This document shows positions 1-64,000 of a stretch of 64,000 nucleotides of DNA, in pieces. Under the pieces are notes generated by a model. The model was not told the origin of the DNA and ran no database searches. It was given only the letters and a program-made list of their open reading frames with translations. How positions within the stretch are numbered: the first letter of the stretch is position 1; each line of letters opens with the position of its first letter. Source of the stretch: Eledone cirrhosa (lineage: Eukaryota); assembly GCA_964016885.1 (NCBI GenBank), contig OZ024741.1, positions 305,970,001-306,034,000 on the forward strand, given 5' to 3'. The position numbers were made by a program, and so were the translations under genes.

Positions 1-520
1 CATGAGCCAAATCACTTAACCACTAAGCCAGGTACTTTCACATATATATATATATATATAATCATTATCTTGCTCAGGTTTGATGGTCTTAGATGTCATT
101 AAGCTACTGAAATGACACTAAAATCAGATCTTCATCTCAGATAACCTGTCACATGGACATATTCTGCTGTGGTTCCCATTATGGCCCAGCACTCAATAAA
201 ATCAGTTACAGAGCAAAACTAAACATTCTTATTACTAAGATAGTTCAGATAACAGATGTGTATTTCTATCACCATATAATAGTCAGTAATAAAGAAAAGG
301 AAGATGAATAAAAGAAAAATTAGAAAGAGAGACAGTGAAAGAAGAGTTGAATAGGTGTGAAATTAACACTATTAACTCTTTCATGACCATATTTCTAATG
401 AAAGGTGTATCCAGATTGTATAACTAGCTTCCCATTCAAGGGAAGTAAATCCCTAATCTGGGATGCCACATGCTGTAATTCGTTCTCTGCCTTTAACCTT
501 GTTGCTTTGGCAGCAAACCT

Positions 521-703
521 GGGCAAGGCCAGCAATTTGGGGGAAAGTTGATGATATCGACCCCAGTACTTTACAGATATTTTATTGATCCCAGAAGGAT
601 GAAAGACAAAGTTGACCTTGGCAGGATTTGAACTCAGAATGTAAAGAGTCAGAACAAATACTGCTAGGCATTTATCTGATGCTCAAAAGACTCAGCCAAT
701 TCC
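521..703 (-). mobile_element. tRNA-derived SINE, family A (degenerate)
   Basis: Minus strand has a B-box-like GAGTTCAAATCC and the core TTTCATCCTT...ATCAATAAAAT..AGTACTGGGGTCGAT shared with at least 6 other copies in the window. Confidence 0.75.
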
Positions 704-1166
704 TCAACCTTACAAGGATAATAATGACAACAATGACAGCTATGATGATGATGATGATGGCGATGCCAATGATGACAAACATGAATGTGATAATGATGAT
801 AATTATACTGATGTCAATGATGATGACAACACTGGTTATATCAATAATGTGGTGGTGGTGGTGGTGGTGGTAGGTGATGATGATAATGGTGATAACGGTG
901 CTGGTGATGTTCTGGATGAGATAAATAATTAATAGAGACGTTATTGATTCAAGAGAACAAAAGGCAGTTTTTCAGTAAGTTGTATAGCAAAGTAGAGTGG
1001 ATTGCAACATGATGTGACAAGACATATCTTGACGGATGAATGGAGAAGAAGAAACAAATATTTGAGAATCTATATTGGTGTATTTAAAGAAAAGACTTTA
1101 ACTCATTTTATTTACAGGCCACACAAGAGTAGTTTTATGTGAGCATGTGTGTGCATATATATATAC

Positions 1167-1197
<31 letters not shown>

Positions 1198-1294
1198 CAT
1201 ATATATATATATATATATTAATAAAAGGAATTCCTTTTATTAATATAACCTTCTATACACAATCATACACACCCGTGTATATTTATATATATAT

Positions 1295-4200
1295 ATCATC
1301 ATCATCATCATCACCGTTTTACGTCCGTTCTTCCACGCTAGCATGGGTTAGATGGGTTGTCCTGTTGTGGGCAGTGTCTGGTCGGCTGACCATGCCTTGC
1401 TCATACAGGAACTGATTTGGCTTGATTTCTACAGCTGGATGCCCTTCCTAACACCAACCTCATTTACAGTGAGTGGTGGGTGCTTTTTCCGTGGCGCCTA
1501 CACGTCCACTTTACAGTGTGGGCTGGGTGCTTTTTTTGCCGTGGCACCTCCACGACCACCTTGTGGTGGGGGGTGTGGGGGCATATTGTCTATATGCTTC
1601 AGCTTGTACCCATGGGAGGTCGGGTACTCTGTATTACTGCGTGACGCCAGAAGTCACGGTCGTGTGTCATTGCCTTTGAGAGGTTTAATTGGGTAAGGTC
1701 GGCTTTTATCACGTCATCCCAGGTCATCTTGGGTCTCCCCACTCCGCGGTTTCCATCAACTTCTAGTGCTCTGCACCTTTTTATGCAGCTGTCATCCTTC
1801 ATACGCATCACATGTCCATACCAGCGCAACCGCCTCTCCTGCACACAGCATTTGATTCCTCTTATGCTCAGTCTCTCTCTCAATTCATTTATGCTTTGTC
1901 GTTCAGGTATATTACTGTTACACATCCATCGGAGCATGCAGGCTTCATTTCTCTCTAATCTACGTAAGTCTTCCACCTTCAGTACCCAGGTCTCACTACC
2001 ATGCAACATTGCTGTTCGGATACACGCATCATACAGTCTGCCTTTCATTCTGAGGGAGAAGCCTTTTGCAGCTAGCAGTGGTAGTAGTTTCCTAAACTTC
2101 TTCCATCCCGTTCTTACCCCAGTTATTGTACTTTCTGAACACCCACCTCCGCTGCTAATTCGGTCACCTAGGTAGCAGAAGCTGTCTACTGTTTCTACAG
2201 AGCCCTTCCAGAGATTGGTGGTACTTGTTTCCTGTGGCTGTTTGCTGCTTGCTGTCTCAGCACAGCTGCTGCATGTGAAGCCTACATTCTTAATTAAGCT
2301 TCCTGAGATCCCGCTACATCTCTTGTGTACCCATTGTTTGCATTTGGAGCAGAGAATGGAGTTCCTACCTACACCTTTCCTACATACTGAGCAAGGCCAT
2401 TTCCCTGAGGGGATCTGGGTTCTGTTTTCTCGTTTACTTACAAGAACCTTAGTCTTTGTCATGTTCACTGTGAAACCCTTTCTTTCTAGTCCCTGCTTCC
2501 AAGTTTGGAATTTCTTCTCTAGTTCCACCATAGATTCAGCTATAAGTGTGAGATCATCCACATATAGTAGTTCCCATTGGCATCTGGTCTTAAACTTCTC
2601 TGTTATTGCCTGCAGGACTATGATGAACAGGAGGGGGCTAAGAACAGAGCCCTGGTGGACCCCAACCTGTATGCTAAATTCCTCGCTATACTCATTGCTA
2701 ATCCTAACTTTGCTGACTGCTCCCCTATACATGGCTTGTACCGCTTTCACAAGCTATTCATCTACTCCTAGTTTTCTAAGAGCCCACCAGATTACAGCAC
2801 GTGGAACTCTGTCAAAGGCTTTCTCAAGGTCGACAAATGCCAAGTAGAGTGGCTTACTTTTAGCTAGATACTTTTCCTGTAATTGCCTCACAAGGAAGAG
2901 GGCATCAGTGGTGCCTCTTCCTGGTACAAACCCAAATTGCATCTCATCTATTTCCACCCGGTCCCTAATCAACTGTGCTATAACTCTTTCTGTTACTCTC
3001 ATGACCTGGTCCATCAACTTTATACCTCTATAGTTTCCTCTATCTAGTGCATCGCCTTTACCTTTGTAGCAGTTGACAATGATGCTACTGCACCAATCTT
3101 TTGGTATGACACCTTCTAGTATTACCTGGTTAACAATACGTGTGGTTATAGTGTGACCTACAGACCCAGATGCCTTTAGCATCTCGGCAGCTATACCCGA
3201 TGGACCGGTTGCCTTCCCCATCTTCATATCTTTGATTGCCTTACTTACTACGTTGCTGCTGACTTGTACTGCTGGCCCCTCTATAGGGTCTACTTGGGGT
3301 AGGGTCTCTTCTTCCCATGCATTCTCCTCATTTAGTAATCTATCATAATGACTCTTCCATGCATCTTTCTTCTCAGCACTTGTGAGGGCAAGCTCACCTT
3401 TATCATTCCGGATACACTTCTCTCCAATGACATCACAACTATCTCTGATACACTGCCTCGCAATCTTGAATACCTCCTGTTTCTGGTCCTCATGTTGCAA
3501 AACATGCTTGAATTTTCTATCCTCTGCTTCCCTCCTAGCTAAGTATACTTGTCGTCTAGCTTCCCTCTTGGTCTCTATGTAATGTACCCTGCTCCCCCCG
3601 TTCTTCCATTCTTTCCATGCCTGTCTCTTGGCCTTAACTGCTTCATCTACCTTATTGTTCCACCACCAAGTCACTCTCCTCCTGCTTGAGGTCTTACTCC
3701 AGCCACAGACCTCATCCATCGCCTCTAGTAAATTATTTTTTAGGAACTCCCAGTTCTCTTCCACATTAAATGTCTCTATCTGTTCTTCTTTACTGTCGTA
3801 GGCGTTGAGTAAAATATCTTTAAATCTGTTACTGGTTGAGGGGTCTTTCAGCTTCCAGATCTTTCTTCTCCAGGTTGGCCTCTGTTTCCAGGTTCGTCTA
3901 GTTCTGACCGTGAGGTCGCTGACAACTAAGCTATGTTGGGATGTACATTCCTCACTAGGGAAGGCTTTTGTGTTTACACCAGTCCATCTGTCACGTCCTC
4001 TGATGAGGATAAAATCTATCTGACTGGAGTGCTCCCCTGATCTATAGGTGATCAGGTGGTTGTCGGGTTTTTTAAAGTTTGTGTTACATATCGACATGTC
4101 ATTGGTATCGCAGAATTCCAGAAGTCTGAATCCTTCCTCATTTCTTGTGCCAACCCCATGACCTCCATGTACTCTATTGAAGCCGTCGCAGTGTTTACCT

Positions 4201-5183
4201 ACGTGTCCGTTAAAATCTCCTGCGATGATTAGGAAGTCATTGTCGTCTGTTAGAGCAGTAGTGTGCATTAGGGACTCGTAAAACCTATCCTTAAGTTTGT
4301 CTGGCAGCCCCGACTGGGGTGCGTAAGCTGATATTATTGTGGTAATTGTTTTATTCAGGACTAGTCTGAGATTAATGATTCTTGCATTTACCCTGTACAC
4401 TGAGATTACTTTATCTACCCACTTGTCAGCTAGTAGTATACCTACACCACCCATCCCATCGTCATTTCCCACCCAGAAAAATTTGTAGCACCGACTTTTT
4501 CCTACCAGGACTCTGGCAGACTCTCCTCTCCATCTAGTCTCTTGCACACAGCATACATCAATTTCCTTTCGCTCTAGCATTTCTACGATTTCTCCTGCTC
4601 TTCCTTTCATTGAGCCTACATTGATGGTACCAACTTGGAGTTTTGGGCATTTGTCGACACTCGTAGGGAAGGGTCTCTGGGTTGGCGCTTCACATGGGTG
4701 CTTGGTAGCTCGCAGATTCATATTTCATCTATTGATTCAGAGTTGCTCAAATTTATTCTCAGCTCATCCATCCATAACGGTGGGAAAATTGAGGGCTAGA
4801 AGAACAGTGGTGGTGGGATAATGGCATGGTGTGTTGGGAGGAGAGAGTTAGTTAGGTAGTAATAGTAATAGTAGCAGTAGCAGCAGTAGAAATGGCATGC
4901 TGAGGTTTGATTGGTCGAATAGGCTATGGTGGTGTGAGGGGTGGGTGGGAGGTAGGCACTGAGGGTCGCCGTCAAGGCTAACAAACTTAAGTAACCGATA
5001 GATTAGAATACCGCGTGGTAAATATCCGAAATAATACAGCAAAAACAGCAATAATATTAATAATAATAGCGTCATAAGAGCTAAGATACCTTCGAAAATT
5101 TGTATGGATGGGTGGCTGGAACGAATCCAAATCAACTCTAGTGATACATTTTAGCAGATAAGGAGAAAGTGTCTTATCTCTTC
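1295..5183 (-). mobile_element. Near full-length RTE-clade LINE (subfamily 1)
   Basis: About 460 bp of 5' leader, one APE+RT coding region, and a 3' UTR ending CCCATGCTAGCGTGG...AAACGG(TGA)n. (TA)n lies on both sides. Confidence 0.93.
1599..4721 (-). pseudogene. RTE ORF (~1040 aa): APE endonuclease + reverse transcriptase + internal PHD finger; one nonsense mutation
   Basis: APE motifs TINVGSM, CVQETRW, SAYAPQ, GDFNGHVG, SQIDFI, SQH. RT motifs QFGF, AFVDLEKAFD, GVHQGSVLSP, YVDD. The ORFs 2754-4721 and 1599-2750 are in the same frame, split by TAG at 2754-2756; the paralogue at 47140 has W there (GVDEWLV). Confidence 0.95.
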
Positions 5184-5189
5184 AATATA

Positions 5190-5420
5190 TATATATGCAA
5201 AATGGGGATATTTAAAGGATGGGGATGTTGTGTGTGACTGCAGCATCAACACGCAGACTAAGCAACACCTCCTGATATGCCCCCTGCTGGAACAGCCCTG
5301 TACAGCATTGGACATGGCAAAGTTTAATGAGAAAGGACAGTAATGTGTTCAGCTGTGGCAGAACCACATCTAGTCAAGATTTTTAACTGACACTCTTGTG
5401 GACACAACAATAAGAAGAAC
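5190..5420 (+). mobile_element. 3' fragment of an Ingi/Vingi-like LINE
   Basis: Hand translation KWGYLKDGDVVCDCSINTQTKQHLLICPLLEQPCTALDM gives a C-terminal CxC...H...C zinc motif. The 3' end GGACACAACAATAAGAAGAA resembles Vingi termini. Confidence 0.6.
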
Positions 5421-5619
5421 ATTGTGGCACAAACAGCAATGAGATCACCTTGTCCTTTGCAAAGCTAAAGAATATTTTATATCAACACTATTTTCCTGTG
5501 GTGAAGGAAGGTTTGATTTGACAATTTTCTATGACTGTGTATTTCTACTAAATTGCCATTTGTAATTTGTTCACATTTTGAAATGATCACACCAAGTGTA
5601 GTAGGAATAATGGTAACAA

Positions 5620-5822
5620 TGGATTATGATGACAGTAATGATGGTGATGATTGGAGGAGTAAGTATGATAATGATAATGATGATAATTATGATGGAGATG
5701 CAGATTATGATGATGATGATGACGACAATGATGTTCATGATGTTCATGATGATGATGATGATGATGATCTTCATGATGATGAAGATGTTCATGATGATAA
5801 TGATGATGACAATGATGAAGAC
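5620..5822. repeat. (GAT)n-rich microsatellite
   Basis: Direct inspection. Similar tracts lie at 720-900 and 9835-9940. Confidence 0.9.
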
Positions 5823-5919
5823 AAAACTGGTTATATCAATATTTGAAGTTTGTCCCAGTTGTCTCCATTCTTTCAAGCTAAATGGGAACTGCAAATGAGA
5901 ATAGGAGAGTAGTGATTAA

Positions 5920-6127
5920 TCCTTTAACGTTTACATTACTCTATATATACTATTGTATTTTCATAGTAAAGGTTTTATCTTACATAATATTGAATCTATA
6001 AGATTTTGATATTATTTATTTCGAGAACAATACCTTAATGTCAGTATGAGGGGCCAGTTATGGCCGGTTTGAACAGACAGAGGTGAGAGAATTCTGGCCA
6101 CATATGATTGGTTTAAATGCTAAAGGG
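5920..6127. mobile_element. piggyBac-like MITE (~208 bp)
   Basis: TTAA on both sides; TIRs (T/C)CCTTTA(A/G)C(G/A)TTTA ... TAAATGCTAAAGGG. A second copy lies at 39932-40140. Confidence 0.75.
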
Positions 6128-6654
6128 TTAAGATGGAGAAAGAGATGCATGATTATCAGTGTTACTGAAGAAACAGAGTGATGGGATATGGTTAAATAGA
6201 CAACAGCTTGACTGATAGGAAGAGATAGCAGTAAGATAAGATGTGTTAGTAATGCAGAGTGAGCAATGTATAGAAATAGCAATGAATTATAGAGAGAGTT
6301 AGAGATGTTAACCAAAAGCTGCATAGTGAAGAGAGAATGATAGTTAGTGGTAGATGGTTAAATAGAAAGGACAGAGAGAGAGAGACAGAGACAGCATGTA
6401 AGATATGTTTATTTATAAAAGATATGTTTATTTATAATAAACATACACGAGTATCATTAAGAGTGTTTTAAGCTCTGAGCATATCCCAGCTGTCTCAGTA
6501 GCCATGTGAGAACACTATGTTAGTGTTACTGCTACTTAATCTTTGTTAGTCATGCTTGCACTATATGAAAATCTGTATTCCAAGCCAATGTTTCATGCTC
6601 AAAAAATGATATAAGCTATAGCTTATTCTTGTCTCTCTACCAAGTGAGTACGAT

Positions 6655-6934
6655 ATGATCACAGCTTAAAACATTCATAGTGAGACTCATGTATGTTTAT
6701 TATACATAAGCATATCATAGTCGACATGATCACAGCTTAAAACATTCATAGTGAGACTCATGTATGTTTATTATACATAAGCATATCATAGCCAAACATG
6801 ATCACAGCTTAAAACATTCATAGTGAGACTCATGTATGTTTATTATACATAAGCATATCATAGCCAAACATGATCACAGCTTAAAACATTCATAGTGAGA
6901 CTCATGTATGTTTATTATACATAAGCATATCATA
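6655..6934. repeat. 71-72 bp tandem repeat x4
   Basis: The unit ATGATCACAGCTTAAAACATTCATAGTGAGACTCATGTATG... starts at 6655, 6726, 6798 and 6870, and the copies are near identical. Confidence 0.95.
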
Positions 6935-7384
6935 TATGCCTTCATATACACCTCGATTATATAAATGTATATATATGTGTATATATATATCATCATCATC
7001 ATCATCATCTTCGTTTAACATCCGTTTTCCACGCTAATATCTATATATATCAAATTTAAAATACGAGGAAATAATAGACAAAAATATACCTATTTTTTCT
7101 TCAAAGTCCCGACTGCAGTTTCGCCGAATCCATTTGCAGCAATATGCACTTTAGAAGTGCATCATCACTGTGAGGTTGATAAGGCTTATCAAGAGACCCC
7201 TCAAAAAGGACTGTTTTTTGACGCGTTCGTAACAAGTGAGAAATTCTCGAGAGGCGAAAGGAGAAATTAATATGTGATACAGTGGTCACAGAAGGTGGAC
7301 AATAAACGAGTACCGTATTTGCTAGAAAAAGCAGTTAGCACATGCCTGATTAACTCGACCATAGGGGAGTTTAGGACAATATAA

Positions 7385-7782
7385 TAATTGTTTCTACTTT
7401 TGGCACAAGGCCAGCAATTATCCAGTGTATTACTGGTACTTTATTTTATCAACCCCGTAAGGATGAAAGGCAAAGTTAACCTCAATAATGATATACACAC
7501 ACATATTCATATGTATATGTGTGTGATGTCCACCTTAACAAGTTTTGCTTGATGTCCAAAAGAGTTAAAATAATAGTTTCTTATATAGGCACAAGGCCAG
7601 CAATTTTGAGGGAGGGGAATGTCGATTAAATCAACCCCAGTGCGTGACTGGTACTTTATTTTATCAACCCCATAAGGATGAAAGGCAAAATTAACCTCGG
7701 CGGGATTTGAACTCAGATCATAAAGGGCCGTAACTCTTTGCTGAAAAGCATGGTGTTTGACCCTCTACCGATACTGCCAATC
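7385..7782 (-). mobile_element. Two SINE family A copies (7385-7485 partial; 7572-7782)
   Basis: A-box-like TGGCAGTATCGG, B-box GAGTTCAAATCCC and the conserved TTTGCCTTTCATCCTT core on the minus strand. Confidence 0.8.
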
Positions 7783-7966
7783 CACAAAATAATCAAAAGA
7801 ATTAAAATAACTCAATAAATCAGAGCTATTTAACAAATTAAAAATACGAGGAAATAATAAACAAAAATATACCTATTTTTTCTTCAAAGTCCTGACTGCA
7901 GTTTCGCTGAATCTGTTTGCAGCAATATGCACTTTAGACTTTAGAAGTGCCATATATATATACATA

Positions 7967-8855
7967 CAGGGTGCAGATGATATTTGTTCGCAATTTTCAA
8001 CTGCTAATTTTATGCAAATTTTTTTTACTTCCGTTGTTACTCTTGTCTTCATAAAAACAGTGACTATGTTTCCATTATTTATTTTCAGAATAATTGATTA
8101 TGAATAATTTTGAACCTCCAAATTTGTGGAAGAGACACAAAGTTCTTCTTGGAATCCATGCCGGGAGGACAAATAAAACCAGAAGATCAACTCCCAGAAC
8201 AACAGGTGGCTCGCTGTCTCATCCAAAGAGATGCCCAGAGTCATGCAGACAAAATTACCAGCGACAACATTCATCTTAGGTGTCGTCAGCAGTCAAGGTG
8301 ACGTTATGCCACCTCACTTCTTCCCTGAGGGCCTCAAGCTGAACACCGATGGCTACATCCGCGTTCTGAGCGAGGTAGTAAAGCCCTGGATCGACCAGGT
8401 AGCTGCAGGTAGGCCGTACATGTGGCAGCAAGACTCAGCGCCCTGCCATACCAACCGAAAGACCCAAGCCTGGCTGTCAGAGAACTTCGTCGACCACACT
8501 TCACCTGACATCTGACCTCCCAGCTCGCCTGACTGCAACCCCCTCGACTTCTTTGTGTGGGGCGCAGTAGAATGAGACACCAACAGATCTAGCTGAAATA
8601 CGAAAGACGATCTGAAGGCCAGGATCACAAGTGCCTTTAGGGGCCTAAGTCGGGGGGCAGTGACGAAGGCCTGTAGCCGGTTCCGAGGCCGCCTTGAGGC
8701 CATCATCAAAGCCAATGGCCGGTTTATCGAGTGAGATCGAAAGAACAAGTCATGAAGACAAACTGACCCAAGTTTGATAAATAAATCTTAAAAAATAAAA
8801 CTACTGTGTTATTTTTTCCTAGACAGTTATCTTGCAGACAAATATCGTCCGTACC

Positions 8856-8858
<3 letters not shown>
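7967..8858 (+). mobile_element. Internally deleted Tc1/mariner element, DD37D (maT) family
   Basis: TA TSDs; imperfect 27-bp TIRs CAGGGT(G/A)C(A/G)GA(T/C)GATATTTGT. The transposase relic QQDSAPCH...(W>stop)PPSSPDCNPLD has 37 residues between the last two Asp, and several stops. Confidence 0.9.
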
Positions 8859-8891
<33 letters not shown>

Positions 8892-9019
8892 ATAATAATA
8901 AATTTGAAGACTAAAATCCAAAGAGGGCTCGGTAAGGATAAATATATATCAAATATATAAGAACCATAGAGCAAATATTTATTAAAATAACAGATTAAAG
9001 TTTAATAAATATATATATA

Positions 9020-9200
9020 TATAGCTATGTAATAAACAACATAAGATAATTATTTCATTTACCAAAGGTTTCATGGAGACAGACAAGCCTGACACAGACG
9101 TCTGAATCGCTCGTCAGAATCTGACGTGTCAGGCTCGTCTGTCTTCGTGAAACCTTTGGTTAATGAAATAATTATCTTATGTTGTTTATTACATAACTAT
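9020..9200 (-). repeat. Fold-back palindrome (~75-bp arms) containing a hammerhead motif; Penelope pLTR relic
   Basis: Arms 9020-9095 and 9125-9200 are reverse complements. Minus strand 9057-9120 reads att-CTGACGA-long stem II-GAAA-CCTTTGG-TA-aat. Confidence 0.75.
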
Positions 9201-9252
9201 AAAGCTCTGTAGTCTACATAGAGCACTCTCTTTTCCTTTACTATGGAAACAC

Positions 9253-9304
<52 letters not shown>

Positions 9305-10440
9305 TACACACTATAAATGTGGTAGGCGTTAGGAAAGGCATTCAGCTCACCTGTAAACAGTTTTGTATGAGCAAGACATGGTCATCTGATCTGGCTTCTC
9401 TCCCTCCTCCCCTTCTCTCTCTCTTTCTGTCTTTTCTATGTCACCATCTGCCACTAACCATCATTCTCTCCTCACTATGCAGCTTTTGGTGATGATGATG
9501 ATATATACATATCAAGAATGGAATGTACTGGGAAAACTGCTACAATCTGAATAGTAAAGATAATGGTGGAACTAGAATAGTGTAAAATAAGAATGACAAA
9601 ACAAAACAATAGTTTTTACTTTATATTTCATAATATTTCAATATTAGAACTTCTTTATCAAATGAAGAACAAAGAAATATCAGAGCGTCTGGTTCCTTGG
9701 AGCTACTCTTTGTTGTGTGTCTGGTCATTGGTGGAAATGAAACACACTGTTAGTCACAATAGTTTATTGGCTGCATTTAGCTAAGATCTCAGCTACATAA
9801 CCCATTCAATAACCAAAAAGCAGACGCAAAAAGGGTGATGGTGATGATGATGATGATGATGATGATGGTGGTGGTTGTGGTTGTGGTGGTGGTGGCAATG
9901 ATGATGATGATGGTGATGATGATGATGATGATGATGATGATATATCTTCTAGTTATTTGTGGAGTCATCTAAGTTGATTGGAGGATTGAACCAGCTTTAA
10001 AACCTTCATAACACTTGGGGCAGGTGATCTTTCATATTTACTAACTTCTCACTAAAGCCAGCTGTTAAAATGTTTTGGGAAACAGGTCAAACTGAGAATT
10101 ATTCAGCACATCAAATCTATATGTGTATTAATATATTGATGCCTTCACAGCTCCATCTTCAGAGTCCAAATAGTCATATTAATGTTGTATTGGTTATGTA
10201 TTTAGCAGGGGTTGTAAAGAATCATGGGAATGGTAGGAAATCTTGGACACTTGATTACACATTTCTCAATTGTTGAAACAGCAGTTATTATATTTAGTTT
10301 CATGTATGTTGTATCTATCTGTTAATTTTTGGTATATATTCTTATATAAGATGGCGCTATGATGCCCTTGAAATGTTAATACTTAGATGAATTTAAGAAT
10401 GCTATTGTTCCAAACTAAGCATGAAGAACTAATAAGGAAA

Positions 10441-10825
10441 TACTCTCGGATCCCAAATAACAGGGGTGGGGTGCTGGAATAAGTGGGGGGTGGAATAAGC
10501 ATGGAAGTTGAAATAAGCAGAGTGGGAAGGGAGAGAGAATAAGTGGGGGAATTGGTAAATCGGTAATTTTTCTAGGTAGTCGTTTAGTTTACATATTGAG
10601 ATCCCAACCCATCCTATTTATTTTATAAAGTATGAGATTTCTTGTAATGTATTTTTTTTGTCATGCATAATGTTTTTTAATGTATGAAGAAAATTGCCAT
10701 GGAAATGCTACCACTTAAAATAAAATTTTTTCAGAGATAGATTAGCAAAATTTAATAAGCATGGGGTGGAAAGAAATCTGAAAAATTAATAAGCAGTGAG
10801 GAAGATTATTCGAGACCTGAAAGTA
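10441..10825. mobile_element. MITE with imperfect ~20-bp TIRs
   Basis: TACTCTCGGATCCCAAATAA matches the reverse complement of TTATTCGAGACCTGAAAGTA. TA termini, non-coding interior. Confidence 0.6.
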
Positions 10826-11370
10826 TGAAAAGTGATAGCTAGAACCATCTGGAACTCACTAAGGAAAACAAAATTAACAAAAAATGAGGAGGAATATGTT
10901 GAGATAGATGGCATTAAGGAATACTGCTGGAACCTGAACATATAAACTGTCACCAAATTAAAGCACAACCGGCCTGATATTGTTGTTTGGGACTACACAT
11001 TGAAAACGTGCTCTGTTGTAGAGACCTGCTGCCCACTTGTTGTCAACGTTGTAAGAAAAATACAGGAGAAGGAGGACATCTATGGACCATTGATGAGGAG
11101 TTTGCAGATCCAATATCCAAGATGCACCTTCAGCTTCATACCCATCATTATTGAACCTACAGGTTATATACCAACCCGTTTGGACCAAAGTATAACTGAA
11201 CTTAGATTTGTGGACAAAGAGCGCAGCTCCCTAATTCATAGATTACAAATGGCCGCGATGTCTGGCACCTTTAAAATTTGCAAAACATTCTTGCGATTCA
11301 AGGGGTGACAATTTCTTTTCCTTTAGAACCTTGCCACCGGGAAGGTGGCTAGTTAAAATGAAGAGAGAGA
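10826..11370 (+). mobile_element. 3' fragment of an RLE-type (R4/NeSL-like) non-LTR retrotransposon
   Basis: WNLNI..TKLKHNRPDIVVWD...CSVVE...K..EK..Y is a restriction-like endonuclease motif. It is followed by a (TACA)n-derived array (11372-11677). Confidence 0.8.
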
Positions 11371-12199
11371 GAACATACATTCATATATACATACAAACAT
11401 ATATACATACATTCATACATATATACATACAAACATATATACATACATTCATACATATATACATACAAACATATATACATACATTCATACATATATACAT
11501 ACAAACATATATACATACATTCATACATATATACATACAAACATATATACATACATTCATACATACATATGTATATACATATATACATACAAACATACAT
11601 ACATACGTATATACATATATACATACAAACATACATACATACGTATATACATATATACATACAAACATACATACATATTTAAACAAAAGTAAACAAGAGC
11701 ATAATGAAGAAGAGAATCAAGGAGAAAAACAACAACAAAAGTGATATAACGAGTCATTGATCAGTTTGAATTGGTTGCTACACAACAACAAACAACAACA
11801 AACAATAACAAACAATAACAAACAACAACAGCAACAACAACAACTAACATATTGAAGTCACAATATCTTAATTATTATAATTGCTAACAGTTCTTCTTTG
11901 GATGGCTGCAGTGGTGGTGGGGTCTTTCTGTTTTGATTCTTTCTGTTTTCTTCTTTCCTTTCCTTCTGTTTTCTTTCTTTCCTTCTTTTCTTTCTTTTTT
12001 CTTTCAATCCTTTCCTTCTTTCTTTTTTCTTTCTATCCTTTCCTTCTTTCTTTCTTTCCTTCTTTCTTTCGTTTTCTTTCTTTATATATTCTTTCTTTCT
12101 CTTTGTTTTTATTTTATTTTTGTCTTTTTATTGCAAACAATAAATGTCTTACATTTGGGCTACTCAAGACCACCAATTGTTATTGTTCTTGTTGCGATG

Positions 12200-12226
12200 T
12201 TGTTATTGGTGGTGGTGTTGTTGTTG

Positions 12227-12258
<32 letters not shown>

Positions 12259-15200
12259 GGTGGTGGTGGTGGTGGTGGTGGTGGTGGTGGTGATGGTGGT
12301 GGTGGTGGTGGCAGTGGTGGTGGTGATGATGATGGTGGTGGTGATGGTGGTGGTCGTGATGGAAGTGATGTGGTGGTGATGGTGGTTTTGATGGTGGTGA
12401 TGGTGGTGGTTTTGATGGTGGTGGTGGTGGTGATGGTGGTAGTGGCGGTGGTGATGGTGGTGGTTTTGATGGTGGTGGTGGTGGTGATCGTGGTGGTGGG
12501 GGTGGTTGTGGTTGTGGTAGTGATGTTTATGGTGATGGTGTTCCTGATATTGTTTTAATTTTTGGAGATGGTAGTAGTGGTGATGGCAGTGGTTGTGGTT
12601 GTAGTAGTGGAGTTGTACATGATGTTGTTGGTGGTGGTGTTGTTGGTGGTGGTGTTGGTGGTGGTGTTGTTGGTGGTGGTGTTGGTGGTGGTGTTGTTGG
12701 TGGTGTTGTTGGTGGTGGTGTTGTTGGTGGTGGTGTTGGTGGTGGTGTTGTTGGTGGTGTTGTTGGTGGTGGTGTTGTTAGTGGTGTTGTTGGTGGTGGT
12801 GTTGTTGCTCATGGTGTTGTTGGTGTTGGTGTTGTTGGTGCTGGTGTTGTTGGTGGTGTTATTGGTGGTGGTGTTGTTGGTGGTGGTGTTGGTGGTGGTG
12901 TTATTGGTGGTGGTGTTGTTGGTGGTGGTGTTGGTGGTGGTGTTGTTGGTGGTGGTGTTGGTGGTGGTGTTGTTGCTCATGGTGTTGTTGGTGTTGGTGT
13001 TGTTGGTGTTGGTGTTGTTGGTGGTGGTGTTGTTGGTGGTGGTGTTGTTGGTGTTGGTGTTGTTGGTGGTGGTGTTGTTGGTGGTGGTGTTGTTGGTGGT
13101 GGTGTTGGTGGTGGTGTTGTTGCTCATGGTGTTGTTGGTGTTGGTGTTGTTGGTGGTGGTGTTGTTAGTGGTGTTGTTGGTGGTGTTATTGGTGGTGGTG
13201 TTGTTGGTGGTGGTGTTGGTGGTGGTGTTATTGGTGGTGGTGTTGTTGGTGGTGGTGTTGGTGGTGGTGTTGGTGGTGGTGTTGTTGGTGTTGGTGTTGT
13301 TGGTGGTGGTGTTGTTGGTGGTGGTGTTGTTGGTGTTGGTGTTGTTGGTGGTGGTGTTGTTGGTGGTGTTATTGGTGGTGGTGTTGTTGGTGGTGGTGTT
13401 GGTGGTGGTGTTGTTGGCGTTGGTGTTGTTGGTGGTGGTGTTGTTGGTGGTGGTGTTGTTGGTGGTGGTGTTGTTGGTGGTGGTGTTGGTGGTGGTATTG
13501 TTGGTGTTGGTGTTGTTGGTGGTGGTGTTGTTGGTGGTGTTATTGGTGGTGGTGTTGTTGGTGGTGGTGTTGGTGGTGGTGTTGTTGGTGTTGTTGGTGG
13601 TGGTGTTGTTGGTGGTGTTATTGGTGGTGGTGTTGTTGGTGGTGGTGTTGGTGGTGGTGTTATTGGTGTTGGTGTTGTTGGTGGTGGTGTTGTTGGTGGT
13701 GGTGTTGTTAGTGGTGTTGTTGGTGGTGTTATTGGTGGTGGTGTTGTTGGTGGTGGTGTTGGTGGTGGTGTTATTGGTGGTGGTGTTGTTGGTGGTGGTG
13801 TTGGTGGTGGTGTTGGTGGTGGTGTTGTTGGTGTTGGTGTTGTTGGTGGTGGTGTTGTTGGTGGTGGTGTTGTTGGTGTTGGTGTTGTTGGTGGTGGTGT
13901 TGTTGGTGGTGTTATTGGTGGTGGTGTTGTTGGTGGTGGTGTTGGTGGTGGTGTTGTTGGCGTTGGTGTTGTTGGTGGTGGTGTTGTTGGTGGTGGTGTT
14001 GTTGGTGGTGGTGTTGTTGGTGGTGGTGTTGGTGGTGGTATTGTTGGTGTTGGTGTTGTTGGTGGTGGTGTTGTTGGTGGTGTTATTGGTGGTGGTGTTG
14101 TTGGTGGTGGTGTTGGTGGTGGTGTTGTTGGTGTTGTTGGTGGTGGTGTTGTTGGTGGTGTTATTGGTGGTGGTGTTGTTGGTGGTGGTGTTGGTGGTGG
14201 TGTTATTGGTGTTGGTGTTGTTGGTGGTGGTGTTGTTGGTGGCGGTGTTGTTGGTGGTGGTGTTGTTGGTGGTGGTGTTGTTGGTGGTGTTGTTGGTGGT
14301 GGTGGTGTTGTTGGTGGCGGTGTTGTTGGTGGTGGTGTTGTTGGTGGTGGTGTTGTTGGTGGTGGTGTTGTTGGTGGTGGTGTTGTTGGTGGTGGTGTTG
14401 TTGCTCATGGTGTTGTTGGTGGTGGTGTTGTTGGTGTTGGTGTTGTTGGTGGTGGTGTTGTTGCTCATGGTGTTGTTGGTGGTGGTGTTGTTGGTGGTGG
14501 TGTTGTTGGTGGTGGTGTTGTTGGTGGTGGTGTTGTTGGTGGTGGTGTTGTTGGTGGTGGTGTTGTTGGTGGTGGTGTTGTTGGTGGTGGTGTTGTTGTT
14601 GGTGGTGGTGTTGTTGGTGGTGATGTTGTTGGTGGTGGTGCTGTTGGTGGTGGTGTTGTTGGTGGTGGTGGTGTTATTGGTGGTGGTGTTGTTGTTGGTG
14701 GTGATGTTGTTGGTGGTGGTGCTGTTGGCGGTGGTGTTGTTGGTGGTGGTGTTGTTGGTGGTGGTGTTGTTGGTGGTGGTGTTGTTGTTGGTGGTGGTGT
14801 TATTGGTGGTGGTGTTGTTGGTGGTGGTGTTGTTGGTGGTGGTGTTATTGGTGGTGGTGTTGTTGGTGGTGGTGTTATTGGTGGTGGTGTTATTGGTGGT
14901 GGTGTTGTTGTTGGTGGTGATGTTGTTGGTGGTGGTGCTGTTGCTCATATTGTTGTTGGTGGTGGTGTTGTTGGTGGTGGTGTTATTGGTGGTGGTGTTG
15001 TTGGTGGTGGTGTTGTTGGTGGTGGTGTTGTTGTTGGTGGTGGTGTTGTTGGTGGTGGTGTTGTTGGTGGTGGTGTTGTTGTTGGTGGTGGTGTTGTTGG
15101 TGGTGGTGTTGTTGTTGGTGGTGGTGTTGTTGGTGGTGGTGTTGTTGTTGGTGGTGGTGTTGTTGGTGGTGGTGTTGTTGTTGGTGGTGGTGTTGTTGGT

Positions 15201-18200
15201 GGTGGTGCTGTTGCTCATAGTGTTGTTGGTGGTGTTGTTGGTGGTGGTGTTGTTGGTGGTGGTGTTGTTGGTGGTGGTGTTGTTGGTGGTGGTGTTGTTG
15301 TTGGTGGTGGTGTTGTTGGTGGTGGTGCTGTTGCTCATAGTGTTGTTGGTGGTGGTGTTGTTGTTGGTGGTGATGTTGTTGGTGGTGGTGCTGTTGCTCA
15401 TAGTGTTGTTGGTGGTGTTGTTGGTGGTGGTGTTGTTGGTGGTGGTGTTGTTGTTGGTGGTGATGTTGTTGGTGGTGGTGTTATTGGTGGTGGTGTTGTT
15501 GTTGGTGGTGGTGTTGTTGGTGGTGGTGTTGTTGGTGGTGATGTTGTTGGTGGTGGTGCTGTTGCTCATAGTGTTATTGGTGGTGGTGTTGTTGGTGGTG
15601 GTGTTGTTGTTGGTGGTGGTGTTATTGGTGGTGGTGTTGTTGGTGGTGATGTTGTTGGTGGTGGTGCTGTTGCTCATAGTGTTGTTGGTGGTGGTGTTGT
15701 TGGTGGTGGTGTTATTGGTGGTGGTGTTGTTGGTGGTGGCGGTGTTGTTGGTGGTGGTGTTGTTGATGGTGGTGTTGTTGGTGGCGGTGTTGTTGGTGGT
15801 GGTGTTGTTGGTGGTGGTGTTGTTGGTGGTGGTGTTGTTGCTTATAGTGTTGGTGGTGGCGGTGTTGTTGGTGGTGGTGTTGTTGGTGGTGGTGTTGTTG
15901 GTGGTGGTGTTGTTGGTGGTGATGTTGTTGGTGGTGGTGTTGTTGGTGGTGATGTTGTTGCTTATAGTGTTGGTGGTGGCGGTGTTGTTGGTGGTGGTGT
16001 TGTTGATGGTGGTGTTGTTGGTGGTGGTGTTGTTGGTGGTGGTGTTGTTGGTGGTGGTGTTGTTGGTGGTGGTGTTGTTGGTGGTGGTGTTGTTGGTGGT
16101 GATGTTGTTGCTTATAGTGTTGGTGGTGGCGGTGTTGTTGGTGGTGGTGTTGTTGATGGTGGTGTTGTTGGTGGTGGTGTTGTTGGTGGTGGTGTTGTTG
16201 GTGGTGGTGTTGTTGGTGGTGGTGTTGTTGGTGGTGTTGTTAGTGGTGGTGTTGTTGGTGGTGTTGTTAGTGGTGGTGTTGTTGGTGGTGGTGTTGTCGG
16301 TGGTGGTGCTGTTGGTGTTGGTGTTGTTGGTGTTGGTGTTGTTGGTGGTGGTGTTGTTGGTGGTGGCGGTGTTGTTGGTGGTGGTGTTATTGGTGGTGGT
16401 GTTGTTGGTGGTGGTGTTGTTGGTGGTGGTGTTGTTGGTGGTGGTGGTGTTGGTGGTGATGTTGTTGGTGGTGGTGTTGTTGGTGGTGGTGTTGTTGGTG
16501 GTGGTGTTGTTGGTGGTGGTGTTATTGGTGGTGGTGTTGTTGGTGGTGGTGTTGTTGGTGGTGGTGTTGTTGGTGGTGGTGTTGTTGGTGGTGGTGTTGT
16601 TGGTGGTGGTGTTGTTGGTGGTGGTGTTGTTGGTGGTGGTGTTGTTGGTGGTGGTGTTGTTGGTGGTGGTGTTGTTGGTGGTGGTGGTGTTGGTGGTGAT
16701 GTTGTTGGTGGTGGTGTTGTTGGTGGCGGTGTTGTTGATGGTGGTGTTGTTGATGGTGGTGTTGTTGGTGGTGGTGTTGTTGGTGGTGGTGTTGTTGATG
16801 GTGGTGCTGTTGGTGGTGGTGTTGTTGGTGGTGGTGTTGTTGGTGGTGGTGTTGTTGGTGGTGGTGTTGTTGCTCATAGTGTTGTTGGTGGTGGTGTTGT
16901 TGGTGGAGGTGTTGTTGGTGGTGGTGCTGTTGGTGGTGATGTTGTTGGTGGTGGTGTTGTTGGTGGTGGTGTTGTTGGTGGTGGTGCTGTTGGTGGTGAT
17001 GTTGTTGGTGGTGGTGTTGTTGGTGGTGGTGTTGTTGGTGGTGATGTTGTTGGTGGTGGTGTTGTTGGTGGTGGTGTTGTTGGTGGTGATGTTGTTGGTG
17101 GTGGTGCTGTTGGTGGCGGTGTTGTTGATGATGGTGCTGTTGGTGGTGGTGTTGTTGGTGGTGGTGTTGTTGGTGGCGGTGTTGTTGATGGTGGTGTTGT
17201 TGATGGTGGTGTTGTTGATGGTGGTGTTGTTGGTGGTGGTGTTGTTGGTGGTGGTGTTGTTGATGGTGGTGTTGTTGCTCATAGTGTTGTTGGTGGTGGT
17301 GTTGTTGGTGGAGGTGTTGTTGGTGGTGGTGCTGTTGGTGGTGATGTTGTTGGTGGTGGTGTTGTTGGTGGTGGTGTTGTTGGTGGTGGTGCTGTTGGTG
17401 GTGATGTTGTTGGTGGTGGTGTTGTTGCTCATAGTGTTGTTGGTGGTGGTGTTGTTGGTGGTGGTGTTGTTGGTGGTGGTGCTGTTGGTGGTGATGTTGT
17501 TGGTGGTGGTGGTGTTGTTGGTGGTGGTGTTGTTGGTGGTGATGTTGTTGGTGGTGGTGTTGTTGGTGGTGATGTTGTTGGTGGTGGTGTTGTTGGTGGT
17601 GGTGTTGTTGGTGGTGGTGTTGTTGGTGGTGGTGTTGTTGGTGGTGATGTTGTTGGTGGCGGTGTTGTTGGTGGTGGTGTTGTTGGTGGTGGTGTTGTTG
17701 GTGGTGGTGTTGTTGGTGGTGATGTTGTTGGTGGTGGTGTTGTTGGTGGTGGTGTTGTTGGTGGTGATGTTGTTGGTGGTGGTGTTGTTGGTGGTGGTGT
17801 TGTTGCTCATAGTGTTGTTGGTGGTGGTGTTGTTGGTGGTGGTGTTGTTGGTGGTGGTGTTGTTGGTGGTGGTGTTGTTGGTGGTGATGTTGTTGGTGGT
17901 GGTGTTGTTGGTGGTGTTGTTGGTGGTGGTGGTGTTGTTGGTGGTGGTGTTGGTGGTGGTGTTGTTGGTGGTGGTGTTGTTGCTCATAGTGTTGTTGGTG
18001 GTGGTGTTGTTGGTGGTGGTGTTGTTGGTGGTGGTGTTGTTGGTGGTGGTGTTGTTGGTGGTGATGTTGTTGGTGGTGGTGTTGTTGGTGGTGTTGTTGG
18101 TGGTGGTGGTGTTGTTGGTGGTGGTGTTGTTGGTGGTGTTGTTGGTGGTGGTGTTGTTGGTGGTGGTGTTGTTGCTCATAGTGTTGTTGGTGGTGGTGTT

Positions 18201-21200
18201 GTTGGTGGTGGTGTTGTTGGTGGTGGTGTTGTTGGTGGTGGTGTTGTTGTTGGTGGTGTTGTTGTTGGTGGTGGTGTTGTTGGTGGCGGTGTTGTTGGTG
18301 GTGGTGTTGTTGGTGGTGGTGTTGTTGGTGGTGATGTTGTTGGTGGTGGTGTTGTTGGTGGTGGTGTTGTTGGTTGTGGTGTTGTTGGTGGTGGTGTTGT
18401 TGCTCATAGTGTTGTTGGTGGTGATGTTGTTGGTGGTGATGTTGTTGGTGGTGATGTTGTTGGTGGTGGTGTTGTTGGTGGTGGTGTTGTTGGTGGTGGT
18501 GTTGTTGCTCATAGTGTTGTTGGTGGTGATGTTGTTGGTGGTGATGTTGTTGGTGGTGATGTTGTTGGTGGTGGTGTTGTTGTTGGTGGTGGTGTTGTTG
18601 GTGGCGGTGTTGTTGGTGGTGATGTTGTTGGTGGTGATGTTGTTGGTGGTGGTGTTGTTGTTGGTGGTGTTGTTGTTGGTGGTGGTGTTGTTGGTGGCGG
18701 TGTTGTTGGTGGTGGTGTTGTTGGTGGTGTTGGTGGTGGTGTTGTTGGTGTTGGTGTTGTTGGTGGTGGTGTTGTTGGTGGTGGTGTTGTTGGTGTTGGT
18801 GTTGTTGGTGGTGGTGTTGTTGGTGGTGTTATTGGTGGTGGTGTTGTTGGTGGTGGTGTTGGTGGTGGTGTTGTTGGCGTTGGTGTTGTTGGTGGTGGTG
18901 TTGTTGGTGGTGGTGTTGTTGGTGGTGGTGTTGTTGGTGGTGGTGTTGGTGGTGGTATTGTTGGTGTTGGTGTTGTTGGTGGTGGTGTTGTTGGTGGTGT
19001 TATTGGTGGTGGTGTTGTTGGTGGTGGTGTTGGTGGTGGTGTTGTTGGTGTTGTTGGTGGTGGTGTTGTTGGTGGTGTTATTGGTGGTGGTGTTGTTGGT
19101 GGTGGTGTTGGTGGTGGTGTTATTGGTGTTGGTGTTGTTGGTGGTGGTGTTGTTGGTGGCGGTGTTGTTGGTGGTGGTGTTGTTGGTGGTGGTGTTGTTG
19201 GTGGTGTTGTTGGTGGTGGTGGTGTTGTTGGTGGCGGTGTTGTTGGTGGTGGTGTTGTTGGTGGTGGTGTTGTTGGTGGTGGTGTTGTTGGTGGTGGTGT
19301 TGTTGGTGGTGGTGTTGTTGCTCATGGTGTTGTTGGTGGTGGTGTTGTTGGTGTTGGTGTTGTTGGTGGTGGTGTTGTTGCTCATGGTGTTGTTGGTGGT
19401 GGTGTTGTTGGTGGTGGTGTTGTTGGTGGTGGTGTTGTTGGTGGTGGTGTTGTTGGTGGTGGTGTTGTTGGTGGTGGTGTTGTTGGTGGTGGTGTTGTTG
19501 GTGGTGGTGTTGTTGTTGGTGGTGGTGTTGTTGGTGGTGATGTTGTTGGTGGTGGTGCTGTTGGTGGTGGTGTTGTTGGTGGTGGTGGTGTTATTGGTGG
19601 TGGTGTTGTTGTTGGTGGTGATGTTGTTGGTGGTGGTGCTGTTGGCGGTGGTGTTGTTGGTGGTGGTGTTGTTGGTGGTGGTGTTGTTGGTGGTGGTGTT
19701 GTTGTTGGTGGTGGTGTTATTGGTGGTGGTGTTGTTGGTGGTGGTGTTGTTGGTGGTGGTGTTATTGGTGGTGGTGTTGTTGGTGGTGGTGTTATTGGTG
19801 GTGGTGTTATTGGTGGTGGTGTTGTTGTTGGTGGTGATGTTGTTGGTGGTGGTGCTGTTGCTCATATTGTTGTTGGTGGTGGTGTTGTTGGTGGTGGTGT
19901 TATTGGTGGTGGTGTTGTTGGTGGTGGTGTTGTTGGTGGTGGTGTTGTTGTTGGTGGTGGTGTTGTTGGTGGTGGTGTTGTTGGTGGTGGTGTTGTTGTT
20001 GGTGGTGGTGTTGTTGGTGGTGGTGTTGTTGTTGGTGGTGGTGTTGTTGGTGGTGGTGTTGTTGTTGGTGGTGGTGTTGTTGGTGGTGGTGTTGTTATTG
20101 GTGGTGGTGTTGTTGGTGGTGGTGCTGTTGCTCATAGTGTTGTTGGTGGTGTTGTTGGTGGTGGTGTTGTTGGTGGTGGTGTTGTTGGTGGTGGTGTTGT
20201 TGGTGGTGGTGTTGTTGTTGGTGGTGGTGTTGTTGGTGGTGGTGCTGTTGCTCATAGTGTTGTTGGTGGTGGTGTTGTTGTTGGTGGTGATGTTGTTGGT
20301 GGTGGTGCTGTTGCTCATAGTGTTGTTGGTGGTGTTGTTGGTGGTGGTGTTGTTGGTGGTGGTGTTGTTGTTGGTGGTGATGTTGTTGGTGGTGGTGTTA
20401 TTGGTGGTGGTGTTGTTGTTGGTGGTGGTGTTGTTGGTGGTGGTGTTGTTGGTGGTGATGTTGTTGGTGGTGGTGCTGTTGCTCATAGTGTTATTGGTGG
20501 TGGTGTTGTTGGTGGTGGTGTTGTTGTTGGTGGTGGTGTTATTGGTGGTGGTGTTGTTGGTGGTGATGTTGTTGGTGGTGGTGCTGTTGCTCATAGTGTT
20601 GTTGGTGGTGGTGTTGTTGGTGGTGGTGTTATTGGTGGTGGTGTTGTTGGTGGTGGCGGTGTTGTTGGTGGTGGTGTTGTTGATGGTGGTGTTGTTGGTG
20701 GCGGTGTTGTTGGTGGTGGTGTTGTTGGTGGTGGTGTTGTTGGTGGTGGTGTTGTTGCTTATAGTGTTGGTGGTGGCGGTGTTGTTGGTGGTGGTGTTGT
20801 TGGTGGTGGTGTTGTTGGTGGTGGTGTTGTTGGTGGTGATGTTGTTGGTGGTGGTGTTGTTGGTGGTGATGTTGTTGCTTATAGTGTTGGTGGTGGCGGT
20901 GTTGTTGGTGGTGGTGTTGTTGATGGTGGTGTTGTTGGTGGTGGTGTTGTTGGTGGTGGTGTTGTTGGTGGTGGTGTTGTTGGTGGTGGTGTTGTTGGTG
21001 GTGGTGTTGTTGGTGGTGATGTTGTTGCTTATAGTGTTGGTGGTGGCGGTGTTGTTGGTGGTGGTGTTGTTGATGGTGGTGTTGTTGGTGGTGGTGTTGT
21101 TGGTGGTGGTGTTGTTGGTGGTGGTGTTGTTGGTGGTGGTGTTGTTGGTGGTGTTGTTAGTGGTGGTGTTGTTGGTGGTGTTGTTAGTGGTGGTGTTGTT

Positions 21201-24200
21201 GGTGGTGGTGTTGTCGGTGGTGGTGCTGTTGGTGTTGGTGTTGTTGGTGTTGGTGTTGTTGGTGGTGGTGTTGTTGGTGGTGGCGGTGTTGTTGGTGGTG
21301 GTGTTATTGGTGGTGGTGTTGTTGGTGGTGGTGTTGTTGGTGGTGGTGTTGTTGGTGGTGGTGGTGTTGGTGGTGATGTTGTTGGTGGTGGTGTTGTTGG
21401 TGGTGGTGTTGTTGGTGGTGGTGTTGTTGGTGGTGGTGTTATTGGTGGTGGTGTTGTTGGTGGTGGTGTTGTTGGTGGTGGTGTTGTTGGTGGTGGTGTT
21501 GTTGGTGGTGGTGTTGTTGGTGGTGGTGTTGTTGGTGGTGGTGTTGTTGGTGGTGGTGTTGTTGGTGGTGGTGTTGTTGGTGGTGGTGTTGTTGGTGGTG
21601 GTGGTGTTGGTGGTGATGTTGTTGGTGGTGGTGTTGTTGGTGGCGGTGTTGTTGATGGTGGTGTTGTTGATGGTGGTGTTGTTGGTGGTGGTGTTGTTGG
21701 TGGTGGTGTTGTTGATGGTGGTGCTGTTGGTGGTGGTGTTGTTGGTGGTGGTGTTGTTGGTGGTGGTGTTGTTGGTGGTGGTGTTGTTGCTCATAGTGTT
21801 GTTGGTGGTGGTGTTGTTGGTGGAGGTGTTGTTGGTGGTGGTGCTGTTGGTGGTGATGTTGTTGGTGGTGGTGTTGTTGGTGGTGGTGTTGTTGGTGGTG
21901 GTGCTGTTGGTGGTGATGTTGTTGGTGGTGGTGTTGTTGGTGGTGGTGTTGTTGGTGGTGATGTTGTTGGTGGTGGTGTTGTTGGTGGTGGTGTTGTTGG
22001 TGGTGATGTTGTTGGTGGTGGTGCTGTTGGTGGCGGTGTTGTTGATGGTGGTGCTGTTGGTGGTGGTGTTGTTGGTGGTGGTGTTGTTGGTGGCGGTGTT
22101 GTTGATGGTGGTGTTGTTGATGGTGGTGTTGTTGATGGTGGTGTTGTTGGTGGTGGTGTTGTTGGTGGTGGTGTTGTTGATGGTGGTGTTGTTGCTCATA
22201 GTGTTGTTGGTGGTGGTGTTGTTGGTGGAGGTGTTGTTGGTGGTGGTGCTGTTGGTGGTGATGTTGTTGGTGGTGGTGTTGTTGGTGGTGGTGTTGTTGG
22301 TGGTGGTGCTGTTGGTGGTGATGTTGTTGGTGGTGGTGTTGTTGCTCATAGTGTTGTTGGTGGTGGTGTTGTTGGTGGTGGTGTTGTTGGTGGTGGTGCT
22401 GTTGGTGGTGATGTTGTTGGTGGTGGTGGTGTTGTTGGTGGTGGTGTTGTTGGTGGTGATGTTGTTGGTGGTGGTGTTGTTGGTGGTGATGTTGTTGGTG
22501 GTGGTGTTGTTGGTGGTGGTGTTGTTGGTGGTGGTGTTGTTGGTGGTGGTGTTGTTGGTGGTGATGTTGTTGGTGGCGGTGTTGTTGGTGGTGGTGTTGT
22601 TGGTGGTGGTGTTGTTGGTGGTGGTGTTGTTGGTGGTGATGTTGTTGGTGGTGGTGTTGTTGGTGGTGGTGTTGTTGGTGGTGATGTTGTTGGTGGTGGT
22701 GTTGTTGGTGGTGGTGTTGTTGCTCATAGTGTTGTTGGTGGTGGTGTTGTTGGTGGTGGTGTTGTTGGTGGTGGTGTTGTTGGTGGTGGTGTTGTTGGTG
22801 GTGATGTTGTTGGTGGTGGTGTTGTTGGTGGTGTTGTTGGTGGTGGTGGTGTTGTTGGTGGTGGTGTTGGTGGTGGTGTTGTTGGTGGTGGTGTTGTTGC
22901 TCATAGTGTTGTTGGTGGTGGTGTTGTTGGTGGTGGTGTTGTTGGTGGTGGTGTTGTTGGTGGTGGTGTTGTTGGTGGTGATGTTGTTGGTGGTGGTGTT
23001 GTTGGTGGTGTTGTTGGTGGTGGTGGTGTTGTTGGTGGTGGTGTTGTTGGTGGTGTTGTTGGTGGTGGTGTTGTTGGTGGTGGTGTTGTTGCTCATAGTG
23101 TTGTTGGTGGTGGTGTTGTTGGTGGTGGTGTTGTTGGTGGTGGTGTTGTTGGTGGTGGTGTTGTTGTTGGTGGTGTTGTTGTTGGTGGTGGTGTTGTTGG
23201 TGGCGGTGTTGTTGGTGGTGGTGTTGTTGGTGGTGGTGTTGTTGGTGGTGATGTTGTTGGTGGTGGTGTTGTTGGTGGTGGTGTTGTTGGTTGTGGTGTT
23301 GTTGGTGGTGGTGTTGTTGCTCATAGTGTTGTTGGTGGTGATGTTGTTGGTGGTGATGTTGTTGGTGGTGATGTTGTTGGTGGTGGTGTTGTTGGTGGTG
23401 GTGTTGTTGGTGGTGGTGTTGTTGCTCATAGTGTTGTTGGTGGTGATGTTGTTGGTGGTGATGTTGTTGGTGGTGATGTTGTTGGTGGTGGTGTTGTTGT
23501 TGGTGGTGGTGTTGTTGGTGGCGGTGTTGTTGGTGGTGATGTTGTTGGTGGTGATGTTGTTGGTGGTGGTGTTGTTGTTGGTGGTGTTGTTGTTGGTGGT
23601 GGTGTTGTTGGTGGCGGTGTTGTTGGTGGTGGTGTTGTTGGTGGTGATGTTGTTGGTGGTGGTGTTGTTGGTGGTGGTGTTGTTGGTTGTGGTGTTGTTG
23701 GTGGTGGTGTTGTTGGTGGTGGTGTTGTTGGTGGTGGTGTTGTTGGTGGTGGTGTTGTTGCTTATAGTGTTGTTGGTGGTGGTGTTGTTGGTGGTGATGT
23801 TGTTGGTGGTGATGTTGTTGGTGGTGGTGTTGTTGGTGGTGATGTTGTTGGTGGTGGTGTTGTTGCTTATAGTGTTGTTGGTGGTGGTGTTGTTGGTGGT
23901 GATGTTGTTGGTGGTGATGTTGTTGGTGGTGGTGTTGTTGCTCATAGTGTTGTTGGTGGTGATGTTGTTGGTGGTGGTGGTGTTGTTGGTGGTGATGTTG
24001 TTGGTGGTGATGTTGTTGGTGGTGGTGTTGTTGGTGGTGGTGTTGTTGGTTGTGGTGTTGTTGGTGGTGGTGTTGTTGGTGGTGGTGGTGTTGTTGGTGG
24101 TGGTGTTGTTGGTGGTGATGTTGTTGGTGGTGGTGTTGTTGGTGGTGGTGGTGTTGTTGGTGGTGGTGTTGTTGGTGGTGATGTTGTTGGTGGTGGTGTT

Positions 24201-25425
24201 GTTGGTGGTGGTGTTGTTGGTTGTGGTGTTGTTGGTGGTGGTGTTGTTGGTGGTGGTGTTGTTGGTGGTGGTGTTGTTGGTGGTGGTGTTGTTGCTTATA
24301 GTGTTGTTGGTGGTGGTGTTGTTGGTGGTGATGTTGTTGGTGGTGATGTTGTTGGTGGTGGTGTTGTTGCTCATAGTGTTGCTGGTGGTGATGTTGTTGG
24401 TGGTGGTGGTGTTGTTGGTGGTGATGTTGTTGGTGGTGGTGTTGTTGGTGGTGATGTTGGTGGTGGTGGTGTTGTTGGTGGTGGTGTTGTTGGTGGTGGT
24501 GTTGTTGGTTGTGGTGTTGTTGGTGGTGGTGTTGTTGGTGGTGATGTTGGTGGTGGTGTTGTTGGTGGTGGTGTTGTTGCTTATAGTGTTGTTGGTGGTG
24601 GTGTTGTTGGTGGTGGTGTTGTTGGTGGTGGTGTTGTTGGTGGTGGTGTTGTTGGTGGTGATGATGTTGGTGGTGGTGGTTGTGTTGGTGGTGGTGTTGT
24701 TGGTGGTGGTGTTGTTGCTCATAGTGTTGTTGGTGGTGATGTTGTTGGTGGTGGTGGTGTTGTTGGTGGTGATGTTGTTGGTGGTGGTGTTGTTGGTGGT
24801 GGTGTTGTTGGTTGTGGTGTTGTTGCTTATAGTGTTGTTGGTGGTGGTGTTGTTGGTGGTGGTGTTGTTGGTGGTGGTGTTGTTGGTTGTGGTGTTGTTG
24901 CTTATAGTGTTGTTGGTGGTGGTGTTGTTGGTGGTGATGTTGTTGGTGGTGGTGTTGTTGGTGGTGGTGTTGTTGGTGGTGGTGTTGTTGGTGGTGGTGG
25001 TGTTGTTGGTGGTGATGTTGTTGGTGGTGGTGTTGTTGGTGGTGGTGTTGTTGCTTATAGTGTTGTTGGTGGTGGTGTTGTTGGTGGTGGTGTTGTTGTT
25101 GGTGGTGGTGTTGTTGGTGGTGATGTTGTTGTTGGTGGTGGTGGTGGTGGTGTTGGTGGTGTTGGTGGTGGTGTTGTTGGCGGGGATGGCAGCAGAGGCG
25201 GTGATGCTAATGGAGTTGTTCATGGTATTGTTGTTGTTGTTGTTGGTGATTGTGTTGGTGGTGTTGTTGTTGTTGGTATTGTTGTTGCTAGTGCTGGTAC
25301 TGTTATTGATGTTACTGCTGTTGCTGTTGTTGATGTTACTGTTGATGTTTTTGTTTTTGTTGTTGCTGTTGTAGTAGCAGTTTTCTGTTGATATTGTTGT
25401 CATTATTGTTGTGGTTGTTGTTGTT
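12200..25425. repeat. Giant GTG/TTG triplet satellite, dominant 15-bp unit TTGTTGGTGGTGGTG, with higher-order duplications
   Basis: Direct inspection. Marker variants recur at +4917 bp (13961/18878; 16298/21215) and +543 bp (13418/13961). Confidence 0.97.
12555..25403 (-). other. 4282-codon Asn/Thr ORF (NNTTT)n within the satellite; coding status unsupported
   Basis: The ORF track shows it open. No signal peptide, unique domain or convincing splice sites were seen. Confidence 0.15.
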
Positions 25426-26086
25426 TGACTCCATGCCAGTGCTGATCCAGGTGACCTATGATGAAGGGCATTTCAGTCATGACTGCTGTTATGTCTTATT
25501 TTCAGATATAGTATAGCTTGGACTACATTATCAAATGTGACCTGCCTTTTTTAAGACATTGACTAATGATTTGATAGGTGTTGTTGACCATAGGTCTGTT
25601 CAGTCGTGGTTGACCTGGTGCTAAACAACACCAACAACTGCAACAGCAACAGCAATATTACACAACTGCAGTTGTTCACCCTAGAAGAAATAGCAGTCAA
25701 AACTTCTTCATTTTATATATCACCATCCAAAAGAGCAAGATGGTTGGATAACATCCATGAGCTTGGATAGTCTTGCTTGGGAACATCTCAGGAATAAGTG
25801 GGTGAAGAAAAAGAAGACCATCCAAAAGAAGAGCAGGTAGGACACATTGTATAGTGTAGTCCTAGATAGGCCAGAGCAGAGATAGGAGGAGCAAGTAACC
25901 CAGTTGGCATGAGCCTAGATTTTGAGGTGGGAGGATTTATTTTTCTTAAGTTCTAGTGTTCTCATTCTCTGCTGTTACATGTAAGGATATCATGTACACA
26001 ACACACACACACACACACACAAAGATATACATACATATATACATACATATATACATATACAAACATACATACATACATACATACAA

Positions 26087-26410
26087 AACAAAAATACAGG
26101 AGAAGGAGGATATCTACGGACAATTGATGAGGAGTTTGCAGATCCAGTATCCAAGATACATCTTCAGCTTTATACCCATCATTATTGGAGCTACAGGTTA
26201 TATACCAACCCACTTGAACTAAAGGATAACTGAACTTGGATTTGTGGACAAAGAGCGCAGCTTCCTAATTTATAGACCACGATATCTGGCACCTTCGAAA
26301 TTTGCAAAACATTCTTGCGATTCAAGGGATGACAATTTCTTCTCTTTTACAACCTTGCCACCGGGAAGGTGGCCAGTCAAAAATGTACTCAAAATTAAGA
26401 GAAAGAGAAA
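26087..26410 (+). mobile_element. Second, shorter 3' fragment of the same RLE LINE
   Basis: KIQEKEDIYGQLMRSLQIQYPR matches the copy starting near 11057. (CATA)n lies on both flanks. Confidence 0.85.
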
Positions 26411-26503
26411 CATACATACAAAGATACATATGTACATACATATATACATACACACATACATACATACAGACAGCCACATATACATACATATATATATATA
26501 TAT

Positions 26504-26813
26504 GCAAAAGTTCTATTTAAATTGTTGGGATACAACAAGCAAATATTTTTATAACTGATATAAAGCACTCGACAAGTATTTGGAGTAGATATACGATATT
26601 AACAAATGGAAACTATATTTATAAAATCCTGATGTCTTCCAAAAGTAACGGTCGCATTTTAAAAGGGTACGTCAATGTTTATTTATAAAACTGGTATATA
26701 TTGTATTTTGTCTGATGAAAGCATACCATAATTTAACTTGGTATCCTTGAAATATGTATAATGAAATAAATATGGTTTTATAAATATAGTTTCCATTTGT
26801 TAATATCGTATAT
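26504..26813. mobile_element. Penelope pLTR relic with inverted segment and hammerhead motif (26704-26768, +)
   Basis: tattttgt-CTGATGA-aagcatacca..tggtatcctt-GAAA-tatgtat-A-atgaaata. The segment 26589-26626 is inverted at 26776-26813. (TA)n flanks. Confidence 0.7.
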
Positions 26814-26834
26814 ATATATATATATATATATATA

Positions 26835-26944
26835 GAAAAAAGTATGACCCCGACGGCAGAGCTCAAGCCGTTTCGACAGCTATTTCTGGACCAGAAATAG
26901 CCTCGAAACGGCTTGAGCTCTGCCGTCGGGGTCATACTTTTTCC
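26835..26944. repeat. ~110-bp near-perfect palindrome containing hammerhead 3' halves
   Basis: 40-bp arms surround GCTATTTCTGGACCAGAAATAGC. Each arm has GAAA-CGGC...GCCG-TC-GGGGTC (stem III plus GUC). A related fragment lies at 39449-39490. Confidence 0.8.
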
Positions 26945-27636
26945 TATTTCCCACTCTACTACCCTAAGTATTGAGTACTCTGGTGCATTATGGTCCATCT
27001 GATTCCTTACCACAATTCCTTTGTTATATATATATATATATATATATGACTAGTTAGTAAATTACAAGTACAATCCATTCATGGAACAGTAAAAATATGT
27101 AAAACATTCCAAAAATTCTGCATCTAATAACAGCATATACACATGTACAGATACAAAGTATATACACATACACATATACAACTCAAAACATGCACATCCA
27201 CACATACAATAACATCCATACCTGCACACACATGCATGCATGCAGACATGCATACATATCTACCTAGTTGATGTGTAAATTCCAATGAGAGAGTCTTGTA
27301 TCTATGTTAGAAACTGACTCTCTCTCTATTGGCAAAAAATTTGTGAAATTATAAAACCAGAAGAACATATACATACAAACATACATACAGACAGGCACAT
27401 ACTAACATAATACTTATTTACCTAGCTGATGTTGTCTGAATTCCAATGAAAGAGTCTTGTTTCTATGTTAGAAACCAGCTCTCTCTTTGTTGGTGAAAAT
27501 ATATAAAATAATTCTCTTTTTTTCTTTTTCTTTTTCTTTTTCTTTTTCTCTAATTATTTTTTAAACCAGAAGAACACACATGTATGCATGCAAACATACA
27601 TACAAACATACATACATACATACATACATACATACA

Positions 27637-27668
<32 letters not shown>

Positions 27669-27669
27669 C

Positions 27670-28010
27670 TGTTGGATGTGCAATGTAAATGTGAGACAAA
27701 GGCTCAGCTTGAACTGAGGGAGAAGCTGGGTTTAAAAGGAATCCAAGGTGGTGTGCAAGAGAGAAGACTGCATTGGTTTAGACATGTGATGCGCATGGAT
27801 GATGCCAGGAAAAGCCAGTGGAGGGAAGCTGCAGTAGAGATAGACAAAGGAAGACCTGGGCAGAGGTGGTGAGAGCTGACCTCAGATCACTGAGTCTTAC
27901 AGAAGAGATGACAAAGGAGCATGGCGAGTGAAGAGATGCTGTGCTGAGAAGGACCCATCCAACCAATGGTAGCATGGAAAAATGGACGTAAAAACCATGA
28001 CATTGATGAT
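27670..28010 (+). mobile_element. Degenerate RTE 3' fragment
   Basis: [30 protein letters not shown], followed by the 3' motif GCATGGAAAAATGGACGTAAAA and a GAT tail. Confidence 0.8.
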
Positions 28011-28939
28011 AATATATATACCTGAAACCAAACCATATATCATATATACTTACCATTTTTTATTAAAATGATGTGTAGTTAGAAATGGAATCTAAATCTC
28101 ACTTCTGATCTGGGTATATTACTAGTTGAAATAGGGCCTAGATATCACATATAGCATGGGAATGTCCCCTACTTTGAACAAGTTTCATGCTTGGTTCTAT
28201 ATACTTTGTGTTTGAAAACCAAAAGAAAAAAAAAAGCACAAGATTAGAGCTAGAACGTCTTGATCAAAGTTGACCCAGGGAAACACTGGATTATTTTAAT
28301 ATAAGTCTATTTGATTACAACTAAAGAGGAATTTTGATCATCTGCTTGATCCCAGGTCACCTGGAAATTTTGACCAGAGGTTTGCTTGATCACAGCTGAC
28401 CCAAGAATTTTAAGGTAAAAAAATACAAATGCAGACACATAGACGCACACAAAACAAAACAGCACAAACCCTTTCAGTTCAATGCTGTTTTCTTTCTTCC
28501 ATTTCACTGCCAAACAGTTCTGTTTAGAAAATCTTCTAAATAAGAGAGAGAGAGAGAGAGAGAGAAAGGCAGATAGATGAGTGGATAGATAAATAAACAG
28601 AGAGAGGGAGAGAGAGAGAGAAGGGGGGGAGATGAGTGTGGAAGAGAGAAAGGTGGAGTGAAACTTAAGAAAGCAACAATAAAAGAAACTAACACTATAA
28701 CAACAGTAACAACCACAACAACATCAAGCTATATAAAATACCAGTCAAACCAGATAAACTGAACACCTATGTTTATTTTTTATATTTTATATTTTGTTTT
28801 TTATTTCACCTTTTCTTCTTCATTTCATTCATTCATTCCTGTCGCCTTTTTTTATTTTTTATTTTTTTATTTCTTTCTTTTCTCTCTTGCTTTCTAGGTT
28901 TACTTCTATCTTGTTATTTATTAATGTTAAAGTTATATT

Positions 28940-29046
28940 ATTTTTATGTAACCCCCCCCCCCCCTGCCATTACGTCTTGTAATGTCCCATTTTTGTACAC
29001 CCCTGTGGCAAATAAAGAAAGATATCTATCTATCTATCTATCTATC
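28940..29046 (+). mobile_element. 3' end of a Tx1-like LINE running into (TATC)n
   Basis: AATGTCCCATTTTTGTACACCCCTGTGGCAAATAAAGAAA resembles the terminus of the Tx1 at 53591 (AATGTCTACTTTATGTAAACCCTTGTGGTTAATAAAGAAA). Confidence 0.55.
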
Positions 29047-29068
29047 TCCACACACATACATATATATA

Positions 29069-29404
29069 CAGTGAACTCCCCCCCCCCCCCGACATTCGTG
29101 GTCCCGGCTATTCGCAGAATTTTCCTTAGAACCTTAATTGTTCGTGGAAACCATCACATATTAGCGGAATCGTAAATATCTTCCGTGATTTGTTATGGCT
29201 TTGTTCGTGGCAGTATATATTTTTTCACGCTTTTTAACACTGAATTATTAATAACAATATACCGTGTTTACCAGTCTAAATTTTATATTATGTTTTGATG
29301 TTTATAGGCATTTTTATGGACCATGTCCAATATTCACGGTTTTTCACTCTTCACAGGTGCTCTAGGAATGTAAACACCATTATTACTGGGGGGGGGGGCA
29401 ACTG
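29069..29404. mobile_element. pogo/Tigger-like MITE
   Basis: TA|CAGTGAACTCCCCCC...GGGGGGGCAACTG|TA termini, inserted in (TA)n. Confidence 0.7.
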
Positions 29405-30239
29405 TATATATATATACACACATCCCTCCCTTCCACTAGCAGTTCTCAACAACTATCATCACCACCCAAGCATTCTCCTTAGTTACTCCCCTCTACAAAG
29501 CCATTAGATGCCCTCACTATTGCACACTAGTAACTTCTCTCCCTACCCCTTGTGCATCCCCCTCTACCACCCCTAACCTATCTCTCCATCACTGCTCCAC
29601 CACTCTATTGACTGCACCATCCACACCACTAAATTCACTCTCCCCATACACTATCAGTTGCTCTGCCAAATCACTACATATACCTATAACTTCCTACTTA
29701 TCTCCCTCCCCAGAGCAGAGAAGGCTCTTCAGTTGGGACTATGACCAACAACCTTACTATTGATGATGCCACGCAAATGCAGCAGGTACACCCTGTAAAG
29801 TGGTTAATGACAAGAAGGGTACACTGCTGTAGAAACCATGCCTAAAAGGGTTGAGAGGACACTTCAGTTGTGTGAATGACACTAAACCCTTTCTAATGTT
29901 GGTGACCTACACAATAAATGTACCCAGTACATGCTGTAAAGTGGTTGGTGATAGGAAGGTCATCCAGACATAGAAATGCCTGCCAAACAGGAGGACCCTC
30001 CAGTTGTGTCAAAGATATCACAGTCTCTCTAGTGCTGGTGCTAGGATAAAATGCATTTGGTAAAACACAAAGCCATATGTAAGTGAGATTCAAACTCTCA
30101 GCCCTTTTTGGAGGTCAGTGGCCTCACTTCAGTACAGACTTGGTCTATTAAGATCCATCCAACACTTACTAGCAGGGACAGTCGACATTAAATGAAGATG
30201 ATGATGATGTCTCTGCGTATACACTCACTTATATACATA

Positions 30240-30274
<35 letters not shown>

Positions 30275-30277
<3 letters not shown>

Positions 30278-30900
30278 GAAAGAAACAGGATGAGTTGCAA
30301 GAAAAATATTTCAAATCTACAAGTTTTCCCCTTTTAAATAATCCCCTTCGTGACTAACGCACTTTCCCATCTTTCTCCACCAGGTCTCCATGCAATCCTG
30401 AAAGGTTCTCCCTCGATTCTTTGCAGTTCCTTTGTCACGGCCCTCTTGATAGCTTCCACATCCGGAAAATGGGTCACACTCAAAGATCCATGATTCATCA
30501 CTGGTGATGACTTTCCTCAGCAAGTTTGGTTCAGTTTCAAGATGCTCAAGGAAGTCCTAACACACCTGCATGTACTGCTCCTTCTGATCATCTTTCAGCA
30601 GCTTCAGTACCATCTTTGCGTAGATCTTCTGCATGCTCAAATCTTCGGTGATAATCTTCAAAATGCTGTCAAAGTTCATGCCCAGCTCACTTGCTACCAG
30701 TCCATGATCTCCATACACCACTTGCCTCATGTGCTCAACGTTATAGTGTTGTTGGTGGTGGTGTTGTTGGTGGTGGTGTTGTTGGTAGTGGTGTTGTTGG
30801 TGGTGATGTTGTTGGTGGTGGTGGTGCTCATTGAAGGCCTTCTGCTCCTGGGGTCATCTTCCATGTCCTTGCATCCCTATTTGAACCTTTTGAGCCACTC
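30275..30900 (-). mobile_element. Internally deleted mariner transposase relic
   Basis: EDDPRSRRPS (HTH linker), LRKVITSDESWIFECDP (first catalytic D), and the C-terminal KCVSHEGDYLKG. Confidence 0.85.
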
Positions 30901-30907
30901 AACTCAC

Positions 30908-31056
30908 CAGGAAATCATCAGGAAAGCCCTTTCCTGAAGATTTCCTTTGAACGAAACAGTTCTAGTCCTGTAGAAGTCATTTCTATATTAAATATTGTAT
31001 ATACTCTACTATATATTCAGTACCTTACTCTGGTTACCTCTAACTGAACCAGGGAT
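30908..31056 (+). mobile_element. Mini Penelope pLTR with hammerhead motif, same family as 40731-40866 and 52084-52134
   Basis: ttc-CTGAAGA-tttcctttgaac-GAAA-CAGttctagtcCTG-TA-gaa, preceded by an inverted partial core (AAATCATCAGGAAAG). The tail matches the reverse complement of 40731-40800. Confidence 0.7.
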
Positions 31057-31159
31057 ACACACATACACACACAATGTGTGTGTATGTGTATGTGTGCATG
31101 TGTGTGTGTATGAGATTTGCCTGATGTCACTCCTCCATACACACGCACACATGTATTTT

Positions 31160-31283
31160 ATGACTCGTACACTGGTCATTTTCCTGACATTTGTACATTA
31201 TTCTATGTATTATACATGCACCTTTGATGAGTTGTAGTGCACCTGAGCACTGTACACAATAATTTCATTATTATTATTATTAA
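31160..31283 (+). mobile_element. Retroposon 3' end with (ATT)n tail
   Basis: TTTCCTGACATTTGTACATTA...GTAGTGCACCTGAGCACTGTACACAATAATTT(CATTATT)n. An inverted copy lies at 63446-63532. Confidence 0.7.
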
Positions 31284-31559
31284 TATATTTGAGAATGACT
31301 TTTCTGATGTCTGTTGTTCTTTAATGATCTGATGTTTTACAAAGTATATATATGTGTGTGTATATGTAAATAAGTATCTATCTACACATATATTATCTAT
31401 AAATTCATCTCTCTCCTTCTTTCTTTTCTTCCTTCTGTCCTCTCTTTGTCTTCTCTGTTTATTTAATTTTCCTATAACCAGTGAAAACTAACACCAACAT
31501 TGAGTGGAAATACAAGCCTGACAACAAAAGTGAGGAACTTATACAAGGTGAATTGCATC

Positions 31560-32290
31560 ATTGAGGGCAGCAGTGAATGTAGTGAGGTGGTAATGTGGGG
31601 ATGGTGTGTGAGGTGTGGAGCTAGAGTGGGGCTGTAGTAGAGCTGGAATGGGATTGGAGTATTGGGGATGCAGTGGGGTTGGATTGGGGATGGAGTGGAG
31701 CTGGAGTGGGCCCTGCTGAATGGGGTGGGAATGTGGGGATGGTGTGGCGAGGTGTGGAGCTAGAGTGGGCTGTTGTAGAGCTGTTGTAGAGCTGAATTAG
31801 AGTGAAGCTGCTGTGTGTTTGAGTAGTGAGGATTGAGTGAGGTTGGATTGGGGCTGAGTGGGGGCTGGAGTGGGCCCTGAGTGGGGTGGGAATGTGGTGA
31901 TGAAGTAATGTTGGTGAGGTGAGGTGTGATTTAGAGTGGGGCTGTAGTAGAGTTGGAATAGGATTGGAGTGAAGCTGCAGTGAGTTTGAGTAGTGGGGAT
32001 TGAATGAGGTTGGATTGGGGATGGAGTGGAGTGGGCTCTGAGTGATGATGAAGTAATGTTGGTGTGGTGAGGAGTGGAGCTATAGTGGGACTGTAGTAGA
32101 GCTGGAATAGGATTGGAGTATTAGGGATTGAGTGGGGTTGGATTGGGGATGGAGTGGAGCTGGAGTGGGTGTTGAGTAGTGATGAAGTAGGGTTGGAATG
32201 ATGGTGGAGTGGGGTTATAATGAGACTGCTGAGTGAGGCTGGAGTTTAGCTTGGTTTGGACTGGAATGGAGCTGAAGTGGGGTTGAAATG
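31560..32290. repeat. G/purine-rich degenerate tandem repeat
   Basis: Recurrent GTGGAGCTAGAGTGGGGCTGTAGTAGAGCTGGAAT and GGTTGGATTGGGGATGGAGTGGAG blocks. Confidence 0.8.
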
Positions 32291-32313
32291 TCAGTAAGAT
32301 GAGGTAGATTTTA

Positions 32314-32345
<32 letters not shown>

Positions 32346-32476
32346 ATTGTTACTAATGATGCTGCTGTTGTTGTTAAGTTATTCAAATTACAAGTCACTA
32401 TACAAGTGGTTCATTGTATGCTGTATGTGCATGTGTGTGGACACACACACACATATATATACATATATATATATAA

Positions 32477-32521
<45 letters not shown>

Positions 32522-32727
32522 ACATATTATATATATATATCATCATCATCATCATATATATATATATATAAATGAAAGGCATAGAAAATATTGTAGCAAA
32601 AAGCCAACAGTATTCCATAATATATCATCATCATTTCATTTATATATATATATATATATATTATACATATTATATATATATATATGTATATATAAGTTGG
32701 TACCACAACATCCAGTCCATGAGATAA

Positions 32728-32905
32728 TATGTTTCTACTTTAGGCACAAGGCCAGCAATTACCCAGTGCATAACTGGTACTTTATTTTATCGACCCCGTA
32801 AGGATGAAAGGCAAAGTCAACCTCGGCGGGATTTGAACTCAGATCGTAAAGGGACGTAACTATGCTGGAAAGCACGGCGTCCGACCTTCTACCGATACTG
32901 CCAAT
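32728..32905 (-). mobile_element. SINE family A
   Basis: TGGCAGTATCGG A-box, GAGTTCAAATCCC B-box, and core GACTTTGCCTTTCATCCTTACGGGGTCGATAAAATAAAGTACCAGT. Confidence 0.85.
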
Positions 32906-32914
32906 CCATGAGAT

Positions 32915-33190
32915 AATGAGATCGAAATCGTGTAGGTGTCACGACAAAAAAAAAAACACACAGTCCAAGTTGTAATGTGGCCATGAAGGTAACATGGTAA
33001 AAGGTTCCCAGTCCACACTGTAAATGTGGTTGGTGTTAGGAAGGGCATCCAGCCGTAGAAAACCTGCCAGATAGTCTTATATGAACGAGACACGGTCACC
33101 CGACCAACCTTGCCTCAAGTGGGACAACTCCCGTCTAACCCATGCTAGCATGGAAGATGGACGTTAAACGAAGATGATGATGATGATGAT
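32915..33190 (+). mobile_element. RTE 3' UTR fragment (subfamily 2-like)
   Basis: Aligns by eye to 49665-49926; ends CCCATGCTAGCATGG..ACGTTAAACG(ATG)n then (AT)n. Confidence 0.85.
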
Positions 33191-33305
33191 ATATATATAT
33201 ATGTGTGTGTGTATGTATGTATAAATGTGTATATATATATATATATATGCAACTATGTTTCGTCAGCATGTTTACCATAAGTATATATATATATATGTAT
33301 ATATT

Positions 33306-33362
<57 letters not shown>

Positions 33363-33589
33363 ATACATAGCTATGCATGTGTGTTTGTATGTATGAGTGT
33401 GTGTATGTGTATGCACAGGAAAGAAAGAGAGATGGAGGTGCTTGAAATTCAATGAAATATTTCTTTTTTTTTTCTTGCTGATGTAGCAGTGGTAGTTGGG
33501 AGGGTGTGTCAGTTTTGACTGAGCAGACATATGATTATAGGTGCTCTAACCATGACCATCTTGTCATTTTAAAAGCAAACACAACCCCA

Positions 33590-34031
33590 ACCACTACCAC
33601 CACCACCGCCACCTCCACTACCACCACCAGTACCACCACCACCACAACTAGTACCAACCCACCATCACCACCACCACCACAACCACCACCAACACAACCA
33701 CCACCACCACCACCACCAACACAACCACCACCACCACAACCACCACCAACACAACCACCACCACCACAACCACCACCAACACAACCACCACCACCACAAC
33801 CACCACCAACACAACCACCACCACCACCACCACCAACACAACCACCACCACCACAACCACCACCAACACAACCACCACCACCACAACCACCACCAACACA
33901 ACCACCACCACCAACACCACCAACACAACCACCACCACCACCACCACCAACACAACCACCACCACCACAACCACCACCACCACAACCACCACCAACACAA
34001 CCACCACCACCAACACCAAAACAACAACAAC
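33590..34031. repeat. (ACC)n / ACACAACCACCACC compound repeat
   Basis: Direct inspection. Confidence 0.9.
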
Positions 34032-34344
34032 AATTTGTTATTATATAAGTTATCAATGTACAATAGGCAATAAGTACTTTAAAAACAGGTTTATTAATAT
34101 ACTTCTGAATATATTCCACACTCTGACTCATGATGTGGCTGGCGCCTTGTTATCAGTTAACCCCAAGGTCAACGAAGATCCAGCTTTCAGGTAGACCAAT
34201 ACTTTGTGAATGGAATTTGGTGACAATTGTGTTGAGGACATGACAACCTCCCTAGTACTGGTGCCATGATAACATGCCCTCTGTAGAACTTGGTCTGAAA
34301 TAACCTGTCCAACCTGAATGTTAAATGATGATGAAGATAGAGTA

Positions 34345-34620
34345 AGGGTTAAGGGTAAAGACCTCGTTCGGTCATAAATGACCATGAGATTAACACCTAG
34401 AAAGTTCTCCTCCAAGGCACAAGTCCGGGCAATTGCCCATGCATACCACCAATGTTGTCCAAGGGAAAGGCAAAGGCCAATACAGCTTGGCACCAGTGAC
34501 GTCGCAACTCATTTCTACAGCTCGGTGAACCGGAGCTATGTGTCTTGCTCAAGAACACAACATAAAGCCCGGTCTGATTGTAAGCCCGATGCCCTAACCA
34601 CTAAGCCATGTGCCTTCACA
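34345..34620 (-). mobile_element. tRNA-derived CORE-like SINE, family B
   Basis: Minus strand starts GTGAAGGCACATGGCTTAGTGGTTAGG and includes the TGTGTTCTTGAGCAAGACAC core. A related 5' end lies at 1-41. Confidence 0.7.
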
Positions 34621-35204
34621 ATGGTGATGATGATAATGATATATATATATATATACATATATAAATATCTTTATCATCATTTAATTTCCACTTTCCCTGC
34701 TAGCATTGACACAATTGAAAGGTGCTCTCAACCCTTTTAGACATGGTTTCTACAGCAGGGTGCCCTTCCTAGTGCTGATCACCTTACTGGGTGTACCAGG
34801 TGGATTTTCATGGCACCATCACTAGAGAGATTGTTAATCATAATCCCAACGGAAGAGCTCTTGTTGCTCTGGGAGGGGGGCATAGGGGAGGCAGATAAGT
34901 ATGGAGTCATGTGTATGTGGTGATTTGGCAGGGTAATGAGTAAGGGGAAGGGCTAACTGATAGTGTATGGGAAGAAGGAATGTAATGGTATTGAGTATGA
35001 GGATAGTGTGGTCGATATTGATGGAGAGATAGCTAAGGAGTGGTAGTGTGGGAAGTGCACGGGGTAAAGAGAGAGTAGCTACTAGGGTGCAATAGTGAAG
35101 GTATCGAAGGGCTTTAAAGGAGGGACAGTGCAGTGGTGGTGAGGCTATCTGCTAGGGAGTGCCAGTAGAAGGGGAGCATGGACGAGTCAGGTCATATTGT
35201 ATGC

Positions 35205-35665
35205 TTGTGGTTCAGTCCTCATCATCACAGCATAGCGCTAACCCTCTCGATCCTTGTCATCTCTGTTGTAAGGCTTAGTTTCTTAAGGTTGGTCTTCACA
35301 ACCTCATCCATACCTTCCTGGGTCTGCCTCTTCCACAGGTCCCAGCCACTCAGTTTTCTCTGCATTTCTTTATGCAGATGCTATCTTCCATACACATCAC
35401 ATCCTTACCAACATAATCTTCTCTCTTGCACACTACATCCAATTCCTCTTATGCTGAGTTTTTCTCTCAGTTCACTTATGCTATGTTGTTCATGCACACT
35501 AACATTACACATCAATCGAAGTATACTTACTTCATTTCTCTTACACCTTCACATGTCTTCTGTGGCTAAGGTCCATGTTTCACTGCCATGTAGCATTGCA
35601 GTTCAATGTAAGCATCATACAGTCAACTCTTCATTCTGAATGAGAAGCCCTTTGTTGTCAGTAGA
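35205..35665 (-). mobile_element. Old degenerate RTE fragment
   Basis: Matches the RTE C-terminal region (GFSFRM...MLHGSETW...ELREKLSIRGI...QERRL) with many lesions. Confidence 0.75.
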
Positions 35666-36494
35666 ATTTCTTCGGGCTTGTCCCACCATAGTTCAATGTT
35701 TACAACAATAAATAATGCCATCAACAATAATAAATTATATATAAACTGCTAAGATTTTATTGGAAATGTTTATAAGACATTAAAAGCACCAAGTGGAAAT
35801 ATGCTTTTTTCTGTCTCAGAATGCAGGAGTAATGGTGGTGGTAGGAAGATGGAGAAGGAAAGAAAGACTCTGGATATGTGTGTGTGTGTGTGTGCATGTT
35901 TGTGTGAGTGTGTGTCAGAGAGAAAGAAAGGGAGAAAGAGACTGAGTAGTGGTGTTAGAGACACAGGGAAATAGAGAGATTGTGAGTGTACATGATGAGA
36001 GAAAGTGTGAGAGAGTGAGAGAGACAGAGAGAAAGAGAGATTGAGTGGTGGCATTAGAGAGACAGGGAAAGAAAAAGACAGACTGTGTGTGTGCATGAAA
36101 GAGAGAGAGAGAGAGAGGGGGAGAGAGACTGAGTGGTGGTGTTAGAGAGACAGGGAAAGAAAGAGACTGTGTAAATGTGTGGAATGTATGTCCATGAGAA
36201 AGAAAGAGAGCAGGAATGTTAGAGACACAGGAAAGAGAGATGTGCATGTGTGTATGCATGTGTATGTGCCTGCATGTATGCGACAGAGAAGGAGAGAGTG
36301 TCTGTGTGTATGCATGTGTGTATGTATATGTGTGTGCATATGTTTATATATATGTGTATATGTATGAATATGTGTGTATATATAATTATATGTTCCCAGA
36401 ACCAGTACAGCGCAGCACCAAATATTTGAGGATATTTAATTTTTCCTTTTTACAATTTGACTTTCAATCCCTCAAGGGTCAACATGACTCTTTC

Positions 36495-37338
<844 letters not shown>

Positions 37339-37455
37339 TATATATATATAAATGTATATATATGTATGTATATATATATATATATATATATATTGACTGC
37401 CAATACTGGAATTGAATAATCAAAACCATAGCAGTATGTCACATATCAAATCTTA

Positions 37456-37518
37456 TATTTTGTCTGATGAAAACGTACTGAAACACCATTGTACCTTTGA
37501 AATATGTATAATAAAATA
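37456..37518 (+). ncRNA. Hammerhead ribozyme motif (type I, Penelope-associated)
   Basis: tattttgt-CTGATGA-stem II-GAAA-tatgtat-A-ataaaata. Confidence 0.55.
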
Positions 37519-37586
37519 TGTAATTTGATTATGAGAATATTTTTCATTTATTAACATTTTGAATAATATATATATATATATATATA

Positions 37587-38030
37587 AGCAGAAAGGATAT
37601 TCAGTTTGTTGGTAATTCAACAAATGTAAATGTTTATAAATGATTCAGAGCACTCGACAAGTTTTCTGGAGTATAATATTCAATCATATTAAAAAAAATA
37701 GAAACTATATTTATAAAACCATATTTATTCTATTATATATATTTCAAGGGTACCAAAATTTTGGTACGCTATCATCAGATAAAATACGAAGTGTGTTTTA
37801 TAAATTTTGACATAACCAAGGAGAATATACCTTAACGGTTCAAGTTTTCCTATCCAAGGAAACTTGAAGTGTTAAGGTATATTCTCCTTGGTTATGTCAA
37901 AATTTATAAAACACACTTCGTATTTTATCTGATGATAGCGTACCAAAATTTTAGTACCCTTGAAATATATATAATAGAATAAATATGGTTTTATAAATAT
38001 AGTTTCCATTTTTTTAATATCATTGAATAT
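37587..38030. mobile_element. Penelope pLTR with ~160-bp-arm palindrome; hammerhead motif in both arms
   Basis: 37676-37836 is the reverse complement of 37871-38030. The + copy 37921-37981 reads tattttat-CTGATGA...GAAA-tatatat-A-atagaata. (TA)n flanks. Confidence 0.85.
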
Positions 38031-38132
38031 ATATATATATATATATATAGTAATAATAATAAATTTGAAGACTAAAATCCAAAGAGGGCTCGATAAGGAT
38101 AAATATATATCAGATATATAAGAACCGTAGAG

Positions 38133-38171
<39 letters not shown>

Positions 38172-38452
38172 TTATAGAGGCATTGTTCTGACACACTGAG
38201 TCTTGCACATTTTTAAACTGGTGGAGCCCATTAGATTCCAGGTCAGAACACAGTTGATTTCTTCCAAAGAAAAAGAGAGAGAGAAAGAGAGAGAGAGAGA
38301 GGGGGGAGAGAGAGAGGAGAGGGAGATGTATATATATATATATCAATCTATCTTTCACTTTTTCTCTCAGACTCTCTTCCCTCTCTCTCTGTATATATCT
38401 CTCTCTAATCCTTCACTCATTTACACTACCCAGATTGCAGCACCATTCCATG

Positions 38453-38489
<37 letters not shown>

Positions 38490-38492
<3 letters not shown>

Positions 38493-38663
38493 GTTTCTAC
38501 TTTTGGCACAAGGCTAGCAATTACCCAGTACATTACTGGTACTTTATTTTATCGACCTCTGTATGGATGAAAGGCAAAGTTAACCTCGGCGGGATTTGAA
38601 TTCAGATCATAAAGGGACGTAACTATGATGGAAAGCATGTCCGACCCTCTATCGATACTGCCA
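38490..38663 (-). mobile_element. SINE family A
   Basis: Same A-box, B-box and core as 32728-32905. Confidence 0.8.
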
Positions 38664-39143
38664 ATTATATATATATATATAATATAACATAAAAGTAACA
38701 AAGATCGCTGGCATTAAGTTATCGTTCTGTGACCAACATTTAGCTCACTCAATGAATCTGCTGAATTGCAGTAATGCAGCTGCAATCAGGTGTTCAGAGT
38801 GCACACATTTAGTTAATAGCAGATACAGTGGCTGTTTTTTAGTAGAAATAAAATAAACATCTCAACTCCTGGTCGATATCGTTTCTGTGCAACATAACTT
38901 CACAAAAGCAGATATTACATCCACAGGTTGAAGTCCATATACATATATATGTATATATCAAAAGTATGTGTACAAACCAATCAAGAAGGAGAGAGATAGG
39001 AGATTAGTTGTGAGAATTATCAGCCAGTAGTGAAGCGGACAGTGTGCTCAATGCGTATTAAGTGCAAGACAAGCGAACAATGAGAGTAAGCAAGAGAAAT
39101 ATATGTCAAGCAAAAAGTGTATAGCCAGAGCGTTAATATAAAA

Positions 39144-39362
39144 ATTAATTGTTACAGAATACAGTATCAAATTCTTGAACAAATATATTTGTTCAAGAAT
39201 TCGGTACTGTATTCTCTAACAATTAATATATATATAATTTAAAAACGGTGGGCAAAGACAATGGGAAAATGGACGAAACACAAAGACCTAGAGCGGTTGA
39301 CTGATGAGTAGGGACTGTACTGTGTTTCGTTCTTTTTTCTGTTGTCTTCACCCACTGTTTTT
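39144..39362. repeat. Two adjacent palindromes (39144-39227 near perfect; 39241-39362 imperfect)
   Basis: ATTAATTGTTACAGAATACAGTA...TACTGTATTCTCTAACAATTAAT, and AAAAACGGTGGG...CCCACTGTTTTT with CTGATGA in the loop. Confidence 0.8.
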
Positions 39363-39414
39363 AATTCATTGTATGGCCTTAGCCATGCAGGACACTTTTT
39401 TTCAAATTTATATA

Positions 39415-39450
<36 letters not shown>

Positions 39451-39730
39451 CTGTCGAAATGGCCAGAGCTCAGTCGTCAGGGTCCTGAATCTTTTCATAT
39501 ATATATATAGAGAGAGAGAGACTTCAACTTATTTGTATCGTTGTTATGGTATAAACTGTGGTGACATGCATTTCATTGCTTCATTCTTGGTGTCACACTT
39601 TTTTAACTCTGTGTTTACTCTGGATGAAAATGTATTAACTTTTCGCATGATTGAATGCTTCGTCACTGCCTCAAACAATTCAATTGATATCTGCTATATT
39701 GCAGCTACAACTTCGATTTATACTTATTAT

Positions 39731-39880
39731 TCATCATCCTCATTTTACATCCGCTTTTCCCTGCTTGCAAGGGTGGGACGGGTCCTATTCAGCACAGCAT
39801 CTCTCCACTTGTCACGGTCCTTTGTCATCTCCACTGTGAGCTTCAGCGATCTGAGCTCTGCTCTCACCGCCCCCACCCAT
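39731..39880 (-). mobile_element. Degenerate RTE 3' end
   Basis: Similar to 27870-28010 in reverse orientation. Confidence 0.65.
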
Positions 39881-39931
39881 GTTTTATATATGTCACCATA
39901 CTTGCCCCAGCTTACTGCATTCTGAATTTAA

Positions 39932-40140
39932 CCCTTTAGCATTTACATTATTCTATATTTACTATTGTATTTTCACAGTAAAGGCTTTACCTCACATAAT
40001 ATTGAATCTATGAGATTATGATATTATTTAATTTGAGAACAATACCTTAACATCAGTATGAGTGGCTTAGTTACAGCCAGTTTGAACAGACAGAGGTGAG
40101 AGAATTCTGGCCAGAAAGGGCACATTTAAATGTTAAAGGG
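39932..40140. mobile_element. piggyBac-like MITE, second copy
   Basis: TTAA|CCCTTTAGCATTTA...TAAATGTTAAAGGG|TTCA; colinear with 5920-6127. Confidence 0.75.
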
Positions 40141-40390
40141 TTCAATCCGGCAGAGGTCAATAAATAACTACCAGTCCAGTACTGGGATTGGTCTCTCTCT
40201 CTCTCTATCACTCTTACTCTCTTTCTCTAAAAGAAATTAGCTGTACTCCGACCTGGAAACTGATGGGCTCTGCCAGTTTAAAAGTGTGCAAGACGCATCG
40301 CGTGTCAGAACAATGCCTCTATGACTACATCAGGAGTTAAGGGCCCTTCTTAAGTGATTTAGTGATAGTTAGTTCGATAATATCTAATAT

Positions 40391-40578
40391 CTATGAATGA
40401 TACACTTTGACAATTTCTGTGATGTCTTTTCGACAAATTGGACATCCATCTTGCTTGTTGAGAAGCATGCTGGAACAGATGTAACAGGTGACCATGTGGT
40501 GACATGGGCAGAGCAGGCAGTCCCGAGCATTGGCCATACAGATAGCACAGTCTTGTTCACTGCTGATATATGGCATAC
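40391..40578 (-). CDS. Terminal coding exon of a host C-terminal RING-HC (C3HC4) E3 ubiquitin ligase
   Basis: CAIC...CPCHHMVTCYIC...CPICRKDITEIVKVYHS-stop. The acceptor is a long polypyrimidine tract plus TTGCAG (AG at 40580-40579), phase 1. Confidence 0.9.
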
Positions 40579-40697
40579 CTGCAAGAGAAAGAGAGAGAAA
40601 TATTTAAAAATGAATTAGTCATGAAAGAAAGAGGAGGAGGAGGAGGTGGGGGAATAATGGATGTAAAAACGATGGTATATATATATAGATATATCCA

Positions 40698-40729
<32 letters not shown>

Positions 40730-40799
40730 TTACGTTATTCCGGGTTGAATCGGAGGTAACCACAGTAAGTAAGGTACTCACTACATTGCAGAGTATAAA

Positions 40800-41437
40800 A
40801 GTTTTAATATAGATGAGATTCTACAGGACTAGAACTGTTTCATTCTTTAGAAATCATCAGGAATCTGGGTATCAAAAAATAAATATGGTATTTATAGGTC
40901 TCTACAAGTGGTAGGAGAAAGTGGGGAGTGGGATGGGTGTAGGTCATTGGTTGATAGAAAAGGGAATTCATTAAAAGCTAATTCTACAAAGCTATAGTTT
41001 ATTTTTATTTTTAGAGTAACAAAGGCAGACAGAATTCTATAAACAGGTTCTGGATGGCATACCATTCCTTGTCATTAAGTTTCTCTTAAGCTAACAGATG
41101 TCTATAAGATCAGTGGGGGGTCAGTCATGGTAGATAGAATTAAAGGAAAGGGAGATTCTTTAAAAGCTAAATTCATTAAGGTTCTACTAAGTGACAAAGG
41201 TTTAGAGAATTCTGTAGACAGATTCAAAATACTGAGTGCATATCTTACAATTATCTTCGAACTTCCCTTAAACTAATCAACTATATGCCAAAAATCAACA
41301 GACACATACACAAAAAAAACACTCACTCACACGCTCGCACGCAACCATAAACACACATACACATACACATATACACACATAAAAAAAAACCCCACACATA
41401 TATAAATATATTTATATACACATATATATACACACAC

Positions 41438-41504
<67 letters not shown>

Positions 41505-41625
41505 TACATATATATACACACACAAACACACACACACATATATACACATATATATACACTCACACACATGCATACATACACACAAATATACATGTCTATA
41601 CATATACATATACATATACATATAT

Positions 41626-41678
<53 letters not shown>

Positions 41679-41698
41679 TAAAATACACACACATATAT

Positions 41699-41745
<47 letters not shown>

Positions 41746-41762
41746 CACACACATACACACAA

Positions 41763-41813
<51 letters not shown>

Positions 41814-41862
41814 TATATACACATAAACAAATATATACATATACATACACACACATACACAC

Positions 41863-41913
<51 letters not shown>

Positions 41914-41939
41914 TATACACATATATAAGGAAAAAGCAC

Positions 41940-42001
<62 letters not shown>

Positions 42002-42020
42002 TACACCATTCATACATATA

Positions 42021-42078
<58 letters not shown>

Positions 42079-42079
42079 C

Positions 42080-42114
<35 letters not shown>

Positions 42115-42132
42115 TACATACATATACACAAA
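40800..42132 (-). repeat. Left arm of ~1.3-kb inverted repeat
   Basis: The unique part 40800-41330 is near identical to the reverse complement of ~51600-52150. Microsatellite landmarks (AAGGAAAAAGCACC, GAGATACACCA) are also mirrored. Confidence 0.95.
40816..40866 (-). ncRNA. Type I hammerhead ribozyme motif, sense to host pre-mRNA
   Basis: AGATTC-CTGATGA-tTTCTaaAGAAt-GAAA-CAGttctagtcCTG-TA-GAATCT: 6-bp stem I, 4-bp stem III, GUA cleavage triplet, weak stem II. Confidence 0.75.
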
Positions 42133-42199
42133 TACATACACATATATACACACATATATATATATATATATATACACATACATATACATATACATATAT

Positions 42200-42252
<53 letters not shown>

Positions 42253-42389
42253 AATATACATATATACACACACATATATATACACATACACACACACAAA
42301 ATATATAAAACATATATATATACATATACACACACATACATACACACATACACACATACATACATACATATACAAATATATACACATAC

Positions 42390-42445
<56 letters not shown>

Positions 42446-42448
<3 letters not shown>

Positions 42449-44598
42449 GATACGTATCGTAGGTTCATATACAATGAATTAAATAGAAACTATAAAAAGA
42501 CAACAAGCGCAAACTTAGATGAAATTAATAAGGAAGCATGTGCAATAGTGGATAAACTAGGTCTGGAAAAGTATACCCAAACTTATACCCCTAGGCAACC
42601 CAGGTTCACCCTTAAAGACCATAAGGCTGACTTCATTAGTAAACCCTCTGTTAGACTAATTAGCCCATCGAAGTCAGATATAGGAATTATCAGTAAGAAA
42701 ATTTTAGACGGCGTTATACCCACCATCAGGAGGAAAATACATCTAGAGCTATGGGAGAATACGGAAGAGGTTTTGAAATGGTTCTCAAGCCTTAGCAACC
42801 ATAAATCCCTTAAATTTATACAATTCGACATCGATGCGTATTACACCTCAATCTCCCCCATACTCCTTAATAAGGCCCTAATCATGGCGATGCAGAAAAG
42901 TGACCTCACTAGATCTCAAATTGATGTCATTCTTGCGGCCCGGAAAACGATAATCACATTTGAGGATGAATTGTGGACCCACAAGAATACGCCCAGCAAT
43001 TTCGACATCACAATGGGATCTAGTGACTCTGCACAAGTAACGGACCTGGTAGGATTGTACCTCTTAAAGGAGTTACATGAGACATTACCACACTTGAAGG
43101 GCGGCTTATACCGTGATGACGCCCTCCTCACTCTCGAGTATAAAAAGTGCAATATAGAAAGAACTAGGAAGCAATTACGTAGGTTCTTTAAAAACTTTAA
43201 TCTAATATTACCATAGATGCAAATGATAAAACAGTAAACTTCCTAGACGCCACCCTTGACCTAGAAAGTAAAACATTTGCACCCTACCATAAACCTAACG
43301 ATAGACTAACATATGTAAACGCCAGCTCTAACCACCCCAAATCAGTCCTAAACGCTATTCCCAGGGGGTCTCTAACAGAATTAGCAGACTGTCCTGTAAT
43401 GAGAGTATCTTCAACTCCAATGCAGAGTATTATGACAGGGCCCTAGCAGAATCTGGTTACGGGAGTAGATTATCATATATACATAAGGACTCTCAAACCA
43501 TGAGTGTGAAACCTACCTACATAATCACACATAGTATGGCCACAAAGCCTAACCAAATTAGATGCAAGAATCATAGTAAGAACCCTAATGGCGATAACCT
43601 AGCTAAATGTAAACCACGTAAAGACGATACTAGAGTCCCCCACCACAACTCTAAAACAGTAAATGATCACGCCATGAATATAAACCATCCGGGCTTAAGT
43701 AAAACGGACAACGCCACTAACGTTAATAACGGAACCCTACAAAATAGTACGCACAGTAGCGAGACTCACCCCACAGATAAGAAAAATAGAAGAAGGAAAA
43801 ACATGTATTTTAACCCACCTTTTAACTCTGAGGTCCTCACTAACCTCCCCTGAGTATTCTTCTCATTATTTGAAAAAAACTTCCCACCAGGCAATAGATA
43901 CCGCAACATAATTAACAAAAACGTAATTAAATTATCCTATTCGACCACACCTAACCTCGCATCACACCTAGCACGTACGAACATTAGGAAAACTAAGGAG
44001 GGATTCGAAGCAATTAAAATGGCAGTTAACCACCAGCAACCGACTGCACTAGAAAATGGGCAACATAATAGAATCAATGAGCCATCTAATGATATAGAGG
44101 CACCTAGTGATAATGCGAGTAACCAAACTTCGGGAGGTATGCTAACTAATCGAACCCGCAGTTGCAATTGTAGGCGGAATAGTAACTGTCCCCTAAGGGG
44201 GGATTGCCTCACGAAAAACATAGTATATGCATGTGACGTAACCACACACAACTCTACCAAAACATATATAGGAGCAACGTCCAATACATTTAAAACTAGA
44301 TTTAACGCGCATATGTACACATTTAGACACGACAGACATAAGAATGCCACCTCACTGGCGGGATACATCTCCTTCTTAAAAAATAAAAAATAATAGTACC
44401 CCATACAAACTTTTTTGGAGGAAGCTTACTAGATCCACGCCATACCGACCACAGAGCGGAAGTTGTGACCTGTGTTTACTGGAATGCCATGCCATAATAC
44501 ACTCTAAACTTAACCTGCTTAACAGGAAATCGGAAATTTTCTCCTCATGCCAACACAAAATCCTGAGTTCCTTCTTCTATTTTAAACCTAGCACATAG
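42446..44598 (+). pseudogene. Penelope-like element ORF (RT + GIY-YIG), Naiad-type, 5'-truncated and disrupted
   Basis: [61 protein letters not shown] (CxCx5C), IVY..TYIG, CDLC..E. Frameshifts near 43205 and 43365; stops at 43851 and 44391. Confidence 0.92.
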
Positions 44599-45327
44599 AC
44601 GTAACATATATCACGCAACCCCCACCTAGACTATAGTTCCCCCCCTTCCCCCCCCCCCAACCCGTAACCTAGATAGATAGGTACCGTAAGGGTGGTGCAG
44701 TCCCCTACAAGGTTGGTGCTCTTGCGTGTGTGTGTGTGTGTATTCTCCTTTTATCTCTCACACGCACGCACACGCAGACATATGTGTGGGTGTGCGTGCG
44801 TGTGTGCATGCATGCACGCATGTGTGCGTGCATTGTATGTAAGTATATTGTGTGTATATGTATGTATATATATGTATATGCATGTGTGTGTGTGTATGTG
44901 TATATTGTATGCATGCGTATTATATTGTGTGTATGTGTATGTGTGACATGTATGTGAATATATGTATGTATGCGTATGAGTGGGTATGTGTAAGTGTATA
45001 ATGTGTGTATGTATGTATATATGTATGTATACTCTTCTGTAGAAATTCTCTCTATGTGTGCTGTGTGGCATGAATTCCCCCTATAATACTCTTCTCTGAG
45101 AGGAGCACGATATGCAGAGTAACACATATGTATTGCCGAAGTTGAAACTGAGAACCACCACCCCTCCTGTTGACCTGGATGTTTACTGAGGACCAAAACA
45201 CCATTCTTCGGAATATAAGAGCGAAATGCGCTTGCCGGACTATTGATGACCATAACATCACATTCCAATGTAGTGGCAAAATACAGTGAATGATATGCAC
45301 GACCAGAAAACCACAGCATGCATATCC

Positions 45328-45493
45328 AAACAGCACAGATATGATATCAATGGGGGAATCAAATGAAAAATGTTTTGAGTTGAAACAGCACAGATATGAT
45401 ATCAATGGGGGAATCAAATGAAAAATGTTTTGAGTTGAAACAGCACAGATATGATATCAATGGGGGAATCAACTGAAATTTTTTGAGTTGAAA
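45328..45493. repeat. 55-bp tandem repeat x3
   Basis: AAACAGCACAGATATGATATCAATGGGGGAATC... starts at 45328, 45383 and 45438. Confidence 0.95.
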
Positions 45494-46928
45494 TACATGT
45501 GGATATGTGTCTGTGTGTATCGAACACACGAACACATAAGGAGGCTCTTGACCTAAATATACCTGTCATGCCTGTCTGAATCCTTAAGGGAACTGCCGGC
45601 CAGTTACTGTCTTGACCGATTGTAGTACCACTGGGTGAATCATTTGAGTTTTTTGGGTTGAAATACATATAGATATGTGTGTGTGTGTCGGACACACGTA
45701 CACACATAAAAAAGCTGTTATGCCTGCCTGAATTTTCGGTCAGTTGCTGACTTGACTGATTAACCCCACAATTACTACGTAGCGGTTCTTGCACGTGACT
45801 ACTGGACCCGGATGAAACGAAGACGAAGAATTTCCTTCCGCACCGTTTTGTACCACAGATGCGATATCACCCTGCTTCGTTGATGTCCTATCGACACCAA
45901 AGTTCAACGTTTGGGTATCACACCAAACCGGAGTACTGTGATCCTTGTGACTTCCAAATATACAACCACTGACACTGTCACGAAGACCAGGAAACCATAC
46001 TCCATATATTGAACCAATTGATTGATTTGTGCGAACAAAATAACACCAAACACATATTGAACTAGGAATATTGGATCCTCGGTCAATGTCCGGGTGAGCA
46101 AAAATTGACTTCTACCTGCATTGGAATTTACAAACTTGTGCATCTGCTGTGGTGTCAAAAACAAACGCACATGACCGCACAGATAAACAATGGACCATGC
46201 CACGTGGCTTGAACCCGTAAGTGAATTGAAGGTTCTGAAACTCTGATACACATATTGTTTATTATTTATTATTAAGATGTATAAACCGGACACAACTGTT
46301 ATCATCCTATATTCTCTCAACGAATCACACTTGATCATATTTCTCTATCCTGTTTTCTCCCCCCATAATTATTATATTTTTATTATTTTTTATTATTTTT
46401 TTTATTATTGTTTGAAAAAAATCGTTTTTTTTACATTGTGTTTTCCCCTCCAAATATTCGCTTATATTTCCTTATATATTCTCTATATATTTTTTATCTT
46501 TATTATTACTTCCACTTTTATCCTCCTTTATATTTTACCTTATTCTTACCTTTATACCTTATTATAGTGTAATCTTCCCCATGCCTTATTATACACTATT
46601 AATTATAGATTATTATTATTACTCTTTTTCCATTTCTAATTACCTCATGTACCTTCTCCTCCGCTATATGTATATATGTATTCTACGCCCTTTGTGTTTG
46701 TGTAGCCTCTGCGCACCCTCTGCACCATACTATCCACGCCACCCCATCTATGGTTCAGCTAACCACCCGACCCCCGATGACCGCAGCTAGTAAACAAGGA
46801 CCAACACCCCACCCTCCCGCACCAAAATTAGACTTATCGTCCCCTACTTTTGCTCTTTACTCTCTTTACTCTTTGTTCTTGGGTGTTTGGTTGGTAGAGT
46901 CCATAACACCAATCAAACCCCTTTTATA

Positions 46929-46975
46929 GCTCTGATGAATCCTACGGTTACACGTAAGGAAGAAACATTGTTAGC
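46929..46975 (+). ncRNA. Hammerhead ribozyme motif, probably the 3' pLTR of the + strand Penelope element
   Basis: gct-CTGATGA-aTCCTACG gttaca CGTAAGGAa-GAAA-cattg-TT-agc. Confidence 0.6.
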
Positions 46976-47034
46976 CAATAAAAATCTTTTGATGTTGTAG
47001 ACGCTCTTGTGTTCTTTTTCATATATATATATAT

Positions 47035-49926
47035 ATCTGTAACACTAACTTCAAAAAACGTGACAATCACCTGATCACCTATAGATCCGGGGAACACACA
47101 AGCCAGGTAGATTATATCCTTACCAGAAGACGTGACAGAGTGTCTGTTGTAAACACTAAATCCCTCCCCCATGAAGAATGCACCTCCCAACATAGACTGA
47201 TAATTAGCGACCTCATAGTCAGGACGAGACATACTCGACAGCAGAAGAGGACTATCCTCAGGAGAAAAATATGGAAGCTAAAGGACCCCACAGCCAGGAA
47301 TAAATTTCAAAGCATATTACTTGATGCTTTCGACAGTAAGGAAGAACATTTAGAGTCGGACAATATAGAGGGAGAGTGGGAATTTCTGAAAGCAAACCTG
47401 CTGTTGGCGACAGACGAAGTCTGTGGCTGGAGCAGGCCTGTAGGCAGGAGGAGAGTAGCATGGTGGTGGAACAGTAAGGTGGAGGGGTCAATTAAGGCCA
47501 AAAAGCAGGCTTGGAAAGTATGGCGGGATGGGGGAAGTAGAGAAGACTATCAAGTGGCCAAGAGGGAAGCTAGGAGACAAGTGTACTTAGCAAGAAGGGA
47601 AGCTGAGGAAAGAAAGTTCAAGCATGTTCTACAACGCGATGACCAAAAACGTGAGGTGTTCAGGATTGCTAGGCAATGCGTCAAGGAAAACCGTGATATT
47701 GTCGGGGAGAAGTGTGTACTAAACGATGATGGCACACTTGCCATCACCGACGCTGATAAGAAGGTAGCTTGGAAGTGTCACTATGAAAGGCTACTAAATG
47801 AGGAGAATAAATGGGAGAAAGACAGTCTCCCCCATATCGACCCAATAGAGGGACCAGCAGTGTTAGTCGAGGGGAGTATAATAAGTAAGGCAATCAAGGA
47901 TATGAAGACGGGTAAGGCGGCTGGGCCTTCGGAAATAGTTGCTGAGATGCTGAAGGCATCTGGCACGGTGGGACACACCATGGTCACCCGCATAGTTAAC
48001 CAAGTCGTACAGAATGGGGTTGTTCCGAAGGACTGGCATAGCAGCATCATCGTTAACTGTTATAAGGGTAAAGGAGACGCCCTAGATAGGAGTAACTATA
48101 GAGGCATTAAATTAATCGACCAGGTCATGAAGGTCACGGAAAAAGTAATAGCACAACTAATCAGAGAGAGAATTGACCTAGATGAAATGCAGTTCGGGTT
48201 TGTGTCAGGCAAAAGTACCACAGACGCTCTTTTCATTGTACGACAACTACAGGAGAAGTACCTAGCTAAAGGTAAACCCCTCTACTTAGCTTTTGTCGAC
48301 TTGGAGAAAGCCTTCGACAGAGTCCCCCGCTCCATTATCTGGTGGGCTCTTAGAAAACTAGGCGTTGACGAATGGCTTGTGAGAGCTATACAAGCCATGT
48401 ATAAAGAAACAGTCAGCAAGGTTAGAATTAACAACGAATATAGTGAAGAGTTTAGCATAAAAGTTGGCGTCCATCAGGGCTCTGTTCTCAGCCCCCTACT
48501 ATTTATTATTGCCCTTCAGGCTATAACAGAGGAGTTCAAGACCGGCTGCCCATGGGAACTCCTATACGCAGACGACCTGACACTCATAGCGGAATCAATG
48601 GCCGAGCTAGAGAAGAAATTCCAAACATGGAAGCACGGCCTAGAATCAAAAGGCCTTAAAATTAACCTGGCTAAGACTAAAGTTCTAGTTTGTAGGAAAG
48701 AAAATAAGGCGGCGGTCCCTTCTGGGAAATGGTCGTGCTCGGTGTGTAGGAAAGGCGTAGGTAGAAACTCCATTTTATGTCCTAAATGCAAAGTATGGGT
48801 GCATAAAAGATGTAGTGGGATCACAGGTAAGCTAACTAAGAACATAGATTTTACATGTGGCCGGTGCTCTGGTGCAATAAGTAGCAGCAAGTGCCCACAA
48901 AATACTAGCTCTTTCAATTGCGCAGAGGGTTCTATAGAAATAGTGGACAGTTTCCGTTACCTGGGTGATAAAATCAGCAGTGGGGGAGGGTGCTCTGAAA
49001 GTACAGTAGCTAGAGTCAGAACTGGTTGGAAAAAGTTCAGAAAGCTTATACCACTATTAGCTGCTAAAGGGTTCTCCCTAAAAATGAAAGGCAGGTTGTA
49101 CGATGCCTGCATACGAACAGCAATGTTGCATGGCATGGCAGTGAGACCTGGGCATTGTGTGCAGAGGATATACGCAGACTAGAGAGGAACGAAGCTTGCA
49201 TGCTCCGCTGGATGTGTAACAGTAATATACGTGAACGGCAAAGCATAAACGAACTAAGGAAAAAATTAGAAATAAGAGGGATCAGATGTTGTTTACTTGA
49301 GAGAAGGCTACGTTGGTATGGACACGTGATGCGCATGAAAGTCGATAGCTGTATAACAAAGTGCAGGGCAATAAAGATAGACGGTAGCCACGGAATAGGC
49401 AGATCTAGAAAAACCTGGGACGAGCTGATAAACTCCGACCTCACACACTTACACCTCTCCAAGACAATGTCACTGGACCGAGACCTTTGGCGGTACTCAG
49501 TAACAGAGAAGACCCGCCTTACCTAAATACATAGTAAAACCTACTACAGCCAGTAGGCATCTCTAACAAAATACCCCCCCCCCCCCGTCCCACCACCCCC
49601 ACCCCATCCACGCCACCCCATTCTATGTAAAGTTGTGTTGGTGCCACACCATCCAGGCCGAAACAAATGAGATCGTGCAGGTGTCACGACAAAAAAACAC
49701 ACAGTCCACGCTGTAATGTGGCCGTGTAGGCAACACGGTAAAAACCTCCCAGACCCACACTGTAAATGTGGTTGGTGTTAGGAAGGGCATCCAACTGTAG
49801 AAAACCTGCCAGGCAGTCCTATGCGAGCAAGTCAATCACTCTTGCCTCAAGTGGGACTACCCCCGTCCAAACCCATGCAAGCGTGGAACACGGACGTTAA
49901 ACGTTGATGATGATGATGATGATGAT
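47035..49926 (+). mobile_element. 5'-truncated RTE LINE (subfamily 2), RT + PHD finger; frameshift from TGGCA duplication at 49131-49140
   Basis: Starts inside the APE domain (ICNTNFKKRDNHLITY) directly after (TA)n. Has YADD and CSVC..CPKC..HKRC..CGRC, and ends in (GAT)n. Confidence 0.95.
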
Positions 49927-50032
49927 ATACACATACACATACATACACATACATACATATACACACACATACATACACACATATACACACACACATATAT
50001 ATATACACACACACACACATACACACATACAA

Positions 50033-50101
<69 letters not shown>

Positions 50102-50136
50102 CATATACATATATACAAACATACACATACATACAC

Positions 50137-50199
<63 letters not shown>

Positions 50200-50500
50200 T
50201 ATACACATATACATACACATACATACATAAATATACACATATAAAACACAAATACACACATACATATATACATATACATACACATACATATACACACATA
50301 CACACAAATATATACACATACAAATAAATAAGTACTCAATAAATATACGCATATACGCAGGCACATAAAAACACCTCTACAGGCAGAAAATGTAGATAGG
50401 AAAGAGGTACTCACATAACCATAGTGGCCGTATTACAGGTTGAGGAGGGGTGGGTGTAGGGTGGGATGGAGGTATAGGGGCCAATAGGGGGAGGTCGTTT

Positions 50501-50850
50501 TTAGCCATCGGGCTTTAACACTGGCTTAAAGTGTTTGAAAGTTGCAAAGTTCTTGTGCATGCAGTTCGGGCAGTGTTCAGAGAGTTTGTTCAGTAGCGGG
50601 CCCTTGGCGAATAAAATTTCGTAGCTCTCTGAAATACAAAGGTCGCAGCCCTTGTGTCCTCCGTTGTAAGAGCGCGCTTTCTGGAGTATTTTCCATTTAA
50701 GCGTGAAGGCGGTGGAGTTCCTTTTGAGGTCCCAAACGTAGGAGACGAGTGTTGTCTGATTTGATTTGTCCGGTATTCTGAAGGAGTGGGTATGGGCATA
50801 CCAACGAGTCTTAAAGTTGTTGGAGGTCATGCTGATGTAAGTTTTTTTGC
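50501..50850 (-). pseudogene. C-terminal GIY-YIG endonuclease fragment of a second Penelope family
   Basis: [22 protein letters not shown]...WKIL...CDLCISE..I...LLNK..E...CMH is homologous to 44260-44560. Confidence 0.88.
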
Positions 50851-50852
50851 AA

Positions 50853-50870
50853 TTTGTGTATATGTATGTA

Positions 50871-50907
<37 letters not shown>

Positions 50908-50908
50908 G

Positions 50909-50960
<52 letters not shown>

Positions 50961-50979
50961 TATATGTATGACTGGTGTA

Positions 50980-51070
<91 letters not shown>

Positions 51071-51180
51071 GTGCTTTTTCCTTATATATCTGTATATGTG
51101 TGTGTGTGTATGTATATATATATGTATGTATGTGTGTATGTGTGTGTATGTATATGTATATATTTGTTTATGTGTATATA

Positions 51181-51235
<55 letters not shown>

Positions 51236-51244
51236 ATGTGTGTG

Positions 51245-51285
<41 letters not shown>

Positions 51286-51291
51286 ATTTTA

Positions 51292-51334
<43 letters not shown>

Positions 51335-51465
51335 ATATATGTATATGTATGTGTATATATATGTATATGTATACACATGTATATTTGTGTGTATGTATGT
51401 ATGTGTGTGAGTGTATATATATATATGTGTATATATGTGTGTGTGTGTGTGTGTATATATATGTA

Positions 51466-51528
<63 letters not shown>

Positions 51529-52150
51529 GTGTGTATATATATGTGTATATAAATATATTTATATATGTGTGTGGGTTTTTTTATGTGTGTATATGTGTAT
51601 GTGGTTGCGCGCGAGTGTGTGAGTGAGTGTGTTTTTTTGTGAATGTGTCTGTTGATTTTTGACATATAGTTGATTAGTTTAAGGGAAGTTCGAAGATAAT
51701 TGTAAGATATGCACTCAGTATTTTGAATCTGTCTACAGAATTCTCTAAACCTTTGTCACTTAGTAGAACCTTAATGAATTTAGCTTTTAAAGAATCTCCC
51801 TTTCCTTTAATTCTATCTACCATGACTGACCCCCCACTGATCTTATAGACATCTGTTAGCTTAAGAGAAACTTAATGACAAGGAATGGTATGCCATCCAG
51901 AACCTGTTTATAGAATTCTGTCTGCCTTTGTTACTCTAAAAATAAAAATAAACTATAGCTTTGTAGAATTAGCTTTTAATGAATTCCCTTTTCTATCAAC
52001 CAATGACCTACACCCATCCCACTCCCCACCCTCTCCTACCACTTGTAGAGACCTATAAATACCATATTTATTTTTTGATACCCAGATTCCTGATGATTTC
52101 TAAAGAATGAAACAGTTCTAGTCCTGTAGAATCTCATCTATATTAAAACT
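50853..52150 (+). repeat. Right arm of ~1.3-kb inverted repeat, with hammerhead motif at 52084-52134
   Basis: Reverse complement of 40800-42132. Confidence 0.95.
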
Positions 52151-52179
52151 ATATATATATATTATATATATATGTGATA

Positions 52180-52360
52180 ATAATTGTTTCTACTTTAGGC
52201 ACAAGGTCAGCAATTACTCCAGTGCATTACTGGTACTTTATTTTATTGACCCCGTAAGGATGAAAGGCAAAGTAAACATCGGCGGGATTTGAACTCAGAA
52301 TCTAAAGGTAATAACTCTGTGCTGCAAAGTATGTTGTCTGACGCTCTACCGATACTGCCA
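52180..52360 (-). mobile_element. SINE family A
   Basis: Same boxes and core as the other copies. A more degenerate copy lies at 53030-53190. Confidence 0.8.
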
Positions 52361-52518
52361 AATAATGAGTAGGAATAATGCTATACTTAAAGGGACCCAC
52401 CTATGCATCGAGTACTCAAGTTGGTGAACCAATAGTAACATAAACTTATAATCCATTTAACTATAAACACACACATACACACACACACACACGTATATAC
52501 ATATACATATATATATAC

Positions 52519-52595
<77 letters not shown>

Positions 52596-52608
52596 CACAT
52601 ATATATAT

Positions 52609-52666
<58 letters not shown>

Positions 52667-52766
52667 GGTATATATAATATATGAATGGACCTGTTATTTT
52701 TATCTAAAGACATTTTTTCCAATTCCATCCAGCCCGTCTCCTCAATCTATTTTATTTCTCATTCTT

Positions 52767-52802
52767 TCTTCTGATGAAGGACTAGCGTCTGAAACGTTAA
52801 GA
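52767..52802 (+). ncRNA. Minimal type I hammerhead motif with palindromic stem III
   Basis: TCTT-CTGATGA-aGGACtagcGTCT-GAAA-CG-TT-AAGA. Confidence 0.65.
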
Positions 52803-53225
52803 CCGTCTTTCTTCTATATCAAGCATTAACCTAATATATACCTTCCATACTGTACCGATTGTTTTGTTATTTCTGTTTGCCTTTTACATACATGTAGAGC
52901 AAAAAAAAATTTCTTTTACATACATATATATATATACAAATGTATACACACCCTGCCATGGATACTTAATTCTCTAGGTTAAGTACCCATGGCAGAGAGA
53001 GAAAAAAGTGAGAAAGAAATATAGAGGAAGAATTGACCCCAGTATTGAACTGGTACTTTATTTATGAAACTTGAATGGATGAAAGGCAAAGTTAACCTTG
53101 TTGGGATTTAAAGTCAGGGAGCAGAAAGCTGGAACGAACACTACAAAGCATTCTATCTGACATTCTAATGACTGCTAATTTTCCGCCTTCAGACAAACAT
53201 ATAAAGCCCTCATAAAATGCCTTAC

Positions 53226-53336
53226 CTTCAGCATCCTCTTGTGATGGTGCTTCATTACCATCATGGGACAGCTTTGGAACTGTCTTCTTGAAAAAGTGAG
53301 TCATTCCAAATGAATTCTTGATCTGTTCTAAACGAA
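53226..53336 (-). CDS. Probable penultimate exon (111 bp, phase 1-1) of the RING gene
   Basis: Acceptor TTTGATTTCTTTCTCCACAG and donor GAAG|GTAAGG. Open frame RLEQIKNSFGMTHFFKKTVPKLSHDGNEAPSQEDAE(G); the final G joins GT ATG of the 40578 exon in frame. Confidence 0.75.
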
Positions 53337-53538
53337 CTGTGGAGAAAGAAATCAAAACTAAAGAAAGTATGAAGTGACCAAGCTGAAACTTCAAGGTCAT
53401 TACCACTTTTCTATTCAGACAATAAAATTTACAGTCTACCCACACATATAGTGTGCTCATTCGGTTAATGTTTAAACGTTTTAAGTAATATGGTTTTTTT
53501 AAACACACATTCTATTATATATATATATATATATATAC

Positions 53539-53592
<54 letters not shown>

Positions 53593-53838
53593 TTTCTTTA
53601 TTAACCACAAGGGTTTACATAAAGTAGACATTAAGGACAGTACAGGACAATGCAGGACGGTACAAATGGGCATTTCTGCGTGTAAAAAACAAAAACAGGA
53701 TGTAACAAAAAATAACAATGAAAAATTCCCCAATAGGGGGGAGACTTCGGAGGGACATTTGTGGAGAAAGCCCAGTAAAAAGCCACAATGACCCTGACCA
53801 CCAAGGCAAGTGCCCTCTCCCAGTTTTCCACCTTTAAT

Positions 53839-56800
53839 TTACAGATATATACTCAGAGTAGGCCCATTCACTCGGGCCATTCTTGCTTCTCTCACCCATC
53901 TTTCAACAAAATGCTGGGAAGAGAGCACTTCCCTCTCTACTCTGATTTTCCTTTTCAAATGAAATTTGAAAAAGTCAATCAGAGCATCACCGAAGAGGTA
54001 AGTGCTCGTCTTCAGCCCTTTCAAACGTGTCCACCATACTATCTCTTTCGCCATGGCCACCAGACAGATAAAAACTGCCTGCCCTTCCCGGCTAAAGGAG
54101 GAGGGCGGGGCAATCCTCACGATGGACTCAGATGATAGCCGGATCCGTCCTAAACGCGACAGCAGGTGTTCGACATAAACCCACAAGTCAGCAATTTTCG
54201 GACACTGGACGAGTGCGTGCAGGACGGTTTCGTCGCCCTGCGCACATCTCGGACATGCCCGGCTGACGGCACCTCCATGCCTGTAGAGTTTATCCCGAAC
54301 TGGCAAGGCTCCTCGGTAGCACTGCCAGGCCAGAGATTTCTGGAAGTTGTCCATAGGCCCTGGCCCGAAAGTTCTTCCGAAGAGATTGGCTAGTTGATTT
54401 TCGTCGACGCCTAGAGTTTCCTCAAGTACGTCGTCGCTCTTCCCCTCCACTAATCCTCTATAGAACGCCGAGGTGGAGTTTCCACCGATCACATTGCCCG
54501 ATTGGCCGAGGGCTGTGAGCGCCTGAAGACATTCCACTCTCCAGGCGCTCCCTCTCGGTCTTCGCTTGACCCAGGACTGCAGCTCCGTCAAGGAAACGAG
54601 CTGGGGAAATACGTGTCTAGCAAACGGCGACCACACCTGATCACCGTCGAGGAAGAGGTGGAGATGTCGTAGCCTGAGCGCGTGCCTGCGCATCATCAGC
54701 CACGGCATGCCCAGCCCTCCACGTAGCGGGTGTTGACAACAGATGGACCGCCTGACCATCGGAGCACGTCCCTTCCACAAAAAGCGAAAGAGCAAACGCT
54801 CCAGCGCAGTCAGGCGAGGCTTAGGACAAGGTACGACGGTCAGGCGGTAGCAGATGACAGACGCGATGTACACGTTAGCCACCTCCGCTCGACCTTTCAG
54901 GGATAGCTTCCTCTCCGCCCATTTCTGGGTGAGAGAAGCCACCCTGCTCGTCACCTCGTCCCAGTTTTTGTCCGTCTGGAGGTCCGGACCGAACCAGACC
55001 CCTAGCAATTTAACCGGTCCGTCCGTCCAGCGTCCGACGACGCTGTTGGACGGCATGGACCTGCCTCTCCAGGTGCCGAGCTGCAGGCCCACTGACTTTT
55101 CCTGGTTGATCATTGCTCCTGTCACCGCTTCGTATTCTCTTAGTGTAGTGCCGATCGCCTCGATGTGTTTGGCGTTCGACACCACTACGGTGACATCGTC
55201 CGCATATGCTGACACGGATCTTCCGCATCCTAGTTCGCGCGGGACTCCCCTCAACGTCTTCAGTTTGTGCAGTAATGGCTCGAGAGTCAATACGTACAAG
55301 AGAGACGAGAGGGGACATCCTTGGCGGACCGAGCGCATGATGTTGAACGGTTCCGACAGGTAACCGTTCACTCTCACCACAGAGCAGATGTCGCTGTGCA
55401 TGGCAGCGATCCAGCCTCTGAAGACGGGCCCAAAGCCAGCCGCCCTCAGGACTGCCGCTAGGTAACGATGGTCGATCCTATCGAAAGCTTTCGACTGATC
55501 TAACTTGATCAAGGACCCACCTGTGCCAGGTTCCTTAGCTACCCTCTCTATGATGTATCGCATGAGGTGGAGGTTGTCGTGGATGGATCTGTCGGGAATG
55601 GCGCATGTCTGCGCCTCTCCCACCAGACCACCAACGACAAGCGCCAACCTCTTTGCTAGCACCTTGGCCAAAATCTTGAACTCTGTGTTTAGCAGAGTTA
55701 TGGGCCGGAAATTGTCTATGTTATCCCCCTTGTTCGGATCCTTTCTCAGCAGTGCCACCGCTCCTCGGCTCACAGAACTGGGAATTCTCCCGTTCTGTTG
55801 CCAGTTGCAGTAGACGTCCGCCAAGAGGCCTCCGAACAAGTCTGGCATCTGTACGTAAAGTTCATAGGGCAGACCATCCAAACCAGGCGATTTACCCCTT
55901 GTGCAGCCAGTCATTGCCTCCCTTACTTCAGTGGCTGTTATCGGCTTTTCGCAACACTTCGCCTCAGTGGCCGAGAGCCGTGGCAGTCCGTCGAGGTAGA
56001 CACTAAAGTCCATCCCTCTACCCGGCCCATCGCTGCCCCCGAACAGCTGAGCAAAGTGTCGCTGAAAAGCTTCACACATTTGCCCGGGATCGAGTAGCAT
56101 GCGCCCGTTGTGGTCCACCAAAGACCGGATCGTGGCTTTGTTGCCACGACGCGCCTCCGCCACTCGGGCCCATTGAACGGCTTTCGTCCCCTCGTGTCTG
56201 AGAGCACGCACCCTTGCTTTGACAACGCAGCCTTCGTGCTTAGCATTGAAGAATTGGTCAAGGGCCAATTTCTCCGCAAGCACGTCGGTCGCAATGCCTT
56301 TGCTAAGCGCCTCGTCTAACTTTCTAACTAGTTCTCCCTCTGCTCTATTTTTCTCTATTGCTAAAGCCTTACTAAACCTAATCGATTCTATTCTAATCGC
56401 TCTTTTCAGAGCAAACCACCACTTGTTGTTGACGATGGCCCCCGTCAACGCCCGCTTAACTAGTTCGCTAATCCGGTCTCTGTAGGCCTTGCGCGCTGAT
56501 AAGGACGCGTTTAGCTTCCAGTAGCCGGGTCCTCGTCTATGAAGCCTATCTAAGTCAAGCACACAGATCACGAATTTGTGGTCCATGTAGCTGACTATCT
56601 TGAATTGTGGACAGCCTATGCTAGACCTATCTATTTCCCTACAAAATACTCTATCTAGATATGATCTGGATGACCCTATGCGATTTGTCCAAGTCCACAT
56701 TGGCACATTCGGGAAATCCAATCGGTACCTGTCAGACAGTTCAAAACGCCTGAGCAGGTTGGTGAGGCTCTTGCACCCTCCACCCCTATCCGCTAATCCC

Positions 56801-57257
56801 ACACAGTCCCAGCGTGCATCTAAGATCCCGTTCCAGTCGCCCACTAACACTAAAGAGCGGGACGTTCCAAGAAAGGTCTCCAGACGCCGGAAGAAATCAG
56901 GCCGCCCTGCTCCTGTCGGGGCATAGACGGCCACTAGCCTGAAAGCTTGCCCTTCTCCGCTGGTCACGTCCAGCACCACCAGCTTAACCTCTGGGTCCAG
57001 GAAGATGGCCCGTATGGCGAGATCCAAACCTCTCCGAAAAAGCACAGCAACTCCTCCACCCGATCCAGGACGGCTGGGAGATGCGTACACATCGTAGCCG
57101 CCGAAGATCGGTGCGAAGGCCCGTGCTTCGGAGATTCTGGTCTCGCTGATGGCCACTACATCTATGTTTAGTGACCCGAGGTCGTTGAGCAGGTGACCTG
57201 CTTCCATGACGACCCCAAGCCACGCGCATTTATGCTGCCTATTCTGAGTGAGGTCAT
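53839..57257 (-). pseudogene. Tx1 ORF2 (APE + RT + CCHC) with a single 1-nt frameshift near 57202
   Basis: The true start MTSLRIGSINARGL (57257) is out of frame with AGHLLNDL. The rest is open for 1122 aa: ISET, VYAP, GDWN, YLDR, DH, KSPGLDG, DQSKAFD, RQGCPLS, YADD, CPRC..ETVLHALVQC. Confidence 0.92.
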
Positions 57258-57292
57258 GTTTAAAATAGAGTGGAAAAGATGGGAAAGACCAC

Positions 57293-59377
57293 TTACCGTA
57301 CTTTTGGTAGAGGAGGGATGGTTTTTACATCCCTTTTCACTTGATCGTCTGGTGAAGGGACCGTTGAATCGTCCCTTCGGCTGGTCGTCGGCTCTTCTAA
57401 GAGAATGTCTGAATATACTCTTCGATTGATGGTTCCTCCTAGGTCCCTGAAATCACCAACTGCGTTGGGGAATTTCGTTTTAATGTTTGTGTATTGTTTC
57501 TGTGCTATTTTTAGCAGTCTTATGTTAGTTGGCGTTTTGATTGGTGCTGGTATTATGTAGTCCTGTTGTGAAATGTCTGTGTGTTCAATTATGTAAGTCA
57601 TTAGTTTCTTGTTGTGTGCATTTATTGCCGTGCATTTGTTTTTCTGGGGGTGGGGTGTGGTTCTGCTATTTTCTTGTCGTTGTTGCTGGGTGTGTGTGTT
57701 TTGTTGTTGTGTTTGCGATGTTGGTGCTTGTGGTGGTGGTGTTGAAGGTGTTGTTGGCGGTGGGGTTGTCGCCGGTGGTGATGGTGGTGCTAGTGTGGGT
57801 GGTGATGGTGTTGGTGGTGTTGCTGCTGTGGGTCTCTTTGCAGTAGACTTTACCCTTTTCTCATTTCTTTCCTCCCTTTTCAAAGGCGACGATGCGCTGC
57901 TTCTGCGTTTGTGCCTTCTTACGACCTTTTGCCATCCCTCTCCCACCTCACACTCCATGTCTGATTCTGTGAGGTCGGGGAGGGGTACCAGCTCCACTCT
58001 TTCACTTGTTGTTGGGGATGTTTGCACTGGAGTCTCTGTTGCAGCTGCATTTGGTATTGCTGTTGTTGTTGTTAATATTTCCACTGCTGCTGCTGTTTTT
58101 GATTTCCGTGGCGTGGGTATGGGTGCCACGGACCTATCGTTCCTGGTTGCTGCTTGTCCTGTTGCTGGTAGCCGTGGAGCTGGCTTCGGAAGGAGGGGGG
58201 TTTTCTCCTTTCTCAGGGTCTTCTTGTTGCAGAAGGCCCTGAGGTGAGTCTTCGATCCACAGCGAAAGCATTTCGGGCGTTTGCCCTCAACACTTATGGG
58301 CAGTTGAGTGCCGTTATCGAAGTCTATCACATCCGGGATAGCTTCGATGCACTCCTGGTTGGTTTGGATTAGCATCTCAATGGAGGTGCCGACCCAATCT
58401 TCTCTTACTTTTTTCTGTACTTGCAGTACAGTTGTTTTGTCCTCGATTCCGACGAGGACAGACGCGGCCAGCCAAGAAGGGGCCATTCCGGGGGGGACGT
58501 GGGTCAGTTTGACCCTCACAATTTTTTGCCCGCAGTAGGAGGGCACCAACACCATTTCCTCACTCCTTAGGGTCACTACGGATTGGGCCTTTGCCTCCTG
58601 GGGTGTGGCAAAAAGTACGTCTACGGTGGCATATTTTTTGCCTCGGGTGATGTGCATTTTCCGCTGCCACACAGACCCCAAGGCTTTTTGTATTTGGGCC
58701 TCTGTGGCTCTTTCCACCCTACGGGATTTTGTACTTACTGTACGGTACGTGACCGTACAGTGCTCTTGGGTTTCGAAAAATTTTTCCGCTGCCTTGCAGA
58801 TTGCTCGGTGTCCATTCTTTGTCACCATCTTCTTTGCTTCCTCTAATTCCTCATTTGTTATGAGGATTGTTTCCAAGTTTTTCGCAATACCTGCAAATGA
58901 GATTGGTTTTTCTTTGCTGCTGTTGTTGTCGTCAGAGCTTTTGTTGTTGCTGCAGGTACTACGACTACTGCCTCCGCCGCTGTTGCTGTGGTTGTTGTTG
59001 GTGTTGCTGCTGCTAATGCTGTTGTTGTTTATGCTGCTGGTGATGCTGTTGCGGCTGCTACTGTTGTTTTCATTGTCACTGTTGCTGTTGTTATTACGGC
59101 TGCTACTGCTATTATTCCTGACGTCAGACGAATGAACTGGGTTTTCGTATTTCCCGCACACCTGTTTCGTCGCTGTCGTCGTCGTCGTGGAGAAACCTTG
59201 CACGCGTTGCACGAGACTTTTCTTTTCTTTCGTCGCTTGCGAAAGAGAAGGGAGGGAGAGAGACACATTTAAGGAAGGGAGGGAGAGAGACAATCTTCTC
59301 TCTGCTGTAGTGACGATTGAGGAAAAAGAAGACGGAATGAGTGGGAGTGACCTATGCAAATTCTTTTTCGTAGCCAT
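57293..59377 (-). CDS. Tx1 ORF1, gag-like, with CCHC zinc knuckle
   Basis: Open frame, likely starting at MATKK (~59377); CFRCGSKTHLRAFC knuckle; low-complexity S/N and P/T/Q tracts. Confidence 0.85.
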   Translation of the reverse strand: MATKKNLHRSLPLIPSSFSSIVTTAERRLSLSLPSLNVSLSLPSLSQATKEKKSLVQRVQGFSTTTTTATKQVCGKYENPVHSSDVRNNSSSSRNNNSNSDNENNSSSRNSITSSINNNSISSSNTNNNHSNSGGGSSRSTCSNNKSSDDNNSSKEKPISFAGIAKNLETILITNEELEEAKKMVTKNGHRAICKAAEKFFETQEHCTVTYRTVSTKSRRVERATEAQIQKALGSVWQRKMHITRGKKYATVDVLFATPQEAKAQSVVTLRSEEMVLVPSYCGQKIVRVKLTHVPPGMAPSWLAASVLVGIEDKTTVLQVQKKVREDWVGTSIEMLIQTNQECIEAIPDVIDFDNGTQLPISVEGKRPKCFRCGSKTHLRAFCNKKTLRKEKTPLLPKPAPRLPATGQAATRNDRSVAPIPTPRKSKTAAAVEILTTTTAIPNAAATETPVQTSPTTSERVELVPLPDLTESDMECEVGEGWQKVVRRHKRRSSASSPLKREERNEKRVKSTAKRPTAATPPTPSPPTLAPPSPPATTPPPTTPSTPPPQAPTSQTQQQNTHTQQQRQENSRTTPHPQKNKCTAINAHNKKLMTYIIEHTDISQQDYIIPAPIKTPTNIRLLKIAQKQYTNIKTKFPNAVGDFRDLGGTINRRVYSDILLEEPTTSRRDDSTVPSPDDQVKRDVKTIPPLPKVR

Positions 59378-59625
59378 GTTGTTTTTTTTGTTTAAAATAA
59401 ATATTGGGTACAAAACTCCAATAAGCAGTTATTTAACCCCGAAGGGCCAAATAACGGGCAGAAAGACCCCTCTCACGAGGAGGAGGGTGTTTTTGTCTAC
59501 AAGTTGGTCTAAGTTTTAAACAATTTACAATTGTTAAAGCGTTCAAAATTTACAGTACCTTACAGAGCCGAGCCTCCGTCAACCATAGCATTCAATAATA
59601 ATAATAATAATAATAAGAAGAAGAA

Positions 59626-62600
59626 GAACTCCAAACAGAACCAAAAGATAATACACAAGACTAACATAATTCTCAAAAACATTATCATCACAAACAAACT
59701 AAACATTACTGATTTAAATCATCTCTATTATGCATCGGCTAAAGTCACCACTCACTTATGTGGAGTGAAGATGAAAAAACAAAGGAATTCCCACAAGAAA
59801 TCTACTTGGCAAGAGAACATCAATTGCCAAATAAACCTTCTCTGATCTGACATAGAAATTTTAACAAACTATAAAGTAGGTGAACATGTTAAACAAACTA
59901 AACTTAGAAAATTGAAAAGAAAGTACAGTATAAAATCAACAAGTGACATAGACATGCTGATAGAAATAATCAAGCAAAAAGTGTCGGCCAAAGCTGCTCG
60001 TATAAGGCGCTTTGAAAAACGATCTAGATTCTATATGGACAATAATATGTTCAAAAACAACCAAAGAAACTTCTACAGAAAAATTGGTAAGTCAACAATA
60101 ACTGCAAAATCAATACCACCCAAGGAGGAAGTGCAAGAATTCTGGGAAAAGATCTGGGCCGAAGAAAAAGTTCATAACATACATGCCCCATGGATAGACA
60201 GACAAATGAAAGATACAGTTCACCTTGAGGAACAAATATGGGAAAATATAACAGTTGAACAGTTGCGTTTGGCTCTAAGAAAAACCAGCAAATGGAAATC
60301 CCCAGGAAAAGACAAAATACAAAATTTTTGGATAAATGCCTTCACAGAGTCTCATGAGCTGTTAGCCTAACTTTACAATGAAATAGTTAAGGAGCCAGAA
60401 AAGATACCATCATGGCTAGTTAACGGCATTACATTCCTGCTTCCAAAGAATGATGAGACAAACAATCCCAAAAATTACAGACCGATAACTTGCTTGACCA
60501 CAATGTATAAAATTTTAACATCAGTCCTAACTGAATATACATATGACCACCTGATAACAAATGACCTATTTCCCATTGAGCAGAAAGGGTGTAAACGAGG
60601 CTCATATGGCTGTAAGGATGAGCTTTTGGTTAACAAAATGATACTGGAAGATTGTCATAATAGACACAAAAATCTATCAATTGCTTGGATAGATTATAAA
60701 AAAGCATTCGATAGTTTGCCACACAGTTGGATTGAAAAATGTTTAGAGATTTTCAAAATATCTCCCGCTGTCAGGAAGTTTTTGTCATTCAGTATGAAGA
60801 CATGGAAAACGACACTCTTTTTGAATAGTGAAACAAAATCACTGGAAGCTGGAGAATTTAATATTAATTGTGGAATTTTTCAGGGTGACTCTTTATCACC
60901 GCTTTTATTCTGCATCGCACTTATACCATTAAGTAAAATGCTCAATGAAACAAAACATGGATATAAAGTCTATGACAAAACCATTAATCACTTGTTCTAC
61001 ATGGATGACCTGAAACTATTTGCAAAAAATGATGAACAATTGCAAGGGCTATTATCCACTGTGGAGCAGTTCAGTGATGACATTAAAATGGAGTTTGGAC
61101 TAGATAAATGCGCCAAAGCAACGTTCACCAGAAGAAAGCTGCTGAAAAGTTCAGACATTAATCTTGATCGGGGGAATGTGATAAGAGAACTTGATCAAGA
61201 GGAAACTTACAAATATCTAGGTGTTTGTGAAGGAGACGGAATCAAGCACTCGACAATGAGGGAAAGGATAAGGAAGGAATGTTACCACAGAGTAAGAGCA
61301 ATCTTAAGAACGGAATTGAATGCAAGGAATAGGATCGATGCCATAAACATGCTTGCCATACCAGTAGTAACCTACAGTTACAATGTCATCAACTGGTCAA
61401 GCACAGATATCTGTAGGCTCGATACAAAAATTCGAAAATTCTTAACCATGCACAGAATGCATCACCCTAAGGCAGATACAGATAGAATATATCTCCCTAG
61501 GAAAGAAGGAGGACGTGGGTTAATCCAGTTAGACATTGCGTTGAAAACTGCAACAATTGGATTATCTACATATCTAAGGGAATCACATGATTGGATGATC
61601 AAACTCGTTTTGAAACACGAAAGCATCAAAAGATCATACTCCATTACAAAAGATGCACAAAGATACAGTAATGGACTACAAATTTCAGAAGTCCCATTTA
61701 CTGCTAAAATGGAAAACACAGAAAAAGCAAAGCAGGTAAAAGTAACTGCAAAGAAAGAACTGCTACAGAAACTGGCTAAGAAATGGCAAGAAAAGTCTCT
61801 GTATGGAAAATACCCAGAACGAGCTAACAATCCTGATGTTGACAAAACTTTAACTCATCAGTGGTTGGCATCCTCTGGACTGAAATTGGAGACTGAAGGT
61901 CTGATTATATCAGCACAAGATCAGTGTCTGCCAACAAAAAATTACCAAGCCAACATAATAAAAAATGGATGCAGCCCATTATGCCGTGTAGGTAAAAAAC
62001 AACCAGAGACCATTGACCATATAATTTCAATGTGCAGTCCTATAGCTCCAACCGAATACCTAAACAGGCATGACAGAGCTGCACAATACATACATTGGAT
62101 AATGTGTAAGCATTTTGACCTGCCCCATCAAAAGAATTGGTGGGAGCATCAACCACCTCCCATACTTGAAAAAGATCACATCTCAATCTTGTGGAACTTT
62201 AGCATCCAAACAGATCGAAAAATAGATGCAAATAGACCTGATATAATACTGAAGGACTTTAAAAAGAGGATATGCCTGCTAATTGATATGTCCGTTCCAA
62301 TAGACAAGAATGTATCTATAAAAACATTTGAAAAATTGAGCAAGTATAAGGACCTGGAGATAGAAATTGGAAAAATGTGGAAATTGAGAACTAAAACAAT
62401 ACCAGTGGTTGTAGGCGCTCCAGGAATGATACCTAAGGGGTCTAATGATTACTTATCACAAATCCCAGGAAACCCACGTATAGGAGAAATACAAAAGATA
62501 GTACTCATGGGAACTGCCCATATACTAAGGAAGATTCTGTCAATATAAGTACATCACAAGTCTAAACACCTAAAGATGCATGTGTGAGTATGTATGTTCT

Positions 62601-62694
62601 TTCTTGAACATAGCGGACCTTGTTGTCTCTTGAGGTCACTGGTTGTGACTTGGTGATAACTCGTATGAACATAAAGCAAGATAAATGCAGCTGT
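59626..62694 (+). mobile_element. 5'-truncated R4/Dong-clade LINE (RT + CCHC + RLE), two in-frame stops
   Basis: WKSPGKD, YRPITCL, EQKGC, IDYKKAFDS, GIFQGDSLSP, YMDD, ETIDHIISMC, ANRPDI..LIDMSVP..K..KY. Stops at 59843 and 60368; (TAA)n flanks. Confidence 0.93.
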
Positions 62695-62713
62695 AATAAT
62701 AATAATAATAATA

Positions 62714-63398
62714 AACACCATATTTACAAGGAGTAGGCTAGCCCACTGTGTAGGATCTGTGGAGAGAGAGAGGAGACTGTGGCTCACATTGTATCCGAGT
62801 GTAAAAACCTAGACCAGACTCACTATAAAGGCTGGAGACATGATGTGATGGGCAGGGTGATCCACTGGCACCTATGCAAAGTAAACAATTTACCACATTC
62901 TGAGAAGTGATATGAGCATAAGCCAGAGTCGGTGATAGAAAACGATCAGGTGAAGGTGCTATGGGATTTTAGTTTACAGACGGACAAGAAACTGGAACAC
63001 AATAGACCTGACCTGGTGGTTTTGGAGAAGGAAAAAAGATTGTGCCTGATTGTGGATGTAGCCTGCCCATTTGACACAAGAGTGCAAGAAAAGGAGAGGG
63101 AGAAAATTAACCGATACCAAGACTTAAAGTGGGAGGTAAAAAGGATTTGGAACTGCCATGAAGTCAGAGTCGTCCCGATTGTCATAGGCGCACTAGGTAC
63201 TATCTCAAAGAGTTTCCAAGGATGGTTAAAGAAAGTTAGTCTAGCCCCGCTTTTTGGAACACTTCAAAAGGCATGCTTGCTGGGAACAGCAAGAACCCTC
63301 CGATACGTCCTGAGTATCTGAGGCTGCAGATAGTGGCTTGATATTCATTTCAACAAACTTTCCAGTTAAATAACATCAATGACTGAGACTCAAAGAAC
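62714..63398 (+). mobile_element. 3' fragment of a second R4/Dong family
   Basis: CRICGEREETVAHIVSEC, RHD, LWDFSLQTD..HNRPDLVV..VDVACP..EKINRY. (TAA)n on both sides. Confidence 0.9.
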
Positions 63399-63439
<41 letters not shown>

Positions 63440-63780
63440 TAACTAAATTATTGTGTACAGTGCTCAGGTGCACTACAATTCATCAAAGGTGCAATGTATA
63501 GTACATAGATTAATGTACAAATGTCAGGAAATATAATGGTGTGAGTGTGTGATCATCATCACTGCCATTATCATTTAAAGTCTGTTTTCCCTGCAAGGTT
63601 TGGACAGGTCTTCACAAAGTGAATCAGTACTCAAGTGGAGCTACAGACCTCTCAGATGGAGTGGGAGCCAGTATCTCAGATATATTTCTGCACTGTACCA
63701 AGTACATTTTATCATGGCATTTGCTCGTGGGAGGTTGTTATGTCTTTGACACAATATACATATAATATATACCCTATCAA

Positions 63781-64000
63781 TGGAACAGCAAGTGCACCAA
63801 ATTAACGGGCAAGTGGCTGAGCATTCCACAGACACATGTACCCTTAACATAGTTCTCAGGGAGATTCAGCGTGACACAGAATATGACAAGGTTGGCCCTT
63901 CAAATTACAGGTATAACTCATTTTTGCCAGCTGAGTGGACAGGAGCAATGGGAAATAAAGTATTTTGCCCAAGGACACAATGCACCACTGGGAATCGAAC
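63781..64000 (-). mobile_element. CORE-like tRNA-derived SINE (runs off the window end)
   Basis: Minus strand GTTCGATTCCC B-box followed by TTGTGTCCTTGGGCAAAATACTTTATTTC...CACTCAGCTGGCAAAAATGAGT. Confidence 0.75.

What the first reader, a model, noticed from the sequence alone, without database searches (positions are those of the whole stretch)
40731..52150. Intronic hammerhead ribozyme preceded by its own 1.3-kb antisense copy: a possible self-neutralising insertion
Seen: the last intron of the RING gene (40579-53225) holds near-identical inverted arms at 50853-52150 and 40800-42132. The distal arm carries a complete type I hammerhead (40816-40866) in the sense of the host transcript, about 240-290 nt before the 3' splice site. 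Known: Penelope pLTRs carry hammerheads and are often duplicated in inverted orientation at truncated 5' ends. Inference: the antisense arm is transcribed first and could pair with the ribozyme arm. That would block self-cleavage, loop out 8.7 kb of nested transposons and create a long dsRNA ADAR substrate. Caveat: stem II is short and closed by a U-U mismatch, so activity is uncertain.
Basis: partly seen in the sequence, partly recalled or inferred. Interest (0 to 1): 0.72.

Follow-up and report, generated by a model that had tools for sequence, protein, structure and literature searches.

The report
Penelope insertion with routine mirror arm
This is one shortened copy of a very common Penelope-like jumping gene inside an intron of a likely octopus gene; such copies routinely carry a mirror-image end, so the antisense arm ahead of the predicted self-cutting RNA is likely a by-product of copying rather than a safety device for the host gene.

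Summary
The arms, the hammerhead motif and the intron are real. They form one 5'-truncated Hydra-clade Penelope-like insertion in a (TA)n tract, with the inverted end known for these elements, split by two nested retroelements. The hammerhead core has 9,393 exact matches in the genome. 42 of the first 100 sit in head-to-head pairs, where read-through on either strand always meets the antisense arm first, so the order shows no selection. Both arms carry the ribozyme. Cleavage is likely weak anyway: the fold is unstable, 11,549 matches read through the cut site against 146 that start near it, and copy starts pile up (1,045) at the first base of stem I, 30 nt below a TATA box, the likely RNA start. 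One public contig joins the host exons across the intron. Pairing over the 8.7-kb loop and A-to-I editing were not testable. Only 0.52 kb of each arm is unique sequence. This scan noted the same architecture before in other Penelope families of this genome. Verdict: new member of a known kind; self-neutralisation not excluded but unsupported. The arms' outward-facing promoters are the likelier route to a host effect.

The parts
40391..40578 (-). Coding part of the last exon of the host gene (C3HC4 RING, stop included); an in-frame Met lies at 40576
   Evidence: contig join
40579..53225 (-). Host intron, 12,647 nt
53226..53336 (-). Preceding host exon
   Evidence: 33 of 36 residues identical to P0001
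40731..40799 (-). 69-nt 'tail' present only on the sense arm; it is the start of the next unit of the element, ending in a (TA)n tract
40800..42132 (-). Sense arm: 3' pLTR (unique part 40800-41318) plus microsatellite-rich 3' UTR
40816..40866 (-). Predicted type I hammerhead in host sense; 40866 is the likely transcription start of the element
40891..40896 (-). TATA box 30 nt upstream of 40866 (predicted promoter facing the last exon)
   Evidence: sequence; pile-up of copy starts
42133..42440 (-). Microsatellite of the element's own 3' UTR outside the duplicated part
   Evidence: assignment inferred
42470..47020 (+). Nested, broken second Penelope-like element (44% identity to the first family's RT over 240 aa), with its own hammerhead-like motif at 46932; ends approximate
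47035..49925 (+). Nested 5'-truncated LINE-type element (RVT_1 plus PHD) with a trinucleotide-repeat tail
49925..50852 (-). Body of the host Penelope-like element: C-terminal GIY-YIG fragment (50501-50851), 3' UTR, microsatellite; 5'-truncated at about 50852
   Evidence: 89% to L031 and L032 over 945 nt; translation
50853..52150 (+). Inverted arm, abutting the truncation point, without the tail, ending in a (TA)n tract
52084..52134 (+). Second complete predicted hammerhead (antisense to the host)
52054..52059 (+). TATA box of the inverted arm (predicted promoter facing the preceding exon, antisense to the host)
   Evidence: sequence

Best explanation
The region 40731-52150 is a 5'-truncated Penelope-like retroelement with Hydra-clade protein motifs and an inverted end copy, likely made in one insertion into a (TA)n tract of the intron and likely split later by two other retroelements. 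Shown: the arms share private changes, the inverted arm abuts the truncated endonuclease, and the family routinely forms head-to-head pairs with one long and one short end. Inferred: both arms were reverse-transcribed from the same uncut RNA from two start sites 69 nt apart and joined head to head; the family's RNA starts at the first base of hammerhead stem I under a TATA box. The hammerhead is a conserved but likely slow or protein-assisted motif. The host intron is likely spliced normally because cutting is rare and slow, not because the antisense arm masks it; any pairing or editing of the arms would be incidental.
For: Continuity of endonuclease, UTR, microsatellite and pLTR in L031 and L032. 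2 substitutions shared by both arms and absent from 29 other arms. 9,393 exact core matches; 21 of 21 neighbours within 12 kb among the first 100 are head-to-head, 1.1 neighbours expected by chance. 21 of 22 paired loci printed have one long and one short end, the 22nd has three arms (read by eye). Hydra diagnostics in the family ORF. Starts: 1,045 in a 2-position window at stem I, 606 in a 5-position window inside the core, 146 in a 5-position window at the cut, 11,549 read through the cut. Active fold -4.5 against -7.9 kcal/mol for the best fold, probability 0.001. Exon join in one contig. Inverted pLTR with one-sided tail is the published norm (PMC8557442, PMC3846280); opposite-strand hammerhead pairs are noted in PMC4209133.
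Against: No RNA data for this locus: pairing, editing, cleavage and promoter use are untested. The joined contig comes from a second sample of unrecorded kind, differs at 7 of 490 letters, and may come from an animal without the insertion. If the arms do meet, the duplex is far more stable than the ribozyme (-921 kcal/mol for 519 nt). The motif is conserved with a compensatory stem I pair (A-U against C-G in 9 of 28 sister motifs) and 13 different loops, so it likely can cut under some condition; ViennaRNA ignores tertiary contacts, dimers and protein help. Read-through of the cut site could also come from religated circles. The nested second element's best copies are 98% alike while the arms differ by 0.8%, so conversion between arms or another order of events is not excluded.
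Confidence: 0.85

Rival explanations
1. Self-neutralising insertion: the ribozyme would cut the pre-mRNA, and the earlier-made antisense arm pairs with it and so protects the host gene.
For: Antisense arm is transcribed first and covers the whole motif; duplex very stable; before the nested insertions the two motifs would have been about 3.7 kb apart instead of 11.2 kb (coordinates); exons are joined in one contig.
Against: The order is automatic for all head-to-head pairs. 58 of the first 100 exact core hits have no exact partner within 12 kb, though some have a shorter partner. Ribozyme likely weak. Human edited Alus lie on average 0.8-1.1 kb from an inverted partner (PMC4365171), against an 8.7-kb loop here; arms here are longer and more alike than Alus, and the host differs. 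Slow hammerheads in introns are reported not to stop splicing (PMC2995048).
Confidence: 0.07
2. Promoter effect: each arm keeps the element's TATA promoter and points outward, so the insertion would make a short sense RNA from 40866 into the RING exon (in-frame Met at 40576) and an antisense RNA from 52084 towards the preceding exon. These RNAs would not contain the antisense arm, so their ribozyme would not be masked. This can hold together with the best explanation.
For: TATA box 30 nt above the position where 1,045 copies start; by eye 70 of the 100 listed rows keep the A of 40866 and 59 of these 70 have a G before it where the element has C, as expected from copying a cap (about 14 of the 59 could be partner-arm letters); pLTR TATA/Inr promoters are described in PMC3846280; Met-started RING frame.
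Against: No RNA evidence at this locus. Several upstream ATGs lie between 40866 and 40576 (read by eye). The pattern excludes C at that place, which raises the share of G. Drosophila Penelope has a TATA-less internal promoter (PMC2377424, abstract).
Confidence: 0.15
3. Two independent insertions of the family, or an assembly artefact, happen to face each other.
For: The family is very abundant; the arms differ at 4 of 519 sites, and the inverted arm differs from L002, L003 and L004 at only 4 sites as well.
Against: Two private shared substitutions and a shared subfamily deletion; matching microsatellite pattern; exact abutment to the truncation point; one long and one short end as in other pairs. 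The arms are not identical, as a plain assembly duplicate would be.
Confidence: 0.04

Closest known systems
Hydra clade of C-terminal EN+ Penelope-like elements (Craig et al. 2021, PMC8557442), including Hydra-1_Obim from Octopus bimaculoides
   Same: CxCx5C linker, DKT, RW-basic motif, CxxC and CxH around the endonuclease E and N, no CCHH-type core, (TA)n target, hammerhead near the 3' end; protein visibly similar to Hydra-1_Obim by eye.
   Different: A different family: the listed Hydra-1_Obim hammerhead has a longer stem II and another stem III; here about 10,000 motif copies and a long microsatellite 3' UTR. No tree was built.
Inverted-pLTR, one-sided-tail insertions of canonical Penelope-like elements (PMC8557442 Fig. 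2 legend; PMC3846280; PMC11167929)
   Same: Inverted 5'-truncated copy next to the 5' end, head-to-head; tail on one end only, explained by two reverse-transcription start sites; uncut RNA as template.
   Different: Tail is 69-77 nt here against 30-40 nt in those papers; the loop has been widened by about 7.5 kb of nested elements.
Metazoan Penelope hammerheads (Cervera and de la Pena 2014, PMC4209133)
   Same: Type I motif in the pLTR; thousands of dispersed copies; pairs on opposite strands 100-700 bp apart were noted; low activity in vitro.
   Different: This one has a 4-bp stem III with an 8-nt loop and a short stem II closed by U-U instead of the conserved G10.1-C11.1 pair and long helix II.
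Intronic self-cleaving ribozymes such as CPEB3 (PMC10919898, search listing only) and inverted-Alu dsRNA (PMC4365171)
   Same: Ribozyme motif upstream of an exon; inverted repeats in one intron.
   Different: No conservation of this insertion across species is shown, it is young (0.8% between arms), and the partner lies 8.7 kb away.

Membership tests
EN+ Penelope-like element | Single ORF with RT followed by C-terminal GIY-YIG endonuclease | tested here: met
   L031/L032 frames show RT motifs and a C-terminal YIG region; Pfam GIY-YIG only E=0.022, below cut-off, and RVT_1 not matched; 655 relatives at E<=1e-60, nearly all unnamed. The window copy keeps only the last 116 codons.
EN+ Penelope-like element | pLTR with hammerhead, continuing into the ORF start in tandem units | tested here: met
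   In L032 the tail sequence runs on into the ORF.
EN+ Penelope-like element | Inverted 5'-truncated copy and one-sided tail | tested here: met
EN+ Penelope-like element | Target-site duplication | tested here: inconclusive
   Both ends run into (TA)n tracts; none can be told, as PMC8557442 reports for microsatellite-targeting clades.
Hydra clade | CxCx5C linker, DKT, RWK, CxxC and CxH beside the endonuclease E and N, no CCHH | tested here: met
   Read by eye against section 11 of PMC8557442; RWR stands in place of RWK.
Hydra clade | Placement in an RT tree with reference Hydra families | not tested
   No tree built.
Neptune/Nematis clades | CX2-5CxxC linker and CCHH motif | tested here: not met
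   Linker is CxCx5C and the GIY-YIG core lacks a CxxC pair.
Type I hammerhead ribozyme | Conserved core with three helices, stem I open | tested here: met
   covariation in stem I and free loop in stem II across 28 sister motifs (core and part of stem III were fixed by the search pattern).
Type I hammerhead ribozyme | G10.1-C11.1 closing pair; match to Rfam models | tested here: not met
   U-U here and in 25 of 28 sister motifs; 0 Rfam matches at gathering score.
Type I hammerhead ribozyme | Self-cleavage | not testable with these tools
   Genomic 5' ends show no pile-up at the cut site.
ADAR dsRNA substrate | A-to-G clusters in reads from both arms | not testable with these tools
   Only contigs were served, and copies of the repeat from elsewhere dominate the arms.

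The most novel reading that the evidence does not exclude
Head-to-head Penelope insertions carry a built-in antisense lock: any host transcript that runs through them makes the antisense arm first and masks the hammerhead, while the element's own RNA, which starts at the first base of the ribozyme, escapes the lock. This would let ribozyme-bearing elements fill introns at low cost, and would show as an excess of paired over single copies among intronic host-sense hammerheads. At this locus the two outward promoters could in addition yield a RING-only RNA and an antisense RNA.
Probability: 0.1. Interest if true: 0.65.

Novelty: new member of a known kind. Interest (0 to 1): 0.25.

Why it matters
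As a locus it is ordinary: one of thousands of similar insertions. The family data bear on an open question, what Penelope hammerheads are for: copy ends suggest that the RNA begins at the first base of the ribozyme and is copied uncut, so a cut would remove a 45-nt capped leader rather than define the copied unit. If antisense masking proved real and selected, it would explain how genomes tolerate about 10,000 ribozyme motifs, and it is testable with gene annotation alone.

Tried and rejected
Rfam scan: 0 matches. Run search: no RNA holder listed; four contig runs of one study were laid. T>C share of listed differences was 25 of 88 in X4 against 21 of 116, 22 of 114 and 23 of 113 in X1-X3; repeat copies confound this, so it is not used. 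Idea that copies begin at the ribozyme cut (prompted by L032): rejected, no pile-up. First clade guess Neptune: rejected. DNA-transposon terminal inverted repeats: rejected, the arms are pLTRs of an RT element. Gene conversion between arms: not resolvable with 4 differences. Fold of the tail region of L032 showed hairpins near both end sites but z = -1.77 only: inconclusive. The bacterial promoter scan does not apply to this genome. Look-up of earlier findings by sequence: nothing. Paper search returned unrelated papers; (hammerhead, retrotransposon, antisense, inhibit self-cleavage, intron) returned 0 papers, and searches listed none whose title or abstract start proposes antisense masking of a Penelope hammerhead; this is a narrow search of an open-access library. 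A test for selection on paired intronic copies was not possible without gene annotation. The letter tally for and the end tally for one search are by eye only.

Full report
Observation. The two arms exist: 40800-41318 and 51632-52150 are 99% complementary, with 4 differences in 519 nt. With the adjoining TA/TG microsatellite the match runs over 1,359 columns at 91% with 72 gap positions. The minus strand at 40816-40866 reads as a type I hammerhead with a predicted cut at 40822/40821. Rfam found 0 matches in the window at gathering score. The other arm holds the same complete motif on the plus strand at 52084-52134.

Host gene. The last exon encodes a C3HC4 RING. Its 60 longer homologues are mostly about 290-aa proteins with PF02737 plus RING, the best from Octopus bimaculoides at 95%; the exon at 53226-53336 matches the same protein at 33 of 36 residues. 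The genome is therefore likely an octopus. A 1,231-nt contig of depth 16.2 in run X4 covers 40086-40575 with its letters 1-490 and 53223-53336 with its letters 491-604; three letters at the joint fit either side. I take these as one record from equal length and depth. The run's kind is not on record, it is a second sample, and it differs at 7 of 490 letters, so it shows the intron but not that an animal carrying this insertion splices it.

What the repeat is. The 27-nt core has 9,393 exact matches in the 3.0-Gb genome. Two longer loci, L031 and L032, show a reverse transcriptase and endonuclease frame followed by UTR, microsatellite and the pLTR; window 50853 to 49925 matches them at 89% over 945 nt and the arms match their 3' part. 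So 50852-49925 plus 42440-40731 is one element on the minus strand, truncated inside the endonuclease, and the inverted arm starts at the truncation point. About 7.5 kb between 42440 and 49925 are two nested elements on the plus strand: a second Penelope-like family (44% identity over 240 aa) and a LINE-type RT with a PHD finger. The arms share two substitutions absent from 29 other arms, and a deletion shared with L002 and L003 (those 29 come from the best-scoring copies, 40 scored of 1,953 candidates). The family protein shows the Hydra-clade marks of PMC8557442 and resembles Hydra-1_Obim by eye; no tree was built.

The inverted arm is routine. Among the first 100 listed core matches, 21 neighbours lie within 12 kb; all 21 are head-to-head, against 1.1 neighbours of any orientation expected by chance; 12 are at most 62 nt apart. 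Of 22 paired loci printed, 21 have one arm with the long tail and one ending 14-23 nt after the cut site, and one has three arms (read by eye; L033 and L034 were fetched but not printed). The window pair follows this rule.

Is the ribozyme a threat? The active fold scores -4.5 kcal/mol against -7.9 for the best fold, with probability 0.001; stem II pair probabilities are below 0.01 and stem III about 0.03 (no tertiary contacts modelled). The U-U closure is not decay: 25 of 28 sister motifs have it, with 13 different four-base loops and a compensatory stem I pair in 9 of 28, so the motif is kept by selection on the element. Genomic copies record the RNA they were copied from: 11,549 matches span the cut site, while 146 begin within a five-position window at it, 606 within a like window in the core and 1,045 within a two-position window at the first base of stem I. 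These patterns exclude certain letters and so miss perhaps half of each class; copies cut short inside an anchor are not counted. That first base (40866) lies 30 nt below a TATA box. By eye, 70 of the 100 rows listed keep that A and 59 of the 70 have a G in front, as copying of a cap would give; about 14 of the 59 could be letters of the partner arm, and C was excluded by the pattern. I infer that the element's RNA starts there and is mostly copied uncut.

Literature. PMC8557442 (passages, section 11, two supplement look-ups): inverted 5'-truncated copies and a one-sided 30-40 bp tail are typical; Hydra clade defined. PMC3846280 (passages): same structure, TATA and initiator motifs in pLTRs, head-to-head most frequent. 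PMC11167929 (parts 1-2 of 4): two RT start sites explain the tail; the anole hammerhead cut only with protein, unprocessed RNA was the main substrate, and no RNA-seq reads ended at the cut. PMC4209133 (parts 1-2 of 4): metazoan Penelope hammerheads showed no monomer activity and low dimer activity; opposite-strand pairs noted. PMC2995048 (passages): reports that introns cut by a slow hammerhead were still spliced and that a fast ribozyme blocked splicing; the two primary papers were not read. PMC4365171 (passage): edited Alus lie 814 to 1,130 bp from an inverted partner on average. PMC2377424 (abstract): Drosophila Penelope promoter is internal and TATA-less. Others were seen as search listings only. 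bioRxiv supplements were not available; the 2026 retrozyme preprint (listing only) may bear on this family.

Mechanism and verdict. Most likely one insertion event made two cDNAs from uncut RNA at two start sites and joined them head to head in a (TA)n tract; later insertions widened the loop from about 1.2 to 8.7 kb, moving the two motifs from about 3.7 to 11.2 kb apart. The host intron is likely removed normally because the ribozyme is slow. If the arms meet, the duplex would win (-921 kcal/mol), so incidental pairing and editing are possible, but nothing here shows that it happens or matters. A promoter effect of the two outward-facing arms is the more plausible way for this insertion to touch the host gene, and is untested. 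New member of a known kind; interest 0.25.

Noticed in passing
window 40391-40578 and 53226-53336: The host protein joins a 3-hydroxyacyl-CoA dehydrogenase NAD-binding domain to a C-terminal RING; about 290 aa and conserved in molluscs, annelids, nemerteans, a brachiopod, echinoderms and hemichordates, named automatically as a dehydrogenase. Possibly a metabolite-sensing ubiquitin ligase; untested.
   Followed up: partly
G000 genome-wide: Two patterns show a large forward-strand excess (5,909 against 3,484; 2,711 against 807) while a neighbouring pattern is balanced (5,780 against 5,769). This hints at a tandem array of about 2,000 partial hammerhead units somewhere in the assembly.
   Followed up: no
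window 12316-25470: About 13 kb tandem array of 12- and 15-nt G/T-rich units with extreme strand skew, open in three frames.
   Followed up: no
window 53839-59428, minus: LINE-type element with two long open frames (711 aa; 1,161 aa with endonuclease, RT and zf-RVT) just upstream of the 53226 exon, in host sense.
   Followed up: no
window 46932 and 52771 (+), 30934 (+): Further hammerhead-like motifs; the two in this intron are antisense to the host, and 30934 is an older sister of the family studied.
   Followed up: partly
L035-L050: Many insertions of the family are tiny near-perfect hairpins of two hammerheads back to back with a spacer of a few bases; these, more than the window locus, would mask their own ribozyme in read-through RNA.
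   Followed up: partly
window 1599-4724 (-) and 60371-62548 (+): Two more RT-bearing elements; the first is 75% alike to the LINE nested at 47035-49925.
   Followed up: no
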